This document shows positions 1-64,000 of a stretch of 64,000 bases of DNA, in pieces (position 1 is the stretch's first letter; every line of letters begins with the position of its first letter). This DNA is from Candidatus Poseidoniaceae archaeon (lineage in GTDB: Archaea; Thermoplasmatota; Poseidoniia; Poseidoniales; Poseidoniaceae). The position numbers and the translations under genes are program-made. The notes beneath the pieces were generated by a model. That model did no database searches, was not told the DNA's origin, and worked only from the letters and a program-made list of their open reading frames with translations. The stretch covers positions 200,989 to 264,988 of the forward strand of contig CALSRB010000002.1 in the NCBI GenBank assembly GCA_943788655.1. Reading direction: 5' to 3'.

Positions 1-91
1 TGTTCACGAGGTCTTTCAGTTCATCTACTTGGCTCTGAAGATCTCGCACCCTTTGGCGCATCTCCGTTTTTGTTTCAAGCTCTCGCTCCAT
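1..91 (-). CDS. Partial CDS running off the left edge of the window; only the N-terminus is visible (MERELETKTEMRQRVRDLQSQVDELKDLVN...) and looks coiled-coil. Function unknown.
   Basis: ATG at 91..89 on the minus strand opens a frame that stays open to position 1. A TTTTAAC TATA-like element lies about 45 nt upstream at roughly 137..146. Too short to assign a family. Confidence 0.3.
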   Translation of the reverse strand, partial: MERELETKTEMRQRVRDLQSQVDELKDLVN

Positions 92-214
92 TTCTCATCC
101 CATCCGGAGAAGTTGCCTTCTCCAAGAAAACATTTGTTAAAATCACCTTATAGCCTTTGAGGGCAACACTTCGCCTCCCCCTCGCATTTCGATAGGTTCA
201 GTTCGACGCGAAGC

Positions 215-224
215 GGTTATATTG
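215..224 (+). promoter_or_regulatory. Putative archaeal TATA box (GGTTATATTGG) upstream of tRNA-Thr
   Basis: TTATAT sits about 29 nt upstream of the mature tRNA 5' end at 249, which is typical box A spacing for archaea. Confidence 0.45.
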
Positions 225-248
225 GTCCGGTAAGTCGCCACGACTACT

Positions 249-323
249 GCCACCGTGGCTTAGCGGTATAGCACCTCATTGGTAATGAGGAGGTCGCGAG
301 TTCAATTCTCGCCGGTGGCTCCA
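249..323 (+). tRNA. tRNA-Thr: tRNA-Thr (anticodon GGU) with genomically encoded CCA
   Basis: Cloverleaf read directly. The 7-bp acceptor stem is GCCACCG/CGGTGGC. The D-loop is AGCGGTA with A14, G18, G19 and A21. The anticodon stem is CCTCA/TGAGG with loop TTGGTAA, giving anticodon GGT. The variable loop is 5 nt. The T-arm is GCGAG-TTCAATT-CTCGC. The discriminator is U and CCA follows. Confidence 0.85.
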
Positions 324-365
324 TTCTCACTCTTCAAACGAGATGGAACGGTTGAACCGAAGCAT

Positions 366-1169
366 TCACTCTTCCGAATCAAGCGGGGTAAGTGCCATAA
401 TGTGCATTTTTAGATCTTCCATTTCGGCCTTCATGTCATGAAGGATTTTGGAAAAACCTTGGTCGTCCTCGTCTTCGATGTCGATGGCCGCCATTGTGTT
501 TGTGAACACTGCAATGAACATGTTGAGGAATGTGAACGAAGTGCTGATGATGTACGCCATGAAGAAACTCGCTGCCCACCAGCCCTGTTCCTCCACAATC
601 GCTCGTGCGATGCCATTTGACCAAGATTCGAGGGTCATGATTTGGAAAAGTGAGAAGAGGGAAAGACCAAGATTACCGAAGTACATCTCACCTGCATCCC
701 CTCCCTCAGCAAACAGCATCGTACCCATGACAGAGAAGACATACATGACGATGACTAGCAGCCAACTGATGGCCATAATGCCCCGTAATGACCTGACCAT
801 GGCTTCAACCATGCGTTGCATCTCTGGCATACTCGATACCAAACGAAGTGCCCGAAACACACGGAACACACGGAGTATGCTAAGTGGACCTGACGCTGGA
901 GCAATCGAAAACAGAACAATCAGGAAGTCAAAATTGTTCCACGAATCACGAAAAAATCGCGGGCCGTTCCCAACCAGTCGAATGGTCAATTCAAGGATGA
1001 AGATCCATAGAATAAGCGAGTCAAGCCCATCCAGCACTGAAAGAATCGAATGCGGGAAAGGAAATGTTTCGAGTCCGATGGTCACCGCGTTAATGACAAT
1101 AAGAGCAAGGATCGCATTTTGAAAGCGAGAACTCTCTGACAAATCATAGCACTTGGCACTGTACTTCAT
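366..1169 (-). CDS. Voltage-gated sodium channel of the bacterial NaChBac/NavBac type: six TM segments, an S4 voltage sensor with Arg at every third position (LRVFRVFRALRLV), and the selectivity filter FQIMTLESWS.
   Basis: ATG start at 1169. The sequence aligns by eye along its whole length with NaChBac. S1 is VINAVTIGLETFP against NALIVGIETYP. S3 contains the FFRDSWNNFDFLIV region. S4 has RxxRxxRxxR. The pore is LFQIMTLESWSNGIARAIV against LFQVVTLESWASGVMRPIF. The protein ends in an acidic cytoplasmic tail. Confidence 0.85.
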   Translation of the reverse strand: MKYSAKCYDLSESSRFQNAILALIVINAVTIGLETFPFPHSILSVLDGLDSLILWIFILELTIRLVGNGPRFFRDSWNNFDFLIVLFSIAPASGPLSILRVFRVFRALRLVSSMPEMQRMVEAMVRSLRGIMAISWLLVIVMYVFSVMGTMLFAEGGDAGEMYFGNLGLSLFSLFQIMTLESWSNGIARAIVEEQGWWAASFFMAYIISTSFTFLNMFIAVFTNTMAAIDIEDEDDQGFSKILHDMKAEMEDLKMHIMALTPLDSEE

Positions 1170-1190
1170 GCGTTATAATTAATTTCGCTT

Positions 1191-1199
1191 GTTTAAATT
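1191..1199 (-). promoter_or_regulatory. Putative TATA box (AATTTAAAC on the minus strand) for the Na-channel gene, implying a leaderless transcript
   Basis: The A/T-rich box lies about 22 to 30 nt upstream of the ATG at 1169, with no room for an SD-bearing leader. Confidence 0.4.
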
Positions 1200-1550
1200 C
1201 TTACCCCGGTCGAGTCGTCTCCTTGAAATGATTCCTCCCCTCATGAATCGCGGTCGTTGAAAGGGCCAAAACCGGAATGAAATTTATATCTCAACGGTGA
1301 GTTTCCAAACATGGCCCTTACCTTTATCGATGCCGTAACAATTCGTTGTGGTACGCACTCAGTGTTCGAAACAGCAAAAGATGAAACAATCGTCATGTGC
1401 TTGATTGAGCTACCTGTGGAACGCACAAAAATAAAAACTTGGACCACCTCACGTGGAAACTTCTATCGAAACACTCGAACCATCAGCAGTTTCGTGCCAT
1501 TTGTGTGACACCATGCGCACAGGTGGAGCGTACGCAGTCTCTCAAAAAAG

Positions 1551-1633
1551 CGCCGAGAGAGAGATTTGAACTCCCGAATCCAAAGGAAACACGATTTCCA
1601 GTCGCGCGCAATACCAGGCTATGCGATCTCGGC
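1551..1633 (-). tRNA. tRNA-Ser: tRNA-Ser (anticodon GGA), class II with a long variable arm, no encoded CCA, followed by a T6 run
   Basis: Read on the minus strand. The acceptor stem is GCCGAGA/TCTCGGC. The anticodon stem is CGCGA/TCGTG with loop CTGGAAA, giving anticodon GGA. The variable arm is 14 nt. The T-arm is GGGAG-TTCAAAT-CTCTC. The discriminator is G, and CTTTTTT follows at plus 1545..1550. The ORF-track entry 1439..1639 overlaps this tRNA and is spurious. Confidence 0.75.
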
Positions 1634-1697
1634 TTGTAACTCGGCCACTTGCCTTCCCCGTTTAATGCTCACGGAAAAATATCAATGAGAAAATGTA

Positions 1698-2909
1698 GTG
1701 GCCCGAGCAAAAGAACTCATAGGGAGACCTCTTAGCCAGTGCATGAGCGAGGAACATGGTCCTGACTCTGTGGCACTCTCAGAGGGGGATGTAGCCGCAG
1801 GAACCGACCATGGAGGCATGCCATTCCGCCTTCGTGATTTTTCACCACTCGTTTCTGTATCCAGCCTCCATGAACTCGCAGCACCTCTTGACAGGCTCCA
1901 GTGTGAAGTGCAATTTCAAACAAAGCTGGCTATTTTCGAATGGGAGCGAAAGCATTGGATCACAATGGCGCTTGGAGCAGTGGCATTCTTGCTGGGTTCA
2001 CTTTCTCCTGAGGTGATGAGTGGGGGCGACCCTATGCTCATCGGTGCCGAAGGGATTCAATCCGTATCCAGTGCTGTCTTCCTCCAAATGATTCTCTCAG
2101 TCATTCTTTGGGTTTGGTTTGCGGTTCAGATCTGGTCGCTCTTTCCAATCATGCGAACCCACGCAATATCTTTGCTCGCGTTCTGGAATCTATTCATCGT
2201 AGCACAATTGTTGTACCACAACGAAAACCCATCGTTCCCAATCGGAGTGAGCGCATCCCAAATGATGATGGGAACATTGGTGATCCTCGTCGTTCTCTTC
2301 TTCATTTACTTCTTTTGGAAAGCCGTGTCTGAAACACGAGACTTGCACATCGAGGAATACCACCTTCACGAAGACGTTCGATTGATGGAAATGGAAATGG
2401 CAGAGCATTCGCTGAGTGGTTGGGGCCTCATGTTGCTTACATGGACGGGAACTACAACGCTCTCATCATGGGCTGGGGCGCATTACATTGCCGATCAAAG
2501 CGTTGGCACAATCGGCACACTGCTCGTGCACATCGTGTTCGGACTGCTTTCTCTTCCTGTGCTGATGATGGTTGTTTGGTACCCACAACGGATGCTTGGC
2601 CAAGACACAGTGGTACGCACCAAAGCAGCCATAGCAGCAGATGCTGAACTCCTGATTCAAAGCGGAACCACCTCCGTTGCAAACCACGGTAAATCGGTCT
2701 GCCCGGAATGTAACGAAGAGGTGAGCATATCTCGAAACAAGAAGGGTGAAATCATGGTACCGTGCGTAACAGAAGGGTGCACTGGACGATCGGCTGTCGG
2801 CAAAGCGTGTCCAAAGTGCAAATCAACGACACCAACTCGATATGATTGTCCGTCATGTGGAATTAATGCACCCGTCCTCGATTTCCTGTCTGATGTGGAG
2901 GTGTGGTGA
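1698..2909 (+). CDS. Polytopic membrane protein of about 6 TM helices with two C-terminal cytoplasmic zinc ribbons (CPECN...C..C and CPKC...CPSC). Function unknown.
   Basis: Hydrophobic helices run from roughly aa 90 to 300. The Cys4 pairs lie in the last 75 aa. The stop TGA at 2907..2909 overlaps the sufS ATG. The true start may be internal, for example M at MALGAVAFLL; the N-terminal 85 aa are hydrophilic. Confidence 0.5.
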   Translation: MARAKELIGRPLSQCMSEEHGPDSVALSEGDVAAGTDHGGMPFRLRDFSPLVSVSSLHELAAPLDRLQCEVQFQTKLAIFEWERKHWITMALGAVAFLLGSLSPEVMSGGDPMLIGAEGIQSVSSAVFLQMILSVILWVWFAVQIWSLFPIMRTHAISLLAFWNLFIVAQLLYHNENPSFPIGVSASQMMMGTLVILVVLFFIYFFWKAVSETRDLHIEEYHLHEDVRLMEMEMAEHSLSGWGLMLLTWTGTTTLSSWAGAHYIADQSVGTIGTLLVHIVFGLLSLPVLMMVVWYPQRMLGQDTVVRTKAAIAADAELLIQSGTTSVANHGKSVCPECNEEVSISRNKKGEIMVPCVTEGCTGRSAVGKACPKCKSTTPTRYDCPSCGINAPVLDFLSDVEVW

Positions 2910-4126
2910 TGAATTTCAAGCAACTTAGAGAAGATTTCCCGACGCTTAGAGCAGATCCAAACCTCGCATACCTCGATAATGCATGCGTGACACTGAAACC
3001 GGATTCTGTTGTCGATGCCATTCATGAATACTACACGACAAGTCCAGGATGTGGTGGTCGTTCGGTTCACAGGTATGGAACGAAAGTTTCCCGACAAACA
3101 GCGACAGCTCGCACAAAGTTGGCGGCCTTCATCAATGCAAACAGCAAGAACGAAATGGTGTTCACAAGAAACGCAACCCAATCCTTGAATCAAGTCGCAC
3201 ATGGAATGAAGTGGGACAAAGGCGACGTCGTGCTAACAACCGACCGAGAGCACAACTCCAACCTCGTCCCATGGCTTCAACTCGGACGTGAGCAAGGCGT
3301 CGACCACCGAATCGTAGCATCGAATCCAGACAATTCATTCGACATCGAAGGCTTTGAGGCAGCATGTGCAGAAGCAGGATCAAAACTGAAACTCGTATCC
3401 ATGAGCCATGTGGGCAACCTCGACGGAGTCACCCTCCCGATTAAAGAAATAGCAAAAATCACACATGACCATGGCGCATTGATTTGTGTCGACGGGGCGC
3501 AATCTACACCTCATATGAACGTCGACGTCCAAGATTTGGACATCGATTTCCTCGCCTTCTCAATCCACAAAATGTGTGGTCCCTCCGGGATGGGTGGCTT
3601 GTGGGGGCGGTACGACCTACTGGAGAATTTACGCACCATCCAAGCTGGAGGACAAACGGTTCAAACCTCGACCTACGATTCAATCGAATGGGCTGCACCA
3701 CCGGCACGGTTTGAAGGTGGACTTGGCCATTTTTCCGGCATGATTGGAACAGGAGCGGCAATTGATTACCTCGCTGCACTTGACATGAGCGCCGTAAAGC
3801 AGCATGAAATCAAGTTGAACAGAATTATGAGCGACACAGTGAGTGGTTTGGCTGGTGTGGACATCATCGGCCCAAAAGACCCTGCGGAACGAGGCGGTAT
3901 CTGCTCTATTTTGATGCATGATCTTCCTGCACATGACATCGCACTGTTGCTCGACGAAGCAGCAGGCGTGATGGTTCGCAGTGGTCAGCACTGTGTCCAC
4001 TCATGGTTTAACGCCCGAGGACATGCAAATGGGTCCCTCAGGGCATCCGCATATTTTTACAACACCGAAGAAGAAGTGAAATTGTTTGCTGACACCTTCG
4101 AAGAGGCCGTCCAAGCGTTCAGTTGA
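2909..4126 (+). CDS. sufS: Cysteine desulfurase, SufS-type (class V aminotransferase)
   Basis: The PLP-lysine motif FSIHKMCGPSGMGGLWG is present. The SufS catalytic Cys loop RSGQHCVHSWFNARG is present. The ORF track started at GTG 2903, and the ATG at 2909 is preferred here. The stop overlaps the start region of the next gene. Confidence 0.85.
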   Translation: MNFKQLREDFPTLRADPNLAYLDNACVTLKPDSVVDAIHEYYTTSPGCGGRSVHRYGTKVSRQTATARTKLAAFINANSKNEMVFTRNATQSLNQVAHGMKWDKGDVVLTTDREHNSNLVPWLQLGREQGVDHRIVASNPDNSFDIEGFEAACAEAGSKLKLVSMSHVGNLDGVTLPIKEIAKITHDHGALICVDGAQSTPHMNVDVQDLDIDFLAFSIHKMCGPSGMGGLWGRYDLLENLRTIQAGGQTVQTSTYDSIEWAAPPARFEGGLGHFSGMIGTGAAIDYLAALDMSAVKQHEIKLNRIMSDTVSGLAGVDIIGPKDPAERGGICSILMHDLPAHDIALLLDEAAGVMVRSGQHCVHSWFNARGHANGSLRASAYFYNTEEEVKLFADTFEEAVQAFS

Positions 4127-4131
4127 TTCAA

Positions 4132-5376
4132 ATGGAAGAGCAAATTAGTGATGAGGGTGTTCAGAACGAGCACAACCGGGTCGTGATGCCGCCCCTGCAA
4201 CCATTGCCTCAGATCTCGCAGCCAAGTGTCTGGGATAGCCAAAAGGCAATCCTGCACCCACCACAAACACGCCAACCACAACTCGATGAGGACATTCAGA
4301 CCGCAAAAAAAATCGTCAGTTTCTCAATCACGTTAATTATGATTGTGAGTCTTGCGTACGCTGGTTTTGTGCTGTTTGACGGTGATGCACTCACAGGCTA
4401 TCGCCCGGGTGATGCAGCCCTTGACTCCCAGCGTGTGTACAGTGATTTGATTCAGGCTGATCAAGTCAACTTGAACGGGGCAGGCGTAACAGTTTGCATT
4501 GTCGATTCAGGACTGAATCCAGACCATCAGGACCTCGATGGTCTAAAAGTGACCAAATGGAAGGATTTTGTTGGCGGAGCGAACAACCCCTACGATGACC
4601 ACGGGCACGGCACGAGCATGGCAGGAATTTTAGTCGCCGATGGATGGATGAAAGGAGTGGCGCCAAAAGTCAACCTGCTGGTCGCTAAAGCACTCGCTGA
4701 AAACGGCTCCGGCGATGACACAGTCGTGGCCGATGCCATCGACTGGTGTGCTGAAAATGGTGCACACATCATTTCGCTATCCCTCGGTGGAGCGCCAGGT
4801 ATTCTCCCGTTTAATTTTGGAAATGGTCGTTCATCTGCCCAAGCAGCAGAAGAAGCTGTTGAATCTGGAATCTTTGTCATCGCAGCAGCAGGGAACGATG
4901 GTGGGGACGATGACGATGGAGACGTCGCTACCCCTTGCAGTGAAACAGCCGTTATTTGCGTAGGTGGCGCAACGCAATCAGGCACCCATTGGGAAGGTTC
5001 GTCCGTTGGAGATAACAATGGCCGCATTTGGCCGCTGCCAATCATTACGCCTCGATCGGACCCTCACAAGAAACCAGAGATTGTGGCGCCAGCAAAGTCG
5101 GTCGCCGTCATCAACAAGGAAGGAACTTGGTCATTAAGTGATGGCACTAGCGCTGCAACAGTGTACGTCACTGGAGCGATTGCCATGTTGCTCCAAAACA
5201 ACCCAGAACTCGCAGCGAATGGAACCCAAGACGACATCGCAAACATCAATCAGGTGAAGGAATGGATTCAGCAATCATCGATGCCACGCCCCTCCCAAAC
5301 CGGTCATGACGACAATTACGGCTACGGCCTGTTACAGATCAAGGCGCTCATCGATGCTGCAAATTCCGATGAATGA
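4132..5376 (+). CDS. Subtilisin-like serine protease (S8) with a type II membrane anchor and a Pro/Gln-rich N-terminal cytoplasmic segment
   Basis: The Asp, His and Ser catalytic triad motifs are VCIVDSGLNPDHQDL, HGHGTSMAGIL and GTSAATVYVTGAIAML. One TM helix (IVSFSITLIMIVSLAYAGFVLF) follows about 60 cytoplasmic residues that include PPLQPLPQISQP. The track start is TTG at 4123; ATG at 4132 is preferred. Confidence 0.8.
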   Translation: MEEQISDEGVQNEHNRVVMPPLQPLPQISQPSVWDSQKAILHPPQTRQPQLDEDIQTAKKIVSFSITLIMIVSLAYAGFVLFDGDALTGYRPGDAALDSQRVYSDLIQADQVNLNGAGVTVCIVDSGLNPDHQDLDGLKVTKWKDFVGGANNPYDDHGHGTSMAGILVADGWMKGVAPKVNLLVAKALAENGSGDDTVVADAIDWCAENGAHIISLSLGGAPGILPFNFGNGRSSAQAAEEAVESGIFVIAAAGNDGGDDDDGDVATPCSETAVICVGGATQSGTHWEGSSVGDNNGRIWPLPIITPRSDPHKKPEIVAPAKSVAVINKEGTWSLSDGTSAATVYVTGAIAMLLQNNPELAANGTQDDIANINQVKEWIQQSSMPRPSQTGHDDNYGYGLLQIKALIDAANSDE

Positions 5377-6120
5377 TTATTTTCGTACCATCGCAACCAA
5401 CGTACCACCGAAGAGCGGCATGAATCCAATATGATGTGTTTCATTGCACGATTGAATCAATTCAATCCATTCATTGAACCCGTTCACGAGTTCCATACCG
5501 TCCGCATCTTCGGGTTCAACATCGCCAACTGGCATGTCAGGTTCGAGCGTAAAAAGAACGCCACCCGGAGCCAAAAATGGTAGCATCAGTTCTACATTCT
5601 TTGCCCGTTGAGCGTTTGTCCCATCGACAATGATGGCATCGGCTTCCGGTTGGATTGGTGCGTCGCCCACTTCAAGTCCTGTGGATGATGCTGCCTTCCA
5701 TGCAAGGGTTTCCCCCACCAATGCATCGAGAACGCCAACAACAATTTTGGTGTAGGATTCCCCTTCATAGCGGGTCATGAGTCGATGTAAGATGACGGCA
5801 AATTTAGCGCCATTTTCGATGATGTCATACCGTTCGGGAGTGAACCCATCCGAGGTGAAGAGGTCATACACCCAAGCCGAGCGGTGGCCGATGCCACCGC
5901 CAACCTCGATCATTCGTTGGGGCTTGAGACGGGCCAGTGCATCCCGCAGGCGTCGGTGAACAGAAATTGACCATGTAGAAAGGCCCATGTGCTGAAGTTG
6001 TGACCCAATATTTGCAGCGATTTCGGGCTCGTCTCGGCTTCGCAATGGGTCGGCACTCAGCAACTGAGCGAGCGCATCAGTTTTGTCGAGCGTCGCATCG
6101 GCCCCCGCTTCACTTGACAT
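5377..6120 (-). CDS. Class I SAM-dependent methyltransferase, O-methyltransferase family-3-like
   Basis: The SAM-binding motif I is MIEVGGGIGHRSAWV, with an LAPGGVLF motif after it. The start is uncertain, because the track start abuts the divergent gene by only 3 nt. Confidence 0.55.
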   Translation of the reverse strand: MSSEAGADATLDKTDALAQLLSADPLRSRDEPEIAANIGSQLQHMGLSTWSISVHRRLRDALARLKPQRMIEVGGGIGHRSAWVYDLFTSDGFTPERYDIIENGAKFAVILHRLMTRYEGESYTKIVVGVLDALVGETLAWKAASSTGLEVGDAPIQPEADAIIVDGTNAQRAKNVELMLPFLAPGGVLFTLEPDMPVGDVEPEDADGMELVNGFNEWIELIQSCNETHHIGFMPLFGGTLVAMVRK

Positions 6121-6123
6121 GAA

Positions 6124-6999
6124 TTGGCCTCATGTGGCACCCCCTTGAAGCCTCGCATCCGACCACATCATGCGCCGGTGACTTCAAACGAGAGGGATTG
6201 CGCGCAGAGCATGGGGAACTGCATGGAAGACGACAAATCGATGGACGATTTTTTCGAAGAAGAGGAAGTCTTTCTCGAAAATGCAGTTCACTGCCCGATT
6301 TGCGATGATTTGACTGGTCATGAAATACTCAATGAGAAACCCAAAGGAACAGGTGCAGATTACTTGCTAAAATGCATTGATTGCAGCAAGGTACACACAG
6401 TACATATTCGGCCTCCACCAGTTGTCGAAATCCCATTCATCCTCACTGAAGGCCCCCAATCAAGCACCTCTCGATTGGAAATAGACGCCGATGAAATGAT
6501 CGAACTCGAGGACGTTTTCAAGGACGGTGAGAAACTTTGGCGAATCAATCAGATTGAACTCCACAATGGAAAGAAAGCAAAGCGAGCCGAAGCGAGCCTC
6601 ATCGCTCGTGCCTCAGCCCTTCGCTCTGACATGGTGCGTGTGAAACTCACCATGACGCGCGGGGAAGAATCTGAAGCTGACGTGTTGGTTGTTCCTGAGG
6701 AGACGAAATATACTGCAGGACACCTCATTGACCTCGAAGGAAAAACATGGCGAATCCGAGCCATCCATACGGGAAGAGGTCGAACTCTCCGTGGTACGGT
6801 CGATGCACCAGATATCAAGCGAATGTATTTGCATGAACCACCAAATCCTGAGCACTTTGAACCCCGCACTCCGAGGGAACGACGCCAAGCATGGAAAGAG
6901 GGCCGACTCGGATTCAATCCAAATCCAGTGCTTCCCAAAGAAATTACGAAGAAGGGTGTCAATCCAAACAACCGTCGTAGAAAGCAGCCAAGACGCTGA
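6124..6999 (+). CDS. Conserved archaeal zinc-ribbon protein (CPICDD...CIDCSKVH) with a strongly basic, Pro-rich C-terminal tail. Possibly nucleic-acid binding; function unknown.
   Basis: A Cys4 ribbon lies near the N-terminus, followed by a beta-rich middle region and a tail ending NPNNRRRKQPRR. The real start is probably an internal ATG (MEDDKS... or MDDFFEEEE...), giving a product of about 250 aa. Confidence 0.45.
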   Translation: MASCGTPLKPRIRPHHAPVTSNERDCAQSMGNCMEDDKSMDDFFEEEEVFLENAVHCPICDDLTGHEILNEKPKGTGADYLLKCIDCSKVHTVHIRPPPVVEIPFILTEGPQSSTSRLEIDADEMIELEDVFKDGEKLWRINQIELHNGKKAKRAEASLIARASALRSDMVRVKLTMTRGEESEADVLVVPEETKYTAGHLIDLEGKTWRIRAIHTGRGRTLRGTVDAPDIKRMYLHEPPNPEHFEPRTPRERRQAWKEGRLGFNPNPVLPKEITKKGVNPNNRRRKQPRR

Positions 7000-7977
7000 T
7001 TATGGACGATTTGTCCAGGGCATCAAGAATGCCTTGGCAACTTGAGCGCCCACAGTTGGGTTTTCTTTCAAACGGCGTATGCTGTACTCATACCACTTTT
7101 CGCCGTACGGTATGTACACCCGGGTGCGGTGACCCGCAGCGGCTAATTTTCTACGAAGGGGTCCACGAACACCAAGGAGCATTTGAAATTCATAGCCGGG
7201 CCCTTTGAAATCCCGGGCATCCCCTGAATTTGTTCGAGGGTCTTCGATCCCGGGACCCATTCCGAACGATTCCAATGCAGATGTTGCGTGGTTGATAACT
7301 GGAAGGTCATGGCTTGCTATCGAGCAGTACGCACCAGCCGCAAGCATTCGATCGATGGAGGCATTTGTTGCGTCAACAATATCCTGGTAACCTGTGTAGG
7401 CTATTTCTTCTGGTTCGAGATAGATTCCCTTGCAGATTCTGTAGTCAGCTGCTGGGCCGAGTTCAGTTTCAAGGTAATTGATGTCGTCAAGCGTTCTGAA
7501 GAGGCGACCCTGAAGGACGGTACCAACATTGGTGAGCCCTTGTTTGTGGAGGTCGATGACGGCCTGAATCGTATCTGTTGTGACGCGATGGTCTTCCATG
7601 TCGAGGCGAACAAACATATTCTGCTCATTAGCCATCCGAACAAGTTTCTCGATGTTTGCCATGCCTTTTTCTTTGTCGATAAGCAAGCCAAACGCTGTCG
7701 GCTTGATCGATAAATTCGCATCTAAATTTGAAGAGCGAATGGCTTGGAGAACTCGAACGTATTCATCGAGGAAAAATTGCGCTTCGTCCATGTTAGAGAT
7801 TTCTTCCCCCAAAACATCGACCGTGAAGCATGCTCCTTCACTGCTCAGACGTTTCATGATTCGGAGCGCATCATCAAGCGTTGAACCAGCCACATAACGC
7901 CGTGAAACCCAACCGACGAACCATTTTGGCATACGAACGGTAGCGGCCACGACCGTTCGAGAAAAGAGACCGACCAT
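7000..7977 (-). CDS. Proline dehydrogenase (PRODH domain, PutA-like monofunctional)
   Basis: PRODH family motifs are visible: ICKGIYLE, the ...DMEDH... acidic stretch, and the C-terminal RVYIPYGEKWYEYSIRRLKENP, which matches the YGxxWxxYxxRRxxENP signature. Confidence 0.75.
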   Translation of the reverse strand: MVGLFSRTVVAATVRMPKWFVGWVSRRYVAGSTLDDALRIMKRLSSEGACFTVDVLGEEISNMDEAQFFLDEYVRVLQAIRSSNLDANLSIKPTAFGLLIDKEKGMANIEKLVRMANEQNMFVRLDMEDHRVTTDTIQAVIDLHKQGLTNVGTVLQGRLFRTLDDINYLETELGPAADYRICKGIYLEPEEIAYTGYQDIVDATNASIDRMLAAGAYCSIASHDLPVINHATSALESFGMGPGIEDPRTNSGDARDFKGPGYEFQMLLGVRGPLRRKLAAAGHRTRVYIPYGEKWYEYSIRRLKENPTVGAQVAKAFLMPWTNRP

Positions 7978-8049
7978 GGCTTCACCTGTTTCATTGTCAG
8001 TGCAGGAGATTCTTGAGGCTTGTTGCTCTTATGGTTGAAGGGTTTGACA

Positions 8050-9012
8050 TCATTCAACTAAACCAAGCACGCCTTTTCGCTTCAAAAGTGGAATTCCTAA
8101 GTCAGACAAATGCTTCCGAATGGCTTGTCGTTGCCACCCCTTGAACGCCTTTCGATCCATCGAGAACACAATGTTTCCACCGGGGAAGGCTCGTTGAGTC
8201 GAAGCAAGGGCTGCATCAATGGATTGCCGCCACAAGCCAGAGGCAAGTTGCCCCTCTTCTGGTTCGTCCTCAAATGGCAACGCATAGGTGGCGAGCATGT
8301 GACCCAACCAAACGCCTTCTGTTGAAGCGATGATGTTTCCTCGGGGCGCATAGTGCCCGCCACCCAACGTGATGAGAACCGGTTCGCCCTTGTTCACTTC
8401 TTCATCCCATGAACCAAAGCCTGGACCTCCATCCAAACCCAAGCCATCGTGAATGAGTTGACCGAGCAATGCCGCTGCGCCGGCGTGACCCCATGTTGCC
8501 GATGTGGAACCAACCTCGATGAACAAACATGGAACATTGAGCCAAGGGCCATGATGGGTTACTTCAAGGGAAACATCGAACGCTTCGCCTAAGTCGACAT
8601 TCGGCGTGCGTTCGAGAAGACATCGCCACCAAGAGGCGAGGCGTGTTGAAGGCGGCGGTGCGTCCCCTGCTTTCCCACCGTATGGAGGGTGACTGTGAGG
8701 ATCAAGTTGCATCACACCGATTGGGTGAACTGTCAAACATGCCCGCCCACTTTCTGCGACGTGGCGTGATGGAAAGATGACTTCACGAACCGTTTCGCCT
8801 GTTGACTCGAACCAACGTTGGTCGATGTTGTCTTCACGCAAGACACCTTCGGGAAAGACCCACATTCGGACATGTTGACTTCCGTAAGCGGGGTAACCCT
8901 CCACAGCCGTCAAGGCCTTCCATGCCCCAATTTTTCGGATAAAGTCAGCTTGGTTCGTAGATGCGATGTCGCCTCCACTCACTGCGATGAGCACAACATT
9001 GTCCGCACCCAT
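8050..9012 (-). CDS. Probable archaeal-type D-aminoacyl-tRNA deacylase (Dtd2/DtdA family). Uncertain.
   Basis: A GGGHYAP motif near the C-terminus and the overall size fit DTD2. The track's N-terminal extension up to 9186 overlaps the divergent gene at 9088, so the start was trimmed to the internal ATG (MGADNVVLIAVSGG...). Confidence 0.4.
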   Translation of the reverse strand: MGADNVVLIAVSGGDIASTNQADFIRKIGAWKALTAVEGYPAYGSQHVRMWVFPEGVLREDNIDQRWFESTGETVREVIFPSRHVAESGRACLTVHPIGVMQLDPHSHPPYGGKAGDAPPPSTRLASWWRCLLERTPNVDLGEAFDVSLEVTHHGPWLNVPCLFIEVGSTSATWGHAGAAALLGQLIHDGLGLDGGPGFGSWDEEVNKGEPVLITLGGGHYAPRGNIIASTEGVWLGHMLATYALPFEDEPEEGQLASGLWRQSIDAALASTQRAFPGGNIVFSMDRKAFKGWQRQAIRKHLSDLGIPLLKRKGVLGLVE

Positions 9013-9087
9013 GAGTTTACCACTGTGGCCTGTCTTTTCACTCTGTTGTGTGGGAGGATTGACAAACCACCCCGACAACCATGACCT

Positions 9088-10014
9088 ATGACGGGGGAAC
9101 TTCCACCAAAGGTACCCTTCCACGCCTTGACTGTGATTCCACACAAAACCGGTCACCTCGCTGTGGGCATTGATGGCGAATTTCAATACCTCGATGCAGC
9201 GTTATCCCCCACCGGTGAAGTGCGCAAGCCATTTCCAATGGGCGTCCGGCACACCTGCATCACAAACGATGTCGTCGTCGCAACGTGGGTGGATCATGAA
9301 CTTTTGATGGCTAGAATGGCAGCCTTCAAATTCGATACGCCGCTCAAAGATGGTGTTGAGCGAGGTGATTTGCGCATCCGAACAAGCATCGATACGGCGC
9401 TACACCCTGCGGGCTCAGCGTGGTCCCATGTCCTCGATGCAGAACCGTTAGCGTTGTGTGGTCACCCCACCGGATTTGCGTTCGTTTTGTACAGCAAAGG
9501 TATCTATGCAATGGGGAGAGACGCTGGAGAACACTGGCGAGTGGAACTCCCAACATGGGCAGAATTGAAGAAACTACCACGGGCAAACGACATTGTTACG
9601 ATTACCCACTCAAATGACCAGTTGAAGGTCTGGTCACGAGGCGGTGGGACTCAATCGTACGATGCGAACTCAGGAGATTTGCTTTCGACACATGTCTTCC
9701 ACTATGATGGAGTTCTCCAACAAGTTTACGCCGATGCCACCCATGAACTATTGGTCTACGATGACGGAGCCGTTGTGTGGCTGGATGGAGGCGTCACATT
9801 AGTTGAAGGAAAACTGGCCGGCCCCGTTCAACATGCCTTTTGGAACGAGGAAGAGCGAGCGTGGCGTGTTGCGGGTTGGCGAGAGGAACTACGATTGTCC
9901 GCCGAGGGTGTAGAGCGCACTTCAATGCCTGAGATTCCTGTTCACATTCTCTCAGTCGATCGGCGAGTGATGATGTTGCTGAACAACGGCGAGTGGATTG
10001 ACTCAGCCCTGTAA
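9088..10014 (+). CDS. Hypothetical protein, probably beta-propeller-like. Function unknown.
   Basis: Long ORF that is Trp and Gly-rich with repeated beta-strand-like segments. No catalytic motif recognised. The start codon was not verified. Confidence 0.4.
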   Translation: MTGELPPKVPFHALTVIPHKTGHLAVGIDGEFQYLDAALSPTGEVRKPFPMGVRHTCITNDVVVATWVDHELLMARMAAFKFDTPLKDGVERGDLRIRTSIDTALHPAGSAWSHVLDAEPLALCGHPTGFAFVLYSKGIYAMGRDAGEHWRVELPTWAELKKLPRANDIVTITHSNDQLKVWSRGGGTQSYDANSGDLLSTHVFHYDGVLQQVYADATHELLVYDDGAVVWLDGGVTLVEGKLAGPVQHAFWNEEERAWRVAGWREELRLSAEGVERTSMPEIPVHILSVDRRVMMLLNNGEWIDSAL

Positions 10015-10096
10015 GCACTCATACACGGGCATCGTTCTCAATTCAACGCTTGCGCTCAACGTCTTCGTAAAGAGCAGGGGATCTTCCAGAGGAAAA

Positions 10097-10270
10097 TCAC
10101 TCAATGGTCACAGTGTATCCACAGCGGCCGCAGGATTTGCGATCTTTGTGAACGGCCAAGAACACGCCTGGGCCACATTGTGGACAGAACTCTGCGTTGC
10201 GAGTCAAGGTGCCGTCTTCACCAACGGTGTACTTCGACCACTTTGCGCCAGCTTTAGGACCGTCGCCCAT
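10097..10270 (-). CDS. rps27ae: Ribosomal protein S27ae (57 aa zinc-ribbon protein); missing from the ORF track because it is under 60 aa
   Basis: Hand translation gives [57 protein letters not shown], with the CPxCG...CGxCG ribbon typical of S27ae. Its ATG overlaps the S24e TGA stop by 1 nt (TGATG). Confidence 0.8.
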
Positions 10271-10605
10271 CACTCGTCACCCCCTTCGGAGGATTCTTCA
10301 GCTTCTGGTGCCTTTGGAGTCCAGAATTGCTCGTGTCGCTTGTGGATATATTCTGGTTCAACGCTCATGGCTTCTTGATTGTTGTAGATGTATGCCATAC
10401 CTGTGGTCAATGGCTGGCCAAAGCGCGTGTTGCAGTCCTTGACAACGATGCAGTCTGGGTTCGACCCAGGTTCAAGGGTGCGTACAAGGTCCATGACTTC
10501 CTTGCGGGAAGGAGTGGCCATTCCGAGGTGTTGCCAGCGGAAACTGATTTCCACACGGTTGAGTAGTTTGTTTTCGATTCTGTTTATGATTTCCATACTG
10601 TTCAT
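10270..10605 (-). CDS. rps24e: Ribosomal protein S24e
   Basis: The N-terminus [17 protein letters not shown]... followed by ...RFG matches the S24e family. The gene sits in the conserved archaeal context just after spt4. Confidence 0.8.
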
Positions 10606-10609
10606 CTCC

Positions 10610-10813
10610 TTATCGGTTGCTTACTTTGAGAGCATATTTGCCAGGTAGTTCAACTTCCAAACGCTTGGCGATTTCGGAGCGGTTTGGATTCACGATGATC
10701 ACGTATCCTTGGTGATCGGTCGAGACTTGGGCGGATGGGTGACGAGGGCATTGGTCAACACCGTCCTCCAAGACGAGGTGGCATTCTGCACATGCAAACG
10801 GATTCTTAGCCAT
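10610..10813 (-). CDS. spt4: Transcription elongation factor Spt4 / RNA polymerase subunit E''
   Basis: The 67-aa product has the zinc motif CAECH...CPRH and the signature GYVIIVNPNRSEIAKRL. ATG at 10813, 11 nt after the rpoE' stop. Confidence 0.85.
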   Translation of the reverse strand: MAKNPFACAECHLVLEDGVDQCPRHPSAQVSTDHQGYVIIVNPNRSEIAKRLEVELPGKYALKVSNR

Positions 10814-10824
10814 GCATCATCACC

Positions 10825-11376
10825 TCATTCGTTGTCCTCATCGAGCCAGCTGTGGCAGCCGAGTCCAGGTTGCTTGCTTGTCAAACCAATCTTGGAGCGG
10901 CGAGGATCGGAAGTATCCGGGGAAAGTGATACAATGCGGGCACGCACGGAGTTACCAACACCAATTCTGCGACCGGTTTGGCGGCCTTCAATCCATCCCA
11001 TGCCAACATTTGCGTCGACCATGTCATCCATGATTTGGGATTTGTGGAGAAGAGCTTCCATTGGGCCAATTCGGACGAACGCACCGAATTCGTTTACTTC
11101 GGAAACTGCGCCTTCGACGACTTCGTAATCTTCCATGCAGAAAAGAACTGCATCGAAACGAACCCGCTGGTAAATTGCCCCGTCTCCGTGGATGATTCGA
11201 CCACGGCCCAAGGGTTCGTGGTTGGTGGTGAGGAGAATGAAACGGTTCTCTTCATCAAATCGGCCTTCGAACGCTGTCATCGAGAGACGATCGATGTGGT
11301 CGTTCAAGGATGCACCCTTGCGCATGTATTCGGCAGGAATGCGGATTGTGTCTTCCCTTGATACGATTTTGTACAT
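10825..11376 (-). CDS. rpoE1: DNA-directed RNA polymerase subunit E' (Rpo7), S1-domain protein
   Basis: MYKIVSREDTIRIPAEY... is the canonical Rpo7 N-terminus, and the C-terminal half is S1-like. The track GTG start at 11385 was trimmed to the ATG at 11376. Confidence 0.85.
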   Translation of the reverse strand: MYKIVSREDTIRIPAEYMRKGASLNDHIDRLSMTAFEGRFDEENRFILLTTNHEPLGRGRIIHGDGAIYQRVRFDAVLFCMEDYEVVEGAVSEVNEFGAFVRIGPMEALLHKSQIMDDMVDANVGMGWIEGRQTGRRIGVGNSVRARIVSLSPDTSDPRRSKIGLTSKQPGLGCHSWLDEDNE

Positions 11377-11658
11377 TGTGTTCACCTCTGCGGAAGACCG
11401 CTCGGAGGCAAGATGTGAAGAGGAGTGGGGAACCCATTCCGTCCTTCACCGGCACTCGCCTCTGGAGAGAAGTCGACCGTAGTCAGTTTTGCCACCAACG
11501 ACCTCTATTTAATCCACTCGCATAACAATGCGGCGAGAGGATGGATAAAACCACGCCACATCAACCTGTTTTGGGATACCTTCGACCCCAGAAGAATCAC
11601 TCCTTTTGGAGGCAGAGCGCCATAACCCATAACAACCCCCGGAACCTGCTGTGCATTC

Positions 11659-14600
11659 ATGACCAGCGAAACGCAGGACAGCGGGCGGAAATTCGCCTCG
11701 GCGCTGGTGCCTGTGTTGATGTTCATTCTAGCATCCCTATCACCCCTTGTTGTTGCTCCAAATTCAGACCTGAATCTCGATGAGGAACACACGAGCATGC
11801 AAACTGGAACAGGTGGAGCATGGACTGGACTTGAACAACCATGGGGTCAGTTTGGCCACACCCCCACTCACAACGGCAGCATGCCTGCTCACGGTCCTGA
11901 AGGCGGACCTGCGGACGGCTCCGTCGATGAGGTCACCGTCCTAGGGACCATCGAAAACCCAGGGGTCAACTGGGAGGCGCTCGATGATGGAAGCGACTTG
12001 TACGGCTCCATCATTGCAGACTTTTCAGCGAGCATCACTGCTCCAGAGGCAGCCAAAGAACGCTGCGCAGAAGATGATCTTTTCGCAGTTCTCGTTCACA
12101 ACGACGGGACAAACACCTACCTAAGCCTCGTTTCAGGGGATGATGCCAAATTAGCATGGGAAGTGAACATTGGGGAAACCAACGACGTACGTTCCACGCC
12201 CGCCATCGTTGATGTCAACCAAGACGGAAGGCAGGAAATCGTGCTCGTGTACGACACAGCCAACGCCCTCAACATCGAAGTATGGTCACCTGAACTCGAA
12301 TGCAGCGAATCAGGTTGGCAGAAATCAGGCCATGAAAATGAGCAATATTGGAGTTATTCCGACGTAGACTACCGAATTGGCATCCAAAGCCCACACGCAC
12401 CAACATCGCAGAGTAATCACCTCTCGATTACGCAACCCCTCGTTGCAGATCTCGCCCTCGATGGTACACCCGAATTGGTCCTAGCCGTCGTGGATGAAAC
12501 ATCGAACGACCCGACAGTCCTCTCATTTGGATTATCATCAAGCGTACCGAGTGATTCAAACTGGGAAGTGACCCTCGACCGAGGCACCCACCCTTCATCC
12601 CCTGCATGGGCGGCATTAGATTCAAGCACCACAGCAATTGTCCTGACAACCATTGATTCAAACGGTGGATCGATGTGGATTTGGAGAATTGATGGTGCCT
12701 CAGGTTCGCTGGATTGGGAACGTGTGGCAGTTCAAGGCACTGATTCTGATTCGGATGCACCACGTCTCCGCCTCCCTGGCCCTGTCATTGCACAGTTAGA
12801 CAATGATGATGCCCCTGAAATGATCCTCACTGTTCCAACCGATGCCAACGGGCGAACATCAGGCCTCGGAGCACGGTTCATAGGAATGGAGATGACATCG
12901 ACGACTGAAATTTTCAATTTCCGAGCACCAAATGGGTACGCCGATGCTGAACCCTTGGTGGTCGACACCACCGGTGACGGATTGCATGACCGTTTGTGTT
13001 GGGTGACATGGTACTCTGAATCACAGTTCTCGTTCAACCGTCAAGGCTTGACAGGTTGTCATGACATCAGCGACGAGACACCGCTCAAAGAATGGTCAAG
13101 AGATCTCCAACGGGGCGCTGGAAACGACAACGACGAGATTGCAGTCGCTTCGCCACTATGGCTAGATATCGATGGGAATGGAGCACCCGAATTGATTGTT
13201 CCTTTCGGCATGCGTCTCTACGGCTTTGATGGAGAGACCGGTGCATCTGCTGACATCAACGACGCATGGTCTTCGCCACTCGCCATGCCACATCGAGTGT
13301 GGGCGAGCCCTGCAGCAGCCGATATGGACGGAGACGGTACCATTGACATCCTCATTGGTGATACGTTGGTGTCTCACCTTGCTACCGACTTGGCCCCGCT
13401 TGCAGATGGTCGGGGCATTAGTTTCAATCCAGCAAGTCCCGATCCGGGAGAGACTGTCACCGTGACAGGGTCCTTTTCGAACGTTGGAACGCTGGACAAC
13501 GAAGACAATGTGGACGTTGTGTTGCGCATGAACGGGAATGAGTTGACTCGTGAGCGCTTTGCAGATGTTGAGCCAGTCTCGCCGAGTGGCGAAGGTGGTC
13601 CACTGACATTCAGCGCAACCTTCACTGCAGCATTAGGCGAACATGAATTCACGCTTGTCCTCGATGTGAATAATAACTTGACTGAGTCGAGAAAGGACAA
13701 CAACAACCAATCGGTTACCTTGACGATTGTTGACCCCTATGTTGCACGCATCGATCCGCCGCTTGACCCAATTCGAATCGCACCTGGCAATTCAGAGACG
13801 ATTCAAATCGCCCTCACGGCCACGGGTTCACGCACTGCTGATTGGACCATGTCTGTCGACGATACAGCCCTTCCTTCCGGATGGTCCTTTGCACCAGTTG
13901 CCGGTGCGGACCTCAACCCCAACCTTGCCCCAAGCACTCCGATGAGCATTGACTTTAGCGTAAGCATCCCTCCAACAGCCTTGGGCGACGAAAACTCCTA
14001 TGTCGACTTGTTGCTGACCCTCGACGATGATGAGGAAGTCACCTCAACACTGCGCCTCCCCATCGAAGTGCTACGGACCCGTGGCCTTTCAGTCGTTGGA
14101 CCTGCGGGGCTGAGCGAGTCGGACGGGATTGGACGCCCGAATCACGATGCAAAAGCATGGCTTGTCGTCGAAAACCTAGGAAACGCCCAAGAGAGCACGA
14201 CATCAATCGATTGGACTGCTCCATCGTGGGGCGGTACACCTGCGCTGTACACAGCTGATGGCACTGAAGTGTTCTCACTCACGCTTGCGCCCAATGAAGA
14301 TGTCGAGTTGTTCGCTACCCTTGGCGTCCCGGTGGGTACGACCCTTGGCACCTCAACAAGCAGCATGCTCACCGTTTGCATCGGCAGTGGTGAAGACACC
14401 CTTTGCCAGGACTTAGATGTCAATTTCCACGCAAGCGAACTTGCAGCATCACCCTCACACATACGCACCCTTCCCGACTCAACACTCGAGTGGACATTGG
14501 AAGCCACCCTGCCTTCGGACGGTCATCTCGAATGGAACATGGCCCAAGCTCAAATGATTCATACTGGCTGGGTATGGTCGGCAACTGGCGATGCTTCGGT

Positions 14601-17379
14601 CAATGGGACAACGCTGGAAATAGTTGGGACACCTGGTGAAACAGCATCAGCAGTTCTCCAACTGACGTTGCCTGTGAACGCAGTACCTCAGCGTCATGTT
14701 TTTGCAACCGCCGAGTCAACAGAACCCCACTATGAACTGAACATCACATTGCATGTATTGCAAGTGTTCCGTTCAGCAGCGACCGTTCTCGAACCAACCC
14801 CGCTTATTCTTGGCGATCCCGTCGATCTCAAGGTAGGTGAGACACAGTCTGTTCTTCTGCGACTGGAAAACCCAGGCAACGGCGAGGACACGTTCATTCT
14901 CACGGGCTCCGTTGTTGCTGATCCAAACATGACGCCACAACCAGAAGTCGAATTCACAATTTACAATCCAGAGCGAACCCTCGGCCCTCTTGCGACCACC
15001 ATCGCAACAGTTGATGTGATTCTTGACGAAGACACACCTGCTCTCAACCCGTTCCAGTTACAATTCACATGGACATCGCAGGGCGAGGGCAACATAGCAT
15101 CTGCGACAGCGTTGACCGTGCAGGCAGAGCCGGATTACCGTTGGGAAATTGACGAGATCGATATCGAGGCCACGGAGGTGGCACCAGGCGACGAAGTGAC
15201 CATTGATTTCAAAGTGAAAAACATAGGAAACACGCCCGACACGCTCACAGTCAACCCGTCGTTTACAGTGGCCCATGCTGGGAACGACACATCCACTTGG
15301 AGCGCTTCAAGCAACAGCAGTGAGCAAATTGATGTCAATGGAACACAATCGATGAGCATCGGATTCACCGTCCCACACAATGCTTGGTTCATGACCGAAG
15401 TGACGCTTTCGATGGACTTGTACTCAGGCAACGTCTATGTCAGCAATGAAACCGTTGATTTTTCCGTAGTTCACGCATCTTCTTGGCGATTCAACCTTTC
15501 GGACACCTCGCTCACGATCGCCCCAGGGGGGGAAAATCTCACTCTGAAAGTCGATCAGCTTGGAAACCACCCTGAGGCGCCCTGGTTCACAAAAGCCGGG
15601 CAAGGATGGCCGATTGATCTCCCAGAGAATGGCGAGACAGTCAACCCTGGTGAATCGACAACAATGACGGTGTTTGTCACCCCCCCTGAAGACGCATTGG
15701 CAGGCGAAGTCGGTGTGCTGCGCATTCGTATTTCAGACGCCAATGGAGCCGGGCAAATCGTGCAAGAAATTCCGGTCCGTGTTGGACAAGAGGCGAACAT
15801 CAGCGTTGAACATCGCGGTACGTGGAAGGTCAACGAAGACGGTGGTATGCCAACTGCGTGGCTCGAGAACAACGGCAATGATGTCGCAGTTGTGCAGATT
15901 TCTATTGAGGGATTACCAACTGGATGGTTGCTCAATGGTTCGAACCAAGTGGTCATTGCCCCGGGCCAACTTCTCGGACTTCCTCTGATGCTCACACCAG
16001 ATGCAACTTGGAACCTCCAACGATTCCTCGTGACCATCAAAGTGAACCATCCATCATTGGGTGAGATAGCACACGATTTGGAGATCGAGTACGGGTCTCA
16101 CACCTTCCATACGACCCCGGTCCATTTGGCAAAAGAAGGGACTCCAATTACCATTCAATTCGGACAACCAGTGGACAGCGGCCTCACAAGCAGCGACACA
16201 GTTGAATTTGGGGGACAGTCAATTTCGTTCACAATGGGAAGTGAGGAAAATGAACTGCTTCTCGAATCATCCACCGACAGCACCAACAGAATGTCCATCT
16301 TCACATCAGGGTACTCGCTCCCCAGCGTTGATGTTGATTGTGACCTTGACGAACAAGCGTTCAGCAACCTTGGAAGAATTGTTCTCACCGGAAGTGTCGG
16401 TGAATGTCAAATCACAGCATCGGACCAAGCACCGGTGAAAGCCACCATCCTGCTCATTTCCGACCAAGGCGACACGGTGCCGTTGCGATCATCAGGAATT
16501 TCACTGGGCAGTGGAGAAAACGGAACATATGACTTGAATGTCAGTTCGTGGACACCTGAGGCTGCCAAGATGAGCGTCACTGTGATGGTGGTCGACTCTC
16601 ATGGTCGAATTTTGAATGAAGACACCGTTGAAGTAGTGGCTCGAAAATCAGGTTGGAATGTTGGCATTTTCTCGTTCACGGCGGATGAAGAACTCAAAGT
16701 CAGTATTCTAAGAACATCGTATGACGTGCTCGAGGGTGTCAACTGCCGGGTGGAGATCAACACGGTCGACAACAGTCTGGATGAGCCGCTTGTTCGAGTG
16801 ATCGATATCGCAGAAGGTGATTTCCCGCCCGTTGTGATTATCCCAGCACCTTCCGACCTTGCAGACAATAAACAATTGAGAGCCACGCTGGGCTGCGATA
16901 CACCGTATGACGTCGATGATGATCAAAGCGACAATGAAGCGACCGCCCTTTACACCAAAGCACAACAACCAATTGTGGAAAGCAGTGAAATCGTCATTTC
17001 ACTCGTTGTAGCAAGCCTCTTGTTGGTCGTTGCGTACTTAGCCGGGCTGATGGGCACCAAACCGAAAACAGATTCGAAGCCTAAGGTGAAACCGCTTCCA
17101 ACCACCACTGCACAACCAAAGTCAGAACCGAGCCCAGTGGAAGAAGTCGACGAGGAAGAGGATGAATTCTCATTCGAACTGACAGAGGAACAAGTTACAG
17201 AAAGCATCGTCGCGGAAGAGCCACAACAAGTTGACACGGTGGAGATCATCGACCTTCCAGATGAAGAAGATGTTACACCATCCGGGCGTTTGGCATCATT
17301 GCGGGATGAAATGTCAGACAACCAACCCTCTGCAGAGGGAAGAGAAGACAGAATGCGCCGGTTCTTCGGTGACCAGTGA
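11659..17379 (+). CDS. Giant 1906-aa cell-surface protein. It has a signal peptide, FG-GAP/VCBS-type beta-propeller repeats, many CARDB/Ig-like beta-sandwich domains, a single C-terminal TM helix and an acidic cytoplasmic tail.
   Basis: The N-terminal hydrophobic signal is ALVPVLMFILASLSPLVVAP. Repeated D-x-D/N-x-D-G segments (VDVNQDGRQEIV, ADLALDGTPELV, DIDGNGAPELIV, ADMDGDGTIDIL) are typical of FG-GAP. CARDB-like NxGN/NVGT motifs and many N-x-S/T sequons are present. The C-terminal TM is VISLVVASLLLVVAYLAGL, followed by a Lys/Pro then Glu/Asp-rich tail. Confidence 0.7.
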   Translation: MTSETQDSGRKFASALVPVLMFILASLSPLVVAPNSDLNLDEEHTSMQTGTGGAWTGLEQPWGQFGHTPTHNGSMPAHGPEGGPADGSVDEVTVLGTIENPGVNWEALDDGSDLYGSIIADFSASITAPEAAKERCAEDDLFAVLVHNDGTNTYLSLVSGDDAKLAWEVNIGETNDVRSTPAIVDVNQDGRQEIVLVYDTANALNIEVWSPELECSESGWQKSGHENEQYWSYSDVDYRIGIQSPHAPTSQSNHLSITQPLVADLALDGTPELVLAVVDETSNDPTVLSFGLSSSVPSDSNWEVTLDRGTHPSSPAWAALDSSTTAIVLTTIDSNGGSMWIWRIDGASGSLDWERVAVQGTDSDSDAPRLRLPGPVIAQLDNDDAPEMILTVPTDANGRTSGLGARFIGMEMTSTTEIFNFRAPNGYADAEPLVVDTTGDGLHDRLCWVTWYSESQFSFNRQGLTGCHDISDETPLKEWSRDLQRGAGNDNDEIAVASPLWLDIDGNGAPELIVPFGMRLYGFDGETGASADINDAWSSPLAMPHRVWASPAAADMDGDGTIDILIGDTLVSHLATDLAPLADGRGISFNPASPDPGETVTVTGSFSNVGTLDNEDNVDVVLRMNGNELTRERFADVEPVSPSGEGGPLTFSATFTAALGEHEFTLVLDVNNNLTESRKDNNNQSVTLTIVDPYVARIDPPLDPIRIAPGNSETIQIALTATGSRTADWTMSVDDTALPSGWSFAPVAGADLNPNLAPSTPMSIDFSVSIPPTALGDENSYVDLLLTLDDDEEVTSTLRLPIEVLRTRGLSVVGPAGLSESDGIGRPNHDAKAWLVVENLGNAQESTTSIDWTAPSWGGTPALYTADGTEVFSLTLAPNEDVELFATLGVPVGTTLGTSTSSMLTVCIGSGEDTLCQDLDVNFHASELAASPSHIRTLPDSTLEWTLEATLPSDGHLEWNMAQAQMIHTGWVWSATGDASVNGTTLEIVGTPGETASAVLQLTLPVNAVPQRHVFATAESTEPHYELNITLHVLQVFRSAATVLEPTPLILGDPVDLKVGETQSVLLRLENPGNGEDTFILTGSVVADPNMTPQPEVEFTIYNPERTLGPLATTIATVDVILDEDTPALNPFQLQFTWTSQGEGNIASATALTVQAEPDYRWEIDEIDIEATEVAPGDEVTIDFKVKNIGNTPDTLTVNPSFTVAHAGNDTSTWSASSNSSEQIDVNGTQSMSIGFTVPHNAWFMTEVTLSMDLYSGNVYVSNETVDFSVVHASSWRFNLSDTSLTIAPGGENLTLKVDQLGNHPEAPWFTKAGQGWPIDLPENGETVNPGESTTMTVFVTPPEDALAGEVGVLRIRISDANGAGQIVQEIPVRVGQEANISVEHRGTWKVNEDGGMPTAWLENNGNDVAVVQISIEGLPTGWLLNGSNQVVIAPGQLLGLPLMLTPDATWNLQRFLVTIKVNHPSLGEIAHDLEIEYGSHTFHTTPVHLAKEGTPITIQFGQPVDSGLTSSDTVEFGGQSISFTMGSEENELLLESSTDSTNRMSIFTSGYSLPSVDVDCDLDEQAFSNLGRIVLTGSVGECQITASDQAPVKATILLISDQGDTVPLRSSGISLGSGENGTYDLNVSSWTPEAAKMSVTVMVVDSHGRILNEDTVEVVARKSGWNVGIFSFTADEELKVSILRTSYDVLEGVNCRVEINTVDNSLDEPLVRVIDIAEGDFPPVVIIPAPSDLADNKQLRATLGCDTPYDVDDDQSDNEATALYTKAQQPIVESSEIVISLVVASLLLVVAYLAGLMGTKPKTDSKPKVKPLPTTTAQPKSEPSPVEEVDEEEDEFSFELTEEQVTESIVAEEPQQVDTVEIIDLPDEEDVTPSGRLASLRDEMSDNQPSAEGREDRMRRFFGDQ

Positions 17380-18116
17380 GCAATACAGGTGCAAGCCCTT
17401 ATCATGCATCGGCCGAAGCCGGCAACATGGACCTTGATGGATTGGATGGCGGCACGAGTCCGTTCATCACACTCGATGCTTGTGATGGTACGCTCGTCAC
17501 ACGCCTGGTTTCTGCGCTTGAAGAAGCAGCAGCCGGAAACAATACACATTGGTCCACAATGATGGATGAGAATCCATCTGTTGCCGAGCGCCTCAAAGGC
17601 CAAGGTATTGAAAATCCGAATGACCGATCAAGCATTGCATGGGACGACCCCACGCTCCTGTTCACGGCAGCAATCGTGCTTACAAGTGAAGGTCGAGCAC
17701 TCCCGTTAGGCGATGGTAAGGCACGGGAGCGAATTGGCAGGTTCCCATTTGGTGACGGCTCACCCATCAGTTACATGATTGAATACATGCGACCAAACCA
17801 TCAACGAGCCGCCTTAACGCAGCGAATTGGCATGGAGGAAATTTTAACTCTCCTCAACAAGTTGAACCATGGCCTAAGCGACCAACACATTGGCCATCAC
17901 AGGTACAATGAAGGAAAAGCGGGAATGGACATCCGAGGCTATCTTTCCGCTGAAGAAGTTCGAACCTTGCGACTCGGCCTCGCTGGACGTGGTTGGAGTG
18001 TTACCGCTGATGAGCCACTTGACGGTGGCATGCGAGATGCAAGCAAGAACCTCATCGCAGTCCTACGAGCGGCAGAACGTCGCGATGTTGGCGTGTTTTT
18101 GCGTACCCATTCCTAA
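17376..18116 (+). CDS. Hypothetical cytoplasmic protein of about 230 to 246 aa, translationally coupled to the giant surface-protein gene
   Basis: The start overlaps the stop of the upstream giant gene (GTGA at 17376..17379). An alternative ATG lies at 17427. No recognisable domain and no TM helix. Confidence 0.45.
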   Translation: MSNTGASPYHASAEAGNMDLDGLDGGTSPFITLDACDGTLVTRLVSALEEAAAGNNTHWSTMMDENPSVAERLKGQGIENPNDRSSIAWDDPTLLFTAAIVLTSEGRALPLGDGKARERIGRFPFGDGSPISYMIEYMRPNHQRAALTQRIGMEEILTLLNKLNHGLSDQHIGHHRYNEGKAGMDIRGYLSAEEVRTLRLGLAGRGWSVTADEPLDGGMRDASKNLIAVLRAAERRDVGVFLRTHS

Positions 18117-19022
18117 TTAGAATGGTGAAGATGTAAGTCGCTCGTACATTGATGCATAGAGAGCAGCAGTGCTGTCGATGACCTCTTGAGGGAGTGCCGG
18201 AATTGGGGGATCTTCTGCGCCGCTATCACGGGCTGCTTTCAAGTTGGCTTGATGGCCTGTCTCGATGTAATGTGTGCGAACTGATTCTTTGGACAATTCG
18301 ATGCATTCACCATTTGCGTATGCCTCAGCGTCCCACCAACGATCCTCATCAAGCGTACCAAAGGTATCGACGAGTACGACCTTGCGGTTTGGTCCCAATG
18401 CGAATTCTTTCTTCCCATCGACGTGGATAAGACCATTCTTCGCAGCCTCTCGTTCAATCATCTGATCGATTCGAAGCACTGCATCGAAGATAGCGTTCAG
18501 CTCATCTTCCGTAATGTTGGATATCTCAAGGGCTTCCTCGTTTGTGATGTTCCGATCAAATGCTTCGAACTTGGTCGTTACTTCAAGGAATGGTTTTTCC
18601 AATTTTGCACCATACTCGCAGTCTGCTGCAACACCAAGTTGCTCTGGCGTGAGTTCACCACGTTGGAACCTGCGCCAAGCAGATCCTGAGAGGTAATGTC
18701 GACAAATGATTTCGAGGGGAACAAAGACCCACTCCATATCACGAGGAATCATTCCAGGTTCCTTGATGATCTCGACCTTTCGAACCAAGCATCGTTCTGC
18801 GGCGTTGACCTCAACAAGGTGAGTCCCACAAATGCCTTCTTCCTCGATGAGTTTGAACCAATGTGCTGTGGTCCGATTGAGGGATTCACCCTTGCGTGGA
18901 ATCAACGATGGAATAATTTGGTCGAACACAGAAATTTGGTTGGTGAATCGGAATTCGAGGATATCCGGATCGTCGGTCGACCATACTTGCTTCACTTTGC
19001 CTTGATAGAGCATCTCTGCCAT
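18117..19022 (-). CDS. purC: Phosphoribosylaminoimidazole-succinocarboxamide (SAICAR) synthase
   Basis: The N-terminus MAEMLYQGKVKQVW... and overall length fit PurC. ATG verified at 19022. Confidence 0.8.
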   Translation of the reverse strand: MAEMLYQGKVKQVWSTDDPDILEFRFTNQISVFDQIIPSLIPRKGESLNRTTAHWFKLIEEEGICGTHLVEVNAAERCLVRKVEIIKEPGMIPRDMEWVFVPLEIICRHYLSGSAWRRFQRGELTPEQLGVAADCEYGAKLEKPFLEVTTKFEAFDRNITNEEALEISNITEDELNAIFDAVLRIDQMIEREAAKNGLIHVDGKKEFALGPNRKVVLVDTFGTLDEDRWWDAEAYANGECIELSKESVRTHYIETGHQANLKAARDSGAEDPPIPALPQEVIDSTAALYASMYERLTSSPF

Positions 19023-19074
19023 GACTCATGACCATGAAATAAGGCCTTTGAACATTTCACTCAGTGTCCACTGA

Positions 19075-19737
19075 TCAAATGAGGCCAAGAGCGTCTTCCA
19101 TTCGGTTCAATTCAGGGCCTGTGGTCTCCGTACCGGCGATAACGCCGTTATTCGAAGCGCATGAACCAGCACCGACGTATGGCGAACCGAAAGCAACGGT
19201 ACCAACCATAGGTGGAACGCCAAGAACTTCTTCGATGAGAAGAACTTCCTCGGGCGTCACGTCAGGATGGAGCAGCACACCTTGATCGTTGGTAACACCC
19301 AAGCTTCCGACGACATCTTGACCGGCAATGGTTGTAGCAGCAACTTGAACGCCCATCACTTCTGACATGATTTCCAAACCATCGGTTGGAATACTCGGAG
19401 AAGCGATGACGCCTTGTTCGTTGACAAGCAGGAGGTTACCAGCGGTGTTGACACCACCTTCCATCACGACGACGTCTCCGAAGGCAGTCAGAGCATCAAT
19501 ATCGGTTTCCGTGGCGATATCTGCAACGGCCATTCCCCGGCTGTTTCCAGCCACGAGAGCGCCGATGAGATTCGAGCCGCCAATGGAGATTGGATGCATT
19601 TCGAGTTCCAGGCATGTTTCAATTTTCTCAAGAACATGAACTGGGAGTTCTGCAGGATGGAGGACAACATTTCCGACCGCAGCAAGGTGAATACCCACTT
19701 GATCACTACCGAAAATGTCCGCTGTGTCAATTGGCAT
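19075..19737 (-). CDS. eif6: Translation initiation factor 6 (aIF6/eIF6)
   Basis: A 220-aa protein with the repetitive pentein-fold pattern of eIF6 (GS.(N|Y).G......N..G...P). ATG verified at 19737. Confidence 0.75.
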   Translation of the reverse strand: MPIDTADIFGSDQVGIHLAAVGNVVLHPAELPVHVLEKIETCLELEMHPISIGGSNLIGALVAGNSRGMAVADIATETDIDALTAFGDVVVMEGGVNTAGNLLLVNEQGVIASPSIPTDGLEIMSEVMGVQVAATTIAGQDVVGSLGVTNDQGVLLHPDVTPEEVLLIEEVLGVPPMVGTVAFGSPYVGAGSCASNNGVIAGTETTGPELNRMEDALGLI

Positions 19738-19792
19738 ACAGGTGTCCTCTTTTGGGGTGCTGTCGGGTATGTGTTATCAGTCTATTGAACGC

Positions 19793-19827
19793 AAAAAAGG
19801 CCGGCACTCCAAAAGGAGCGACCGGCC
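19793..19827 (-). terminator. Stem-loop plus T6 terminator-like element immediately downstream of the 5S rRNA
   Basis: The minus strand reads GGCCGGTCGCTCC-TTTT-GGAGTGCCGGCC followed by TTTTTT. It lies between the 5S 3' end and the aIF6 start. Confidence 0.5.
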
Positions 19828-19871
19828 AAGCGCCCACCGAAGTGAGATTTGAGGATGACCCGAAGGTGAAA

Positions 19872-20004
19872 GAAGAGGGGCACAGTGACTACCTTTCCCG
19901 TGGACTCTCGTACCACAGTAATGGGAGAGACGCAGGCAGGCTTGACTTCTGGGTTCGGAATGAGACCAGGTAAACACTACCGCTGTGACCGTGCACCCAT
20001 CTTC
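19872..20004 (-). rRNA. rrf: 5S ribosomal RNA
   Basis: The minus strand contains CCGAACCCAGAAGTCAAGCCTGCC (the loop C/helix III signature) and a terminal helix I, GAAGATGGGTGC paired with GTGCCCCTCTTC. Ends are approximate to within about 8 nt. Confidence 0.8.
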
Positions 20005-20050
20005 CTTCGAATCGGATCTGAGTGCGACGATGTACGTCGCAATGAAATAT

Positions 20051-20071
20051 GAATTGGCATGAACTATTAGA
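20051..20071 (-). other. Trailer half of the pre-23S rRNA processing stem (bulge-helix-bulge-like), complementary to the leader element at 22998..23017
   Basis: The trailer TCTAATAGTTCATGCCAATTC pairs with the leader GAATTGGCATGAATTAGA, leaving a 3-nt bulge. The pair flanks the 23S gene, as archaeal rRNA processing stems do. Confidence 0.55.
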
Positions 20072-20122
20072 CGAAGAGCACTCGAGGTGCGGATACATAC
20101 GAAAAAAGATGCTCGAACGTTA

Positions 20123-22958
<2,836 letters not shown>

Positions 22959-22997
22959 ATGTATGTTATCACACACCATGCGAGTAACCCTTCGGTA

Positions 22998-23017
22998 TCT
23001 AATTCATGCCAATTCGG
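22998..23017 (-). other. Leader half of the pre-23S rRNA processing stem; partner of 20051..20071
   Basis: See the partner element. It lies about 40 nt upstream of the mature 23S 5' end. Confidence 0.55.
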
Positions 23018-23209
23018 CTTCCACAGAAAACCGCCTCCTCAGGGACGGTTCTCCTCTGCCCTTCCCCCGACATGTTGCATATCAGGGTGCTTAAGCATCC
23101 CCCCGACTTACCACCCATATATGAACGAATCGGTTTGGACCTCGGCTATGGGTGTCAAGAGGAGGGGGTGCTATACGATACATAGCGAGCCTGTTTTAAT
23201 GTTGTCATT

Positions 23210-23226
23210 AATGCAAATTTAAGCCT
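23210..23226 (-). promoter_or_regulatory. Putative 23S-5S rRNA operon promoter (TATA-like GGCTTAAATTTGC on the minus strand)
   Basis: An A/T-rich box A-like element lies about 260 nt upstream of the mature 23S 5' end, between the upstream CDS and the rRNA leader. Confidence 0.3.
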
Positions 23227-23325
23227 AATTTTCGGGTATTTTACTGGACGAAGGTCCGCCGAATTCTTTTGGCATCTGAGCAAACCGTGGAAGATTGTTG
23301 ATTCCCTCAATCAAAACAGGTAGCA

Positions 23326-24819
23326 TCAGTAGGAGAGCCGGTCGAGATTTGCTTGCACCACTTCATCCTGATGCAATCGTTGGAGAAGAGATTTTGCAGC
23401 ACCGCTTTCGCCCATGCTGACCAAAGCAGCAGCGTAGAGGTTCCCACTCACAGTGGTCTGCGGCTGTGTCTGATCGTGCATTTGTACGAGACCGATTGCC
23501 TTTTCTGCTCGCCCACTGACAAGAAGGGCGTGGGCCAGGTTCAGGAGAATAATGCCCTCTGTTGGAGCGGATTTAGCAGCCTCCCTTAAGGCAAGAATGG
23601 AAGATTCGAACTGTGTAGAAGCAAGCGTTTGAAGTTCGAGATCGGGGCTTTTTGCCATCGTGAGTGCTCGTTGAAGCAGCGACAGTCCGTAGTTGTTGAA
23701 CACGGCTGCGTCCCCTGGCATACGTGCCGCAAGCTTCTGGAAGGCGATAGCAGCTTGTGCCCATGACTCTTTGCCGAGCGCTTCGAACCCTTGCCTGAGT
23801 GTCGGCTCCAACTCAGGCAGGCCATCCAGGCGGACTGCAAGCGCTTGAGCAGGGTGGATATCCAAGGAGATTACACCGCTCGTCACCGATTGAACTGGCT
23901 CGCTTGGTTCATGCGCGTAGACCGTGGGTTCAGCATCCATTGTATGAACAACTTCCACAACTTGGTCTGATTGAGCATAGATTTGCTCCATGTTTGGTGC
24001 AGCGGCGTCGATTCGCCACATTGCGGGAACGTCAGGGTCGCTTGACGGCTCATCGATTGCAACCACTGGATCTGCCTCTACACGCATCACGGTGGGTGGT
24101 GAAACATTGACAGCTTCAAGGCGGGGGAGCGTGGGTTCGACGAGTGGTGCCGCCTCAATCCGAGGCAACGGGACGGCAGGTAAAACTGGTGCTTCAGGCG
24201 AGGAAGGTACGGGAGAAGGCAGCGGGGTTGGCACCATCATAGAGGGCTTGGGCACTGGTGGCAATGCTGCGGGCTCAACAAGGGCCGGAACTGATTCAAC
24301 AGCAGGAGATCCACTTGGAGTGATTGGAACTGTTTCAATGACCTGGGACGGTGGCGAGGGGGCTTGTGTGGCCTCAACAGCCTGGAGAGGCACTCGAGGG
24401 GCTACGGCGTCCGCAATGGGTTCAGCAGTGGACACAACTGGTTCTCTTTGCTCGGCCTTCTGCTCACTCACCAATGGCAGGGGGGCATCGTCTGCAGAGC
24501 CGTCAAACGGCATCCCCGTCGCATAACTGCCAATACCGAATGGTAAGCGTGACACGTTGGTGTTGGATGTGCCGGAGAAACCAAATGGTAAGGTGCCCTT
24601 TGAGTCAGCTTTCTTGGGAACTTCCTCTTCCCCAACTGCAGGTTCAATGCCTTCGAGATCGTTCCACGAAGCAACGGCTTCATCCAATCCCGGCACCTCG
24701 GTTGGGAGGGGTGAACCATCATCATCTTGTTCAGTCAAATCGACTCTGATTTGACTCCCGCATGCGGGACAAGCGTTGCCTCCAAGGGAAAGCAAACCGC
24801 AAATCGTGCATTCGAACAT
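23326..24819 (-). CDS. Hypothetical 497-aa cytoplasmic protein with three parts: an N-terminal zinc ribbon (CTICG...CPACG), a long disordered Pro/Val/Glu-rich region carrying FG-type repeats (LPFGFSG, LPFGIGS, MPFDGS), and a C-terminal TPR-like helical domain
   Basis: Cys4 lies within the first 25 aa. The region from about aa 60 to 330 is low-complexity. The last about 170 aa show TPR-like amphipathic helix pairs. Confidence 0.5.
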   Translation of the reverse strand: MFECTICGLLSLGGNACPACGSQIRVDLTEQDDDGSPLPTEVPGLDEAVASWNDLEGIEPAVGEEEVPKKADSKGTLPFGFSGTSNTNVSRLPFGIGSYATGMPFDGSADDAPLPLVSEQKAEQREPVVSTAEPIADAVAPRVPLQAVEATQAPSPPSQVIETVPITPSGSPAVESVPALVEPAALPPVPKPSMMVPTPLPSPVPSSPEAPVLPAVPLPRIEAAPLVEPTLPRLEAVNVSPPTVMRVEADPVVAIDEPSSDPDVPAMWRIDAAAPNMEQIYAQSDQVVEVVHTMDAEPTVYAHEPSEPVQSVTSGVISLDIHPAQALAVRLDGLPELEPTLRQGFEALGKESWAQAAIAFQKLAARMPGDAAVFNNYGLSLLQRALTMAKSPDLELQTLASTQFESSILALREAAKSAPTEGIILLNLAHALLVSGRAEKAIGLVQMHDQTQPQTTVSGNLYAAALVSMGESGAAKSLLQRLHQDEVVQANLDRLSY

Positions 24820-24882
24820 ACCGGCCCTCAGTCATGACGGGAAGGCGTGACTCTTCAATACAACGCAAAGAAGCGTCTCAAA

Positions 24883-26613
24883 TCACTCTTCGGAAGAGGT
24901 GATGCTCTTGATGCGGTCAACGGCTTGTTCAGCCAAATCCGTGAAGACATCGAGATCGTCATCCACGAGGGCTTCGGCGAAGTTCTTGCCTTTACCCATG
25001 CCACGAGAAACTTGCCATATGATTCCGAACATTGTGATTCCAACACAGACGCCCTTCCAAACATTTGCTCCACCATCTGCACCGATGACATAGACGAGCA
25101 CCATGTAAACTGAGACAATGGCCGTCGTGAGGATCATAATTGGGAAACCTGCTTTGAAGAACTCATTGAACGAGATTGGATAGCCTGCTTCCTCTGACAT
25201 TCCTGCAGTCACAACGTTTGCGGAAGCACCGATGAGCGTACCATTGCCACCGAGGCAGGCACCGAATGCAAGCGCCCAAATCATCGGGTTTAGATCAATG
25301 TTGAGGTCGTTGGCGATTTGCATGACAACTGGAATCATCGTGGCTGTGTAAGGAATGTTATCAATGAAGGCCGAAGCGATGGCTGAGACCCACAGAATAA
25401 TCAGAACCGCAGCGGCAAGTCGAACCACATCTCCCGCCTCATCAGTGCCGAACATAGCGATGCCTTTGGTGACATAGTCACCGATGAAGGAAATAACGCC
25501 AAGGTACTGCAGAGCATGGACCAAGACAAAGAGGCCGGCGAAAAACAGGAGTGTTGTCCATTCCACGTGTTCAAGCGGCTTTTCGAGTTCGTGACGATCG
25601 GTTGCCAAGAGCATCAAAACAGCACCGACGAGCGCAATCCAAGAAACTGCAATGTGCGTGATTGGATGGAGGAAGAAGTTCAAAACAACAAGCGCCAAGA
25701 TGGTCCCACTTACTTTGAGCATGGCAGCATCCTTAATGCCGTATTTTGTTTCAAGCTCAGCGATGTCACGAACCCGGGTTCCTGAGAATTCTTCCCTGTA
25801 AAACCACTTGATGAACATAAAGCTTGGAACAATTGTCATCAAAATACCTGGAGCCATTTCGATGATGAAATCGTTGAATGTAACGCCAGCACCAGCCAAG
25901 TCAGGATACCCTGCTTTTTCAATCGCTGCGGCAGACAAACCAGATCCAATCATGATGTTTGGTGGGTCGCCGATCATGGTCGCTGCGCCACCGATGTTGG
26001 AGAAAAGGACCTCTGAAATGAGCAAGGGAATTGGTTTGAGATCGAGTACTTTCGCCAGTTGAATGGTCACTGGCGTCAGCAACAACATGGTGGTGACGTT
26101 GTCGAGAAACGCCGAAAGCACAGCCGTCACAGAACATAGGATCACAACGAGGGTCCAGACAGACCCGCCGCTTTGCTTGTAGGCTTGAACAGCAAACCAC
26201 TCAAACAAACCGGTGTGGGAAAGGATGCCAACCATGACCATCATTCCCAAAAGAAGACCGATTGTCTCCCAGTCAATGAGCGTGGTCACAGCACCTAGGC
26301 TGAATGAGACATCTGCTGATTCGGGCGTGTAATAGGCAAGGGCAATAATTGCGAGGAGCCCACCGACTGCTGCTGCAAGTGTTCGATGGACGTATTCCGT
26401 GATAATGAGCGCATAAACTCCAAGAAGAATACCGAGGCCAACCCAGACAGCCTGAGTGTCCTTGATGTCTTGGAAACCAGCAGAACTCGAGGAGCCACCG
26501 CCAGCAATCGACTGGGAAGTAAACATCATTGTCCCAGTGAACGCCAAGAGCCCCAATGCAATGTACTGCGAGGGGTGTCGTCGTCGTGTTCGTAGCAATC
26601 CGCCGGTGCTCAT
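24883..26613 (-). CDS. Anion permease of the ArsB/NhaD (CitMHS/DASS-like) superfamily
   Basis: About 12 TM helices. The duplicated-repeat motifs NIGGAATMIGDPPN and LGGNGTLIGASANV, together with NIPYTATMIP, fit the ArsB/NhaD fold. Two TrkA-C-sized hydrophilic loops are present. The track GTG start at 26625 was moved to the ATG at 26613. Confidence 0.65.
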   Translation of the reverse strand: MSTGGLLRTRRRHPSQYIALGLLAFTGTMMFTSQSIAGGGSSSSAGFQDIKDTQAVWVGLGILLGVYALIITEYVHRTLAAAVGGLLAIIALAYYTPESADVSFSLGAVTTLIDWETIGLLLGMMVMVGILSHTGLFEWFAVQAYKQSGGSVWTLVVILCSVTAVLSAFLDNVTTMLLLTPVTIQLAKVLDLKPIPLLISEVLFSNIGGAATMIGDPPNIMIGSGLSAAAIEKAGYPDLAGAGVTFNDFIIEMAPGILMTIVPSFMFIKWFYREEFSGTRVRDIAELETKYGIKDAAMLKVSGTILALVVLNFFLHPITHIAVSWIALVGAVLMLLATDRHELEKPLEHVEWTTLLFFAGLFVLVHALQYLGVISFIGDYVTKGIAMFGTDEAGDVVRLAAAVLIILWVSAIASAFIDNIPYTATMIPVVMQIANDLNIDLNPMIWALAFGACLGGNGTLIGASANVVTAGMSEEAGYPISFNEFFKAGFPIMILTTAIVSVYMVLVYVIGADGGANVWKGVCVGITMFGIIWQVSRGMGKGKNFAEALVDDDLDVFTDLAEQAVDRIKSITSSEE

Positions 26614-26664
26614 GCGAAAATCCACCTGAGGGACACTATTGAGGATTTCCTATCGAGGGAATGC

Positions 26665-26940
26665 TCAACGCCAAAGTACGCCCACATTTCCACGGGCCAG
26701 AACCAACGTGGAATTGGTCTCTTTTGCGAGGTGAGACCAGACTGCGCCGATGTCCTTTCGCTCAAACAAACCTCTGTTGATTTTAATTTTGACAAGGGTA
26801 CGGGTGTTGAGTTGACCATCGATTTCCTCGATGAGGTTTTCTGTGATCCCAGACTTACCAATACGAATGCTTGGTTGGAAATCTCGTGATTGAGCCTCAC
26901 GACGAATGGACGCAGGGATGTCACGACTCATGGCACTCAT
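26665..26940 (-). CDS. YhbY/CRS1-family RNA-binding protein
   Basis: IRIGKSGITENLIEEIDGQLNTRTLVKIKI...GNVGVLWR matches the YhbY fold consensus (GKxGlT...ELVKvK). The track's N-terminal extension to 27123 is not family-like, so the start was trimmed to an internal ATG. Confidence 0.65.
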   Translation of the reverse strand: MSAMSRDIPASIRREAQSRDFQPSIRIGKSGITENLIEEIDGQLNTRTLVKIKINRGLFERKDIGAVWSHLAKETNSTLVLARGNVGVLWR

Positions 26941-26995
26941 GCTGCCCTGCAGGCTGTTGTTCAAGAAGATGCTCCCCTGAACCTTGGGTATGCCC

Positions 26996-27337
26996 TCAAG
27001 AGGAGCGGTGAGATTTGGGGCCGCCCCCGTACCTTCGAATCGATGAGCATTCAAGACAGGTGATGATGCGCTGACCATGTTTGATGCGAACCCTTGCATT
27101 GATTCCAAACTGGTGCGGTGCATGGCATTTTCTGCAAATCAAATGCCTCGCTTCGTTGGGAATTTGGAGACGATGCCGACGGGATAGCTTGACCAAGTGT
27201 TTAGCAGATGACCGGAGCAAACGCTCGTCAACACCGTCTGCACTGGTTAAAATCGAAATCAAGCGCTGTTGACCTTGTTGCGCGATGGCTCGCCTTTGTT
27301 GCCCACTTTTCTTCCGAGAACGTTGGCGTGAGGACAC
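26996..27337 (-). CDS. rnp4: Ribonuclease P protein component 4 (Rpp21/Rpr2)
   Basis: The basic N-terminus, ...RHLICRKCHAPHQFGINARVRIKHGQRIITCLECSSIRRY... and the zinc ribbon C-x2-C...C-x2-C are characteristic of Rpp21. Confidence 0.75.
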   Translation of the reverse strand: MSSRQRSRKKSGQQRRAIAQQGQQRLISILTSADGVDERLLRSSAKHLVKLSRRHRLQIPNEARHLICRKCHAPHQFGINARVRIKHGQRIITCLECSSIRRYGGGPKSHRSS

Positions 27338-27347
27338 TTGACCACCT

Positions 27348-27974
27348 TCACTGAAGCGCTGCTAGGATGTCACCAGTGATGTCATCGATGGCTCGGTCCC
27401 CGTCGATTCGATGAAAAATTCCTGCAGATTCATACCACTCAGCGAGGGGTGATGTCTGCTCGTGGTAAGCGTTCAGACGCGACATCACGGTCCCTTCATT
27501 ATCATCCGCTCTGCGCTTTTCCTGCCATTCGCCACAGTCGCAACCTTCGGCAGCCACTGGGTTGAATGTGTCGTGGAAAACGCTTCCACATCCGGCACAA
27601 GAGTACCGGCCACAGATCCGCTCGACAATTCGTTCGTCAGGCACTTCGATGGCGATAACATGAGAGACTTCTGTGATTGTTGCGAGCGCTTCAGCTTGTG
27701 GAATGGTCCGAGGGAATCCGTCGAACATCACGCCGTCTTTAGCGTCAGGGTGCGTGATACGCTCCTTAATCAGATCAATAATGACCTCATCTGGTACCAG
27801 TTGACCTGCATCCATGTAGGTCTTAGCCAAGGAACCAGTTTCAGTTCCAGCCTTGACCGCAGCACGAAGCATGTCGCCCGTAGAAATTTGTGGCAAACCC
27901 GTTTGATCGGTGATGCGTTCGGCTTGAGTGCCTTTTCCAGCGCCAGGGGGGCCAAAGAGAACAATGCTGCTCAT
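27348..27974 (-). CDS. adk: Adenylate kinase (long form with a Cys4 zinc LID)
   Basis: The P-loop is GPPGAGKGTQ and the LID carries CGRYSCAGCG...CDCGE. ATG verified at 27974. Confidence 0.9.
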   Translation of the reverse strand: MSSIVLFGPPGAGKGTQAERITDQTGLPQISTGDMLRAAVKAGTETGSLAKTYMDAGQLVPDEVIIDLIKERITHPDAKDGVMFDGFPRTIPQAEALATITEVSHVIAIEVPDERIVERICGRYSCAGCGSVFHDTFNPVAAEGCDCGEWQEKRRADDNEGTVMSRLNAYHEQTSPLAEWYESAGIFHRIDGDRAIDDITGDILAALQ

Positions 27975-28015
27975 GGCACTTCCAGTCGGCGACCCGTTTT
28001 AGAGATGCGCCCATC

Positions 28016-31000
28016 TCATTGACCATTGCGTTGGAGCCACTGGTGACCGTAGTGTTGCCATTGTTCCATCGTCCAGCCGTCAGGTAAACCCGACGGTGGG
28101 AGCGGTGGTCCCGTTGCAGCAGTTACCGGAGCAGGTGTAGGAACGGGGGCAGGAAGTGGCGTGGGCACTGGAGCCGGTATTTGCGGAAGGGCCTTTGGAG
28201 GAAGACCAGCCGGAGGCAAACCGGCAGGGGGGAGACCTCGAGGCAATGCGCCAGGGGTTGGCAGACCACGTGGCACAGCACCGGGAGGAAGTCCTTGAGG
28301 CACGACGGCAGGTGCAGGTGGGAGGTTGAGGGATTGAGCCAGAGCCGCTGCAATTTCATCCTGCGATACTTCTGCACTTGCGATTTCATTCACAGCGTGG
28401 CCAATGTCAAGTGCTTCATCGCGCCGTGTTCCAAGGTGATCTGGATTGACGAATGCATCAGGGGCCACAAGTTCACTTCCATCATCCTCAAGTTCGCCAG
28501 TGCGCTTCATTCTCAACGCAAGCACCGCTCCTGCGGCAATGAGCACTCCGATTAACGGAATTGAGACATAGAGAGGTAATACGGCGAGCAAACCACCATT
28601 GGTGTCGACGGAGGAAACAGTCGTTTCAATCGAGAATGTCCCCACGGTTTGTTCCTGTGAGGTCACAGAAATTTGTGTGAGCATGAGGCCTTTTGATGCT
28701 GATGCCTTCGGGGTGACGGTCACTTCAACGGTGAGGCTTTCACCAACGCCGAGACTCCCAATGGTGGTTTCTGAAAAAGAGACGCTCCAATCAGTGGAGG
28801 CGTTTCCGTCAGCGTCCAGCACAAGGGCGCTAAGTGCGCCAGTGATCGGTAAGTTGCCATCATTCCGTATAACAATGGATTGGGTTGCGCCCTCTTCCTT
28901 GGCAATGCTTCTGAACGGGCGAATGCTATCATCAGCAACCGACATGTTGGCGAATTGAGACGGCAAGACAGCGACGTCAATACGCACTGATGAGTTGACG
29001 AGGCGCCCGTTGTTTCCCCCGGTCACTGTGATTAAGAGGTCAAAGACTTGTGAGTCTGCAGCGGCATTTGCCGGTGGAATCAAGCCAAATCGAACGGTTT
29101 TTTCTTCCCGTGGTTCAAGGTAAGTGATCGGGTTAGCAAAGCCGACGACCCATCCATCAGGAGCGAGGCCATTGCTCCAAGCAAGCGTCAAAGGAGCATT
29201 GCCGGTGTTCGTCACGTTGAAATTTCCGTAGCTGAATGTGGAACCAATCACGGTTTCGATAACATCCCCTTCTGGACCTTGGAGGTTCACGGCGAGTTCA
29301 TCCCTTACTTTGAGCACTGTTGTGTTTGAGATGAATACCTGTGCGCTCAATTCTGTACGTATGACGAAACTGTTGGTATCGCCTTCTTCCGCTGCACCAG
29401 GCACGCCAATCACGAAGTTCACATCGATGGATTGCCCGGGGCCAAGAGCAATGGAAACTTGACGGGCATCCGTCTGGACTCCAGTGGTGACTTCAATCGG
29501 CCATGTTGGGTTGGAGGGCTGGATTTTGACATTCATGTCGAGGTCTGTGTTTCCGGTGTTCTCAACGGTCAGGTTCATGCTGATTTGTTCCCCACTGTCG
29601 ACAAGAACTTCTCGGTTTTTGGAAGATGGTCCGATTGGCCCGATGTCGTCGTACAAATCAGCACCAAAGGACTGCTGAGGGAGAACTGTGATGGTCGCAG
29701 ATTCACTGAAGTTCATCGAAACATCCGTGCTAGATGTCACATAGCATGTCACAGTATCTGTTGAACCTGTAAGCGGAACGCCGTTCGCCACCGGTGGCAC
29801 AAAAAGATCAATTTTAATCGCCCTGTATTCGCGAATGCCAATGGGTTCAATTTCTAATGTCGATGAGTTTGTGTCCTTGAGCATGATCTGCCAGCGGTTC
29901 TCAGATTCGCAGCTGATTGAGTATTGTGCGGGCGAGTTACCAATGTTCGCAACAGAAATTCTGAAGCCGGCAGAGTCACCGGGTTCAGCCTCGAGCCCTT
30001 CTGTTCCAAGCGGCGTAATGAGGACCTCGTCCAATTGGTCGATTGTAAATGTGAGTCGCTGAGTGTGAGCAACGGTAGGATTGTCTTGGTACCGTGCGGT
30101 CACATCCACCACAAATGTTCCAGAACGGGCATACCTTGGCGAAGCAGGATCGCTCAGGTCCGCATCCTCGTCCTCAAGGTGGATTGTAAGCAACTGGAAA
30201 TCACCAGCTTCTCCTTCCCCTTGAACTGTATATGGCCCCATTTGAGAGACACTCTTTGACCATGTATCCTCTGGCGAAAGGAGGAAATCAGGTCGACCTG
30301 GTTGTGGCACCTGCACCCCGGTGACACTCAGTGTGACATTTTTCTCTCCGGTACCCTCGTGGAGAATGTGAATGGGGATATCAATACCAGTTTGGTTTCG
30401 AACATCGAACGTTCGTATGGCCGCCGCTTCACGATCTTCAGAAGTGACCGGTACCGTACCATCGTCGTTGAGTACGACAACACGAACACCGAGAGCTGTG
30501 ACTTCAATGTCCTGTTCCCAAATGTTATTGTCGATACCAGTGGTCCCATCGTTCATTTCAGCAACCTGATCATTGGTATCGATTCGCAAGCGCATGCTGT
30601 GCGTCCCCGTGGTCAGGAATTGATGTTGAATCAAAAGTGAATCGATGGTTCCTGCAGCCAATGCAGAGCGGTCACCTTCAAACAGCGTTTCTCCAGCAGT
30701 GAGGTCTTCAAAGATGACACGGAAAGAGCCGGTGGCGAGGGTACCTTGGTTGATCCATCCAATTCGGATGGCAATCAAATCATTGCGAAGGGGTTCGGGG
30801 GAGGAAGGGATGATGCTCCCGTCGTACAGAGCAAGGTCGGCTTGGGGCGTCGGGGTTGCATCGGCAGTGACCACAAGTCCGAAACTTTGGGTCGTTCCGC
30901 CACGATGGAGAACCTTAACGAGCCATTGACCCGAGGTTGAAAGGGTACCAGGGGCGACCTTTATGCGCTCCACATTGTTGACTGAATCGCTTGTTTGCCC

Positions 31001-33001
31001 TGATGTGGTAAAGCCGTTTGCGAAATTATTGCCATACCATTCGTTTCCAGATGGGTCAACGAGAACAAGGTCGAGGTTGTTAACAAGACGAGATTCACTC
31101 TGGGCGGCATTTGCAGAACCTGCTACATCCGACCAAGCCAGTGTGATATCAATCCCGTGCGATGCGTCTAACTCGAACGCATAGAGGAGACCAAAGCCCG
31201 CATCCAGGGGAGTATTATCGTCCATGAACGTTGCAAGGGCAGAAGTGCTTGGCGAGGACGCATCCCAAACAGGTAAGACGGTGCGATCGAGGTCGATTTG
31301 ACCCCAGCCCTCAGCGTCGTTGGGAATATCAGGTGCGCCAAGATCTCGAGCACCGTTAATCATGGCCGCTTTCACGAGCGAGCCTGATGGTGCTGAGATC
31401 CCGACCTGTTCTCGAATGAACTCTCGGGTCAATGCTGCGACGCCACCGGCGACAGCGGTTGCTTGGGAAGTACCCGAAAGCAGAGTGTAGACATCTTCCC
31501 CATTGCTGTGAGTTTCAGTGGAGCATGCGGTTCCCGGCGAGGTTTTTGCTTCCTCAGCGGCCCCTGAGCACACATCGACCCCGGGCGCCACAAGGTCGGG
31601 CTTGATTCGTCCATCGAGGCTAGGTCCATTGCTTGAGAATGAGGCCACGCTTCCTGAGGTCGAACCCGTTCCTGAAGCACCAATGGCAAGCACGTTCTTG
31701 GCCGTGGATGGAGGCGTGATTTGTGATGCACCTTGTGAACCACGGTCACCAACAGCGAACAAGGGGAGCATGGAAGGCTTGTCGTGAACGAAGATGTCCA
31801 CTGAACGAGAATCGGCAGAGTACTGACCATAGTTCCCATTCGCCCCCCAAGCGTTGATAGCGATCCTGGCAGTCTTCTGTTCCGCATCCCTCAACAAATC
31901 ATAGATTGAACCGATTCGTCCGAAGACACCTGTCGGGTCATGCTCAAGAGCGTACATCACAAGGTCAGCATTTGGTGCCATGCCCGTAGCGTTCCCGTTT
32001 GATTGCCCATCCCCAATGGCAGACACTGCAATGTGAGTGCCGTGTCCGGTGTTGGAATCGGCAGGAGATGAATCGAGGCCAAATTGAGTGTAGACGCCTG
32101 CAACTCGTCCTATCAAGTCAGGGTGATCCAAATCAAGTCCAGTGTCGGCAATGGCAATCATTTCGCCCGACCCATCGAGGGTGAAGGTTGCATTTGCCCG
32201 CACATCGATGATGCCGGATGCTGCGGCGGCGGCGGCGTTATGCAATGAAAAGTCAGTGGTTGGTTCAATCCATATGATCCGTCCATCGTTTGCAACAGCA
32301 GCGATGAATGAGGGGGCCATTGACGGAGGAAGTTCGACTTCACACACACCAACGCCACACCACGCATTGTGGGCCCCCATTCGAATCAAATCCAAACTCA
32401 ACGCTTCAAACCCACCGTAGGAAAGATCCGCTGCTGGAATCAATGCCAGTCGTTGGGAGGCGTCACCTTCAAGCAGGGAAGCATCGATTCGCCAGCCTGG
32501 GTGTTGGGCGCCAACCCAGCGAACATCGTCATCGACAAGAAGAGCTCGAATTGAATCCACTGGAGGATCCGCCAGTCGGACCAGCCAGGCCTCATCACTG
32601 ATGAAATCGAGTGGAGTAAAGTCATGACGTTCGATGAGTTCCTGCAAAATCATGCCATCATGAGCGTGGAGTTGAACTATCGCAAGCCCGGTCGTTGTGA
32701 AATCGTTTGCGTTGAACAAACCAATTCCTGGTGTTGGATGTTCATGCAAGGTCGGGTCGAAACTTCCGATGTTCATGTTGAGAACGCCAGTCGATGGCTG
32801 AAGAGGAACTTGAATCCGCTCGGTTGGTGTTGCAACGTGCCACATCGAGGCGGCGAGTGCCAAGCGTTCGGCTTCGGACATCACGGTGTTTGTTGGTTCA
32901 TTGATTGATTCAACAGATTCCGAACTCACTGCAAGCATCGGTGAAAGCGATGTCAGGACAAGCAAAACAAGCATCAGTAACGGTCGGCGTAGTGCTTGCA
33001 T
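28016..33001 (-). CDS. Giant membrane-anchored subtilisin-like serine protease (S8) of about 1660 aa. It has a signal peptide, a propeptide, the catalytic domain, multiple Ig/CARDB-like domains, one TM helix, and a 165-aa Pro-rich cytoplasmic tail ending in a W-rich motif.
   Basis: The Asp, His and Ser catalytic triad motifs are IADTGLDLDHPDL, HGTHIAVSAIG and LSGTSQATAVAGGVAAL. The signal is MQALRRPLLMLVLLVLTSL; the track start at 33076 is 25 codons upstream. The TM is LLAVLPLYVSIPLIGVLIAAGAVLAL. The tail contains PRGLP and PAGLPP repeats and ends ...PPLPPSGLPDGWTMEQWQHYGHQWLQRNGQ. Confidence 0.8.
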   Translation of the reverse strand: MQALRRPLLMLVLLVLTSLSPMLAVSSESVESINEPTNTVMSEAERLALAASMWHVATPTERIQVPLQPSTGVLNMNIGSFDPTLHEHPTPGIGLFNANDFTTTGLAIVQLHAHDGMILQELIERHDFTPLDFISDEAWLVRLADPPVDSIRALLVDDDVRWVGAQHPGWRIDASLLEGDASQRLALIPAADLSYGGFEALSLDLIRMGAHNAWCGVGVCEVELPPSMAPSFIAAVANDGRIIWIEPTTDFSLHNAAAAAASGIIDVRANATFTLDGSGEMIAIADTGLDLDHPDLIGRVAGVYTQFGLDSSPADSNTGHGTHIAVSAIGDGQSNGNATGMAPNADLVMYALEHDPTGVFGRIGSIYDLLRDAEQKTARIAINAWGANGNYGQYSADSRSVDIFVHDKPSMLPLFAVGDRGSQGASQITPPSTAKNVLAIGASGTGSTSGSVASFSSNGPSLDGRIKPDLVAPGVDVCSGAAEEAKTSPGTACSTETHSNGEDVYTLLSGTSQATAVAGGVAALTREFIREQVGISAPSGSLVKAAMINGARDLGAPDIPNDAEGWGQIDLDRTVLPVWDASSPSTSALATFMDDNTPLDAGFGLLYAFELDASHGIDITLAWSDVAGSANAAQSESRLVNNLDLVLVDPSGNEWYGNNFANGFTTSGQTSDSVNNVERIKVAPGTLSTSGQWLVKVLHRGGTTQSFGLVVTADATPTPQADLALYDGSIIPSSPEPLRNDLIAIRIGWINQGTLATGSFRVIFEDLTAGETLFEGDRSALAAGTIDSLLIQHQFLTTGTHSMRLRIDTNDQVAEMNDGTTGIDNNIWEQDIEVTALGVRVVVLNDDGTVPVTSEDREAAAIRTFDVRNQTGIDIPIHILHEGTGEKNVTLSVTGVQVPQPGRPDFLLSPEDTWSKSVSQMGPYTVQGEGEAGDFQLLTIHLEDEDADLSDPASPRYARSGTFVVDVTARYQDNPTVAHTQRLTFTIDQLDEVLITPLGTEGLEAEPGDSAGFRISVANIGNSPAQYSISCESENRWQIMLKDTNSSTLEIEPIGIREYRAIKIDLFVPPVANGVPLTGSTDTVTCYVTSSTDVSMNFSESATITVLPQQSFGADLYDDIGPIGPSSKNREVLVDSGEQISMNLTVENTGNTDLDMNVKIQPSNPTWPIEVTTGVQTDARQVSIALGPGQSIDVNFVIGVPGAAEEGDTNSFVIRTELSAQVFISNTTVLKVRDELAVNLQGPEGDVIETVIGSTFSYGNFNVTNTGNAPLTLAWSNGLAPDGWVVGFANPITYLEPREEKTVRFGLIPPANAAADSQVFDLLITVTGGNNGRLVNSSVRIDVAVLPSQFANMSVADDSIRPFRSIAKEEGATQSIVIRNDGNLPITGALSALVLDADGNASTDWSVSFSETTIGSLGVGESLTVEVTVTPKASASKGLMLTQISVTSQEQTVGTFSIETTVSSVDTNGGLLAVLPLYVSIPLIGVLIAAGAVLALRMKRTGELEDDGSELVAPDAFVNPDHLGTRRDEALDIGHAVNEIASAEVSQDEIAAALAQSLNLPPAPAVVPQGLPPGAVPRGLPTPGALPRGLPPAGLPPAGLPPKALPQIPAPVPTPLPAPVPTPAPVTAATGPPLPPSGLPDGWTMEQWQHYGHQWLQRNGQ

Positions 33002-33076
33002 GCCTTTCCCACTTGTCGGGCCTTTTTGAAAACGCCCCTTGCTTGTGCCCCTACGGGGCACGATCGATTCACTCAA

Positions 33077-34114
33077 TCAGAGGTGATTATACGATGAAAT
33101 CGCAGCATCTGTCTTTGCCACTGAAGTCATCCAGTCGGCCTCTGTGTTCATCAATGCACGGATGGCATCGACGTTCTCAGGAATCACATCTGACTCTTGG
33201 TGAATGGCTTGGAAATAGTACAGCGTGTTGCCTTCGAGTTTGACACCGTCTTCCCAAACAAAAATTTCGTGAAGATCACCCCACTTTCGACCGATGTCTC
33301 GTGCAAATTCCATAACTTCCGCTGTTGTTGTAATGCCAGTATCAGAACCGTTCATGATGACGATTCGTGGACGTTCACTCCACATCGACAGAACCGACTC
33401 GGTTGTAAGACCGTGCCCTTCGGGCAATGTTGCCACAATGACGTGGACGTGCATGAGGGTGGTTGGAACCGCCACTGCCATCGAATTGATTTGGATTTCA
33501 GGTTTCACGGTCATTACATCTGGTCCGTGGTGAGAAGGAACCTTGAGAACCGGCTTGATCGCATTAATTGGACCCTTGCTGGAATCACCGGGGTCAGCAG
33601 CACGACGGATCATGGTGCATTCGACAGAAAGTGAACCGCAGTGTTCGTAGAGCGGGACAAGTGTTCGAGACAGACCGGTCGTGTTGCAGGAAACCACTCG
33701 TGTGCCTTCCACACCAAGGTTTTCGGCGTGATTGGCAGACGAAGTGTAGGAGTTTCCAGTCATGGCGTGCTTTTCGCCACCTTGGAAAATCCATTTGATG
33801 CCAGCAGCGACATACTTCTCTTTATTTGAAGCACCGACTTTCCCTGGTGAACAATCGACGACAATATCTGCAATTTCGAGTAAATCACTCAGGCCACCAT
33901 GGCATGTATAGCCCGCAGGGCCGAAAGCAGCAATTCGATCTGCATCATCATAGGTGCAAAAAATAGGGTAGCCCTTTCGAACCGCCAAGTCGCAGCCAAA
34001 TGCTGGCCGAGTTTTGGTCACGCCAACAATTTCCATGTCGTCTTGGGCGTCCACAGCATCTGCAACACGCTTTCCAATCGTCCCGTATCCGTTAATAGCC
34101 ACCTTGATGGTCAT
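33077..34114 (-). CDS. gap: Glyceraldehyde-3-phosphate dehydrogenase, archaeal type II (phosphorylating)
   Basis: MTIKVAINGYGTIGKRVADA is the Rossmann N-terminus and SCNTTGL is the catalytic Cys motif of archaeal GAPDH. The ATG at 34114 was preferred over the track start at 34126. Confidence 0.85.
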   Translation of the reverse strand: MTIKVAINGYGTIGKRVADAVDAQDDMEIVGVTKTRPAFGCDLAVRKGYPIFCTYDDADRIAAFGPAGYTCHGGLSDLLEIADIVVDCSPGKVGASNKEKYVAAGIKWIFQGGEKHAMTGNSYTSSANHAENLGVEGTRVVSCNTTGLSRTLVPLYEHCGSLSVECTMIRRAADPGDSSKGPINAIKPVLKVPSHHGPDVMTVKPEIQINSMAVAVPTTLMHVHVIVATLPEGHGLTTESVLSMWSERPRIVIMNGSDTGITTTAEVMEFARDIGRKWGDLHEIFVWEDGVKLEGNTLYYFQAIHQESDVIPENVDAIRALMNTEADWMTSVAKTDAAISSYNHL

Positions 34115-34235
34115 GATTCTCAGCATGGATGCCCTTGGAGACCCTCTATTAACACATCGTTAAGTTTGACAAAATTCATCGATGACATTCGAATTCGAAA
34201 ATAGACCCATGAACGAGGAATTTCTTTGATTCCAT

Positions 34236-35855
34236 ATGGGAGGCTATTTGGATGGGAAGCAACAGCCAATCAACATGGCCGATGCTCATGATGTCGTTGA
34301 ACGCTCCTTCAACATCAATTCCAAACTCGGACCACGACTGGTTGCTGCTGCAGAACAAAACGCTATTTTGCGAATTGGATGGACAAACGCTGGGGAACCC
34401 GTGCCCAAAAACGGAGAACTGGGCCTTTGCCCAAACCTCCCGAAAGGGGCTCGAATGCGTGCTTTGGGCGTGCTCGGTTCGTGGACGGCACCCTTTGGAA
34501 GCGGTGGAACCTTCACCCTCCAAGGCGATGCTGGCGCATTCTTAGGAGCAGGAAATCGTGGTAATGTCATCGTCTGTGAACGGCTTGCTGGAGATTTTGC
34601 AGGGTTCGCAATGCGAGACGGCAAAATCAGCATCCTCGATGGCGCGGGCTCTGACGCCGGCGCATGCATGCGTGGCGGATTGCTCATTGTCAGAGGCACC
34701 GCTGGCGCACGGGTTGGCGGCGGAATGAGCGAAGGTCTGATTGTCATCCATGGCGATGTTGGCAGCGATCCCGGAGCAGGCATGACCGGTGGAAAAATCA
34801 TCATCAACGGACGATGCCCTACCCCTCCTCCAGGCGTATCACTGCGCCCACTCACTGCGGCTGAGGTGAAGGCTGTCAACAAGCAACTCAACGATGAAGA
34901 ATTGCACATCCCCTCCGACTCAGTGTGCCTCACCCCATCAGAAACCATTCAAGTCGAACATGAAAGCGGACAAGTATCAGCATCCGATTTGTCCATGGTC
35001 GGACTTGTACCAAACGACCGGCAACAGAGTCAATCGTATGCTACCTATGACACGGTTACGCTCGTAGGAGAACGCGGCGACAAGGGCACACCAGCTGCCT
35101 TGCCACTCCCGTTGATGGCCATCATTCCCGACGGAAATGAGTTGGCGATGGACAAAGATGCATTGCCGCATGCAGTGAACCTCCTTGCCCATCAGCCGTT
35201 TTTAGCACAATCCAACCCGCGTGCCATCGATTTTGCACTCATCGGACAACAGAACCTTGCAGATGCGCCCGAACTCTTGGCGGCCTCAGCTGGTGCTGTG
35301 TTTGACTTTGATGACTTACCTGCGATGAACTCAGAACAACTTGATGGGTTCTTTGTCGCTGTTCGAACCTTGCTTGGCCGAGAAAAGCCGTTTGGGATGC
35401 TCGGCGCTCTTGGCCGCACCACAAACCTCCATGTTCGTGCTGCGCACCACAAGGCGGACCTTGCGATGTCGAGGATTGAAGACGGCAGTGGCGTACCAGA
35501 AGCAGCGTCCCTCCCAATGATTGGCAGGTCTGCAAAGGCGCATCTTGATGCAACTCACACAGAAACGGCCGTTTTGCTCGGCCTCTCAGCCAGCGCTCAT
35601 GACCTTGCGGTCCTCAAAGCATCAGGAATCAAGGTGATCGCTTGTGAGGTGCCAATGGCTGATGCCAATGATTTGGCCCATTGGTTGCAAACCCTCCATC
35701 AAGACATGGCATCCCTTCTTTCTCGGCTCGGCATCGAATCAATCGACCGATTGGAGCGATCCCATTTGCGAGCCCTTGACCACGAGACAGCAGCCATCAG
35801 TGGTTTGCGTCTTGTAGGGTACGAACGACCCTTGCCCCATTGGTTTGCTCGTTGA
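34236..35855 (+). CDS. GXGXG-repeat protein (glutamate synthase large-subunit domain-3 / FwdC-like beta-helix) fused to a C-terminal domain of about 300 aa with unknown function
   Basis: A tandem G-x-G-x-G ladder (GNRGNVIV, DGAGSDAG, GGLLIVRGTAGARVGGG, GDVGSDPGAGMTGG) occupies the N-terminal 230 aa. The remainder is Ala/Leu-rich with no recognised motif. Confidence 0.55.
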   Translation: MGGYLDGKQQPINMADAHDVVERSFNINSKLGPRLVAAAEQNAILRIGWTNAGEPVPKNGELGLCPNLPKGARMRALGVLGSWTAPFGSGGTFTLQGDAGAFLGAGNRGNVIVCERLAGDFAGFAMRDGKISILDGAGSDAGACMRGGLLIVRGTAGARVGGGMSEGLIVIHGDVGSDPGAGMTGGKIIINGRCPTPPPGVSLRPLTAAEVKAVNKQLNDEELHIPSDSVCLTPSETIQVEHESGQVSASDLSMVGLVPNDRQQSQSYATYDTVTLVGERGDKGTPAALPLPLMAIIPDGNELAMDKDALPHAVNLLAHQPFLAQSNPRAIDFALIGQQNLADAPELLAASAGAVFDFDDLPAMNSEQLDGFFVAVRTLLGREKPFGMLGALGRTTNLHVRAAHHKADLAMSRIEDGSGVPEAASLPMIGRSAKAHLDATHTETAVLLGLSASAHDLAVLKASGIKVIACEVPMADANDLAHWLQTLHQDMASLLSRLGIESIDRLERSHLRALDHETAAISGLRLVGYERPLPHWFAR

Positions 35856-35864
35856 GGTGACAAT

Positions 35865-37613
35865 ATGCCAACAATTTCCATCGACCAAGACCTAATTGCA
35901 AGCCTGTTAGGGAAGCATGGAATCAAGAATGATATCGAACGCATGGCCGATGAACTGCCATTGTTGGGAACCGACATCGACGACTGCAATGAGCACACTC
36001 TTGACATTGAAATATTTCCCGACCGACCGGACTTGCTGTCTGGTGAAACGCTGACCCGTGCAATGCGACCTTTTCTCTACGGGCAGCAAGCAAAGCCCAC
36101 GCTTGACGTCAAGAAAGGCGCTCTCAAAATGAACGTTGACCCTTCACTGGAACACATTCGACCCATCGTCATGGGTGCCGTGGTCCGCAACGTCAACACT
36201 GGCGCAACGCCTGAGGAAAATGAAGCATTCATCAAAGCACTCATGGACCACCAAGAGAAACTGCATTTCGCACTTGGACGAGGTCGAAAGCGGGCTTCCA
36301 TTGGTGTCCACGATCTCGCCACGCTTGCCCCACCGTTCACCGTCACCACGGTACCCGGCAGCACCCAATTTATTCCGCTTGCCATGAATGAACCAATGAG
36401 CATTGATTCAATCCTCACCATTCACCCAAAGGGGATTGACTATGCACACCTCCTCGAGGGCATGAAGGCGTATCCCGTCATCATGGACTCCAATGATGCA
36501 GTGCTTTCATTCCCCCCAATTATCAACGGCAACCACACAACCGTCACCTCCAGCACGAAAGATTTCTTCATCGATGTAACTGGGTGGGACCCACGGGCAT
36601 GTGAAGCGAGTTTGATGCTGATTGCAAGCCAACTTGAAGAACGTGGAGGTGTGGTGGAGTCCGTTGAAATTACCGCCAACGATGGAACAGTATCCGATTT
36701 GCCAAAGGCCCAAGCACAAACCCACACCGTATCCGAGCGGTTGCTGAACGGTCTTCTCGGCCGTGCCCTTACCGACGAAGAAATTCAAACAGCGATGAAT
36801 CGTATGGGCGGATCTTATCTTGGGCGAGCCTTGGCCGAAAAGGCCCCCTCAAGAACACCAATAAACATGGCAGATGTGGTCGATGGCGATACAGTCTTGT
36901 CATTTTTGATGCCACACTGGCGGTTTGATATTCTCCACCCGATCGATTTGGTCGAAGATGTAGCCATCGGTCATGGGTACGAAGATTTGGGCACGGATGT
37001 TCCGCGCGCTCCACTGACCGCTCTCCCAAGAAGCGATGGCCACATACGCCGACGCATTCGCGACTCGCTCCAAGGTCTCGGATTGATGCAAATTCAATCC
37101 CTCACCTTGTCCAACGAGACCGACCAATTTAGTGCCATGCGGTGGCCTGCAATGGGTGAGGTAACCCGGATCACAAACCCAATCACCATTGATCACACCC
37201 TTCTACGCCAATACCTCCTACCTGGCTTGTTCAGGCTGCTTGCTTCAAACAGACACCATGACCTGCCGCAAGCGGTTTACGAACTGGGGACCGTTGTTCG
37301 AGACCACACCAACAGCGATCGCTTTGCCTTCCTCGTAGCTGAACAGAACGGTGGATTTGCCGCGGTTCGAGGCCGCATCCAAGCCATCATGAGGGACCTT
37401 GGCGCCACAGAGTACTCAATCGAGCCGCTCGGCGGTGACATGGGTCCGTGGCTCGAAGGCCGTGCTGCAAAAGTTCTCGTGAATGGCATCCATGTCGGCT
37501 GCTTTGGTGAAATGGACCCCCATGTCGGGCATCATTACGAATTGAAAGTCCCACTAAGCGGCGCCGAATTCGATGTCAAGGAATTAGAACGTGCGCTCCC
37601 AGACCCAGTGTGA
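35865..37613 (+). CDS. pheT: Phenylalanine--tRNA ligase beta subunit (archaeal PheT)
   Basis: MPTISIDQDLIASLLG is the canonical archaeal PheT N-terminus. The B3/B4 and class II-like C-terminal architecture and the length of 582 aa also fit. Confidence 0.8.
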   Translation: MPTISIDQDLIASLLGKHGIKNDIERMADELPLLGTDIDDCNEHTLDIEIFPDRPDLLSGETLTRAMRPFLYGQQAKPTLDVKKGALKMNVDPSLEHIRPIVMGAVVRNVNTGATPEENEAFIKALMDHQEKLHFALGRGRKRASIGVHDLATLAPPFTVTTVPGSTQFIPLAMNEPMSIDSILTIHPKGIDYAHLLEGMKAYPVIMDSNDAVLSFPPIINGNHTTVTSSTKDFFIDVTGWDPRACEASLMLIASQLEERGGVVESVEITANDGTVSDLPKAQAQTHTVSERLLNGLLGRALTDEEIQTAMNRMGGSYLGRALAEKAPSRTPINMADVVDGDTVLSFLMPHWRFDILHPIDLVEDVAIGHGYEDLGTDVPRAPLTALPRSDGHIRRRIRDSLQGLGLMQIQSLTLSNETDQFSAMRWPAMGEVTRITNPITIDHTLLRQYLLPGLFRLLASNRHHDLPQAVYELGTVVRDHTNSDRFAFLVAEQNGGFAAVRGRIQAIMRDLGATEYSIEPLGGDMGPWLEGRAAKVLVNGIHVGCFGEMDPHVGHHYELKVPLSGAEFDVKELERALPDPV

Positions 37614-37622
37614 GGCTGCAAC

Positions 37623-38294
37623 ATGTGCGGAAGATTCGCACTCGGCACGCCCATTGATGAGATTGCAGCTGCGATTCAATCCGAGCCACTCTCTCCGCTT
37701 ACACCCTTCACCCCATCATGGAATGTCGCACCAACCCAATGGGTCCCCGTGATCACGGAAAACGGACTTCAACAACGGAGTAAAGCGCCTCGTCACATGA
37801 GGCTGATGCGTTGGGGATTGAGGCCGAGTTGGTCCAAACCATCGACCCATGAACCGAATAACGCTCGAGCGGAGACGGTTGATCAAAAGCCAATGTTCCG
37901 GCATGCATGGTCACACCGTCGTTGCATTGTTCCTGCAGACGGCTGGTATGAATGGATGACGACTGTCCAGGGAAAGGTTCCATGGTACCACCACCGAATC
38001 AATGGAGGTCAGTGCTGGCTTGGCGGCATCTGGGAATCTTGGTCCTCACCTGAGGGCGATCATGTGGAATCGTTTGCGCTTTTGACAGTTGAAGCGAATG
38101 AGGACGTGCGTGAAGTCCACCATCGAATGCCTCTTCTTCTTGAGGAACACCAAGTTGCTTCCTACCTTGCCGGTGACGACGTGCGAGCCCAACCACAGAA
38201 CCTCATCGTCGACCGTCATGTGGTCAGTCGAACGGTCAATTCCTCAGGTGAGGATGGCGCTCATCTTATCGAGGCCGTTCCCACATTGTGGTGA
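37623..38294 (+). CDS. SOS-response-associated peptidase (SRAP/YedK/HMCES), an abasic-site DNA-protein crosslink protein
   Basis: The invariant MCGRF N-terminus (catalytic Cys2) is present, with ...NARAETV..KP.FR... and RCIVPADGWYEW. Confidence 0.8.
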   Translation: MCGRFALGTPIDEIAAAIQSEPLSPLTPFTPSWNVAPTQWVPVITENGLQQRSKAPRHMRLMRWGLRPSWSKPSTHEPNNARAETVDQKPMFRHAWSHRRCIVPADGWYEWMTTVQGKVPWYHHRINGGQCWLGGIWESWSSPEGDHVESFALLTVEANEDVREVHHRMPLLLEEHQVASYLAGDDVRAQPQNLIVDRHVVSRTVNSSGEDGAHLIEAVPTLW

Positions 38295-38678
38295 TCACGA
38301 ATAGGGTTCATAGGTACCATCTGCATTTCGTATGTGGGCAACCGGATCGAATGAACCATCTGCGGCCTTCTTGTAGTGGTATCCATCGGTATGAGCAACC
38401 CATTCAACTGGATCTTCTTCGGGAGAAGCGGTTGAGTCTGATGGGGTTGCAGAGACGACAACCCCGTCATATCGCTGTGATTGGTCTGGGGCCTTCTCGA
38501 CCGTTGTATCGCCACTTCCAAAAAAGGAAAGCGCTGCCTTGTAATCTTCTTGTTGTTGACTCGTGGAACCAGAGTCCACGCCTTGGTCCTCGGTTTTCCG
38601 ATAGACAATTGGGGTTGGAGCTTCTTCCTCTAAGGCGAGTGGTTGCTTCTTTTTATTGAACGGCCAAATGGGTGGCAT
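38295..38678 (-). CDS. Hypothetical small acidic, low-complexity protein (127 aa)
   Basis: ORF only. Ser/Asp/Glu-rich with no motif. Confidence 0.3.
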   Translation of the reverse strand: MPPIWPFNKKKQPLALEEEAPTPIVYRKTEDQGVDSGSTSQQQEDYKAALSFFGSGDTTVEKAPDQSQRYDGVVVSATPSDSTASPEEDPVEWVAHTDGYHYKKAADGSFDPVAHIRNADGTYEPYS

Positions 38679-38772
38679 GGCTTACGGAAATCGACCCCAT
38701 TCAAGAACAATCCGAACCAACATTGACACATCTCAGGGGTCAGGTTGAAGATGGTCATGGCCTGCACGAAGC

Positions 38773-41253
38773 ATGCGCTGGCACTTCATCCTCGTGATGC
38801 TGTTCCTCCACAGCGCCACTCCACTCGCCTCAACAATCGGGGAAGCTGCGCATGCATCCTCACGATCAACCGATGCCACGTTGGTGGGATTGGAGGAAAC
38901 TGTCGTCCACAGAAATGAGCTCGTAGAGGTCCAATTCACCCTCCATAACCGCGGTTCACAAGAGCAAACATTCACCATCAATGCCACGAGCATCCCGTCT
39001 GACCTCCTTGTATCTGGCCTCCCTCTTACGCACACGCTTGAAGCAGGGTATCTGAAAAATCTAAAATTCAACCTCAGCGCCATACCCACTGCACCTTATG
39101 GTACACTCACAATCGAACTCGAACTCACAACGAGTGATGATGCTGAATGGAATGAACAGGCAAACGCAAGCGTGCGTGTCGCACCATATTCAAGACTGGA
39201 TTTCGGAACCCAGGACATCTCCTCATTCATCAGCGATGCTGGGACACGAACCTCTGTCGCAGTGAACATCACCAACAATGCATCCTTCGATGATGATGTG
39301 CTCTTCAACTTGTACACAACAAGCGGTTGGAATTGGGGATGGACCATGAATAACTCAGATGGCGTCAATGCATACGAAACGCTCGCACCGGGGCAGTTGG
39401 CCTACGTCTACCTCTGGGTCGATGTTCCTGAAATTATTGACGGAAGCCCTCTTGCAAACACTGGCCCACGCTTCCAGTTGAAGGCGGTCTCAGGCCTCGA
39501 TAGAGCTGTGTCCCAGTGGTCGTTTGACCTCCTACTCGATGCATACAGGAATGCTTCCATCGATGCCAAGGACGAGGACTTAGTCCTTGACCCGGGTGCG
39601 AATGGCCGCATCAGTGTCGATGTACGCAATGTTGGCAACACCAACAACCGCCTCGACATAACGCTGCAAGCAATTGACCAACAAGGCCAACCAATATCCG
39701 GCATTGCCCTTGAGGACAGAATTGCGAGAAATGGGTGGACGATGGCGCTCTTCGGTGGCCTCGAGGAAGTTGAACTTGGGCCAAATGAGACTCGAACCAT
39801 CGAAATCGGTTTCCAAGCCCCCGGTGATTACACAGGGACCATCGATGTTAGGGTCCGTGTGTTTGCCTTGGGAGCACAAGAACGGGTGCGCACCGTTGAC
39901 GTCGGTGCTACGATTGAATGGAAGCGAAATGCAACGCTTGCGTTACAAACTGATCAATGCCGATCGCTGTTGCCAAACACCTCATGCTCAGCATCGGTGT
40001 TCATCGAAAACACTGGAAACGCACGGGACACCTTTTCGTTCCATCTCATTGAGGCTCCTCCATCTGTTATGGCTACTTTAACCGAAACGAGCGTGAGCCT
40101 AAACCCGTTTGAATCGACTGTGATTGAGTTCATACAAATCCAAGCCTCGGCAGAAGCGCTGGCCTTCCAAACTGGTGATGTCGATGTTGAAATCCATCTC
40201 GGTGGAACCGATACGATTGTCGGTGCAATTGGTGTACCAACCAAGATTGCCCCGGTGATCAGTTGGGTGTTTGAAGACATCGAGGAAACAATCGACAAGA
40301 ACGGACGCCTTTCGATTTCTATGACGGCCCGCAATGAGGGAAATGCTGTTGATGGTTTGCTGGTGCAACTGCAATCGTCACATTCGACCCCGATGTCATT
40401 CATCCCCCCTTTCATCGCTGTTTATGAAGAAAACATCGAATACCCCCGCTCCTATGAAATAACGAACATCCCCATTGGATTCAATTTCACAATCGAAGCA
40501 TGGGTCGATCTTCCTCAAGATCAACTCAGCAATGGTACAGTGTATGTCAACACAACCGTACGCTCACAATTTGCCCCGGATGAACCATTTGTTCAAACGA
40601 GTACGGGTGGTTACCTCGGGACCCCTTGGCAGGCAACGGAAGAGACTGGAGGCTGGTTCGACCCTTCGACCATCATCGCAACCATCGTGGAAATATTCAC
40701 TGCATGGCTGTGGGTCATCATCTCGATCGTCATATCAGTTGCCATCATCCAACGAGCATATTCGGCCCGAAAAGAGCGCACAGCGGAACGACTGCTGTTC
40801 GAAGAAATGCACGCACCTAAGCCAAAAGAAGCCCCTGAGGACTGGATGCAAAAATTCCAAGTAAAGCCAAAACAGGTGCAACAAGAAGCCGTCATGGCAG
40901 TTTCTGCAGAACACTTCCAGCAGGCATTCACCAACCGTGCTGGCGCACCAACACCCGCTCCTGCCCCTGTGCAGGCGGATATTCATGGTGCCGCAGCTCA
41001 AGCATTGGACGCTCAAGACAATTTACGAACCATTGCAAAGGCCGATGATTTGCTGCTCGACATTGAAACAGGAAACGTTGCCCAGCCAATGGCAAACCAA
41101 GCGATTCTTCCTGATGTGGTGATACCATCCAACATGACGGTACGCCATGACCCAAAAGAGGTTCTCGGAACCACCAACTCAGAGATCACATCAGCCAGCG
41201 TACCGCTCCCCTCTGTACCATCGATGATGGATCTTGACGATTTGGATGTGTGA
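38773..41253 (+). CDS. Cell-surface glycoprotein, a candidate S-layer or envelope protein. It has a signal peptide, tandem CARDB-like domains, many N-glycosylation sequons, a C-terminal TM helix and a cytoplasmic tail.
   Basis: The signal is ILVMLFLHSATPLAS. CARDB-type motifs are DVRNVGNT, IENTGNA and ARNEGNA. There are at least 13 N-x-S/T sequons. The TM is IIATIVEIFTAWLWVIISIVISVAII, followed by a tail of about 150 aa containing PTPAPAPV. Confidence 0.65.
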   Translation: MRWHFILVMLFLHSATPLASTIGEAAHASSRSTDATLVGLEETVVHRNELVEVQFTLHNRGSQEQTFTINATSIPSDLLVSGLPLTHTLEAGYLKNLKFNLSAIPTAPYGTLTIELELTTSDDAEWNEQANASVRVAPYSRLDFGTQDISSFISDAGTRTSVAVNITNNASFDDDVLFNLYTTSGWNWGWTMNNSDGVNAYETLAPGQLAYVYLWVDVPEIIDGSPLANTGPRFQLKAVSGLDRAVSQWSFDLLLDAYRNASIDAKDEDLVLDPGANGRISVDVRNVGNTNNRLDITLQAIDQQGQPISGIALEDRIARNGWTMALFGGLEEVELGPNETRTIEIGFQAPGDYTGTIDVRVRVFALGAQERVRTVDVGATIEWKRNATLALQTDQCRSLLPNTSCSASVFIENTGNARDTFSFHLIEAPPSVMATLTETSVSLNPFESTVIEFIQIQASAEALAFQTGDVDVEIHLGGTDTIVGAIGVPTKIAPVISWVFEDIEETIDKNGRLSISMTARNEGNAVDGLLVQLQSSHSTPMSFIPPFIAVYEENIEYPRSYEITNIPIGFNFTIEAWVDLPQDQLSNGTVYVNTTVRSQFAPDEPFVQTSTGGYLGTPWQATEETGGWFDPSTIIATIVEIFTAWLWVIISIVISVAIIQRAYSARKERTAERLLFEEMHAPKPKEAPEDWMQKFQVKPKQVQQEAVMAVSAEHFQQAFTNRAGAPTPAPAPVQADIHGAAAQALDAQDNLRTIAKADDLLLDIETGNVAQPMANQAILPDVVIPSNMTVRHDPKEVLGTTNSEITSASVPLPSVPSMMDLDDLDV

Positions 41254-41256
41254 ACC

Positions 41257-41985
41257 ATGTGGTCTGCTGGCGTAGATGAGGCGGGGCGAGGCCCTGTCAT
41301 TGGACCCTTAGTTGTAGGCGCTGTCGCCATTCCAACTGCCGACCTGCCAATGCTGAAGCAGAACGGTATCCGTGATTCTAAGGATTTGAGTCACGAAAAG
41401 AGAGTTGCAATGGCTGATTGGTTTCATCAACAAGCGGAGCAACGCGGTTGGTTTCATCAGGTAATTGTCTGCCCGCCACCACGCATTGATGCTGCCGTCA
41501 TCCATAATGGATTGAACCTCTTGGAAGTTGAGTTGTTTGCAGAGGCACTTAACCCAATGCGAAAGAACGTCGAAGAAGGCGTCAAAATCCTCAATGATGC
41601 GTGTGATGTGAACGCTCAGCGGTTCACTGATCGCATAGCCGCACGGCTCACAGGCTGGCCATGGAATCAATCCACGATGAAATCGGAGCATAAAGCAGAC
41701 ACAAACCACCCCATCGTAGGCATGGCGAGCATCCTCGCAAAAGTACGAAGGGATGAGATCATCGAAGCATTGAGAATCAAAATTGGCACGCCAATTGGCT
41801 CAGGCTACCCATCGGATCCCAACACAAAGGCAGCTCTTCCGTTCCTCCTGTCAGGTGACACTCCCCACGAAGCACTGCGTTGGTCCTGGAAAACGGTGAC
41901 GCGAGAATGGAACCTGCTTCATGGTCAAGACCCTCCCTCGCGACCAGCACCAAACCAAAACCAACGCACATTGTTTGATGCTTGA
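41257..41985 (+). CDS. rnhB: Ribonuclease HII
   Basis: AGVDEAGRGPVIGPLV carries the DEAGRG catalytic motif, with the DSK and GSGYPSD motifs following. Confidence 0.85.
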   Translation: MWSAGVDEAGRGPVIGPLVVGAVAIPTADLPMLKQNGIRDSKDLSHEKRVAMADWFHQQAEQRGWFHQVIVCPPPRIDAAVIHNGLNLLEVELFAEALNPMRKNVEEGVKILNDACDVNAQRFTDRIAARLTGWPWNQSTMKSEHKADTNHPIVGMASILAKVRRDEIIEALRIKIGTPIGSGYPSDPNTKAALPFLLSGDTPHEALRWSWKTVTREWNLLHGQDPPSRPAPNQNQRTLFDA

Positions 41986-41988
41986 CCG

Positions 41989-43755
41989 TTGTTTGGTTCC
42001 ACTCAATTGATGAAGGGTAGGCGACAGCACCGAATGAGTCCCATGTCTTGGTCGCCAGATGAAGCAACCCTTGCTGCGTTCCGACATCTCGCGATCCAGA
42101 ACGCCATCGAGTATGAAGGAAAGGCTGCACCAGGTTCTGTGATTGGCCGCCTCATGGGGACACGGGCAGACCTCCGCCAACATGGAAAGATCATTTCTCC
42201 GCTCATTGCAAAAGCAGTGGCTGATGCAAACGCAATGGCTGCGAACGAAGGTCTTGATGCACTCAGAGACATTCTTTCCAAGGAAGCCCCACACTTGCTG
42301 GAAAAGCGTGAGAAAAAGGAACGAAGGGTCGGACTTCCAGAATTAAAAAATGCTGTGAAAGGCAAGGTCGTCCTCCGTTTCGCACCAAACCCAAACGGTT
42401 CACTCAGTTTCGGGCACGCCCGAGGAATTGTCATCAATGGAGAATACGCCAAAGAGTGGGATGGTGAACTCATTCTTCGATTTGACGATACCGACACAGT
42501 GGTCAAACCTCCGCTTCCGCAAGCCTATGAAGACATACCAAAAGAAGCGGAATGGTTGCTCGGTTATGCACCTCACCGCATTGTCATTGCGAGTGACAGA
42601 ATCCCGCACTACTATGAGCACGCTGAACAAATGCTTCAGGAAGGTTTTGGATATGTATGTCAGTGTTCTGGCGAGGCTTTCAAAGTGTTCAGAGTCGACA
42701 AAACCGAATGCCCATGCCGACCAAACTCTCCTGAGCTCAACATGGAACTGTGGGGCAAAATGCTTGATGGGACATTCAAGCCTGGCGATGCAGTCGTTCG
42801 AGTCAAGACAGATATGACGCTGAAAAACCCGGCACTGAGGGATTGGCCCGCTCTCAGAATGCAAGACACAGCGAACCATCCCCACCCGCGATCGGGCGTT
42901 GGTTCCACCTACCGTGTCTGGCCATTGTTGGATTTCCAGAGTGCCGTTGAAGATCACCTCCAAGGCGTCACGCATATCATCCGTGGAAAGGATTTGATGG
43001 ACTCGACGAGGAAGCAAACTTTGTTGTACGCTCACTTCGGTTGGTCGTACCCTGAAACCATGTATTGGGGCAGGGTCAAGGTGCACGAGTGGGGAGGCTT
43101 TTCGACCTCACAGATGCGACGGGACATCGAGGCAGGCACCTTTACCGGATGGGACGACCCACGTCTGCCAACCCTTCAAGCATTGAAGCGCAGGGGCATC
43201 ACATCAGAAGCGCTCCGAGCCTTTTGGGTTGAACTCGGTGTGACGCAGAAAGATATCTCAGTGCCGCTTTCAGCTCTTTTCTCTCATAACACAAAGCAAA
43301 TTGATGATGACGCACCTCGCCTTGCATTCATTCGATCGCCGATTGAAGTTGACCTCACTGGAGATCATCCTCTACAAGTAGAAATTGATGTGCATCCAAA
43401 CCATGCATCGATGGGGCAACGAAGATTCTCCTTTGAGCCTGCAACACTGTGGCTTGAAGAGGAAGACATGGCCAAAGGAAACCTCCGTTTGAAGGGGTTT
43501 GCTGATCTTGAAATCGAAGAGCAATCAGCAACCGTGGCATCAATTGAGCGAAGTGACCAGCGACCCATTGTCCACTGGCTAAGTGAGGCTCAGAGTTGCG
43601 AAGCCACATTGATCGTTGCGAAGGACGGAGAGATTATTGAGCACAAGGGACGGATGGAGCGTCATGACTACCCAGAGGGTACCATGGTTCAGTTGGAAAG
43701 AATCGGCTATGGCCGAGTGCTGAATGCGACCACAATTTTGTTCAGCCACTCCTGA
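41989..43755 (+). CDS. gltX: Glutamate--tRNA ligase, an archaeal class I, probably non-discriminating GluRS
   Basis: The HIGH-region is FAPNPNGSLSFGHARG. Archaeal GluRS blocks RFDDTD and THIIRGKDLMDS are present, along with a C-terminal anticodon-binding beta-barrel. The true start may be an internal ATG (MSPMSW...). Confidence 0.8.
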   Translation: MFGSTQLMKGRRQHRMSPMSWSPDEATLAAFRHLAIQNAIEYEGKAAPGSVIGRLMGTRADLRQHGKIISPLIAKAVADANAMAANEGLDALRDILSKEAPHLLEKREKKERRVGLPELKNAVKGKVVLRFAPNPNGSLSFGHARGIVINGEYAKEWDGELILRFDDTDTVVKPPLPQAYEDIPKEAEWLLGYAPHRIVIASDRIPHYYEHAEQMLQEGFGYVCQCSGEAFKVFRVDKTECPCRPNSPELNMELWGKMLDGTFKPGDAVVRVKTDMTLKNPALRDWPALRMQDTANHPHPRSGVGSTYRVWPLLDFQSAVEDHLQGVTHIIRGKDLMDSTRKQTLLYAHFGWSYPETMYWGRVKVHEWGGFSTSQMRRDIEAGTFTGWDDPRLPTLQALKRRGITSEALRAFWVELGVTQKDISVPLSALFSHNTKQIDDDAPRLAFIRSPIEVDLTGDHPLQVEIDVHPNHASMGQRRFSFEPATLWLEEEDMAKGNLRLKGFADLEIEEQSATVASIERSDQRPIVHWLSEAQSCEATLIVAKDGEIIEHKGRMERHDYPEGTMVQLERIGYGRVLNATTILFSHS

Positions 43756-43802
43756 AGAATGACAAAGGAAGGCTCTTAGAGCCAACGCCTCGTCTTGCCA
43801 AC

Positions 43803-44213
43803 ATGGCCAAGACCGTCGCTGACTTGAACCTCGATGATGAACACATCACAATTGGCATTGAGGATACAATCCAAGAAGGAGCGCGTCGGATGTTGAGCAT
43901 TACTGGCGGTATTGTGGTCGTACTCTCTCATGACAACAAGGTGCGTGGTGTTCTTGGACACAATCAGTTCTTGAAGGCCATGGCAGAATCTGTTGATCCA
44001 ACAACCTCAACATGTGCCGAATGGATGGAAATGGATTTCCTCCAAGTCCAACAGAAAGACACGCTCAAACATGTGTTGTCAGAAATCAAGAAGCGTTCAC
44101 CACAAGCCGTTGTAGCCGTTGATTCGAACGGTGAATTCTGTGGATACTTTTCACCGAGTGATTATCAAGAGGCAAGCAACTTAGTGAGCACGCTTCGATC
44201 TGTCGGCATGTGA
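43803..44213 (+). CDS. CBS-domain pair protein
   Basis: Two CBS-like beta-alpha-beta-beta-alpha units (GIVVVLSHDNKVRGVLG and AVVAVDSNGEFCGYFS). 136 aa. Confidence 0.6.
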   Translation: MAKTVADLNLDDEHITIGIEDTIQEGARRMLSITGGIVVVLSHDNKVRGVLGHNQFLKAMAESVDPTTSTCAEWMEMDFLQVQQKDTLKHVLSEIKKRSPQAVVAVDSNGEFCGYFSPSDYQEASNLVSTLRSVGM

Positions 44214-44215
44214 GA

Positions 44216-46279
44216 TCAAGCCACGAGCTTGATGACACGAGCGCAACCTGCACAAGCAAATCTCAACGGCCGCTCATTGCTGAGCACAGGGTTTGGAGTT
44301 GAACATGCAGGGCACGGGATGGTTTGTGTGTTGGCCTGAGGCATGGCGTCTCCCGGTAGGCGTGTTCGTGGACTGGAAACTGCAGTGATGAACCACAGAA
44401 GAACGGTGAACACCACTGCTCCTGCGACAAACATATTTGAGAAGGCGAAGAGATGGATGAAGGCGATAAGTGGAATCAGCAGTAATTCAAGCGCCAAGAG
44501 GCTTCTTGATCTGTTCTTTGACAAACGCAAGGCAACGAAGAGCCCTGCAAATAAAGCCATTCCAACGCCGATTGTAAGGGGCATCGGTGCCGCTATGGGC
44601 GAAGCGGTTGGAAGGAAAGCAATCGTGAATTTCTCCTCTTGGCCAAGGCCCTCAGCATCAATCGAGAGGGTTTCTCCCCATGGGAATCGTGAGTGACTCA
44701 CTTCAAATTCCTCGGATTGGAACGTCTTTGGCGTCAAGAAGGCTGAGAAGCCAGACGATGTACCCTCCAGTGAGACATCCAATTGAGACCAAATGGGGCT
44801 GGTTTGCACAACGATGAAATCCCTGAGAAACTCCATTTGCGTGTTGGCCGTTACCGTTTGCACTGACTTAAACACCAAAGAGACTGGGTGATTCACCACA
44901 TCGACCTCGCCGTGGAGGTCAAGTTTGATTTCAGTTGAGGAAAAAGAACTGTCCCGGTAATCTCCAAGCAAGTCATCACTGTCAAGGCCGAGGCCTTGGA
45001 ACATGAAAAACGAATACAATCCTGAGGCTGTACCAGATTTCAACTGCATTTGGTTTTCAAATTCATTGACCTCATTTGCCTCAATCGATCGACTCGTTCG
45101 GTCATCATCGGTGACTGACCCTTCGTCGAATGCTTGCAGAGCGGGTGACAAATCGGTGACATCATCACCAATGTGGTCCAGCCCCCAACGCATCCAAAAT
45201 GCCATTTCATCCTCAATGGTAATCGTGGTTTCACGGGTAAGTTGTGGGCCTCCTTCTCCACTGGCAAGAGCGAACGTACCAGTCACAGAAATTTTGCTCC
45301 CTTCACCATCGGTTTGCAGGGGTTCATCTGGTGGGTAGTAAGTTCCAGTACCGCCATTTGAATCGAACGTTTCTACAAGAAATGTCGTGGTTCCAGAAAG
45401 GATGCTATCGCCTTCTTGCAGGACCATTTCGACCTTCGCTTCGACGGATTCTTCCCCTCCGGTTGCATCCAACCATGTCCATGTGATTCGAACACCATCA
45501 CCTTGAGAGGTCTCGATTGGGTCGCCTTCTAGAAGAACCCCATTGACTCTCATGTTGAGCGACTCGGAGTTGGAGAGAATTTTCGTACCCCACGATGAAT
45601 CAATAACCACAGAAAAATAGACTTCTGAACCTTCAACCTCTGGTTCGAGAAGCGTCAGTGACATGAGGGGCATGTCTCCTTTAATCACAGAGTCACTTTC
45701 TTCACTTCCCCATTGAAATTGGAGTTGTGCTTCACCAGTTGGCAAATTGAAGACCACGCTGCGTGCGGTCACAGTGAGGACAACATTGCTGGAAGAGGAG
45801 ATTGAGGTGCTGTCCACATCTATTTCGAATTGGAGCGTCCCGGTTCCTTGGCCCAAAAATGAGTCGCCTGGTCCAGTCTGTGCAGTGTATGTTTGTGAAC
45901 CGATTTGCAAGGATGCTGTTGCGTTCACCTGCGCACCTGCAGCGTTGGTGACTTCGTAGGCGATGTCGACTTCCCAAGTTGACGCAGGGACTGTGCCAGG
46001 CCAAACCTCAGGCAACGACCATGTTCCCACTGTTTCTTCGGACGCAACAGCGGTAGCGATGGTCTTCGTCATGGTCGTTTCAGTGAGATCTTGTACGAAT
46101 GGTGTGAGCGATCCGCTGCTATCGGAGCCAATCAAGTGAAGAGATACGCCGACTGAATCGCAGCAAACTGTCGTGTCCTCGGCTTGCGCGTAGCCAACGA
46201 ACATGCTGTTCATCGGAGCGAACAGAGCAACCAAAAAGATGGATGCAAAAAACAACGGACGCCACGACATGGTTGTCAC
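44216..46279 (-). CDS. Membrane-anchored surface protein of 687 aa, with a signal peptide, a beta-rich ectodomain, one TM helix and a cytoplasmic C-terminal zinc ribbon
   Basis: The signal is LFFASIFLVALFAPMNSMFVGYA. The TM is LIPLIAFIHLFAFSNMFVAGAVVFTVLLWFI. The tail ends CPACS...CAGC. Confidence 0.55.
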   Translation of the reverse strand: MTTMSWRPLFFASIFLVALFAPMNSMFVGYAQAEDTTVCCDSVGVSLHLIGSDSSGSLTPFVQDLTETTMTKTIATAVASEETVGTWSLPEVWPGTVPASTWEVDIAYEVTNAAGAQVNATASLQIGSQTYTAQTGPGDSFLGQGTGTLQFEIDVDSTSISSSSNVVLTVTARSVVFNLPTGEAQLQFQWGSEESDSVIKGDMPLMSLTLLEPEVEGSEVYFSVVIDSSWGTKILSNSESLNMRVNGVLLEGDPIETSQGDGVRITWTWLDATGGEESVEAKVEMVLQEGDSILSGTTTFLVETFDSNGGTGTYYPPDEPLQTDGEGSKISVTGTFALASGEGGPQLTRETTITIEDEMAFWMRWGLDHIGDDVTDLSPALQAFDEGSVTDDDRTSRSIEANEVNEFENQMQLKSGTASGLYSFFMFQGLGLDSDDLLGDYRDSSFSSTEIKLDLHGEVDVVNHPVSLVFKSVQTVTANTQMEFLRDFIVVQTSPIWSQLDVSLEGTSSGFSAFLTPKTFQSEEFEVSHSRFPWGETLSIDAEGLGQEEKFTIAFLPTASPIAAPMPLTIGVGMALFAGLFVALRLSKNRSRSLLALELLLIPLIAFIHLFAFSNMFVAGAVVFTVLLWFITAVSSPRTRLPGDAMPQANTQTIPCPACSTPNPVLSNERPLRFACAGCARVIKLVA

Positions 46280-46339
46280 TCAAAGCGGACCAAACGCACT
46301 TGGCTCATAACATGCACGATGCTTCGTGAGTTAAAGCAA

Positions 46340-46690
46340 CTAAAGTGCCTTTTCCAAAAGCGCCCCAAGTTCTTTCTCAAACAAGGACACCACTGCCTCC
46401 CCAACCTCGCCTTGGAGGTCATCTGGAAGCAAGCGTAAGCCAAGTCGAGTGGCCGCTCGTGTCGCCTTCAATTCAGCATAGACGGTTCGGGCCTTGGTGT
46501 GGAAATAGTAAGCAACAGCCTCTTTGATTTCGGCTTTGAGGTCAGGGTCTTCATCGACTTTTTGTCGGATGTGAGCCTTCAATTCGTCCTTCACAAGGTC
46601 TCGAAACGCTTCGATGACCAAATCTTCTGTTGACATCAAATCTTGAACTTGGTCGCGAATGCTCCCTGTGAGAAGTCGTTCAATGGCCAT
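46340..46690 (-). CDS. Hypothetical small alpha-helical protein of about 116 aa (MAIERLLTGSIRDQVQDLMS...)
   Basis: The ATG at 46690 was preferred. The track's extension to 46786 runs through a G9/C9 homopolymer and overlaps the upstream gene. No motif recognised. Confidence 0.4.
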   Translation of the reverse strand: MAIERLLTGSIRDQVQDLMSTEDLVIEAFRDLVKDELKAHIRQKVDEDPDLKAEIKEAVAYYFHTKARTVYAELKATRAATRLGLRLLPDDLQGEVGEAVVSLFEKELGALLEKAL

Positions 46691-46715
46691 GATCGGCCTA
46701 AGGGGGGGGGTGGTT

Positions 46716-47651
46716 TCAATCCGTCGATGCCGTCGATGGTTCGAAAGCGCCGTGAAGAATGAAAAAATCAGCCAATTTCGAAGCATGGATTTTGGCTGCG
46801 TCCGCTTCTTTTGGCCATGCCTCCATGGCGATGTGAAGTTGACTCACAACATCCACTGGATGATCTGCGATCAGCAAACGATGCCAAATGAGTTCCTCGA
46901 GTCGAGGTGTTGAAAGATTGGAACCTGTGAGGCAAGGCAACACCAATTCCGAAAGGGCTTGTGTCCGGGCCTCGACATCCATGGACGGCCAGGCCTTCGT
47001 GAGGCGCTTAAGCATCCGTTCTGAGAGGTTAGGAATCATATCGTTCGAGGGAGATGGCACATCTGGAAGAGCAACAACTCGTAACGACCCTTCTTCACTC
47101 AACACGTCCCTGATGGATGTGTGGACGGGATCGAACGTGGTGTCGAGGGCTTCTCGCAACCATAACCCGGAGCCAGCGAAGGGTCGGAGGCGACGCACCC
47201 GTGGTCCATTGGGGGCAAGCGCAGAAGCAATCGCTGCGCATTGAGCAACCACATCGAGGGCCCCTTGGCGTGCATTCTTGCTGGTACCAAGTCGGACGCT
47301 CACAGAAAGTGGCGTGATGTGAGTGGGTGAGCGTTGCTTGATGTCTTCGATGGCCCATGTTTCCTCAAACGGGTCGAGAAACAAAAGGCACCCGTCATCC
47401 ACCTGCTGCGGTTGAACCACTTCGTCTCGAGGAAGGGTGCGATGTGGCGGCATGAACCTGCGAACATACGGCAGACCAAGGTCCAAACAAGCCGCTTCAA
47501 TGAACCCCAAGCTAAGGACGCCTGCTGCATCTGCCGGCGCATGAATATGAACCTGCGATGCGGTTCGTATCGAATCACAAATAGCCTCCATGATTGGGCG
47601 TATGTCATCGAATGGTGCGGAAGCCAGCATGTCCTTCATTGCCGCCACCAC
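46716..47651 (-). CDS. Hypothetical protein, possibly a degenerate DHH/RecJ-like fold. Weak.
   Basis: The N-terminal HIHAPADAAGVLSLGFIEAAC resembles DHH motif I and II spacing, but the catalytic Asp and His residues are incomplete. 311 aa. Confidence 0.3.
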   Translation of the reverse strand: MVAAMKDMLASAPFDDIRPIMEAICDSIRTASQVHIHAPADAAGVLSLGFIEAACLDLGLPYVRRFMPPHRTLPRDEVVQPQQVDDGCLLFLDPFEETWAIEDIKQRSPTHITPLSVSVRLGTSKNARQGALDVVAQCAAIASALAPNGPRVRRLRPFAGSGLWLREALDTTFDPVHTSIRDVLSEEGSLRVVALPDVPSPSNDMIPNLSERMLKRLTKAWPSMDVEARTQALSELVLPCLTGSNLSTPRLEELIWHRLLIADHPVDVVSQLHIAMEAWPKEADAAKIHASKLADFFILHGAFEPSTASTD

Positions 47652-47706
47652 ACATAAGCAAGGGGTGGCTGTTCATCAGCCTACCGAGTGAAACAACTGT
47701 TAGACT

Positions 47707-48165
47707 TCACTCGACCATGAGCCGGAGTTCGTCTCGCTTGTATCGCCAGTCAGATGGCAAGCGACCTTCACCGATGTAGTAGTTCGACAATCGGCGAATC
47801 TTTGATTCGGTGATCTCGAGGGAGCGCTTGTTGTGCAGGTCCTTGTGGTTGCCGCTTCCTAAGTGGTTGATGATGGCGACGGCTTGGCGCATGAGGTTCA
47901 TCATGTCCTCTGGGTAAGTTCCACCGATGTCGTTCTCAGCGAGAACAGCGCCGATGCGCTTTCCGAGAACAAGTCGAACGTTAGGAACAGCGTGTTGGTC
48001 ACGAAGAATGGTGCCGATTTCCGCTGTGGAGTGACCGGCCTTTCCGAGGTCAAGAATGAGTTCTGTAACGGCTTTTGCATCGGTGTTTGACCACTCTGGT
48101 GCTTCGCTTACAAACGGTCTGTTTGAGCCGCTCTTTCCTTTGCGTGACTTGTACATACGTGCCAT
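47707..48165 (-). CDS. rps15: Ribosomal protein S15P (S13e)
   Basis: The N-terminus is MARMYKSRKGKSGS..., with the S13e N-domain and S15 C-domain (...LRLMVE). 152 aa. Confidence 0.85.
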   Translation of the reverse strand: MARMYKSRKGKSGSNRPFVSEAPEWSNTDAKAVTELILDLGKAGHSTAEIGTILRDQHAVPNVRLVLGKRIGAVLAENDIGGTYPEDMMNLMRQAVAIINHLGSGNHKDLHNKRSLEITESKIRRLSNYYIGEGRLPSDWRYKRDELRLMVE

Positions 48166-48278
48166 AAGGACATCTCCAAGGAAAACGGCGACTTGTCACC
48201 CCTTCTTAATCGCTCCGCTTGTTCTCAACGCAACATGAAGGTGAGAAACGATTTACTGCTCAGCCGTAGGCCAAGAAT

Positions 48279-50126
48279 TCATAGACGCTGATGCGACTTT
48301 GCGAGGCGCCCCGGAGTGGTTGGCCATTCCCAACCGGGCGCATGTGCTCGAGCAAGTCCGAGGACCTTTCCCGCTTGATACACAAGCAGGTCAGCCCCGT
48401 TTCGAATGCTCGGATCAAACGAGTCAACAATTGCACCAAAAATATCTCCTTTCCATGTCACACCTTCCTTGAGGTGAACCTCGGGGAGTGCCTTCGTGTC
48501 CGCCAAAGTGGTCACGACCGCCTTGGAGAGAGAAAACCCACCACGGTCGATGGACCAAAGCGCCACCTGCTTCCCGTTTGACTCCAAGCGATATCGAGGT
48601 GGTTTTCCACGAACCTTGAGATCTGCGACCCACTCATCACTGCTCATGTTTTTTCTTGCAACACTTGCGAATGTATCGAGGAGCATCCGTTCATTCTTCC
48701 GGCCACGTGCGCTGAACTCATCGACTGCTGCACGCACAGCTTCGGTAAGACGCTCGAGCGCCTCATGGCTACCTGCACCCTGGCCTTGGCGAGTGTCCAC
48801 AATCGCAACCGATGGGTGTTTGAGCGCCATTCCGGAGTGATTGATGACACGCTTGTACTGATGTCGATCGACCAAGCGGGCGAACATGCGTTCGATTCTA
48901 GCCTTTTCATCACCGGTCCAATCGCCGGTAACGGGCACGTCATAGTGGGCGGCAGGCCACACTTCTTCCAAATCACGGGGTACTAAGCCAAGCGGTGATG
49001 TCACCATGACTTCGTGGCAAGCGCTTGTTCCGATAGCTCGGATGAATCGTCCATGAGATTTCGACAGTCGATACGGTTTTCGTGCTGAGCAGGGAAGAAG
49101 AACGAGGATGGTGTCCAATCCATCCGGGGCTTGGTAAGACTCGCTCATGAATGCCTCCCAATCTGCAATGAGTGGATCGGTCTGAATTGATGCACTGTGG
49201 CAGGGGAAGGAGTGTGTTCGCGCGACATGCGAGGTCAACAATCCGGGAACGGTTGCACAGTGCGCATCATGGCGTCGCAAATGCTCGACAGAACGGGCGC
49301 TGTTCAACGATTGGCGGTCCACAAGGGCCCGCATTTGGTCGCTTGCCATGGCTGCGCGGACTTCGGCGATTGATGACTCCCACTGCTGGACTTGCTTGTC
49401 CATGGAAGCATCCTCACCCATCGTAGGCACACAATGGCGAGGACCTTGAGCAGTCAACAGCACGCCAGCCGCTGCTGCTTGTCGGCTTCGAGAAAGATCG
49501 AACAAGTCAACACCAAACCAAGTCAAGAGGGCCACGTTGTCCGGCCCACCAAGTCCGGGAGTCCACAAAAGAGCACCGGGAAAACGACGTTTAAGCACGG
49601 TGATGGCTTCAACAAGCCGCCCCGGTTGAGCAGCCAGTTGCAGGGCGTCAACAAGCACAACAACATCCGGAAGCAACTCAGGTTCCATTAACGAATCATC
49701 ATGGTTGAGTCGTTGCCATGAAACGGGGAGCAATTGGGCAGTGCCGGCAGCCTCCCCAGCATCTGCTTCTTCAAGCGAGGGGGGGAGGACGTGCCCAACG
49801 GACACCTCATAGGAAGGGCCGATGCTTTCGAAATCCGGTGGACAAAGTGGTAACCTGCCGTTCAACGTGAGCATCGATGGGATCGCAGTGGAACTCGTTG
49901 ATGAAAACGGGGCCAATTTGGCATCCACTTCCGGATCGCCTTCTAACAAAATGAGGGCAGGAGTGTAAGCCTGCGGGTTCTTTCGGTCTCCAAGGCCCCA
50001 CATGCGTGCAAAGCGGTGTCGAGCGAGTATGCTTCGGCCCAAACCTTCGCCCATGGTTTGGCCTGCGGCCTTTGCTTCTTGAAAGATTGGAAGCAAATCG
50101 TGCCTTAAGTTGAAAGCAAGTTCCAT
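48279..50126 (-). CDS. arcS: Archaeosine synthase ArcS-like protein (TGT-like N-domain, middle domain carrying the PCx3KPY motif, C-terminal PUA domain)
   Basis: LLPCSARKPY matches the ArcS-specific PC-x3-KPY signature. The C-terminal beta-rich segment (KQVALWSIDRGG...VHLKEGVTWKGDIFGAIV...GKVLGLARA) is PUA-like. The start may be an internal ATG, since only 12 nt separate the two divergent track starts. Confidence 0.6.
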   Translation of the reverse strand: MELAFNLRHDLLPIFQEAKAAGQTMGEGLGRSILARHRFARMWGLGDRKNPQAYTPALILLEGDPEVDAKLAPFSSTSSTAIPSMLTLNGRLPLCPPDFESIGPSYEVSVGHVLPPSLEEADAGEAAGTAQLLPVSWQRLNHDDSLMEPELLPDVVVLVDALQLAAQPGRLVEAITVLKRRFPGALLWTPGLGGPDNVALLTWFGVDLFDLSRSRQAAAAGVLLTAQGPRHCVPTMGEDASMDKQVQQWESSIAEVRAAMASDQMRALVDRQSLNSARSVEHLRRHDAHCATVPGLLTSHVARTHSFPCHSASIQTDPLIADWEAFMSESYQAPDGLDTILVLLPCSARKPYRLSKSHGRFIRAIGTSACHEVMVTSPLGLVPRDLEEVWPAAHYDVPVTGDWTGDEKARIERMFARLVDRHQYKRVINHSGMALKHPSVAIVDTRQGQGAGSHEALERLTEAVRAAVDEFSARGRKNERMLLDTFASVARKNMSSDEWVADLKVRGKPPRYRLESNGKQVALWSIDRGGFSLSKAVVTTLADTKALPEVHLKEGVTWKGDIFGAIVDSFDPSIRNGADLLVYQAGKVLGLARAHAPGWEWPTTPGRLAKSHQRL

Positions 50127-50138
50127 GCACCCAAGACC

Positions 50139-52367
50139 ATGCAGGGGTTGAAATCATCGCTTTGCGCAATAGGTTTGATCCTTATTGTGTTCACGATGAA
50201 CATGGCACTACCGAATGTGGGTGCCGAGGTGGGAGGTACCCTCAATGGCACAGAAAACGTCCGTGATGGACGCATCATCAGTGTGTTGACAACCCCTGAC
50301 CAAACTTACGAGCGCACTTGGACACTCAACGCTGGAGAATGGACGAGTGTAACGAGTGAATGCGACCAATGCACGGTGACCCTCAATGTCGATGGAGTGA
50401 ACCTCGACGCATCGACGCCAGTCGCCGTACAAGCATCGCAGAATGGATCTGCAACGCTAACCATTACTTCACCCGTGTCAGAACTGGTCAGTTACTCACT
50501 CATCGAAACAATCGATGAAGCCCATCCCACCCTTCGACCAAGCCCGGGTGAATCCATCGCCAGTCAACCAGCATGGCGATGCGAACACACCTCCGATTGC
50601 TCTATGCTGGACATTGGACTGGAAGCCATTCCTTCGACAGAATTTACTGAGGAAGAATTCCTACTTGGTGTGCTCGAGAACGGTCAAGCAGAGTACATTG
50701 CCGTCCCAGTGAGCGCAGGTGAAACCCTTGAGCTGCAAATTCTCCATGCTACTGCAGACATAGAAGTCGATGTGTTCATGCAAACAGACACTGAAGTGCA
50801 CCTGAATCGAAGTCTTGCCCAACCGATGGCCCTCGAAACAAACTCCCGTCCTGATGAAGCCTATTGGCATGCAGAAGAACAAGGACGATTCATCCTCAAG
50901 GTGAGCAGCCAATCACCAACCATTGCCTTTGCAATCAAGCAAGTGGTGCACGCCTCAACCGCTGCGTCCCATATGGTCAACCTTAGCCAGCAAACGATGA
51001 TCAGCGGCTACCATGAAGCAACTGTCATCATCGAAACCACGGACACTGCGACTCTAAATGTCCAAGCACTGCATCGAAATGTAACGGTACAAATCCAGCA
51101 ATTGGTAGATGGAACATGGCTCACAGCCACACAAGTCGTGTTCGATGCGAATCATTTGGAAAGAATCTACCCTTATCCGAATGCCTCAGCCTTCCAAATC
51201 GAGATGCACGGTGAGCGATTTGCAATCGAAGTTGGAAGCACTGACTTTAGCGACACGGGAACGATGGTTGAAGCACCCTCGCAATTACCAGCAAGCTCCG
51301 TGACAAGCAATGCATCATGGCCGTCGCTTGGAATGGATACAGATCCCGTGGAAGGTGAACTCACCCTCGCAATCCATGACACTGCTGATGTTTACAGAAT
51401 CGAAATAAATGGGTACGAAGACTCGGTTTATTTAATCCAAGTGAAACTGATGAGCAGCCACTTGGAACACCTTCAACTGGATATGTGGGAAATTGACCAA
51501 GCGCTCTGGGAAGCTGTGGACACTCGGAACGCTCAAATCATCAATGGAAAGATTGTAACGGCCCTGGAATTGACACCTGGGACCCATTTCGTCCGTGTCT
51601 CGCATGTAGATGTGGTCAATGCAACCAACCATACATGGGGTTCTCAAGTGACCCCAGTGAAATACATGATTTCCACCGCTTCTGAAATGATTGAAGAAGG
51701 CTATCCACCGTACTTCCCACCGGATGATGAGACCGTGAAATGGGGTGAAGTCGCTCGTTGGTTTATGGGACTCCTCTTCTTGGCACCGTGCGCTTACTTT
51801 GCTGTGATTTTTTCCTCGAACCGAAAGCGAGCGACGGAAATGTCCCTCAAGACTGAACAGCTGGCTTGGTTCAAGCTACAGATGGATTCGGGCGAGGCTC
51901 AACCGAACACATTACGAAAGTCACTCGACAAATCATTGCAAGCCATTGCGCAATTGGATTGGTCGACAGCATGCACGACGTGGGGACCGCCGGACGGTCA
52001 ACATCGTACTGAGGGCATCGCCATGGCAGCATGGGTCCTCGACCAACGTCTGGCCAAGAAAGAAAACGGTCTCCCAATCATGGTTGGTGTCCATGTGCTG
52101 AAGGGAAATTGGGAACTCGCCGCACTCCGATTGGACGCACCCGAAGGCCAACCTTGGGAAGTCGTCAATGTCGAGCCACGGTTTTTGCATCGAGGTGAAG
52201 AAATCTTCCTCGACACAATGCGAGAAGGCAACATCACCTTCCTCACACTCGAAATCAGTGGTCCAGCAGATGCTGTTGATGTGGAATTGAACGGTCGTTC
52301 TGATGGGCAACCAATGGCAGCACGCATGCCTCAAGCGTTGCTATTAAACGCACAAAACGAAGAGTGA
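50139..52367 (+). CDS. Type I membrane glycoprotein of 742 aa, with a signal peptide, a large ectodomain, a TM helix and a cytoplasmic domain of about 200 aa
   Basis: The signal is LCAIGLILIVFTMNMALPNVGA. The TM is WFMGLLFLAPCAYFAVIFS. Multiple N-x-S/T sequons. No catalytic motif. Confidence 0.55.
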   Translation: MQGLKSSLCAIGLILIVFTMNMALPNVGAEVGGTLNGTENVRDGRIISVLTTPDQTYERTWTLNAGEWTSVTSECDQCTVTLNVDGVNLDASTPVAVQASQNGSATLTITSPVSELVSYSLIETIDEAHPTLRPSPGESIASQPAWRCEHTSDCSMLDIGLEAIPSTEFTEEEFLLGVLENGQAEYIAVPVSAGETLELQILHATADIEVDVFMQTDTEVHLNRSLAQPMALETNSRPDEAYWHAEEQGRFILKVSSQSPTIAFAIKQVVHASTAASHMVNLSQQTMISGYHEATVIIETTDTATLNVQALHRNVTVQIQQLVDGTWLTATQVVFDANHLERIYPYPNASAFQIEMHGERFAIEVGSTDFSDTGTMVEAPSQLPASSVTSNASWPSLGMDTDPVEGELTLAIHDTADVYRIEINGYEDSVYLIQVKLMSSHLEHLQLDMWEIDQALWEAVDTRNAQIINGKIVTALELTPGTHFVRVSHVDVVNATNHTWGSQVTPVKYMISTASEMIEEGYPPYFPPDDETVKWGEVARWFMGLLFLAPCAYFAVIFSSNRKRATEMSLKTEQLAWFKLQMDSGEAQPNTLRKSLDKSLQAIAQLDWSTACTTWGPPDGQHRTEGIAMAAWVLDQRLAKKENGLPIMVGVHVLKGNWELAALRLDAPEGQPWEVVNVEPRFLHRGEEIFLDTMREGNITFLTLEISGPADAVDVELNGRSDGQPMAARMPQALLLNAQNEE

Positions 52368-53489
52368 TTACGAGCGTCGATCTCTGGCGTCTTGTTTAAT
52401 CCGCTCGATCATGTCACTTGGCGCAAGCGCCTCTCTGACTTCCTGAAGTGCCTTCTTGGTTTTTTTGTTGACTTTCTTTGGCATGTGAAGTTTGACCAAG
52501 ACAATGATGTCACCACGCCCCCCTGAGCGTCGACCGGGCAATCCTCGTTTGCGGATTTCCAGTGTCTCCCCGGAGTTTGTTCCAGCTGGAATTTTGATGG
52601 TCAAATCTTTCCCGTCGAGATGCTCAAGGGTGATTGAGGTGCCGAGGACCAGATCCGCATAGCCAAGGGGAAGCGACATGATCAAGTCTGGACCGGAGCG
52701 TTCGAACCAGGGATGCTCCTCGACTTCAATCTCGATGAACAAATCACCCTGCTGACCTTTTCCTTGAGGCGCAGGAGCGCCACGCCCACGCATGCGCAAA
52801 CGGGTTCCTTCTTCCGCACCTGCAGGAATGGAAAATCGCAAGGTCGTCGCCTTCGTTGTTTGGCCCGTGCCGGCGCACAGCGAACATGAATTGGTAGAGG
52901 TTTGTCCCACTCCGTTACATGTAGGGCACTCTCGGACAACATCCTGCACGAATGGTCCAACTTGTTGGCGCATTCTGACCCTGCCTTGGCCGTTGCAATC
53001 ACCACAGGTACTCGTTTCGCCGCCTTCTGCCCCCGTGCCGCCGCATGGCTCGCATTGGGTCGGCAAATCCAATTCAATTTCTTCCGTGCTGCCGTTGTAT
53101 ATGTCGAGGAGACTGACGGTGTGGATGATTCGTATGTCGTTGCCTCGCCGACGGTTTGAACGTCCTCCACCACCCCCAAACATGCTCGAAAAGAAATCTC
53201 CACCGAGGATGTCTTCGAGGTTGATATTGAAACCACCACCACCAAATCCACCAAAGGGTGAACCCGATGGACCGTTGTGCCCAAAGCGATCGTATTGGGC
53301 TCGCTTCTCGGCATCGGAAAGGACAGCGTATGCTTCTTGAATTTCCTTGAATTTATCTTCAGCATTTTCTTCGGTGCTGCGATCTGGATGGTACTTTCGT
53401 GCGAGGCTGCGGAAGGCATTCTTGAGGTCGCTTTCGCTTGCAGACTTCTCAACGCCGAGAACTTCGTAATAGTCACGCTTGTCAGACAT
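52368..53489 (-). CDS. dnaJ: Molecular chaperone DnaJ (Hsp40, type I)
   Basis: J-domain with HPD (KYHPDRS). A G/F-rich linker. Four CxxCxGxG repeats. A C-terminal substrate-binding domain. No dnaK or grpE adjacent. Confidence 0.9.
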   Translation of the reverse strand: MSDKRDYYEVLGVEKSASESDLKNAFRSLARKYHPDRSTEENAEDKFKEIQEAYAVLSDAEKRAQYDRFGHNGPSGSPFGGFGGGGFNINLEDILGGDFFSSMFGGGGGRSNRRRGNDIRIIHTVSLLDIYNGSTEEIELDLPTQCEPCGGTGAEGGETSTCGDCNGQGRVRMRQQVGPFVQDVVRECPTCNGVGQTSTNSCSLCAGTGQTTKATTLRFSIPAGAEEGTRLRMRGRGAPAPQGKGQQGDLFIEIEVEEHPWFERSGPDLIMSLPLGYADLVLGTSITLEHLDGKDLTIKIPAGTNSGETLEIRKRGLPGRRSGGRGDIIVLVKLHMPKKVNKKTKKALQEVREALAPSDMIERIKQDARDRRS

Positions 53490-53552
53490 CACCATCACCC
53501 AATGCGCAAGCCTAACGGAGGACCTCTTTCAACTTCTCGTCAAAGAAGGGCT

Positions 53553-54566
53553 TCAAAGATCGAGCCCACAGTGAGGGCAGAAACGCTCACCTGCAGGTAC
53601 TGCATTCTGACAGCCCTTGCAAGTTGGTACTTGCGCTACAGCTTGTTGAACAATGGGCGCGGCAGTCCGGATCGGGGTTGAAAGCATGGCCATGTCTTCG
53701 ATGCTTGCAGCTGCCGAGGTAGGCGTTGGTTGGTCCCATGCGTAAACTTTTGCCGCTTCCGGCGTCATACCAGTTGACGACACGACTTCACCTGTTGCAT
53801 TCACTGTGGCATCAATGCCACCTCCGTCGCTCATCGAGGTCACCTGCAGGCTTACATCATCCCTTGATTGGGCTTGATTACGAATGGGCGCCACAGGGCG
53901 TTGGGCTGTGACGGGAGCGGCTTGGGAGGCAGCCTCTAGGCGTGCTTGTTTTCTTAGCCGGCGTTGCTCACCAGCATCGCCTCGTCCAAAGAGTCCGCCG
54001 AGTGAATCCAACAGCGAGTCCATTGGAGAGTTCTTACGAACAGCACCAATCGTTGAATCAACGGCTTGCTCATCAAATGACCCATCACCACTCATACGAC
54101 GGTTGGCTTTCTGAATATGAGAGGCGTCCATGAGCATGGTGACATCGACACGGTCGTCCTCTCCAAGGTTCATTTCTGGAGCCTCGGAATCAATCGTGCC
54201 GACTTGACCCTTGAGTTTGAGTTGTGCTTCAGCAGAGAGTTCTGATCCAAGTATGGCATTGCTTTGCCAAACACCTTGTTCTTCAGCTTGGTAGACTTTC
54301 TTCATGTCCTTCATGACCTTCGAACGATGGTATTCGTGATCTTTTACTTGTGTTGAGCGACGCCACAAAATGACACCAACGCCCAATGCGCCGGCATAGA
54401 AGAAGTACATTAGAAAGGGCTCGACTTTGAACATCTCGCGCAACGGTGTCACGGTGACATGAATCATGGCCATGACAAGAAGCGGTAATACCGCAATCCC
54501 CTTGGAGGTTGCACTGCGTTCACCTGCCATTGTGCTCCCCGTCCCGTGCTCCGTACATCGCCTCAA
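53553..54566 (-). CDS. Hypothetical membrane protein with 2 N-terminal TM helices, a long disordered middle region and a C-terminal zinc ribbon (CKGCQ...CPHCG)
   Basis: The TM helices are IAVLPLLVMAMIHVTV and FLMYFFYAGALGVGVILW. Cys4 lies in the last 25 aa. Confidence 0.5.
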   Translation of the reverse strand: MRRCTEHGTGSTMAGERSATSKGIAVLPLLVMAMIHVTVTPLREMFKVEPFLMYFFYAGALGVGVILWRRSTQVKDHEYHRSKVMKDMKKVYQAEEQGVWQSNAILGSELSAEAQLKLKGQVGTIDSEAPEMNLGEDDRVDVTMLMDASHIQKANRRMSGDGSFDEQAVDSTIGAVRKNSPMDSLLDSLGGLFGRGDAGEQRRLRKQARLEAASQAAPVTAQRPVAPIRNQAQSRDDVSLQVTSMSDGGGIDATVNATGEVVSSTGMTPEAAKVYAWDQPTPTSAAASIEDMAMLSTPIRTAAPIVQQAVAQVPTCKGCQNAVPAGERFCPHCGLDL

Positions 54567-54594
54567 GTATCTTGCCTACGCATGCGTCGGTGCT

Positions 54595-55629
54595 TTAGCG
54601 GTCTGTTGCGGCCCTGCCACGTCGGAGAAAACCGTCGACCAAACCAATCGAAAAACTCGTATGGAGCATGAAAAGGCACAACGGGACACCAACAAGCAAT
54701 GACGGTCTCTTGAACCGAAGGACCATCCGAACTGCTTCGGCGACCAAGACACAACCGTATGCCCCGACTGGAACAACCCACCATGGCGATTCCAAAGCAA
54801 AGAGTGCGGTGGTGAGCAGGAGGCCGAACCAAGGCAGGTATTCACGAAGACTCATGCGCTTTGGATGGCGCAGCACTGTTTTGGTTCGCCAAAAACCATA
54901 CCGGTGACCCATTTTCCACCAGCGCCCCAACCCTGTTCGTTTCGTCATATGGACCGTCGCCCGAGGTGTTCGCCATAAGGCATAACCTTCGGCAGCAAGT
55001 CGCATGGATACATCGCTATCCTGGCTTGAAATGAACGATTCATCCCAGCCACCAACTGCGACCAGGGCATCCCTTGCATGAAGGACAAAGGCAGGTATTT
55101 TGCAGGGTGTGGCTTTGGCGAACGCGTCAAATTGGCCACCACCACTCCCCAGAGGCGAGGCAAGTGTTGCTTCGACCCAAGACTCCACGACCCCTAACTG
55201 ACCCTCTCTCGATGTCACACGGCAACCAAGTGCTGCCAGCGGTCGAGATTCAATCTCAGAAATCCGGTTCCATTCCTCCACCAGAGCAGTGATGTGGTCT
55301 GGTTTTACAGTGCTGTGGCCGATGAGTTCGAGCATGTGTGTCACAGAGTCTGGAATCATTTTTAGGGCTAAATTCCGCCCTTCGGCCACAAACCGGCCTG
55401 GATTTGAATGGAACTCAATCTTCGGCCCGTCTGCTCGGGTGGAGCGAAGGATTGCTGCTTCGACTTCCTTGGCAGTTTCATCTGTTGATCCGCCGTCTAA
55501 AACCATGATTGAATGCTGTGAAGCGGGGTATGTTTGTTGAATCAGTGAATCCAGACAGGCTCCAATGTGAGCCCCTTCATTCAGCACAGGAATAACGGTG
55601 GCAATCATTGGATTGAACGCCGCCCCCAT
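54595..55629 (-). CDS. Family 2 glycosyltransferase (GT-A) with C-terminal TM helices; dolichyl-phosphate hexose transferase-like, plausibly in the N-glycosylation pathway
   Basis: IATVIPVLNEGAHIGACLDSLIQQTYP...IMVLDGGSTDET gives the DxD/DGGSTD region. Two or three C-terminal TM helices. The track start at 55764 was trimmed to an internal ATG (MGAAFNPM...) to avoid a 166-nt overlap with the divergent gene. Confidence 0.65.
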   Translation of the reverse strand: MGAAFNPMIATVIPVLNEGAHIGACLDSLIQQTYPASQHSIMVLDGGSTDETAKEVEAAILRSTRADGPKIEFHSNPGRFVAEGRNLALKMIPDSVTHMLELIGHSTVKPDHITALVEEWNRISEIESRPLAALGCRVTSREGQLGVVESWVEATLASPLGSGGGQFDAFAKATPCKIPAFVLHARDALVAVGGWDESFISSQDSDVSMRLAAEGYALWRTPRATVHMTKRTGLGRWWKMGHRYGFWRTKTVLRHPKRMSLREYLPWFGLLLTTALFALESPWWVVPVGAYGCVLVAEAVRMVLRFKRPSLLVGVPLCLFMLHTSFSIGLVDGFLRRGRAATDR

Positions 55630-55720
55630 GATGCTGGGTTTCGCCCCGAGATATTCACCTCTTCGCTTCACACAACCGCGAAAGGCATGTTCATGTGCAA
55701 CGAACCTTTCGCCATTCAAC

Positions 55721-56236
55721 ATGGACCAACCACTCGTCAAGCTTAACGGTGTCAACGAAGGCATAGCAGTCCATATTCAAACGGTGCTCGAGGGCGCCGA
55801 TGAGCCAAACAAAGTGGCAGATGCTGTCCATGCCTTATTCCCTGAGTTCCCACTTCCTACCGAAGTGTTGGAGCCTCAATTCGGTGCTGCGAGCAACCAT
55901 GTATGGGAAGCGGAGCATGTGTCCCTCGGCCATTTCCTTTCCATGCTTCACACACAACGAATCCTCGATACATCCTTGGATGCAATGGGCCGTCATCTCA
56001 ACGGAGACACAACGGTTTTCCAAATAGCTCGGCAAGCAGCACTCTCGTCGAAAGTTGCGTTTCCCCTTCCGGGTGAAGCACCACTTGGTGGGGTGATCCA
56101 AGTAACACTCGCATCGCCCAATTTGATGGATTGGCTGCACGCAGCGACATGGCATAAAGGTCGAGACAGTGTACCTCGAACGCTCGATGATGAACGGTCA
56201 ATGGCAGAAGACGGTGAAGCGAGCACCTGGGTTTAA
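55721..56236 (+). CDS. Hypothetical protein of about 171 aa (MDQPLVKLNGVNEGIAVHIQT...); weak resemblance to archaeal UPF0201-type small proteins
   Basis: ORF only. The start was chosen at an internal ATG. The alternative track start at 55598 would overlap the GT2 gene. Confidence 0.3.
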   Translation: MDQPLVKLNGVNEGIAVHIQTVLEGADEPNKVADAVHALFPEFPLPTEVLEPQFGAASNHVWEAEHVSLGHFLSMLHTQRILDTSLDAMGRHLNGDTTVFQIARQAALSSKVAFPLPGEAPLGGVIQVTLASPNLMDWLHAATWHKGRDSVPRTLDDERSMAEDGEASTWV

Positions 56237-57252
56237 TCAATTAAATCCAGTTCCTTCAAGCGTTCAACAACTTGGCGATCTGAACCTGTAAAATCGAGCG
56301 CTTTGCTGCTTTCGTAGGTGTGCCATTCTACAGAATCATGGGAGGTCCAACGCGGACTGAGGATGAACGACGGTACCACGCCAACGAATTCACACATCAA
56401 GACATCCAATTCGATGGTGACTTCCGGCAATTCATGGTGCCATGTGCCAATCGATGATTGGGCACTGACAAGCCAACCAAACTCTTCTTCGATTTCCCGA
56501 ACAATCGCTTGTTGAAACGTCTCGTTACATTCGAGTTTACCGCCCGGGAACTCCCATGTACCCGCATGACGTTCGTGCGAAGCCCGACGAGCCACCAGAA
56601 ACTTGCGTTCATCAAGGAGCAGCGAGCCAACCACCCTCAGCACTGGTTTGTGGAGCATCCGTGCAATGACTTGGATGACAAGTTCAAGCGATGCTCCAAG
56701 CGGATACACGGATGCTGGTGGCAGGTGAAGAAAGAGGATTGGGATTGATTCGTCCGTGTTTGCCTCTAAGCTTCTGTACAATGTTTCGTTGCACAAATAT
56801 GCCCCAGCGTCCGTCGAGGTTTCCGCGTCGGTCTGCCAAGATTGGAACCAGTGCTTCACAGGAACTGTTGATGGACGATCGCCTTGACCAGAAAGTGGGG
56901 CCGATGCTACCTGTCGACCCGCATTATCTGGAATCCTCATTGCGAGTCGGTCTGCTGCTAATGTCTCAAGCCGAGGAACGGTGCAGGTACCGCAAACGCC
57001 GAGGTGAAGAACAGCATCCCAAGACGCACCTGAGGCAATGCGATTGGCCACCGTCATGCTTCCTGCCTTGTCAACAGAAAGGACCAACCGTTCAAGTTCC
57101 ACATTCATCGGCTTGGACAAAGCCCTCAACGCCGACCATGGATCTTCGACGACCAGTGTATCGGTCAACGCGTTGACAATATCCATCGAGATATTGACCT
57201 CCGAGCCACCAAACGGTTCGAATCCTGTCAGAAGTACACGGACCACGGCCAA
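56233..57252 (-). CDS. Fusion protein: an N-terminal pyroglutamyl-peptidase I (Pcp, C15) and a C-terminal MutT-type NUDIX hydrolase
   Basis: The Pcp N-terminus is VLLTGFEPFGG. The catalytic Cys sits in AGAYLCNETLY and the His in FLHLP. The NUDIX box GTWEFPGGKLECNETFQQAIVREIEEEFGW matches GX5EX7REUXEEXGU and resembles E. coli MutT (GKWEFPGGKIE...VRELQEEVG). The ORF is a single frame of 339 aa with no internal stop. Confidence 0.7.
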   Translation of the reverse strand: MAVVRVLLTGFEPFGGSEVNISMDIVNALTDTLVVEDPWSALRALSKPMNVELERLVLSVDKAGSMTVANRIASGASWDAVLHLGVCGTCTVPRLETLAADRLAMRIPDNAGRQVASAPLSGQGDRPSTVPVKHWFQSWQTDAETSTDAGAYLCNETLYRSLEANTDESIPILFLHLPPASVYPLGASLELVIQVIARMLHKPVLRVVGSLLLDERKFLVARRASHERHAGTWEFPGGKLECNETFQQAIVREIEEEFGWLVSAQSSIGTWHHELPEVTIELDVLMCEFVGVVPSFILSPRWTSHDSVEWHTYESSKALDFTGSDRQVVERLKELDLID

Positions 57253-57350
57253 CCCTAATGGTGGAGGTTTTTCATTCCAATGCCCATCAAAGAAGCGTCA
57301 TCTTGACAAGGCCGACACCACACCAACAGCCACGGCGCAGGGGTGAATGA

Positions 57351-57683
57351 ATGGAAGAAATGGTTGTTCAATTCCCCGCAGAAGACAAAAGGGACATCAC
57401 CGATCGGCGGGAAGTTCGATTCGTTCGTGAAGTCTGGCGACAAATCACGTTTGGTGTTGGCGCGTGGGGGACACTCCGTCCGATAATCACTGCGCTGCTT
57501 GCTTCGATTCCGTTCCTCTTCCTTGGGCAACATTTCAACCGTAAACACCGACGGGGCTTTGATTGGTTCCTACTACAAATTCCATTGGCCCTAACACTCG
57601 TGCTTTGGGTTGGCCTCTACCTGTACTCGATTTACGATGCGTGGAGGGACGCAACAATGGTCGGCGCAACGATCGATGCTTAG
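57351..57683 (+). CDS. Small membrane protein with 2 TM helices. Function unknown.
   Basis: ORF with two hydrophobic helices (ITFGVGAWGTLRPIITALLASIPFLFL and LQIPLALTLVLWVGLYLY). Confidence 0.35.
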   Translation: MEEMVVQFPAEDKRDITDRREVRFVREVWRQITFGVGAWGTLRPIITALLASIPFLFLGQHFNRKHRRGFDWFLLQIPLALTLVLWVGLYLYSIYDAWRDATMVGATIDA

Positions 57684-58471
57684 GGACGCCACAATTGATT
57701 CTCTGATGAAATTGAGCCGTCTGCCAACCCATTCAAATCATCGAGATCGTCTTGGTCGAATTCGGTCGGCAAGTCGCCTGAAAAGAACGAACCAACGGAT
57801 CGAGAGTTGATGGCCCAATACATCACAGAGTCTTCATTGTTGGAATGACCCTTGTTCTCGCTGTCTTCATGGTCTGCTGGCGAGGTGTAAACGAGGTTCA
57901 CCAAGCCCAGCAAATGACCGACTTCATGAACAATCACGCTGTTTTCGACTTCTTCGGCAGATGGTCGATTGAACCAGCCTGCAGCATCATCGACGGACTC
58001 TCCGAAGATAGCAATGGTGGAAGCGTCAACTGCAACACCGAGAACACTGTCATCTTCGTAAGTCCCAGAAGGGAAAATGATCTGCCACGTGAGGACTGAG
58101 CCTTCTCTCGGTTCGTCTGCCTTTGCATCCCAGCCCTTGTCACGAACATCATCTGCGCTCCATGAGCCTTCATGATTGAATGTTGTAGCGGTGAATTTTA
58201 TGTCCACTCCGTTGGGCTTATCGCACACTGATTCAAGCCGCTCGGCAAGCATGTCGGTACTGGATTCTTCCGGCTTGAAGCCTTCCTCGTAGTCGATTTC
58301 AATGACCAGGCGGGTGTAGGAACTGTCATCTAAGCACGCCAAGGTAAGTCCGCCGGGTACCCCGTGGTTTTCGAACAAATCGTTGGTGAGGTTTGACGTT
58401 CCAACACAGCCAGACAGCGGAGCGAGGAACACAAGGAGCATGAGGATGATTCCAATAGGCCCTTTCGTCAT
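57680..58471 (-). CDS. Secreted lipoprotein zinc metallopeptidase (zincin, HExxH)
   Basis: The signal is GIILMLLVFLAPLSGC, ending in a lipobox-like LSGC. The zinc-binding motif is HEVGHLLGL, with a downstream H/D-rich segment. The ectodomain is acidic. Confidence 0.55.
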   Translation of the reverse strand: MTKGPIGIILMLLVFLAPLSGCVGTSNLTNDLFENHGVPGGLTLACLDDSSYTRLVIEIDYEEGFKPEESSTDMLAERLESVCDKPNGVDIKFTATTFNHEGSWSADDVRDKGWDAKADEPREGSVLTWQIIFPSGTYEDDSVLGVAVDASTIAIFGESVDDAAGWFNRPSAEEVENSVIVHEVGHLLGLVNLVYTSPADHEDSENKGHSNNEDSVMYWAINSRSVGSFFSGDLPTEFDQDDLDDLNGLADGSISSENQLWRP

Positions 58472-58508
58472 GATAACCCCTCATGCCAACTGCTTTCAAA
58501 CCCATGTA

Positions 58509-58961
58509 TTACCAGTCTTCTGGAATCTCAAGTGGCGAGAACAACTGCCCTGGCCCTTGCGCCCGAGACAATTGAGCACGTGACAATGCTTCCCAAGGCC
58601 GCAATGCAAGCAATCCTTCGGCAAGTGTGGCCTCAATTTCCACAAGGGTTACACGTATTAGCGTCGAAAGGATGTCCATTCGATCTTCATCAATGATTTT
58701 GAACACCTTTTCGAGGTCGAACGTCGCGCTGACATCACCTTGGCTGCCTTCTTCGATTGGCCAAGGAGCTGTGATTCGCTCACTGAAAGACTGCCCACTT
58801 GCTTCGATGTGAGCATCAAGCGAACGGGAAAGACCTGCGATGTGACGGCCAACAACGAGACTGACTTCTATCAAAGGCATGTTGAGTTGGTTAATCAGGT
58901 TGACCACGCGCTCTTGCATCGTCACCATGCCTTCGACGGCAGCGTCGGGTGTGTCGCTCAT
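58509..58961 (-). CDS. Hypothetical cytoplasmic protein of 150 aa, tightly coupled (9 nt) downstream of the giant surface-protein gene
   Basis: ATG verified at 58961. A 9-nt gap separates it from the TGA of the upstream giant ORF. No TM helix and no motif recognised. Confidence 0.45.
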   Translation of the reverse strand: MSDTPDAAVEGMVTMQERVVNLINQLNMPLIEVSLVVGRHIAGLSRSLDAHIEASGQSFSERITAPWPIEEGSQGDVSATFDLEKVFKIIDEDRMDILSTLIRVTLVEIEATLAEGLLALRPWEALSRAQLSRAQGPGQLFSPLEIPEDW

Positions 58962-58970
58962 TGCTAAGCC

Positions 58971-61900
58971 TCACTTCTTCATTGATTCGACGTACTGCCA
59001 ACCAAAGTGATTCCACTGGTCTTGAGTCCAACCTTCAGGAAGGCCTGTTGGTGGGAGTGGAGGTGGGGGTCGTTGCCCTGGAGCAAGAGGCTGTGCTGGC
59101 GCTGGAGCGACGGGAGCAAGTGGAGCAGCAGGTTGAGCCTGTGTTGGTGGTGCATGTGTCGCATCTGCGAATTCTGGAAGGACCTTTGCAGTGTTCATAT
59201 CTTCCACTACAGATTGGGTTTCATCGGTGAGGCCACCCTCAAGACCTTCTGTACGGATTCTGCGGTTGAGAACCAACATCCACATGGCCAAGGAAAGTGA
59301 TACCAAAGCGACAATGTAGAGCACAATAGCGAAGGTACTTTCCGAGGCTTGTTGTGCGAGTGCGTCACCATCACGAACCGTTTCTCCCTTGACAATCAGG
59401 GGGTCAACAGTACGACGGTCCATTTCGACTTCATCAACCAAAACCAACAAACGATATTCGACGCTTTCACCCTCGCCGACATCTGCGACGGTGGCCATCT
59501 GTGCTTCTGTCAAACCACCTGCAGTGGCGACGAGATCGACGCGTACGACTTCTGCCCAGAACCCGCCCTCTACGGCCCGCTGGAGCACGTAGGCGACGTC
59601 ACCCTTGCCACCTTGATTCAAAACCTGAACTTCCAGATAGACAGCTTCTCCTTCAACTGGCGAAGGATTGTTCCATGAGAGGACCGTGTCGTCATGACTC
59701 AAATCGAGTGATGGGCCAAGCAGTGCCAGAGGCCACGATGCGATTGGTGTCGAAAGTGAGTTGTCGAGCGTATCGAAAGGATTGCCTGCAGCGTCTGAGC
59801 CTGAGACCCAGACATCAACCACGTAGGATGGAAGCAGAACTGTTGCCCCGGCGTCTGTTAGGTCGAGGTGGCCGGTCCAGAAGAATTGCTCACCAAATGG
59901 TGTTGTGTCGGGAAGTGGGAGGCTGCCTCGAGAGATTTCTGCCTCTCCTGCACGAACTCTGTAATGGAGAACCGCCGGTTCATCAAGATCGAATCCATAA
60001 TCATCCAGGGTCTCAAGCATCACGAGCAAGTCGCCAGCGTCACCAATTGAGAGAGGGGAATCGGAGGAGACTTCGTTGAGTGCAATGGCTGAGATGGTTG
60101 GGCGTGAACTGTCGACTGCAAGTCGAACGCGAGGAATAATGGATGTTTCATCCATGGCAATTCCCGGCAAGTCATCCAGACCCAATCGAAGGTCTAAGTG
60201 CCCAGACCGAACCGATGGAATCAACAAATCAAGGCTAAATTCACCAGCATCTCGTGTCGATGTTCGCCATGTGTAGTCATAATCACCAAACACGACGTCA
60301 AACGCACCAGCAGGAGCAGGCGTGTCATCTTCGGAAAACAGAACGCGACCGTTCACCCTCAAGGCTTGTCCTGCACCGATGAGCGTCTCGCTGAATTCAT
60401 TGTTGTAATGGTTGGTTCCATCCCTCAATTCTACGGCACGAATGTGTCCATCCATTGTATCGAATCGGAAGTCATTGTCCAAACTCCATGCGTCATTCCC
60501 AAGGCCAGCCTTTGCTTCGAAACATGGCGTTTCTTCGCCCACATTGCACGGCAAATCGGTTACCAAAATCTTCGGAATGATTCTTGACTCCCCATTGGTG
60601 TCAAACACTTCAGGGAAGGTCCAAGTCAATTGGAACCTCGCAAGGATTTTGATGATGCTGTTGTTCGCCTCATCAATCGATACAGAGGAGTAGAGGTTCG
60701 AAACAGCGATGCTGCCAGATCCGGCCTCCATGACGGCGGTTGGCATTCCGTTTTGGTCAGCCATGAGTGAGATAAAGATCGAAGTATCATCGTCATCGTA
60801 ATCGCCACCAAGCGCTAACTGAACATATTGGATATCTTGCCATCCATTCCGGTCTGAAAGAACAATTTGAGCTGAGTACGGAATACCAGGGTGCAGCGGT
60901 GATTTGTCATCGTGACCAAGAATGGTGGAATTATCCAAATCCAATTGCGGTTCAAATTCAACACGGATTTTGTAAGTGCCCAGGTCGTTGTCCCAATCTG
61001 GAACGGTTTCACCAGGAGCATAGCCACATGGAATGGTCGAGTCTGGGCACACTGGGCCCTTCCCCATCGCCACAGCATTGTCTTGTGCATCCTTTCCGGT
61101 CACATAGTAGGAGACTTGTTGGCCGTGGCCAAGCATTGAATCGTCAATCAATCCCTGGAAAATATTCAGGCCGCCGGGTTGTATTTCTGGAGAAGAGAGT
61201 GTTTTTATCTCATATTCGTCTTCATTCGGCAGGCCATCAAAGTTGTAATCGCTGCAGCCAATAGCGGAACTTGCTTTGCATCCAATCCAGTAGTGCAATG
61301 AAATTTGATTCGGTGGATCGACTGAATCCTGGATGGCAACACTGAGAGATTGTCCGCCAGGAGCGGGTGGGCCCGCGTGGCGCTCTTCACCGTCACCGGG
61401 GGTTGAGGACAGAACGAGCGGTGAATTCCCATCAAGAATCAAACGCAGGGTATTGTAACCCGGATTGGTATAGGTGGAACCGTTTGGAAGGTCGCTTGGA
61501 ATCACATAGAATATCATTCCACCAGGTGAAGACTCAAGCGGTGCAGTGAAGGTCATGTTGTACTCACCAAACGCCGGATTCTGCTCGACTGCCAGCACGA
61601 CAGGTTCGCCGATTGGGTCTCCGTCATAGGTGACGTTTTGTCCGATAATGGTCATGTTGAATTGACCAGCAAGCGGTGAAAGTTGGGAATCTTGGAAATG
61701 AATCCCACCAGTGAATGTGAGGTTGAAACCGCCACGTACCCAATCCTGATTGTAGAGTTCCCTCCCAGTCTCTTCATAGACACGAAGGCCATCGAGTTGG
61801 ATATCATTTTCCACAACCAAATCAAGCGAACTTGTCTCCCATGCAGAGACAGAAAGACCGAGATCATCCTCTACCGAGATGAGCGCCTCGGTTCCAGATT

Positions 61901-64000
61901 CGTCGTCCCAAGCCCAATCGATTCTGAGCGGCATGCGAATGGAAACAACGCCCAACGCATCGGTCGTTGAGGTGCAATTGGCCGCATCGAACATAACAAT
62001 GCCTTCACCATCGCTGACAACAGTGCAAACATCACCACGTTCCCAGCTAAACGCTGGATTTTCACCGTATGAATTGCCGAGAGCAACAAGTGCATCGGTC
62101 ACATAGTCAACATCGTCTCCTGGTGCAACGCGGGTCACAAGGTTCCTGTAGGCACCATCGGGAGCGATAAGGCCACCTTCGAGTGATGCGTCGACAGCGC
62201 GGGTTTGCATCTTGTACGCAACATCGATGTTTGAGATCTTAACTCGGCCGGAACTTGCAGCCTTGATGGCAATCGGGACAAGGATGTCACCGTCACCGTT
62301 TTCTGGGACAGCGTCATTAAACGCATCAATGAGCATAGGTGCGAACTTCACATCGACACCCACGACAGACTCGTCACTCGCCTCGACAGCAGATTCGTTC
62401 AGGAAAAGAAGTGATTCCCATTCCCAAACTTGGTCGTTCCCGATGTCGATCCGTGGTCGGTCCGGGTAGCCTTCCTCGTATTCGAGGAGCATGCTGTCCA
62501 TCGTCGGAGTCAGGCTGGGGTCAGAGGTCGACATGCTGACGGCGTACCGAACCGTTGAACCTGCTTCATCCGCCGTGAAACTTACTTCTTGTCCGTTCGT
62601 GGCTGGCAACCATGTGCTCCCGTTATCATTGGAAACTTGAACCTGCAGTGTGGTACCTGCTGGAGTTGTCGAAATCCATTGGGGTCGAACCTTGCCAACC
62701 TTTGTCCCGGCTGTGAACGGATCAGAGGTCCATGAGCCACTTGAAACATAGGATGTTGACATCTCAACATCGACCCACCAAGAGACTGCCGTCGAACCGA
62801 TCAACTGCGCCTTCCAAACGAGTTCTGTCCCGGGGTATGCAAAGTGAATCGTCTCATTCGAGGTGACCGATTCCCAATGCGTTCCGTTATCAGCAGAAAT
62901 CCAGTAATCAACACGGTCACCGGTCGATGCTGCCGACCAGTAGGTCTGCATGTTTGCAGCGACAATGTCATCGCCGGATGTCGTAACGGGCCCATACCAT
63001 GTCGTGGTACCCGGCGCAGGTGTGGTTTTGTATTGCCAACCAGTACCGTATTCACGGTAGTAAAGAGTGGAAGAGGACCATGTTGAGTAGCCACAGTCAA
63101 TTGTCACGAATCTGTTCCCGTCGAATTGGAGGCCATAGCCGAGAGCGGAGAGGAGACGAGTACCGATTTGTGGAACAAGCGAGGATGAAGATCCTGAAAT
63201 CGACCACGCTTCAAGCTGGTCCTTATCTTGGCTCGTGGAACCTTTTTGGCAGCGCATGAAGAAGGTGGTTGAATTAACTTCCAAACCACGAACTTGCTGA
63301 CCTGTTTTCCCACACTCGAATGATGTTCCAGAAGAAGATGAATAGGAGTACATATTCGTACCACGTTGGTATTGCCCGTCACCTGCACTGGAGAATGTGT
63401 AGGGAACAATACGACGTTGACTGTTGTGAACAATCCAGATGTCTTCGGTGTCCCGGTCATATGCAATGCCGGTGTAATCAGAGTATTGTGGTGAAACATC
63501 GTAGGTGTCGATGCACGTCCAAGTGTCATCTCGGGAGATATCCATTTCAACAACACGATGGTATTGGGATGGTGCAGTTGCGCTGTAATGATAACGGTAC
63601 CCTGAGAGGATGCCGAACATACGCTCATCATCGGTGATGGTCCAGTCTCGGAATCCATATGAGCCATAATAGCTGCTCGGGTGGAGGAAATCGATGCTGC
63701 AATCGGCTTCATCAAGGGTAATGGTTGATTCACGAGACAAATTATTTGGATAAAGGCGGTCGACGATGTTATGGAAGGTCGAGCCGCTCCACTTGGACAT
63801 AAACACCCAATCGTGATGCTTGAGAACGGCACCTTGAGATTGCTTGGTTAGGCTACTGCTTGTTTTGAGAACCTGTTGAGAAAATCTGTTTTCCGTTGCG
63901 TTGGAAGTGTGAGGTTGGCGCAAGGCATACGAGCCATTGTCCAGCCAAGCATCGGAGTTCCCATCTGTGAATTCCTCATAACCATGGGGGAAGAAGGAGT
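58971..64000 (-). CDS. Giant cell-surface protein of more than 1670 aa, 5'-truncated at the window edge. It has a large beta-rich ectodomain, one C-terminal TM helix, and a 98-aa Pro-rich cytoplasmic tail that ends in the same W-rich motif as the S8 protease at 28016..33001.
   Basis: The frame is open to position 64000; the track 'start' at 63923 is a TTG in-frame with upstream sense codons. The TM is FAIVLYIVALVSLSLAMWMLVL. The tail NRRIRTEGLEGG...PPPPLPPTGLPEGWTQDQWNHFGWQYVESMKK aligns with the protease tail. Many N-x-S/T sequons. Confidence 0.7.
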   Translation of the reverse strand, partial: SFFPHGYEEFTDGNSDAWLDNGSYALRQPHTSNATENRFSQQVLKTSSSLTKQSQGAVLKHHDWVFMSKWSGSTFHNIVDRLYPNNLSRESTITLDEADCSIDFLHPSSYYGSYGFRDWTITDDERMFGILSGYRYHYSATAPSQYHRVVEMDISRDDTWTCIDTYDVSPQYSDYTGIAYDRDTEDIWIVHNSQRRIVPYTFSSAGDGQYQRGTNMYSYSSSSGTSFECGKTGQQVRGLEVNSTTFFMRCQKGSTSQDKDQLEAWSISGSSSSLVPQIGTRLLSALGYGLQFDGNRFVTIDCGYSTWSSSTLYYREYGTGWQYKTTPAPGTTTWYGPVTTSGDDIVAANMQTYWSAASTGDRVDYWISADNGTHWESVTSNETIHFAYPGTELVWKAQLIGSTAVSWWVDVEMSTSYVSSGSWTSDPFTAGTKVGKVRPQWISTTPAGTTLQVQVSNDNGSTWLPATNGQEVSFTADEAGSTVRYAVSMSTSDPSLTPTMDSMLLEYEEGYPDRPRIDIGNDQVWEWESLLFLNESAVEASDESVVGVDVKFAPMLIDAFNDAVPENGDGDILVPIAIKAASSGRVKISNIDVAYKMQTRAVDASLEGGLIAPDGAYRNLVTRVAPGDDVDYVTDALVALGNSYGENPAFSWERGDVCTVVSDGEGIVMFDAANCTSTTDALGVVSIRMPLRIDWAWDDESGTEALISVEDDLGLSVSAWETSSLDLVVENDIQLDGLRVYEETGRELYNQDWVRGGFNLTFTGGIHFQDSQLSPLAGQFNMTIIGQNVTYDGDPIGEPVVLAVEQNPAFGEYNMTFTAPLESSPGGMIFYVIPSDLPNGSTYTNPGYNTLRLILDGNSPLVLSSTPGDGEERHAGPPAPGGQSLSVAIQDSVDPPNQISLHYWIGCKASSAIGCSDYNFDGLPNEDEYEIKTLSSPEIQPGGLNIFQGLIDDSMLGHGQQVSYYVTGKDAQDNAVAMGKGPVCPDSTIPCGYAPGETVPDWDNDLGTYKIRVEFEPQLDLDNSTILGHDDKSPLHPGIPYSAQIVLSDRNGWQDIQYVQLALGGDYDDDDTSIFISLMADQNGMPTAVMEAGSGSIAVSNLYSSVSIDEANNSIIKILARFQLTWTFPEVFDTNGESRIIPKILVTDLPCNVGEETPCFEAKAGLGNDAWSLDNDFRFDTMDGHIRAVELRDGTNHYNNEFSETLIGAGQALRVNGRVLFSEDDTPAPAGAFDVVFGDYDYTWRTSTRDAGEFSLDLLIPSVRSGHLDLRLGLDDLPGIAMDETSIIPRVRLAVDSSRPTISAIALNEVSSDSPLSIGDAGDLLVMLETLDDYGFDLDEPAVLHYRVRAGEAEISRGSLPLPDTTPFGEQFFWTGHLDLTDAGATVLLPSYVVDVWVSGSDAAGNPFDTLDNSLSTPIASWPLALLGPSLDLSHDDTVLSWNNPSPVEGEAVYLEVQVLNQGGKGDVAYVLQRAVEGGFWAEVVRVDLVATAGGLTEAQMATVADVGEGESVEYRLLVLVDEVEMDRRTVDPLIVKGETVRDGDALAQQASESTFAIVLYIVALVSLSLAMWMLVLNRRIRTEGLEGGLTDETQSVVEDMNTAKVLPEFADATHAPPTQAQPAAPLAPVAPAPAQPLAPGQRPPPPLPPTGLPEGWTQDQWNHFGWQYVESMKK

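Follow-up and report, generated by a model that had tools for sequence, protein, structure and literature searches.

The window analysed here, a stretch of 64,000 nucleotides from a Candidatus Poseidoniaceae archaeon, carries near its left end a coding sequence for a 267-residue protein (positions 366–1169, minus strand; ATG start, stop codon at 366–368), delineated from the list of open reading frames and a Pfam Ion_trans match. As the initial annotation had stated, this gene lies between two tRNA genes, both called by ARAGORN and by Rfam: tRNA-Thr(GGT) at 249–323 on the plus strand, convergent with the channel gene and 42 nt past its stop codon (Rfam, 70.8 bits), and tRNA-Ser(GGA) at 1550–1633 on the minus strand, upstream of the channel gene and on the same strand (50.1 bits). 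The archaeal nature of the host, likewise proposed before, is borne out by archaeal 23S (20103–22961) and 5S (19877–19996) rRNA genes identified with Rfam; besides, eIF-6, archaeal DTD2 and further archaeal housekeeping genes are present in the window.

Start codon and tRNA-Ser are separated by a spacer of 380 nt (1170–1549) in which a small ORF and the putative promoter of the channel gene are located. The earlier description of this spacer was accurate as to its length, but it is not gene-less: an orphan ORF of 65 codons (1311–1508, plus strand), divergent from the channel gene and 110–148 aa long in relatives, is found inside. The C-terminal 52 aa of its product are conserved (dN/dS 0.10–0.22), only 16 homologs were detected, all in the lineage of the window, and a Pfam search of the small ORF returned no family. 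On the channel side, a TTTAAA box (1192–1197, minus strand) lies 23–28 nt upstream of the ATG and, judged by its sequence and position, is likely the archaeal TATA element of the channel gene, a role that would imply a leaderless or near-leaderless mRNA. The block GGGGTAAGAATTTA(A/T)ACAAGCG was kept in all eight of the eight closest relatives, with variable spacer sequence around it. Spacer length in relatives ranges from 74 to ∼580 nt, with 76 nt in L001 and L100, 137 nt in L105, 220 nt in L103, 279 nt in L117, 353–354 nt in L092 and L099, 380 nt in the window and L101, and 560–585 nt in L113 and L107. The spacer is a variable, decaying intergenic region, shaped by different nested deletions. 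Apart from the two tRNAs, Rfam reported no RNA element in the spacer; sub-threshold matches to ‘Plastid-ycf2’ (antisense of a tRNA) and snR76 were dismissed as noise. A scan for sigma-70 promoters and terminators gave counts at shuffled expectation, and such a scan is uninformative for an archaeon.

By its sequence, the encoded protein is a one-domain voltage-gated channel of the BacNav family, within the NavAb/NavMs-like group. Ion_trans covers residues 15–229 (Pfam, E 3.1e-45), and full-length alignments to the solved one-domain channels reach E-values far past chance: the best solved-structure match is NavMs (5hvx, residues 4–235, E 1.9e-53), followed by NavCt (4bgn, E 1e-46), NaChBac (6vwx, residues 5–253, E 8.7e-45) and NavAb (3rvy, E 1.9e-42). 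The full-length likeness to NaChBac on which the initial annotation had built is thereby confirmed. Family size was taken from an all-against-representatives search, which returned 1055 clusters at E ≤ 1e-30; this search served for family size and outgroup domains only, as eukaryotic four-domain channels prevailed in it through the summed scores of their four repeats. In databases, such proteins carry the labels ‘voltage-gated sodium channel’ or ‘ion transporter [Candidatus Poseidoniaceae archaeon]’.

The functional residues of the family can be located one by one in the protein and were followed through an alignment of 81 sequences of an archaeal clade, described below. The voltage-sensor domain S1–S4 (residues ∼14–113; positions 831–1130, minus strand) comprises helices 14–33, 40–74, 76–88 and 95–113 of the structural model. 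It includes the arginine ladder of S4 noted previously, R100, R103, R106 and R109 (RVFRVFRALR; 843–872, minus strand), which aligns with NavAb R99/R102/R105/R108; in 81 of 81 sequences the first, second and fourth of these charges are invariant and the third is Arg or Lys. The charge-transfer centre F57, E60 and D81 (NavAb F56, E59 and D80) is invariant in the same set, and E34 and D50 form outer counter-charges. The selectivity filter T179-L-E181-S182-W183-S184-N185 (615–635, minus strand), whose TLESWS motif had been recognised correctly, is read directly from the reverse complement (ACC CTC GAA TCT TGG TCA AAT) and aligns with NavAb T175–M181; T179 and W183 show no or almost no variation across the 81 sequences. 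Within the pore-lining helix S6 (residues ∼198–234, matching model helix 198–234; 468–578, minus strand), N216 never varies, and 80 of 81 sequences have F222 where NavAb carries its gate residue I217. The C-terminal domain (369–485, minus strand), delimited by alignment and model, consists of an acidic neck (DIEDEDDQG) and a predicted helix at residues 239–260, with D230 and E249 nearly invariant; in the alignment, this layout parallels the neck plus coiled coil of NavMs, NavAb and NaChBac, and pLDDT is low at residues 233–237 of the single-chain model. Overall, the AlphaFold model (pLDDT 81.3) shows six transmembrane helices plus pore helices, and its 50 best PDB fold matches in Foldseek were all NavMs, NavAb or CavAb (E 1e-13 to 1e-10), with TM scores of 0.65–0.81 against NavMs/NavAb and an rmsd of ∼3.2 Å over 219 columns.

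Among characterised channels, NavMs of Magnetococcus marinus is 45% identical to the window protein over the core and NavAb of Arcobacter butzleri 38% identical. Common to all three are an architecture of six transmembrane segments in ∼270 aa, four S4 arginines, the F/E/D centre, the TLESWS filter, the S6 asparagine and the C-terminal neck plus helix. The window protein departs from NavAb in having N185 in place of M181 at the filter end and F222 in place of an isoleucine at the gate position, and from both NavAb and NavMs in three extra residues in the S5–P1 turret and one in the P2–S6 loop, insertions that are clade-specific in the alignment, as well as in a distinctive S6 motif (TSFTFLNMFIAVFTNTMA) and the DIEDEDD neck. 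Besides, NavMs and NavAb are bacterial, whereas the window protein comes from an archaeon and belongs to a separate, well-supported clade. NaChBac and NavBP of the Bacillus group have the same architecture and the TLESW filter core (39% core identity to the window protein), yet their filter reads TLESWAS and they form a group of their own, external to the clade that joins the archaeal and the NavAb-like channels. The AnclNav channels (CavMr, NavPp) are also one-domain and voltage-gated and constitute the group whose archaeal members (Methanolobus, Nitrososphaerales) are explicitly mentioned in the literature; they have TLEGWVD, TLEDWTD and similar filters, a longer P2–S6 loop and 32–36% identity to the window protein. 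Assignment of the latter to AnclNav was ruled out by its TLESWSN filter and by the AnclNav references, which branch outside.

The notion that there are few well-established archaeal examples of such channels is outdated. BacNav-type channels in Poseidoniales are already visible in database labels and in one published sequence set, as Poseidoniales and Euryarchaeota TLESWSN sequences are contained in the source data to Figure 1 of Shimomura et al. 2020 (eLife 9:e52828). These share with the window protein the filter FQ(I/V)MTLESWSNG and the S6 motif TFTFLNMF(I/V)A(I/V)FTNT and fall into the same archaeal clade (bootstrap 94), where they form a basal subclade with L002–L012 and are 46–50% identical to the window protein. 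The subclade of the window itself (49–64 clusters) is unrepresented in that set, and a literature search for electrophysiology of archaeal-clade members found none published.

As to ion preference, one-domain channels are Na+-selective when glutamate fills the HFS site and HFS+1 is occupied by a small neutral residue (PMC10120453), and aspartate at HFS+1 raises Ca2+ permeability ∼100-fold (PMC10120453; PMC4692491). The window filter has E181 at HFS, the neutral S182 at HFS+1 and no further acidic residue; because this combination defines the Na+-selective class (PMC10120453), the channel is predicted to select Na+ over Ca2+. The initial annotation had counted a Ca2+-type filter among the findings that would speak against it, and the TLESWSN reading instead points to Na+ under the published filter rules. 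We consider it unlikely that the channel conducts Ca2+ or non-selective cations and serves Ca2+ signalling. There is precedent for caution, since NaChBac was initially predicted to be a Ca2+ channel and the native members of the family include the non-selective NsvBa and the Ca2+-selective CavMr; moreover, position 185 is Asn as opposed to Met in NavAb, and filters of sister subclades (TLDSWS(D/E), TLDAWAD, TLESWSD) carry extra acidic residues or an HFS aspartate, which tends to non-selectivity by published rules (PMC10120453). However, the filter pattern of the window protein is that of the Na+-selective NavAb, NavMs and NaChBac, and engineered BacNavs need an aspartate at HFS+1 to become Ca2+-selective (PMC10120453). 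Na+ selectivity hence remains the favoured prediction, and the window gene would be a canonical Na+ channel in this respect. The sister-subclade filters, by the same published rules, would be placed between Na+-selective and non-selective or Ca2+-permeable channels, and these variants may be viewed as natural experiments in ion selectivity.

Where the gene came from is a separate matter. The initial annotation regarded its position at tRNA genes as compatible with horizontal acquisition, and a recent import from a bacterium at a tRNA integration hot spot could draw on several observations: each of the two flanking tRNA genes points its 3′ end at the channel gene, occupancy of the site varies, with nine related loci empty, the family is predominantly bacterial (among the matches listed and in the tree), and large plasmids of Pseudoalteromonas and of marine bacteria from the Roseobacter group carry homologs. 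Phylogeny argues otherwise. A single clade unites the window protein, all archaeal-labelled sequences and 76 metagenome clusters and contains nothing labelled as bacterial, with bootstrap values of 100, 85 and 94 in three neighbour-joining trees (the last for a clade of 80 sequences). Among the matches listed, the archaeal sequences form an unbroken series that spans 99% to about 40% identity to the window protein, whereas the nearest labelled bacterial sequences are 38–49% identical at best, and identity inside the archaeal clade falls to about 40%. In place of a recent bacterial placement, we thus find an old, archaea-specific clade; together with a gene arrangement kept down to 76% identity (see below), this is largely the deep archaeal clade with conserved synteny that the initial annotation had named as the outcome contrary to its proposal.

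In these trees, built on about 215 columns and with weak deep nodes, the archaeal clade joins the NavAb-like channels, to the exclusion of the Bacillus and AnclNav groups, with a bootstrap of 77 in the last tree. On sequence grounds, the archaeal clade either is the sister group of the bacterial NavAb-like channels or lies within them, two placements that are indistinguishable because monophyly of the bacterial NavAb-like group receives 26% support. A single ancient transfer from bacteria to archaea, before Poseidoniales diversified, would be a plausible and the most economical origin, with its direction inferred from taxon distribution alone. Of note, in a middle subclade (P0048–P0069) whose members are devoid of taxonomic labels, only an archaeal-type HTH neighbour (PF24266) hints at archaeal origin. 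Natural pore-only channels of ∼152 aa, seemingly present as P0061, P0064, P0065, P0066, P0072 and P0089, were rejected as gene-calling artefacts: the look-alikes in L093/L094 are caused by a scaffold gap (an N run plus duplicated sequence), and those in L095/L096 by an early stop plus a frameshift in a pseudogenised copy at another locus.

Composition and gene content likewise speak against a recent arrival. Synonymous codon use (codon log-likelihood z +0.42) and GC3 (z +1.24) are native, and the low total GC of the gene (z −2.55) is accounted for by a membrane protein rich in Phe, Ile, Leu and Met, so that a foreign signature, looked for as suggested earlier, did not emerge. Synonymous divergence from a 91% identical ortholog is on a par with that of neighbouring genes (dS 0.85 vs 0.69 and 0.75 in two syntenic neighbours). 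The insert consists of the channel gene and the 65-aa orphan ORF, with no integrase or recombinase in or beside it; its neighbours encode a hypothetical membrane protein, an Aminotran_5 protein and a subtilase, and the region is core chromosome without mobile-element genes. No att-like direct repeat of the tRNA 3′ ends was found around the insert. Viral carriers did not come to light either: an IMG/VR scan with motifs of the clade gave no relative, and a phage collection yielded one weak partial match only (34% identity over 57% of the query). Among the features of a genomic island, presence/absence polymorphism was observed; integrase, att repeat and deviant composition were not. The sole tRNA-related repeat pair reflects generic T-arm similarity between tRNA-Ser and tRNA-Thr.

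Given also that the channel tree tracks the backbone tree, recent acquisition from a bacterium is very improbable, and we conclude that the channel gene is a resident one and not a recent bacterial import. What survives of the earlier proposal is the polymorphism of the tRNA site. Disrupted copies in the related lineage L095/L096 as well as loss of the gene from some genomes could suggest a non-functional relic. We give this even less credence, close to none: the ORF in the window runs uninterrupted over its full length and retains every functional residue, a promoter-like box upstream is conserved, a cluster 99% identical to the window protein holds 114 member sequences, and dN/dS against a 91% identical ortholog is 0.056, indicative of purifying selection. 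The gene is thus both resident and selected.

Its distribution among relatives is nevertheless uneven. The arrangement tRNA-Ser/channel/tRNA-Thr/hypothetical/Aminotran_5 is kept in L092, L081 and L001 (91%, 81% and 76% protein identity, respectively), and tRNA-Ser is retained in L001, L081, L092 and L097–L117. On the same backbone, though, metagenome loci with the tRNA-Ser/tRNA-Thr site were occupied in ten cases and empty in nine, so the conservation in sister genomes that the initial annotation proposed to check holds for the arrangement but not for the presence of the gene. Archaeal genome sampling in the genome contig scan (at least 600 entries listed) is incomplete, which a metagenome search with the tRNA core compensates in part. 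The tRNA-Thr is 100% identical beside occupied and empty sites alike, and in other lineages the channel gene is found at four alternative loci. Because the tRNA site is polymorphic and the gene occupies other loci elsewhere, the channel gene is a gain/loss-prone accessory gene in Poseidoniales that moves within archaea; empty sites and alternative loci mean that it is not stably inherited across the order. In the lineage of the window, channel-tree subgroups match those of the flanking-gene tree, and the gene appears to have been passed on vertically at the tRNA-Ser/tRNA-Thr site ever since the ancestor shared by the group of related genomes.

The deeper history of the site can be read in two ways: either the channel was ancestral between the two tRNAs in all lineages sharing the backbone and was repeatedly lost, or a single insertion took place at the root of the occupied group. 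Loss in at least one member of the window's group is well supported, as the empty L097 groups as sister with the occupied L001/L100 at 100% bootstrap, and the pseudogenised copy elsewhere in L095/L096 shows loss to be common. On the other hand, all five of five loci in a more distant backbone group are empty, a pattern that takes fewer events if the gene entered once, in the ancestor of the occupied lineages; channels in a DPRP/MGMT context nest among the tRNA-site channels, indicating that relocation happens; and the empty sites bear no detectable deletion scar, their alignment scores being no better than those of shuffled sequence. Ancestral presence with repeated loss is therefore a serious contender, albeit not the history we would bet on.

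Taken together, we propose, with a probability of roughly 80%, that this resident and selected gene of Poseidoniales (Marine Group II) encodes the subunit of a homotetrameric, depolarisation-activated, Na+-selective BacNav channel of an archaea-specific clade. Upon depolarisation, S4 arginines R100, R103, R106 and R109 would pass the charge-transfer centre F57, E60 and D81, the S4–S5 linker would then open the S6 bundle (N216, with F222 at the gate position), and hydrated Na+ would move through the TLESWSN filter past a ring formed by the four E181 side chains; the tetramer would be held together by the acidic neck and the C-terminal helix. In high-Na+ seawater, such a channel could, by analogy, provide controlled Na+ re-entry and fast depolarisation. 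To our knowledge, NavBP is the only BacNav whose physiological role has been tested, and cellular roles in the family are known for essentially one alkaliphilic Bacillus. By analogy with that channel, which acts in pH homeostasis, motility and chemotaxis (PMC4453477), Na+ entry might feed a Na+ cycle and pH homeostasis or behavioural signalling. Within the window, no connection was apparent between the channel and genes for motility, rhodopsin or Na+/H+ antiport.

BacNavs serve as the principal structural models of eukaryotic Nav and Cav channels, and Marine Group II are dominant surface-ocean heterotrophs. The present analysis extends the family by a large archaeal branch in Marine Group II, well conserved and under strong selection. 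Since the gene is accessory, variably present and found at several loci, with some close relatives carrying it and others not, its distribution suggests a niche-dependent benefit. More tentatively, and as an idea we hold to be rather doubtful, the Poseidoniales channels may constitute a distinct archaeal BacNav subfamily with its own diversified selectivity, for which the post-filter Asn, the gate-position Phe, the longer turret and a DIEDxD neck would be hallmarks. If true, one of the most abundant archaeal groups in the ocean would use voltage-gated channels of tunable ion preference as an accessory trait swapped among genomes, which would offer a natural series for the study of Na+/Ca2+ selectivity and a first handle on archaeal electrical signalling.

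The channel gene is a member of an old, archaea-specific and strongly selected clade within BacNav, the prokaryotic family of one-domain voltage-gated Na+ channels. Its ORF (window 366–1169, reverse strand; 267 aa, ATG start) is as the initial annotation had it, and the assignment to the NaChBac family is supported by a Pfam Ion_trans match (3.1e-45, residues 15–229) and by full-length alignments to the solved channels NavMs (5hvx, 1.9e-53), NavCt (4bgn, 1e-46), NaChBac (6vwx, 8.7e-45) and NavAb (3rvy, 1.9e-42). An AlphaFold model with 26 clade members as input (mean pLDDT 81.3) comprises helices S1–S4, the S4–S5 linker, S5, P1, P2, S6 and a C-terminal helix (239–260), and the best 50 matches in a PDB fold search were all NavMs, NavAb or CavAb (TM-score up to 0.81; rmsd ∼3.2 Å over 219 columns). 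Experimentally defined residues were transferred by alignment from NaChBac, NavAb and NavMs reference sequences identical to PDB 6vwx, 3rvy and 5hvx. NavAb E32/N49/F56/E59/R63/D80 correspond to E34/D50/F57/E60/R64/D81 of the window protein, N211 to N216, and the gate residue I217 to F222, while R1–R4 fall on R100/R103/R106/R109, the arginines of the previously noticed S4 ladder (RVFRVFRALR). The TLESWS filter, too, can be read from the DNA: the reverse complement of 615–635, ACC CTC GAA TCT TGG TCA AAT, encodes T179-L-E-S-W-S-N185, equivalent to NavAb T175–M181. F57, E60, D81, R100, R103, R109, T179, W183 and N216 are invariant in the 81 archaeal-clade sequences compared. Unlike NavAb, the clade has Asn (or D/H/E) in place of M181 and Phe in place of the gate Ile; insertions of three residues in the S5–P1 turret and of one residue after P2, as well as a DIEDEDD neck, are likewise specific to it.

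One-domain channels are Na+-selective when Glu occupies the high-field-strength site and the next residue (+1) is small and neutral; a single Ser-to-Asp exchange at +1 makes Ca2+ permeability ∼100-fold higher, and the TLDDWSD filter is fully Ca2+-selective (PMC10120453; PMC4692491). Since the window protein combines E181 with S182 and has no further acidic residue in its filter, it is expected to be Na+-selective; the proposed Na+-type filter thus fits the published rule, with selectivity itself predicted. The sister subclades (P0048–P0069; loci L089, L090, L091) carry TLESWSD, TLDSWS(D/E), TLDSWA(E/D) and TLDAWAD filters and may differ in selectivity from the window protein; by the published rules, these variants would be shifted towards non-selective or Ca2+-permeable channels. 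The P0048–P0069 loci are neighboured by genes for TPR proteins, a subtilase and an archaeal-type HTH regulator (PF24266).

The homologue search yielded an unbroken identity series from 99% down to ∼42%, whose named archaeal members are all Poseidoniaceae or Thermoplasmatota, and the first named bacteria appeared at ∼44%. A scan of GTDB species representatives gave at least 9 archaeal and at least 71 bacterial loci among the matches listed. We built three trees, by neighbour-joining rather than maximum likelihood (∼215 columns, 100 bootstraps each). Each of them united the window protein with the archaeal-labelled loci and the protein clusters P0001–P0077 in one clade (bootstrap 100, 85 and 94) with no bacterial-labelled member; the clade is named from its labelled members, its middle subclade (P0048–P0069) carrying no taxonomic label. 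The tree with bootstrap 94 had domains of eukaryotic channels as its outgroup and took its references from the curated set of Shimomura et al. 2020. Here, the AnclNav and Bacillus groups branched first and the archaeal clade joined the NavAb-like channels (bootstrap 77). Monophyly of the bacterial NavAb-like channels is weak (26), so the archaeal clade is either sister to or nested in their radiation. Given that the remainder of the family is overwhelmingly bacterial, the clade's origin would be explained most economically by a single ancient transfer from a bacterium to an archaeon.

Horizontal acquisition at a tRNA hot spot, which the initial annotation had considered, is, as a recent event from bacteria, supported neither by this archaea-specific clade nor by the locus itself. 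The channel gene does lie between two tRNA genes, tRNA-Thr(GGT) at 249–323 (forward strand) and tRNA-Ser(GGA) at 1550–1633 (reverse strand). Its synonymous codon choice is typical of the window (z +0.42, rank 25/37) and its GC3 unremarkable (z +1.24); total GC is low (z −2.55), as expected for a protein with many Phe, Ile, Leu and Met residues. Codon and GC comparison gave no sign of foreign origin. Neither an integrase near the locus nor an att-like repeat of the tRNA-Ser or tRNA-Thr end was found. Compared with its 91% ortholog (L092), the channel shows a dN/dS of 0.056 and a dS of 0.85 (0.69 and 0.75 for two syntenic neighbours), which argues for strong purifying selection and divergence in step with its surroundings. 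The order Aminotran_5, hypothetical protein (∼390 aa), tRNA-Ser, channel, tRNA-Thr, (RtcB, AlaRS) recurs in L092 and L081 (81% channel identity), and tRNA-Ser still adjoins the channel in L001 (76%). Bacterial homologues 41–43% identical to the window protein reside on large plasmids of marine Leisingera (Roseobacter group) and Pseudoalteromonas (H1–H10), replicons of 100–180 kb that are mostly non-mobilisable; in all, 40 plasmid records matched. An IMG/VR motif scan and a phage collection yielded no viral carriers.

Searching metagenome contigs with the exact 29-nt core of the window tRNA-Ser returned 21 loci, every one on the window backbone: 10 held a channel between the tRNAs (76–99.6% identity), nine had none, with the tRNAs only ∼100 nt apart, and two were cut. 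Trees of two flanking proteins divided the loci into Groups I and II (bootstrap 100% each). All five Group II loci are empty; Group I contains all occupied sites plus two empty ones, including L097, sister to the occupied L001/L100 (support 100%), and the channel tree recovers the same subgroups. The simplest history is one arrival in the Group I ancestor, then vertical descent with at least one later loss. Alternatively, the channel may have occupied the site ancestrally, at the cost of more losses; no deletion scar was detectable in the empty sites. In other lineages of Poseidoniales, the gene occurs in four different housekeeping contexts, namely DPRP/UvrB/MGMT/UbiA/UbiD (78% identity), S3Ae/PNP/DHFR/ThyA (67%), a tRNA-Arg directly after the stop codon (65%) and ferredoxin/MGMT (59%). 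Because of these contexts, and because the DPRP-context channels are nested among tRNA-site channels, the gene is accessory within Poseidoniales, being gained, lost and relocated. In the 65% case (L086, 5001–5889; wholly different neighbourhood), the convergent tRNA-Arg(CCT) begins 2 nt past the channel stop codon; this echo of the window's convergent tRNA-Thr could be coincidence or a common 3'-end/terminator arrangement. Half-size homologues of ∼152 aa (L093–L096, P0066 cluster, L083-like context) were ruled out as natural pore-only channels: L093 and L094 are interrupted by a scaffold gap accompanied by sequence duplication; in L095 and L096, codon 8 is an in-frame stop and the frame is shifted as well, which points to a pseudogene in this population or to assembly errors at low coverage.

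The spacer between start codon and tRNA-Ser measures exactly 380 nt (1170–1549), as first reported, yet it is not gene-less: a 65-aa orphan ORF, oriented divergently to the channel, lies at 1311–1508 (forward strand). No Pfam family matches it, and its homologues number only 16 (P0320–P0335), all from this lineage. Its 3' part is conserved, with a dN/dS of 0.10–0.22 for the 52 C-terminal codons that the forms have in common; in relatives (L107, L113) the ORF is 110–148 aa long. The window ORF is probably a genuine small gene that has lost length through an internal deletion. Among relatives sharing the locus (L001, L100, L103, L105, L107, L113, L117), the spacer ranges from 76 to ∼585 nt. Independent, nested deletions from a longer ancestral spacer account for the differences, a pattern of DNA decay that spares a conserved promoter-like block, GGGGTAAGAATTTA(A/T)ACAAGCG. 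The TTTAAA of this block, 23–28 nt upstream of the channel ATG, may be an archaeal TATA box, in which case the mRNA would be leaderless. The spacer is neither inert filler nor evidence for an island.

The window belongs to the archaeal core chromosome and carries an archaeal 23S rRNA (20103–22961, reverse strand) with adjoining 5S rRNA (19877–19996, reverse strand); no 16S rRNA gene was found within the 64 kb, so the rRNA operon appears unlinked, as is typical of Thermoplasmatota. It also encodes eIF-6, archaeal D-aminoacyl-tRNA deacylase, PheRS-beta, GluRS, RNase HII, adenylate kinase, GAPDH and DnaJ, and syntenic relatives are labelled Candidatus Poseidoniales (L001) and Poseidoniaceae (P0016). 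A conserved neighbour of the channel locus (1698–2909, forward strand) codes for a membrane protein of 403 aa with several transmembrane passes, a zinc-ribbon-like CxxC cluster at the C terminus and no Pfam match; it evolves fast (65% identity in a relative with Aminotran_5 at 84%). Three giant ORFs of 1650–1906 aa (11659–17379, forward; 28016–33076 and 58971–63923, reverse), two with CARDB, FG-GAP or subtilase domains and one without any Pfam match, presumably encode proteins that a planktonic, protein-degrading archaeon secretes or displays on its surface.

Functional statements on the channel are predictions. No pathway link was found within the 64-kb window, and our literature search found no functional characterisation of any archaeal BacNav. 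NavBP of Bacillus pseudofirmus is the only BacNav with a tested role, in Na+ re-entry for pH homeostasis and in motility and chemotaxis (PMC4453477). By analogy, and speculatively, the window channel would admit Na+ on depolarisation in seawater. The clade itself is not new, since databases already include it and so does one published sequence set. The Figure 1 source data of Shimomura et al. 2020 include one 'Candidatus Poseidoniales archaeon' and three 'Euryarchaeota archaeon' sequences with the filter TLESWSN, three of which, placed in our neighbour-joining tree, fell into the basal subclade (46–50% identical to the window protein); we found no paper that connects these channels with Poseidoniales or Marine Group II. 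What the present analysis adds is the extent and support of the archaeal clade, the accessory behaviour of its gene, seen in unoccupied sites and in varied genomic locations, and the range of filters in its sister subclades.

What the first reader, a model, noticed from the sequence alone, without database searches (positions are those of the whole stretch)
28019..28513. Near-identical C-terminal cytoplasmic tail shared by two unrelated giant ectoproteins
The 1660-aa S8 protease and the more than 1670-aa surface protein at 58971..64000 have unrelated ectodomains, yet both end with the same cytoplasmic arrangement. A single TM helix is followed by a juxtamembrane basic/acidic stretch (RMKRTGELEDDGSEL against NRRIRTEGLEGGLTDE). 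A proline-rich linker follows (PRGLP and PAGLPP repeats in one, PAAPLAPVAPAPAQP in the other). The final block is almost identical: PPLPPSGLPDGWTMEQWQHYGHQWL against PPLPPTGLPEGWTQDQWNHFGWQYV, with 17 of 24 positions identical and the rest conservative. Conservation concentrated at the extreme cytoplasmic C-terminus of otherwise divergent giant surface proteins suggests a dedicated intracellular docking or sorting module, bound by a cytoplasmic partner such as a cytoskeletal, secretion or quality-control factor. It matches none of the archaeosortase signals I know (PGF-, PEF-, VPXXXP-CTERM). Those are extracellular-side tripartite signals, whereas this motif lies after a long cytoplasmic linker.
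Basis: seen in the sequence. Interest (0 to 1): 0.8.

Follow-up and report, generated by a model that had tools for sequence, protein, structure and literature searches.

The report
Shared cytoplasmic tail of archaeal ectoproteins
Large, unrelated surface proteins of the abundant marine archaea Poseidoniales (Marine Group II) all end inside the cell with the same undescribed ~30-residue peptide on a floppy tether, which most likely plugs them into one shared, still unidentified intracellular partner.

Summary
Two proteins with unrelated ectodomains, an S8 protease (28016..33001, -) and a domain-less giant (58971..>64000, -), share one ending. It runs signal peptide, ectodomain, one TM helix, K/R juxtamembrane patch, Pro/Ala-rich linker, then P-P-[LVI]-P-x-x-G-L-P-x-G-W-T-M-E-Q-W-x-H-Y-G-x-Q-[WY]-L, then 5 residues and stop.

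This is not a local duplication. At least 552 copies occur in GTDB species genomes. The 80 best loci are all Poseidoniales (both families) apart from one mis-binned contig. There are 633 protein clusters at 50% identity. At least 7 unrelated ectodomain families carry the motif. All 115 full-length S8 homologues found through the ectodomain alone have it. Synonymous sites are saturated.

Pfam, NCBIfam, PDB, viral contigs and the literature give no match. It fails the archaeosortase-signal and WW-domain tests and is a poor membrane-binding helix. AlphaFold gives a confident helix (pLDDT ~92) after a proline turn, on a low-confidence linker.

Best reading, inferred: a tethered cytoplasmic docking module. 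The partner is unknown and no operon partner exists.

A second, separate tail motif (…DLDDLD[IVF]-COOH) exists. It resembles the SepF-binding part of FtsZ tails, and in related genomes a gene carrying both motifs lies just upstream of a SepF-like gene.

The parts
28016..33001 (-). Carrier 1: a type-I membrane subtilase of 1661 aa counted from M26. It contains Peptidase_S8, CARDB and NEW3 Ig-like domains. The catalytic D/H/S contexts ADTG, HGTH and SGTS are present.
   Evidence: Translation. Pfam Peptidase_S8 E=7e-41. 100% identical to P0172, 1661 aa.
32921..33001 (-). N-terminal signal peptide of carrier 1 (MQALRRPLLMLVLLVLTSLSPMLAVSS).
   Evidence: Read from the translation. Other carrier families have comparable signal peptides.
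28514..28597 (-). Single C-terminal TM helix of carrier 1.
   Evidence: Hydropathy scan. AlphaFold helix with pLDDT above 90.
28469..28513 (-). Juxtamembrane stretch RMKRTGELEDDGSEL. Its basic patch marks the cytoplasmic side of the membrane.
   Evidence: Positive-inside statistics over 96 carriers.
28112..28468 (-). Cytoplasmic tether of carrier 1. It has an S8-family-specific conserved segment (LVAPDAFVNPDHLGTRR..ALDIG..EVS.DEIAAALAQSL), then GLPP(A/S)G(L/M)PP repeats, then variable Pro/Ala.
   Evidence: Alignment of 36 S8 tails. AlphaFold pLDDT 56-72. No DNA tandem repeat.
28034..28111 (-). Motif A, copy 1: GPPLPPSGLPDGWTMEQWQHYGHQWL. It consists of a proline stretch, a GLPxG turn and an aromatic helix.
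   Evidence: column conservation; pLDDT 80 to 92; helix MEQWQHYGHQWLQR.
28019..28033 (-). Five polar residues (QRNGQ) after motif A, followed by the stop codon at 28016..28018.
   Evidence: In S8 homologues 7-10 residues lie between the …YG of the motif and the C-terminus.
58971..64000 (-). Carrier 2: a giant surface protein with no Pfam or NCBIfam domain. Its 5' end runs off the window; full-length orthologues are about 1790-2030 aa.
   Evidence: cluster containing L023, L033, L060.
59268..59339 (-). TM helix of carrier 2.
59070..59267 (-). Juxtamembrane NRRIRTEGLEGGLTDE followed by a Pro/Ala/Gln-rich linker in carrier 2.
58989..59069 (-). Motif A, copy 2: PPPPLPPTGLPEGWTQDQWNHFGWQYV. This family-specific variant is conserved in orthologues P0001-3, P0007 and L001.
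38773..41253 (+). A related but distinct case: an 826-aa type-I surface protein. Its cytoplasmic tail of about 165 aa lacks motif A and ends in motif B.
41221..41250 (+). Motif B at the extreme C-terminus: SMMDLDDLDV-COOH.
   Evidence: All 120 homologues end in [DE][DE][LF]D[IVF] and none has motif A. In related loci the same motif follows motif A in one paralogue.

Best explanation
Motif A is an order-wide, previously undescribed cytoplasmic C-terminal module of about 25-30 residues, found in type-I surface proteins of Poseidoniales (Marine Group II archaea).

Shown:
- It sits at the very end of proteins that have an N-terminal signal peptide, a large ectodomain (protease, PKD/CARDB stalks, beta-propellers, arylsulfotransferase-like, or no known domain) and one TM helix.
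- It is separated from the membrane by a poorly conserved, Pro/Ala/Glu/Gln-rich tether of 29-136 residues.
- It is the most conserved part of each carrier, and selection acts at the protein level.

Inferred:
- The module is a proline stretch, a GLPxG turn and a short aromatic helix (W-T-M-E-Q-W-x-H-Y-G-x-Q-W-L). It works as a tethered docking peptide or mini-domain.
- It lets one conserved cytoplasmic or membrane-proximal partner recognise many unrelated surface proteins. That partner could be a scaffold, a cytoskeletal or division-site protein, or a biogenesis/quality-control factor. The result would be to position, cluster, retain or monitor those proteins.
- The logic is the same as the C-terminal NWETF pentapeptide of chemoreceptors, the FtsZ C-terminal peptide, or eukaryotic receptor tails.

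The partner is not identified. It is not encoded next to the carriers. A SepF-like protein is the only concrete candidate raised here, and the evidence for it concerns the separate motif B more than motif A.
For: - Distribution: at least 552 confirmed stretches in GTDB species genomes. The best 80 loci come from 70 assemblies and are all Poseidoniales, covering both Poseidoniaceae and Thalassarchaeaceae, apart from one mis-binned contig. There are 633 clusters at 50% identity with E<=1e-3 among 1.84 billion representatives, and the match ends at or within a few residues of the C-terminus in most of the 150 hits listed.
- Modularity: at least 7 ectodomain clusters without mutual similarity carry it.
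- Topology: signal peptides and the positive-inside rule, with 83/96 K/R after the TM and 85/96 D/E before it. Of 41 database hits long enough to judge, 39 have a TM segment upstream.
- Selection: all 115 full-length S8 homologues found through the ectodomain alone (53-100% identical) carry the motif 7-10 aa from the end. Within families, identity is 72-80% for the motif, 26-46% for the linker and 35-52% for the ectodomain. Invariant residues use all synonymous codons.
- Invariant positions: P, P, G, L, P, G, W, Q, W, G.
- Structure: AlphaFold2 with 36 sequences gives pLDDT 80 for PPLPPSG, 92 for GLPDGW plus the helix, and 56-72 for the linker. The 45-aa run also gives a helix.
- Tails are modular: an independent second C-terminal motif exists, alone or downstream of motif A.
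Against: - No binding partner was found or tested.
- No neighbour gene family is shared between carrier families.
- AlphaFold complex prediction could not be run.
- A high pLDDT on a conserved helix does not prove that it is a binding site.
- Copy number per complete genome and absence outside Poseidoniales could not be measured exhaustively.
- The within-family identity comparison used loci that had been selected by motif match, so it is biased. The S8 test is unbiased.
Confidence: 0.5

Rival explanations
1. Self-association module. The proline stretch and aromatic helix form a small fold, as in the pancreatic-polypeptide PP-fold or the Trp-cage. This fold dimerises or oligomerises. The tails of different surface proteins then bind each other and cluster the ectoproteins into patches or a lattice without a separate adaptor.
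For: A proline stretch, turn and aromatic helix are the ingredients of PP-fold miniproteins (own knowledge). pLDDT is already 80 on the proline stretch and 92 on the helix, which is unusual for an isolated linear motif. Many genomes have two adjacent carriers. No operon partner exists.
Against: Coordinates and contacts of the model could not be inspected. Foldseek against the PDB found nothing, with no match below E=6.9. Multimer prediction was not possible. Strict invariance of about 10 residues across at least 7 families fits a common external reader at least as well.
Confidence: 0.15
2. Cis-acting biogenesis element. The C-terminal proline-rich/Trp sequence acts while it is being made or just after. 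It could pause translation until the upstream TM helix is integrated. Or it could act as a 'completion tag' that stabilises only full-length giant proteins.
For: PP dipeptides and Trp/Pro-rich sequences are typical of ribosome-stalling peptides (own knowledge: SecM, TnaC, polyproline/EF-P). With the motif added, the tether of at least 29 aa is long enough for the TM helix to have left the ribosome tunnel when the motif is translated.
Against: The distance from the motif to the stop codon varies (7-11 aa, or 16-17, 39, 44, 61, 81 and 86 aa in longer tails), and so does the distance to the TM helix (29-136 aa). Invariance of Q, E, Y and G and the helical periodicity are not explained by stalling. 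Carriers have N-terminal signal peptides, so targeting does not need the tail.
Confidence: 0.12
3. In-plane membrane anchor. The aromatic helix lies in the cytoplasmic membrane interface and acts as a second anchor or as a curvature or lipid sensor.
For: Trp and Tyr favour membrane interfaces. The predicted helix has an aromatic ridge formed by W, W, Y and T plus M and L.
Against: The hydrophobic moment is only 0.21-0.32 and is not above shuffled controls. Net charge is 0 to -3 with no conserved K/R, unlike the MinD, FtsA or SepF membrane-targeting helices. Conserved E and Q sit inside the helix. A long tether is unnecessary for a protein that is already membrane-anchored.
Confidence: 0.07
4. 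A degenerate or partial WW-like domain that binds proline ligands, possibly the PPLP just upstream or the GLPP repeats of other tails.
For: The best PDB sequence matches to the tail profile are WW domains of Salvador homolog 1. The alignment runs over GLPxGW…G…Y. PPLP is a class II WW ligand (own knowledge).
Against: E=0.09-0.17, which is not significant. No Pfam WW hit even at E<=1. There is no second signature Trp 20-22 residues later and no following Pro, because the protein ends first. AlphaFold predicts a helix, not a beta-sheet.
Confidence: 0.04
5. A C-terminal sorting or processing signal of the archaeosortase, exosortase or rhombosortase type.
For: It is a conserved C-terminal element shared by many surface proteins of one lineage. 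That distribution pattern is typical of sortase signals.
Against: Those signals consist of a motif, then a TM helix, then a basic cluster at the very end, with the motif on the outside. Here the order is TM, basic patch, a linker of 29-136 aa, then the motif, all on the cytoplasmic side. NCBIfam holds the CTERM models and gave no hit.
Confidence: 0.02

Closest known systems
C-terminal NWETF pentapeptide of high-abundance bacterial chemoreceptors (Tar/Tsr), which tethers CheR and CheB (own knowledge)
   Same: A membrane protein carries a flexible, poorly conserved cytoplasmic tether, followed by a short aromatic peptide at the extreme C-terminus. That peptide is far more conserved than the tether. 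It is shared by paralogous receptors and serves as a docking site.
   Different: There is no sequence similarity. Motif A is 25-30 residues with a proline stretch and a helix, not 5 residues. The carriers are type-I ectoproteins and enzymes, not chemoreceptors. The partner is unknown.
FtsZ C-terminal linker plus C-terminal peptide, which binds SepF, FtsA or ZipA (archaeal case: M. smithii peptide NEDQLDDFIDGIF, PMC8178401)
   Same: A disordered linker is followed by a short conserved C-terminal peptide that a membrane-proximal adaptor reads. Motif B (…LLDDLDF / DLDDLD[IV]-COOH) resembles the LDDFI / DLDV part, which binds the conserved SepF groove. In 21 related loci a gene carrying motifs A and B lies just upstream of a SepF-like gene; the gap is about 12 nt in the two loci whose coordinates were read.
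   Different: Motif A has no resemblance to FtsZ tails. Motif B lacks the archaeal GID element. The SepF identity of the neighbouring gene is weakly supported (see the membership test). The FtsZ tails of Poseidoniales could not be retrieved.
Cytoplasmic tails of eukaryotic type-I adhesins and receptors (integrin beta NPxY; apicomplexan TRAP/MIC2 acidic tail with sub-terminal Trp) (own knowledge)
   Same: These are large adhesive or enzymatic ectodomains with a single TM helix and a short cytoplasmic tail. A conserved aromatic or acidic motif in the tail couples unrelated ectodomains to one intracellular machine.
   Different: The resemblance is an analogy only. There is no homology, the organism is an archaeon, and no cytoskeletal or motor partner is known in Poseidoniales.
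Archaeosortase/exosortase C-terminal sorting signals (PGF-CTERM, PEF-CTERM, VPXXXP-CTERM)
   Same: They are lineage-wide C-terminal elements shared by many surface proteins.
   Different: The topology and order of elements are reversed, a long linker intervenes, and the motif lies on the cytoplasmic side. The CTERM models give no hit.
WW domain (PF00397) and PP-fold/Trp-cage miniproteins
   Same: The LPxGW start and a Gly and an aromatic residue further on recall the first half of a WW domain. A proline stretch followed by an aromatic helix recalls PP-fold and Trp-cage miniproteins.
   Different: WW membership is not met: there is no second Trp or Pro, a helix is predicted, and E is about 0.1. 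PP-fold-like packing could not be checked because model coordinates are not exposed.

Membership tests
Archaeosortase/exosortase-type C-terminal sorting signal (PGF-/PEF-/VPXXXP-CTERM etc.) | The signature motif lies immediately N-terminal to the TM helix, on the extracytoplasmic side. | tested here: not met
   Motif A lies 29-136 residues C-terminal to the TM helix and on the K/R-rich cytoplasmic side.
Archaeosortase/exosortase-type C-terminal sorting signal (PGF-/PEF-/VPXXXP-CTERM etc.) | The protein ends with the TM helix plus a short basic cluster. | tested here: not met
   After the basic patch come a long linker, motif A and 5-11 polar residues.
Archaeosortase/exosortase-type C-terminal sorting signal (PGF-/PEF-/VPXXXP-CTERM etc.) | A curated CTERM model matches, and a sortase gene co-occurs. 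| tested here: not met
   No NCBIfam hit for either whole protein or for the isolated tails at E<=1. Sortase co-occurrence was not tested.
WW domain (PF00397) | Two signature Trp residues lie 20-22 residues apart, followed by a conserved Pro, in a domain of about 35-40 aa. | tested here: not met
   Only the first LPxGW Trp context is present. The protein ends 19-24 residues after it, without a W-x-x-P.
WW domain (PF00397) | A three-stranded antiparallel sheet, and a significant profile match. | tested here: not met
   AlphaFold predicts a helix. No Pfam WW hit at E<=1. The best PDB WW match has E=0.09.
Tethered C-terminal docking peptide (functional class: chemoreceptor NWETF, FtsZ C-terminal peptide) | A disordered, poorly conserved tether links the body of the protein to the peptide. 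| tested here: met
   The linker is 29-136 aa with 15% Pro and 15% Ala. Identity is 26-46%, against 72-80% for the motif. pLDDT is 56-72.
Tethered C-terminal docking peptide (functional class: chemoreceptor NWETF, FtsZ C-terminal peptide) | A short, strongly conserved peptide sits at or near the extreme C-terminus and is shared by paralogues. | tested here: met
   In most carriers 7-11 residues lie between the …YG of the motif and the stop codon. The motif occurs in at least 7 families, and in 115 of 115 S8 homologues.
Tethered C-terminal docking peptide (functional class: chemoreceptor NWETF, FtsZ C-terminal peptide) | A demonstrated binding partner. | not testable with these tools
   Complex prediction and experiments were not available. 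Synteny gives no shared neighbour.
Membrane-targeting amphipathic helix (MinD/FtsA/SepF type) | A high hydrophobic moment and a net positive charge. | tested here: not met
   The hydrophobic moment is 0.21-0.32 and not above shuffles. Net charge is 0 to -3.
PP-fold / Trp-cage-like miniprotein | A polyproline-II segment packs against aromatic residues of a following helix. | tested here: inconclusive
   The sequence pattern and the pLDDT values (80 on PPLPPSG, 92 on the helix) are compatible. Contacts could not be read, and Foldseek found no such match.
Peptidase S8 (carrier 1 ectodomain) | A subtilase profile match and the Asp/His/Ser triad motifs. | tested here: met
   PF00082 E=7.1e-41 over the full profile. 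ADTG, HGTH and SGTS are present in the translation.
SepF (PF04472/DUF552): the ~200-aa gene downstream of the motif A+B carrier in related loci | A profile match to the SepF core. | tested here: inconclusive
   Pfam SepF gives E=0.085 for 1 of 15 members. hhalign against the B. subtilis and C. glutamicum cores gives probability 4.7% over 23 columns. The profile finds no PDB SepF. One JGI/IMG record names a cluster member 'SepF-like predicted cell division protein (DUF552 family)'.
SepF (PF04472/DUF552): the ~200-aa gene downstream of the motif A+B carrier in related loci | An N-terminal amphipathic membrane-binding helix, a flexible linker and a C-terminal core of about 90 aa. | tested here: met
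   A conserved N-terminus MGxLWQFFGLPDPE, a variable linker and a conserved C-terminal block GDTxIVDL…ACRR…FxLD..DKLLxIPG. The architecture matches that described for M. smithii SepF (PMC8178401).

The most novel reading that the evidence does not exclude
Poseidoniales use a eukaryote-like 'tail code'. Disordered cytoplasmic tails of type-I surface proteins carry at least two separable short peptide modules. Motif A is PPLPxxGLPxGWTMEQWxHYGxQWL. Motif B is …DLDDLD[IVF]-COOH and mimics the SepF-binding part of FtsZ tails. Dedicated cytoplasmic readers such as SepF would recognise them. This would physically couple the surface proteome of these archaea to the division ring or an internal scaffold. 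It would be a surface-protein organising system not described in any archaeon or bacterium.
Probability: 0.25. Interest if true: 0.85.

Novelty: new variant of a known kind. Interest (0 to 1): 0.62.

Why it matters
Poseidoniales are among the most abundant archaea in the surface ocean, are uncultured, and nothing is known about their envelope organisation. A single cytoplasmic module shared by their main proteases, adhesin-like stalk proteins and other ectoproteins implies a common intracellular reader of the surface proteome. That gives a concrete handle: a 30-residue peptide for pull-downs, in-silico complex screens and localisation reporters. It can be used to find that machinery, and it gives a sequence signature for cataloguing the order's surface proteome in metagenomes. 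If the second motif really mimics the FtsZ tail and binds SepF, it would be, to my knowledge, the first case of surface proteins hooked directly to the archaeal division anchor. The motif also deserves a curated family model, since none exists in Pfam or NCBIfam.

Tried and rejected
1. Described families. Pfam and NCBIfam scans of whole proteins and isolated tails gave only ectodomain domains. The PDB profile search gave only sub-threshold WW hits. Foldseek against the PDB gave nothing. A literature string search for GWTMEQW and keyword searches gave nothing relevant.

2. Stand-alone small proteins. The first homology search returned only proteins of 36-77 aa. The two hits on long contigs that were inspected (P0002, P0017) proved to be tails split from 1200-1850-aa ORFs by N-gaps and scaffold duplications. 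The other short hits are assumed to be similar fragments. The idea was rejected.

3. Operon partner. I clustered 584 ORFs from 82 loci plus the window. No neighbour family is shared across carrier families. Neighbours are housekeeping genes: adenylate kinase, GAPDH, thermosome, helicase, GlmS, Maf, KaiC-like.

4. Viral carriage. No match in IMG/VR.

5. Recent duplication or gene conversion. Rejected on DNA divergence and saturated synonymous sites.

6. DNA tandem repeat in the linker. None found.

7. Membrane-binding helix. The hydrophobic moment and charge argue against it.

8. FtsZ carrying motif A. No tubulin signature was found in any hit or locus. Poseidoniales FtsZ could not be retrieved, so its C-terminal peptide remains unseen.

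9. SepF identity of the downstream gene. Sequence tests were inconclusive.
Full report
**1. What is in the window**

ORF 28016..33076 (-) encodes a subtilase. The likely start is M26 at 33001, giving 1661 aa, identical to database protein P0172.

It has a signal peptide, a Peptidase_S8 domain (E=7e-41), CARDB/NEW3 Ig-like domains and one TM helix at 28514..28597. A 165-residue tail follows.

ORF 58971..>64000 (-) encodes a giant protein with no Pfam or NCBIfam domain. It has a TM helix at 59268..59339 and a 98-residue tail.

Both tails end with the same block:
- GPPLPPSGLPDGWTMEQWQHYGHQWL-QRNGQ*
- PPPPLPPTGLPEGWTQDQWNHFGWQYV-ESMKK*

A six-frame scan finds only these two copies in the window. 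The ectodomains show no significant similarity, with a best E of 0.028, and the tails align only over the motif. The two DNA copies share 59 of 105 positions and differ at many synonymous sites.

**2. Distribution**

A profile of the two tails found 25 short 'proteins' that all end in the motif. The two on long contigs that I inspected (P0002, P0017) are tails cut from 1200-1850-aa ORFs by N-gaps and scaffold duplications. I assume the other short hits are similar fragments.

The 80 best loci come from 70 assemblies. They are all Poseidoniales, from both Poseidoniaceae (MGIIa) and Thalassarchaeaceae (MGIIb). The one exception is a 'Verrucomicrobiales' bin whose two carriers have the same lengths and identical printed tail sequences as those of Poseidonia locus L024. 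I take it to be mis-binned.

A full HMMER pass over 1.84 billion cluster representatives gave 633 clusters at E<=1e-3 and 355 at E<=1e-10. In most of the 150 hits listed, the match ends at or within a few residues of the C-terminus. IMG/VR viral contigs have none.

The window itself is from a Poseidoniaceae genome. Locus L003 is 96% identical over the tail.

**3. Anatomy across carriers**

The fetched loci hold 102 motif copies, including a few duplicated or garbled copies at scaffold gaps. They lie in ORFs of about 400 to over 2000 aa. The motif comes after the last TM helix and a linker of 29-136 residues. In most carriers 7-11 residues lie between the …YG of the motif and the stop codon.

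Ectodomains fall into at least 7 clusters without mutual similarity:
- two large PKD/CARDB families, one of them a tandem gene pair
- the S8 proteases
- the family of window carrier 2
- a beta-propeller-like family
- a second ~1200-aa family with only a weak, sub-threshold PKD match
- an arylsulfotransferase-like protein

Full-length carriers start with signal peptides. The first charged residue after the TM core is K/R in 83 of 96 carriers, and the first before it is D/E in 85 of 96. There are 2.2 K/R in the 8 residues after the TM core, against 0.26 before it. The tail is therefore cytoplasmic. This rests on the positive-inside rule, which is established knowledge.

The linker is enriched in Pro (15% against 5% in ectodomains) and Ala (15% against 7%), and has no Cys.

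Column statistics give the consensus G-P-P-[LVI]-P-x-x-G-L-P-x-G-W-T-M-E-Q-W-x-H-Y-G-x-Q-[WY]-L. Ten positions are invariant in 94 sequences.

**4. Selection**

The unbiased test used the S8 ectodomain alone (1475 aa, tail removed) as the query. It retrieved 115 full-length homologues that are 53-100% identical. All 115 carry the motif, with the …YG of the motif 7-10 residues from the C-terminus.

Within four carrier families, mean pairwise identity is 35-52% for ectodomains, 26-46% for the 50 columns before the motif and 72-80% for the motif. Those loci were chosen by motif match, so that comparison is biased upwards.

Invariant Pro, Gly and Leu positions use all synonymous codons. Among codon pairs, 41% differ synonymously and 24% differ in amino acid. 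Constraint therefore acts on the peptide and not on the DNA or RNA. The tail cassette is old: the family-specific variants, such as GWTQ[DE]QWNHFGWQYVES in carrier-2 orthologues, are themselves conserved.

**5. Structure**

AlphaFold2 on the last 45 residues with 25 sequences gave a helix at MEQWQHYGHQWLQRN with pLDDT about 80.

On the whole S8 tail (193 aa, 36 sequences) it gave:

| Segment | pLDDT |
|---|---|
| TM helix | above 90 |
| S8-specific helical segment | 60-69 |
| Pro-rich tether | 56-72 |
| PPLPPSG | 80 |
| GLPDGW plus helix 177-190 | 92 |

The module is thus a confidently predicted turn plus helix at the end of a low-confidence tether.

Whether the proline stretch packs on the helix, as in PP-fold or Trp-cage miniproteins, could not be read from the output. 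Foldseek found no analogue.

As a helix it has only a modest hydrophobic moment (0.21-0.32, not above shuffles) and a net charge of 0 to -3. It is therefore not a typical membrane-binding amphipathic helix.

**6. Comparison with known families**

- Pfam-A, NCBIfam and PDB sequences contain nothing that matches.
- The best PDB profile hits are WW domains of SAV1, aligned over GLPxGW…G…Y, at E=0.09-0.17. The second signature Trp and the Pro, the beta-sheet and any Pfam WW hit are all absent, so WW membership is not met.
- Archaeosortase-type signals are excluded on anatomy. The order here is TM, basic patch, linker, then motif, all cytoplasmic.
- Full-text searches for the motif string and for related keywords found no description.

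**7. Search for a partner**

I clustered all ORFs of 82 loci and the window. No neighbour family is shared between carrier families.

Neighbours are housekeeping genes: adenylate kinase, YhbY, a CitMHS transporter, GAPDH, thermosome, helicase, GlmS, Maf and KaiC-like. Any reader of motif A must be encoded elsewhere.

**8. A second tail motif and a candidate reader**

The longer member of the tandem PKD/CARDB pair continues 38-86 residues beyond motif A. It ends in …(S/G)LLDDLD[FLI]-COOH.

In the window, the 826-aa type-I protein 38773..41253 has a TM helix at 40672..40749 and a 165-aa tail. It lacks motif A and ends in SMMDLDDLDV-COOH. All 120 homologues found with the whole protein end in [DE][DE][LF]D[IVF]-COOH, and none has motif A. 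The tails are therefore modular, with at least two separable C-terminal peptides.

In all 21 loci that hold it, a ~200-aa gene accompanies the tandem carrier pair. It starts about 12 nt after the stop of the A+B carrier in the two loci whose coordinates were read (L002, L019). It has a conserved N-terminus MGxLWQFFGLPDPE, a variable linker and a conserved ~90-aa C-terminal block.

That is the SepF architecture described for M. smithii (PMC8178401). One JGI record names a cluster member 'SepF-like (DUF552)'. The sequence tests are weak, however:
- Pfam SepF gives E=0.085 in 1 of 15 members.
- hhalign gives a probability of 4.7%.
- The profile finds no PDB SepF.

The same paper reports that the N-terminal half of the FtsZ C-terminal peptide binds a conserved SepF groove. 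That half is LDDFI in M. smithii (peptide NEDQLDDFIDGIF) and DLDV in C. glutamicum. Motif B (LDDLDF, DLDDLDI, DDFDI) resembles exactly this part but lacks the archaeal GID element.

This is a lead and not a result. It concerns motif B more than motif A.

**9. Most likely mechanism**

Shown: motif A is a cytoplasmic, C-terminal, order-wide module under strong protein-level constraint. It is shared by unrelated type-I surface proteins and sits at the end of a variable tether.

Inferred: motif A is a tethered docking peptide or mini-domain read by one conserved intracellular or membrane-proximal factor. That factor positions, clusters, retains or checks the surface proteins. I give this a confidence of about 0.5.

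Rivals:

| Rival | Confidence |
|---|---|
| Homotypic clustering through a PP-fold-like mini-domain | 0.15 |
| Cis-acting translation, insertion or stability element | 0.12 |
| Interfacial membrane helix | 0.07 |
| Degenerate WW-like binder | 0.04 |
| Sortase-type signal | 0.02 |

**10. Verdict**

The finding is real. It is robust across hundreds of genomes and is undescribed in the libraries and literature available here. It is wrong in two details: not all giant proteins carry the motif, and the neighbouring ORF is not a general partner.

I rate it a new variant of a known kind, namely tethered C-terminal docking peptides on membrane proteins, and set interest at about 0.6. The more novel reading is a two-motif 'tail code' that couples the surface proteome to SepF or the division ring. 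It is not excluded, and I give it a probability of about 0.25.

Noticed in passing
window 38773..41253 (+), motif at 41221..41250; also L019, L024 and L002 (ends of the ~1210-aa carriers): A second conserved cytoplasmic C-terminal motif, …DLDDLD[IVF]-COOH or (E/D)DDFDI-COOH. It occurs alone on an 826-aa type-I protein; 120 of 120 homologues have it and none has motif A. It also occurs 38-86 aa downstream of motif A in one paralogue of a tandem pair. It resembles the LDDFI/DLDV part of FtsZ C-terminal peptides, which binds SepF (PMC8178401).
   Followed up: partly
L002:11846-12460, L019:6229-6801, L053:6241-6819 and 18 other loci: A ~200-aa gene accompanies the tandem carrier pair in 21 loci. 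It starts about 12 nt after the stop of the motif A+B carrier in L002 and L019. It has SepF-like architecture: N-terminal MGxLWQFFGLPDPE, a linker and a conserved C-terminal core. It also has an unusual conserved linker element, WxGPxTPDGExFHDL. Sequence support for SepF is weak (Pfam E=0.085; hhalign 4.7%), and one IMG record calls a member SepF-like. Maf and a KaiC-like ATPase lie nearby.
   Followed up: partly
window 28112..28468 (-): The S8-family tail is more than a linker. About 50 residues (LVAPDAFVNPDHLGTRR.EALDIG.AV.E..S.EVS..EIA.A..QS..LP) and the repeated GLPP(A/S)G(L/M)PP units are conserved in all 36 aligned S8 homologues and absent from the other carrier families. The repeats echo the GLPxG of motif A.
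   Followed up: partly
window 11659..17379 (+): A third giant surface protein of 1906 aa with FG-GAP, CARDB and NEW3 domains. It has a C-terminal TM helix and a 110-aa acidic cytoplasmic tail ending RMRRFFGDQ*. It carries neither motif A nor motif B, so the tail module is not universal among giant ectoproteins.
   Followed up: partly
window 44216..46279 (-) and 53553..54566 (-): A 687-aa protein with a signal-peptide-like N-terminus ends in a CxxC…CxxC zinc-ribbon-like sequence (IPCPACS…CAGCARV). A 337-aa protein ends in a Pfam-supported zinc ribbon. Both may be further examples of small cytoplasmic modules on tails of envelope proteins.
   Followed up: no
window 58959..58973 (-); L001:8220-8234: The TGA stop of carrier 2 is in frame with the ATG of the next ORF (150 aa, no Pfam hit), 9 nt downstream. 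Orthologous locus L001 has the same spacing. This is probably only tight operon packing; read-through was not examined.
   Followed up: no
L001:7890-8000 and L002:7880-7990: ENA scaffolds contain runs of N flanked by duplicated sequence inside the Pro-rich tail region. These split carrier genes and create spurious 40-80-aa 'proteins' in public protein sets. That probably explains why the first protein search returned only short hits.
   Followed up: yes
L035 (NZEQ01000049.1, labelled Verrucomicrobiales bacterium ARS100): This contig carries the same tandem carrier pair as Poseidonia locus L024, with the same ORF lengths and identical printed tail sequences. It is almost certainly an archaeal contig mis-binned into a bacterial MAG.
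   Followed up: partly
P0028, P0112, P0130: One carrier subfamily has an extra conserved element in the tether, (H)DTVANSMYGG…F(Q/E)QQ, about 30 residues before motif A. It may be another short linear motif.
   Followed up: no

What the first reader, a model, noticed from the sequence alone, without database searches (positions are those of the whole stretch)
58974..59267. Partner locus of the shared W-rich tail motif: second giant protein with a downstream coupled small ORF
This is the second copy of the TM, Pro-rich linker and PPLPPxGLPxGWTxxQWxHxGxQ[WY] tail (see 28019..28513). Here it is followed, after only 9 nt, by a 150-aa cytoplasmic ORF (58509..58961) with no known domain. That ORF is a candidate binding partner or chaperone for the tail. 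The protease copy is followed instead by adk after 41 nt, so the small ORF is not obligatory.
Basis: partly seen in the sequence, partly recalled or inferred. Interest (0 to 1): 0.6.

Follow-up and report, generated by a model that had tools for sequence, protein, structure and literature searches.

The report
Archaeal surface-protein tail and neighbour gene
The segment is the cytoplasmic end of a giant cell-surface protein of a Marine Group II archaeon; its tryptophan-rich ending is an undescribed anchor module shared by many unrelated surface proteins of that order, while the small gene behind it is a real, conserved neighbour of this one giant only, with no evidence that it binds the tail.

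Summary
58974..59267 (-) encodes the 98 residues after the membrane helix of a giant surface protein, "giant B". They end PPPLPPTGLPEGWTQDQWNHFGWQYVESMKK, the same ending as the S8 protease at 28016..33076. A 150-aa ORF follows after 9 nt. The window is from a Poseidoniaceae (MGIIa) archaeon, 87% identical to CM001443.1.

The tail is a real, unannotated family. It has 635 clusters among 1.84 billion representatives and no Pfam or NCBIfam model. It sits at the C-terminus after a TM helix and a Pro/Ala/Glu linker of about 70 aa, on at least 9 unrelated ectodomain families.

The small ORF is a real, single-copy, acidic, all-helical cytoplasmic protein (AF2 pLDDT 88) with no fold or family match. 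It follows a giant-B orthologue in 80 of 80 genomes. That whole 18-kb block is collinear, so this adjacency is weak evidence. Among 82 other tail-bearing genes, only one has it, and that one is another giant-B orthologue. The others are followed by adk, thermosome, LonB or another ORF.

An AF2 fusion of the ORF with the tail gave no confident docking. A "tail chaperone" role is therefore not supported as a general rule. A role specific to giant B remains possible.

The parts
58971..64000 (-). Gene for 'giant B', a type-I membrane-anchored surface protein. It is incomplete: the reading frame runs off the window end. The orthologue has about 1810 aa and a signal-peptide-like N-terminus.
   Evidence: frame open to 63998. 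(L007 4547..9991, 1814 codons, N-terminus ...GRGVMFLLFIIMVLSPMSPLADV). No Pfam, NCBIfam or PDB sequence match.
59268..59333 (-). Predicted transmembrane helix FAIVLYIVALVSLSLAMWMLVL. It is followed by NRRIR, which fits the positive-inside rule and puts the C-terminus in the cytoplasm.
   Evidence: The same architecture occurs in 171 of 180 tail-bearing ORFs. The topology is inferred.
59067..59267 (-). Cytoplasmic linker of 67 aa, acidic at first and then Pro/Ala-rich.
   Evidence: Across the family the linker has a median of 70 aa, with P 19%, A 13% and E 10%. AF2 pLDDT is below 45.
58974..59066 (-). W-rich C-terminal tail motif PPPLPPTGLPEGWTQDQWNHFGWQYVESMKK. This is the giant-B subtype, with Trp at motif position 15.
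   Evidence: The W-rich half is predicted helical (H232-247 of the fusion model, pLDDT 65-68). Its helical hydrophobic moment is 0.28.
58962..58970 (-). 9-nt spacer. Together with the stop codon it forms an SD-like GTGAGG sequence upstream of the small-ORF ATG.
   Evidence: The spacer length varies in orthologous loci (7-55 nt, not always a multiple of 3).
58509..58961 (-). Small ORF of 150 aa. It is a conserved, single-copy, acidic (pI 4.4), all-helical cytoplasmic protein family of Poseidoniaceae. The C-terminus GPGQLFSP..P.(E).W is invariant.
57680..58471 (-). Predicted lipoprotein of 263 aa with an HEVGHLLG zincin-like motif. It is the last gene of the conserved four-gene block and starts 37 nt after the small ORF, behind an SD-like GAGGGG.
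   Evidence: Peptidase_M10, E 6.5e-4, 20 bits, below the cut-off of 24; present in 80 of 80 loci, with the match starting 471-549 nt after the start of the small-ORF match..
28016..33076 (-). S8 subtilase of 1686 aa carrying the other tail copy in the window (tail motif 28019..28111). It is flanked by GAPDH (0 nt upstream) and adk (41 nt downstream).
   Evidence: adk follows 13 tail-bearing ORFs in the metagenome loci, including every full-length ORF of 1607-1686 codons; two of these full-length ORFs were confirmed as S8 by Pfam.

Best explanation
**What the segment is.** It encodes the cytoplasmic C-terminal end of a Sec-exported, single-pass surface protein of about 1810 aa (giant B). The organism is a Poseidoniaceae (Marine Group II-a) archaeon.

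**The tail module.** It consists of a TM helix, a disordered Pro/Ala/Glu linker of about 70 aa, and the invariant ending PPLPPxGLPxGW(T/S)xxQWxx(Y/F)GxQ(Y/W)(L/I/V). It is an exchangeable, order-wide anchor module found on at least nine unrelated ectodomain families: S8 proteases, PKD/CARDB proteins, TSP3-repeat proteins and domains of unknown kind.

**Most likely mechanism of the tail (inferred).** A polyproline stretch and a short aromatic amphipathic helix are held on a flexible tether below the membrane. They act as a common docking signal for a shared partner, either a cytoplasmic protein or the inner membrane face. That partner positions or retains the anchored exoproteome. It is not encoded next to most tail genes.

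**The small ORF.** It is a real cytoplasmic helical-bundle protein that belongs to one conserved four-gene block: secreted giant A, anchored giant B, the small ORF, and a zincin-like lipoprotein. SD-like sites, gaps of 9 and 37 nt, and the absence of a terminator-like site suggest co-transcription. Most likely (inferred) it is an accessory factor specific to that block. It would help make or hold the giant A/B surface complex from the cytoplasmic side. Contact with giant B's own tail subtype is one possible route, but it is not demonstrated. It is not a gene-linked companion of the tail in general.
For: **Tail family.**
- A profile search finds 635 clusters at E<=1e-3 and 336 at E<=1e-10. By my own count of the table, the motif ends within a few residues of the C-terminus in most of the 150 best hits.
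- The metagenome scan matched more than 599 stretches, of which 512 were confirmed.
- 171 of 180 tail-bearing ORFs have an upstream hydrophobic segment, and the median linker is 70 aa.
- There are 9 ectodomain clusters. Pfam content is diverse: S8+CARDB, PKD, TSP_3 or none.
- No Pfam or NCBIfam model matches the tail.
- Every source name is Poseidoniales or Poseidoniaceae. One tail-bearing contig (L095) has an RtcB whose nearest named relatives are Thalassarchaeaceae.

**Small ORF.**
- 865 homologues and strong purifying selection.
- A confident helical model, with no TM segment and no paralogue.

**The block.**
- 80 of 80 loci have a tail-bearing giant B upstream. giantA-giantB-small-zincin is present wherever sequence is available. 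Insertions occur only beyond the zincin gene (L050, L064) or later (L057).
- Both the small ORF and the zincin gene have SD-like sites, and there is no terminator-like site.

**Not tail-linked in general.**
- Only 1 of 82 other tail genes has the small ORF, and that one is a giant-B orthologue.
- The other neighbours were verified as adk, thermosome and LonB.
- A distant giant-B homologue with a generic tail (L095; 22% identity over 800 aa, E 3e-14) has RtcB next to it rather than the small ORF.
Against: - No experiment or expression data bear on any of this.
- The whole 18-kb region is collinear across the 80 genomes. Even the link to the block could be inherited gene order without a shared function, as with adk behind the protease.
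- Only the best 80 of 149 genome hits were inspected.
- AF2 gave no confident contact between the small ORF and the tail. That run had no alignment for the tail part and returned no PAE, so it is weak evidence either way.
- A docking partner for the tail is pure inference. The helix is only moderately amphipathic: 3.5% of shuffles reach its hydrophobic moment.
- A trans-acting small ORF that serves all tails cannot be excluded, because presence and absence per genome could not be tabulated.
Confidence: 0.45

Rival explanations
1. The 150-aa protein binds or chaperones the W-rich tail. It would do so either for giant B only or in trans for all tail-bearing proteins, much as FliS- or FlgN-type helical-bundle chaperones hold the C-terminal amphipathic helices of their clients.
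For: - The adjacency to a tail-bearing gene is perfectly conserved, in 80 of 80 loci.
- The protein is a small, acidic helical bundle.
- The tail ends in a predicted amphipathic helix.
- Giant-B tails form a distinct subtype: Trp at motif position 15 occurs only in tails that precede the small ORF.
Against: - Only 1 of 82 other tail genes has the small ORF next to it.
- The AF2 fusion gives pLDDT about 42 for PPLPPTGLPEGW and 65-68 for the helix, with pTM 0.63. No confident interface is predicted.
- The Trp-15 subtype is equally explained by orthology.
- The client is Sec-exported and its tail stays in the cytoplasm, so no export chaperone is needed.
Confidence: 0.2
2. The small ORF is a functionally unrelated neighbour. 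It would be a lineage-specific cytoplasmic protein that merely sits behind giant B in a compact, collinear genome, just as adk, thermosome and LonB sit behind other tail-bearing genes.
For: - The entire block, including C15-NUDIX, GT2 and DnaJ, keeps its order and spacing in nearly all 80 loci.
- Very short gaps are common in this window (coordinates).
- Tail genes are routinely followed at 35-60 nt by housekeeping genes.
Against: - Insertions that break collinearity fall after the zincin gene, never inside giantA-giantB-small-zincin (L050, L057, L064).
- The family is known only from this position.
- SD-like sites and the lack of a terminator-like site fit co-transcription.
Confidence: 0.3
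3. On how the tail works: it is a truncated WW-like hairpin placed next to its own PPLP ligand. Tails would bind one another and cluster the surface proteins, rather than dock on a separate partner.
For: - The best PDB sequence matches of the tail profile are the WW domains of SAV1. PPLPptGLPdGWT..YGqqYld aligns to PLEREGLPPGWE..FGTYYVD.
- A PPLP-type stretch directly precedes the motif.
Against: - Those matches have E 0.07, which is not significant.
- Pfam WW is not hit even at E<=10.
- The protein ends 5-13 residues after the YG...Y(L/I/V) stretch in most cases. The third strand and the second Trp-x-x-Pro are therefore absent.
- AF2 models the stretch as a helix, and the strand-type hydrophobic moment is low.
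Confidence: 0.07

Closest known systems
Sortase-type C-terminal sorting signals: PGF-CTERM/archaeosortase A, LPXTG/sortase, PEP-CTERM/exosortase and GlyGly-CTERM/rhombosortase
   Same: A short conserved C-terminal module that includes a TM helix. It is appended to many unrelated secreted or surface proteins within one lineage and sits at the very end of the protein.
   Different: In those systems the signature lies before or within the TM helix, only a few basic residues follow it, and the module is cleaved. Here the conserved motif lies about 70 residues after the TM helix, on the predicted cytoplasmic side. No NCBIfam sorting-signal model matches, and no processing enzyme is implied.
WW domain (PF00397) with a PPLP-type ligand
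   Same: It shares the LPxGW start, a Gly after 8 residues and an aromatic-(L/I/V)-(D/E) stretch. The weak best PDB hits are SAV1 WW domains. A PPLP stretch is adjacent.
   Different: Only 12 columns align by hhalign and there is no Pfam hit. The third strand and the second Trp-x-x-Pro are missing. AF2 predicts a helix.
FliS/FlgN-type helical-bundle export chaperones (analogy for the small ORF)
   Same: A small, acidic, all-helical cytoplasmic protein encoded directly behind a very large exported protein whose C-terminus ends in an amphipathic helix.
Iverson et al. 2012 MG-II genome (CM001443.1): the orthologous locus
   Same: The same gene block. The window is 86.7% identical in DNA over 8 kb, and the small ORF is 97% identical in protein.
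   Different: It is a different strain or species. In the sources I saw, the genes are named only as hypothetical proteins, where named at all.

Membership tests
WW domain (PF00397), tested on the tail | Match to the family profile | tested here: not met
   No Pfam WW hit for three tail constructs at E<=10. PDB WW chains match only at E 0.07.
WW domain (PF00397), tested on the tail | Two Trp about 20-22 residues apart, a C-terminal Pro, and a three-stranded sheet | tested here: not met
   Most proteins end 5-13 residues after the motif. hhalign covers 12 columns only. AF2 gives a helix.
PGF-CTERM / archaeosortase-type sorting signal, tested on the tail | Signature motif immediately before the TM helix, a short basic tail after it, and a match to the NCBIfam/TIGRFAM model | tested here: not met
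   No NCBIfam hit for giant B or for the tail. 98 residues follow the TM helix, and the family median linker is 70 aa.
Poseidoniales W-rich C-terminal tail (family defined here) | TM helix, then a Pro-rich linker, then P-x-x-G-L-P-x-G-W-(T/S)-x-x-Q-W-x-x-(Y/F)-G at or near the C-terminus | tested here: met
   Both window copies carry every position that is invariant across 155 distinct tails.
FliS (PF02561) / FlgN (PF05130) chaperones, tested on the small ORF | Profile match or a specific fold match | tested here: not met
Small-ORF family (150 aa, Poseidoniaceae) | Full-length homology, including the invariant RMDIL...RVTL.E and GPGQLFSP..P..W | tested here: met
   865 homologues, and 52 sequences aligned with 41 invariant columns.
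Peptidase M10 / metzincin, tested on the 263-aa lipoprotein | HExxHxxGxxH zinc site and a profile score above the gathering threshold | tested here: inconclusive
   HEVGHLLGLVN has Asn where the third His is expected. Pfam gives 20.0 bits against a cut-off of 24.
Peptidase S8, tested on the protease that carries the other tail | Profile match over the full catalytic domain | tested here: met
   PF00082, E 7e-41, profile positions 1-288 of 288.
SepF (PF04472), tested on the ~195-aa ORF behind tandem tail genes in metagenome loci | Profile match | tested here: not met
   No Pfam hit at E<=10. No PDB hit.

The most novel reading that the evidence does not exclude
The W-rich tail is a previously unrecognised, order-wide cytoplasmic address label. 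Through it the most abundant planktonic archaea would tie their whole anchored exoproteome (proteases and adhesins) to an internal scaffold. The 150-aa protein would be the dedicated adaptor that reads the Trp-15 subtype of the label on giant B. Together they would form a transmembrane link between a giant surface complex (giant A and giant B) and the cytoplasm.
Probability: 0.1. Interest if true: 0.7.

Novelty: new variant of a known kind. Interest (0 to 1): 0.35.

Why it matters
Marine Group II archaea are uncultured and among the most abundant archaea in surface oceans. Their large surface proteases and adhesion-type proteins are thought to underlie their growth on particles and proteins.

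A shared cytoplasmic tail on at least nine unrelated families of these proteins has three uses:
- It gives a simple sequence handle for listing the anchored exoproteome in any MGII genome.
- It points to an unknown common partner inside the cell.
- It is missing from Pfam and NCBIfam.

The small ORF is of narrower interest. It is a well-folded orphan family tied to one conserved pair of giant surface-protein genes.

The main practical result is negative. Gene adjacency in these compact, collinear genomes should not be read as functional coupling.

Tried and rejected
1. **Read-through fusion of giant B and the small ORF.** In the window the two are in frame across a single TGA. The spacer is 7-55 nt in orthologues and is often not a multiple of three. 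Rejected.
2. **Co-fold using the natural read-through translation.** Alignments that mixed tail fragments with small-ORF homologues were mis-aligned by MAFFT. The run that worked used an alignment for the small-ORF part only.
3. **Likeness of the small-ORF C-terminus QLFSPLEIPEDW to the tail PLPPTGLPEGW.** MAFFT suggested it. hhalign gives probability 0.6%. I treat it as chance.
4. **WW-domain membership of the tail.** Not met.
6. **Defence-system models (PADLOC).** No hits.
7. **Tail on viral contigs.** None found.
8. **Literature.** No paper holds the string GWTMEQW. The two MGII papers I searched with tail-related terms (C-terminal, transmembrane, surface protein) returned no relevant passage. 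Rinke et al. (PMC6461757) discuss adhesion only through flagella, thrombospondin and flotillin genes.
9. **Giant A and giant B as paralogues.** No BLASTP similarity.
10. **The first protein search with the tail.** It returned only proteins of 102 aa or less, apparently a length limit of the tool. The census rests.
Full report
**Observation.** The region 58974..59267 (minus strand) translates to NRRIRTEGLEGG...PAQPLAPGQRPPPPLPPTGLPEGWTQDQWNHFGWQYVESMKK. These are the 98 residues that follow a hydrophobic helix, FAIVLYIVALVSLSLAMWMLVL (59268..59333), in a very long ORF.

A six-frame search finds the core GLPxGW(T/S)xxQWxx(Y/F)G only twice in the 64-kb window. One copy is here. The other is at the end of the 1686-aa ORF 28016..33076, which is an S8 subtilase (PF00082, E 7e-41). 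The two tails share 15 invariant positions.

The stop codon of the giant is followed after 9 nt by the ATG of a 150-aa ORF, 58509..58961. The protease is followed after 41 nt by adenylate kinase (PF00406, E 1e-51). So the description is correct.

Three corrections apply:
- The TM helix lies just outside the stated coordinates.
- The giant ORF is cut by the window edge. Its frame is open to 63998, and the orthologue has 1814 codons from stop to stop with a signal-peptide-like start.
- A 9-nt gap is ordinary in this window. Several same-strand neighbours sit 0-10 nt apart (coordinates). For example, GAPDH abuts the protease gene with 0 nt between them.

**Source organism.** Homologues of the small ORF come only from Poseidoniales MAGs. 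The genome scan returned 80 loci. Where a family or genus is named it is always Poseidoniaceae or Poseidonia, in 37 titles, and never Thalassarchaeaceae. The best locus is CM001443.1, the MG-II chromosome assembly. The window is 86.7% identical to it over 8 kb.

**The tail is a real, unannotated protein module.**
- A profile of 16 tails, searched against 1.84 billion representative proteins, found 635 clusters at E<=1e-3 and 336 at E<=1e-10. By my own count of the table, the match ends at or within a few residues of the C-terminus in most of the 150 best hits.
- In the 166 loci plus the window I found 180 tail-bearing ORF segments. Of these, 171 have a hydrophobic 19-mer upstream. The linker between it and the motif has a median of 70 residues (P 19%, A 13%, E 10%).
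- The invariant positions are P(-3), G0, L1, P2, G4, W5, Q9, W10 and G14.
- Ectodomains of carriers with at least 500 residues fall into 9 BLAST clusters. Their Pfam content is diverse: S8+CARDB(+NPCBM_assoc), PKD/CARDB, TSP_3 repeats, or nothing.
- Neither Pfam nor NCBIfam has a model that matches the tail.
- I found no paper that contains the core string. The two MGII papers I searched for tail-related terms returned nothing relevant.
- Named sources of carriers are Poseidoniales or Poseidoniaceae.
- One carrier contig, L095, has an RtcB whose nearest named relatives are Thalassarchaeaceae. The module is therefore probably order-wide.
- Not every anchored giant has it. The 1906-aa protein at 11659..17379 has a TM helix followed by a different acidic ending...RMRRFFGDQ.

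**The small ORF is a real gene.**
- It has 865 homologues at E<=1e-3, and the 120 listed are 132-166 aa long.
- 41 alignment columns are invariant across 52 sequences, including the C-terminal GPGQLFSP..P..W.
- Against the CM001443.1 orthologue, 42 codons differ synonymously and 4 non-synonymously.
- It has no TM-like segment and a pI of 4.4. It is single-copy in the window and in every locus.
- AlphaFold2 with the family alignment gives a confident all-helical model (pLDDT 88.2, pTM 0.83). The helices are 5-26, 30-55, 83-89, 92-108 and 113-133, and the C-terminal residues pack at pLDDT 93.
- Pfam, NCBIfam, PADLOC and a PDB profile search give nothing.

**Synteny, read from the small ORF.** In all 80 genome loci the small-ORF homologue is preceded on the same strand by an ORF that ends in the tail. 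That ORF has about 1800-1860 codons in most loci and is shorter where the contig or the frame is cut. The gap is 7-55 nt. The six metagenome places for two homologues show the same order.

The upstream gene is always the same orthologue, and the whole neighbourhood is collinear. The order is giant A (about 1920 aa, no C-terminal TM, ends ...DSSPIRYDSRQTG), giant B, small ORF, a 263-aa lipoprotein with HEVGHLLG, a C15-peptidase/NUDIX fusion, a GT2 glycosyltransferase, a zinc-ribbon protein and DnaJ. These genes keep their order and spacing in almost every locus.

The only breaks seen are insertions after the zincin gene (L050, L064) or after the NUDIX gene (L057). That gives mild support for giantA-giantB-small-zincin as a unit. 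SD-like sequences precede the small ORF and the zincin gene, and no terminator-like site lies between them.

**Synteny, read from the tail.** Among 80 metagenome loci chosen by the tail alone, 82 tail-bearing ORFs have at least 600 nt of downstream sequence. A profile of the small-ORF family finds a homologue behind only one of them, L157. Its tail (…GWKYIEAFSK) marks it as a giant-B orthologue. No weaker hits exist anywhere in the loci at E<=10.

The other classes have their own fixed neighbours:

| Tail-bearing class | Gene that follows | Gap | Cases |
|---|---|---|---|
| S8 proteases | adk | -4 to 45 nt (41 nt in the window) | 13 |
| ~1116-1221-codon class | thermosome | 9-87 nt, 60 nt in most | 13 (Cpn60_TCP1, E 1e-182 in two checked) |
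| ~1140-1180-aa class | LonB | 61-74 nt | 5 (two confirmed by Pfam) |
| Tandem pair of tail genes, 3 nt apart | unrelated ~195-aa ORF starting MxxLWQFFGLPDPE | 9-11 nt in 6 of 8; 14 and 15 nt in the other two | 8 |

A distant giant-B homologue with a generic tail (L095, 2226 aa; 22% identity over 800 aa, E 3e-14) has RtcB on the opposite strand behind it.

So the small ORF tracks giant B, not the tail. Giant-B tails form a subtype with Trp at motif position 15. That is expected from orthology and does not by itself imply binding.

**Co-fold test.** I fused the 76-residue cytoplasmic region of giant B to the C-terminus of the small ORF. I supplied the family alignment for the small-ORF part only, because mixed alignments were mis-registered. 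In the result the small-ORF part keeps its fold (pLDDT 72-94). The linker is below 45, PPLPPTGLPEGW is about 42, and TQDQWNHFGWQYVESM forms a helix at pLDDT 65-68. The pTM is 0.63. That is what an undocked amphipathic helix looks like. No PAE is returned and the tail had no alignment, so this is weak negative evidence.

**What the tail may be.** The helical hydrophobic moment of the W-rich half is 0.28-0.37, against 0.06-0.11 for a strand periodicity. 3.5% of shuffles reach it.

The best PDB sequence matches of the tail profile are the WW domains of SAV1 at E 0.07. However:
- hhalign to WW sequences aligns only the LPxGW dozen columns.
- Pfam WW is not hit.
- Most tails end too early for a third strand.

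I therefore do not file it as a WW domain.

My working model (inferred) is a polyproline stretch plus a short aromatic helix on a flexible tether of about 70 residues. It would serve as a common docking signal on the cytoplasmic side, binding either the membrane face or a shared partner encoded elsewhere.

**Verdict.** The small ORF is conserved and always sits beside this tail-bearing giant. Nothing ties it to the tail as such, the adjacency is embedded in a fully collinear block, and the co-fold is not supportive.

I consider it most likely an accessory cytoplasmic protein of the giantA-giantB-zincin block (confidence about 0.45). The rivals are an unrelated neighbour (0.3) and a true tail binder (0.2).

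The more interesting result is the tail family itself, an undescribed C-terminal module of the MGII surface proteome. Overall interest is modest.

Noticed in passing
L091 30..7289 and 7302..7877. Also L093, L097, L102, L129, L143, L149 and L159.: Two tail-bearing genes lie in tandem (about 1186 and 1220 codons, 3 nt apart). The second has an extra extension of about 39 aa after the motif. They are followed by a conserved ORF of about 195 aa starting MxxLWQFFGLPDPE, at 9-11 nt in six of the eight loci and at 14-15 nt in L143 and L149. By eye its C-terminal half recalls SepF. Pfam (E<=10), PDB sequences and hhalign (probability 0.3%) do not confirm this.
   Followed up: partly
window 11659..17379 (+): A third giant protein (1906 aa; FG-GAP, CARDB and NPCBM_assoc domains). 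It has a C-terminal TM helix and an acidic cytoplasmic end of about 105 aa that finishes ...EGREDRMRRFFGDQ, not the W-rich tail. This may be a second type of cytoplasmic ending. An ORF of 246 aa with no Pfam match overlaps its stop by 4 nt (17376..18116).
   Followed up: partly
window 56233..57252 (-): A single ORF joins a pyroglutamyl-peptidase (C15) domain to a NUDIX domain. It is conserved at the same position in 74 of 80 related loci.
   Followed up: no
L007 1..4515; L001-L006 1..~2500: Directly upstream of giant B lies a second giant gene, giant A (about 1920 aa, with bacterial-type TSP3 repeats). It has no C-terminal TM helix and no BLASTP similarity to giant B. Its C-terminal part is the best-conserved piece of the block (median best-segment identity 76% across the family). 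In the window it would lie beyond position 64000.
   Followed up: partly
L022, L032, L034, L039 and L040, about 6.6-10.2 kb downstream of the small ORF: A further tail-bearing gene of about 950 aa with TSP_3 repeats (...PPLPPEGLPAGWTMEQWAWYGEDYLKNR) is present in some Poseidoniaceae genomes where the window lineage has a 742-aa ORF on the other strand. The loci end at this gene, so its downstream neighbour was not seen.
   Followed up: no
L061 (CAXQWT010000018.1) and L074 (CALDQY010000050.1): Two contigs that carry this archaeal giant-B/small-ORF block are filed in public MAGs named Salipiger bermudensis and Rhodobiaceae bacterium. This is probably a binning error.
   Followed up: no
L094, L099, L107, L108, L110 and others; L114, L123, L139, L164, L165: Tail-bearing genes repeatedly lie directly upstream of protein-quality-control genes on the same strand: thermosome (60 nt away in most loci) and LonB (61-74 nt away). 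Whether this is more than conserved gene order was not examined.
   Followed up: partly
window 58509..58550 (-), C-terminus of the small ORF: MAFFT twice aligned the invariant C-terminus QLFSPLEIPEDW of the small ORF onto the tail's PLPPTGLPEGW (shared P-x-x-[LI]-P-E-x-W). hhalign gives probability 0.6%, so this is probably chance.
   Followed up: yes
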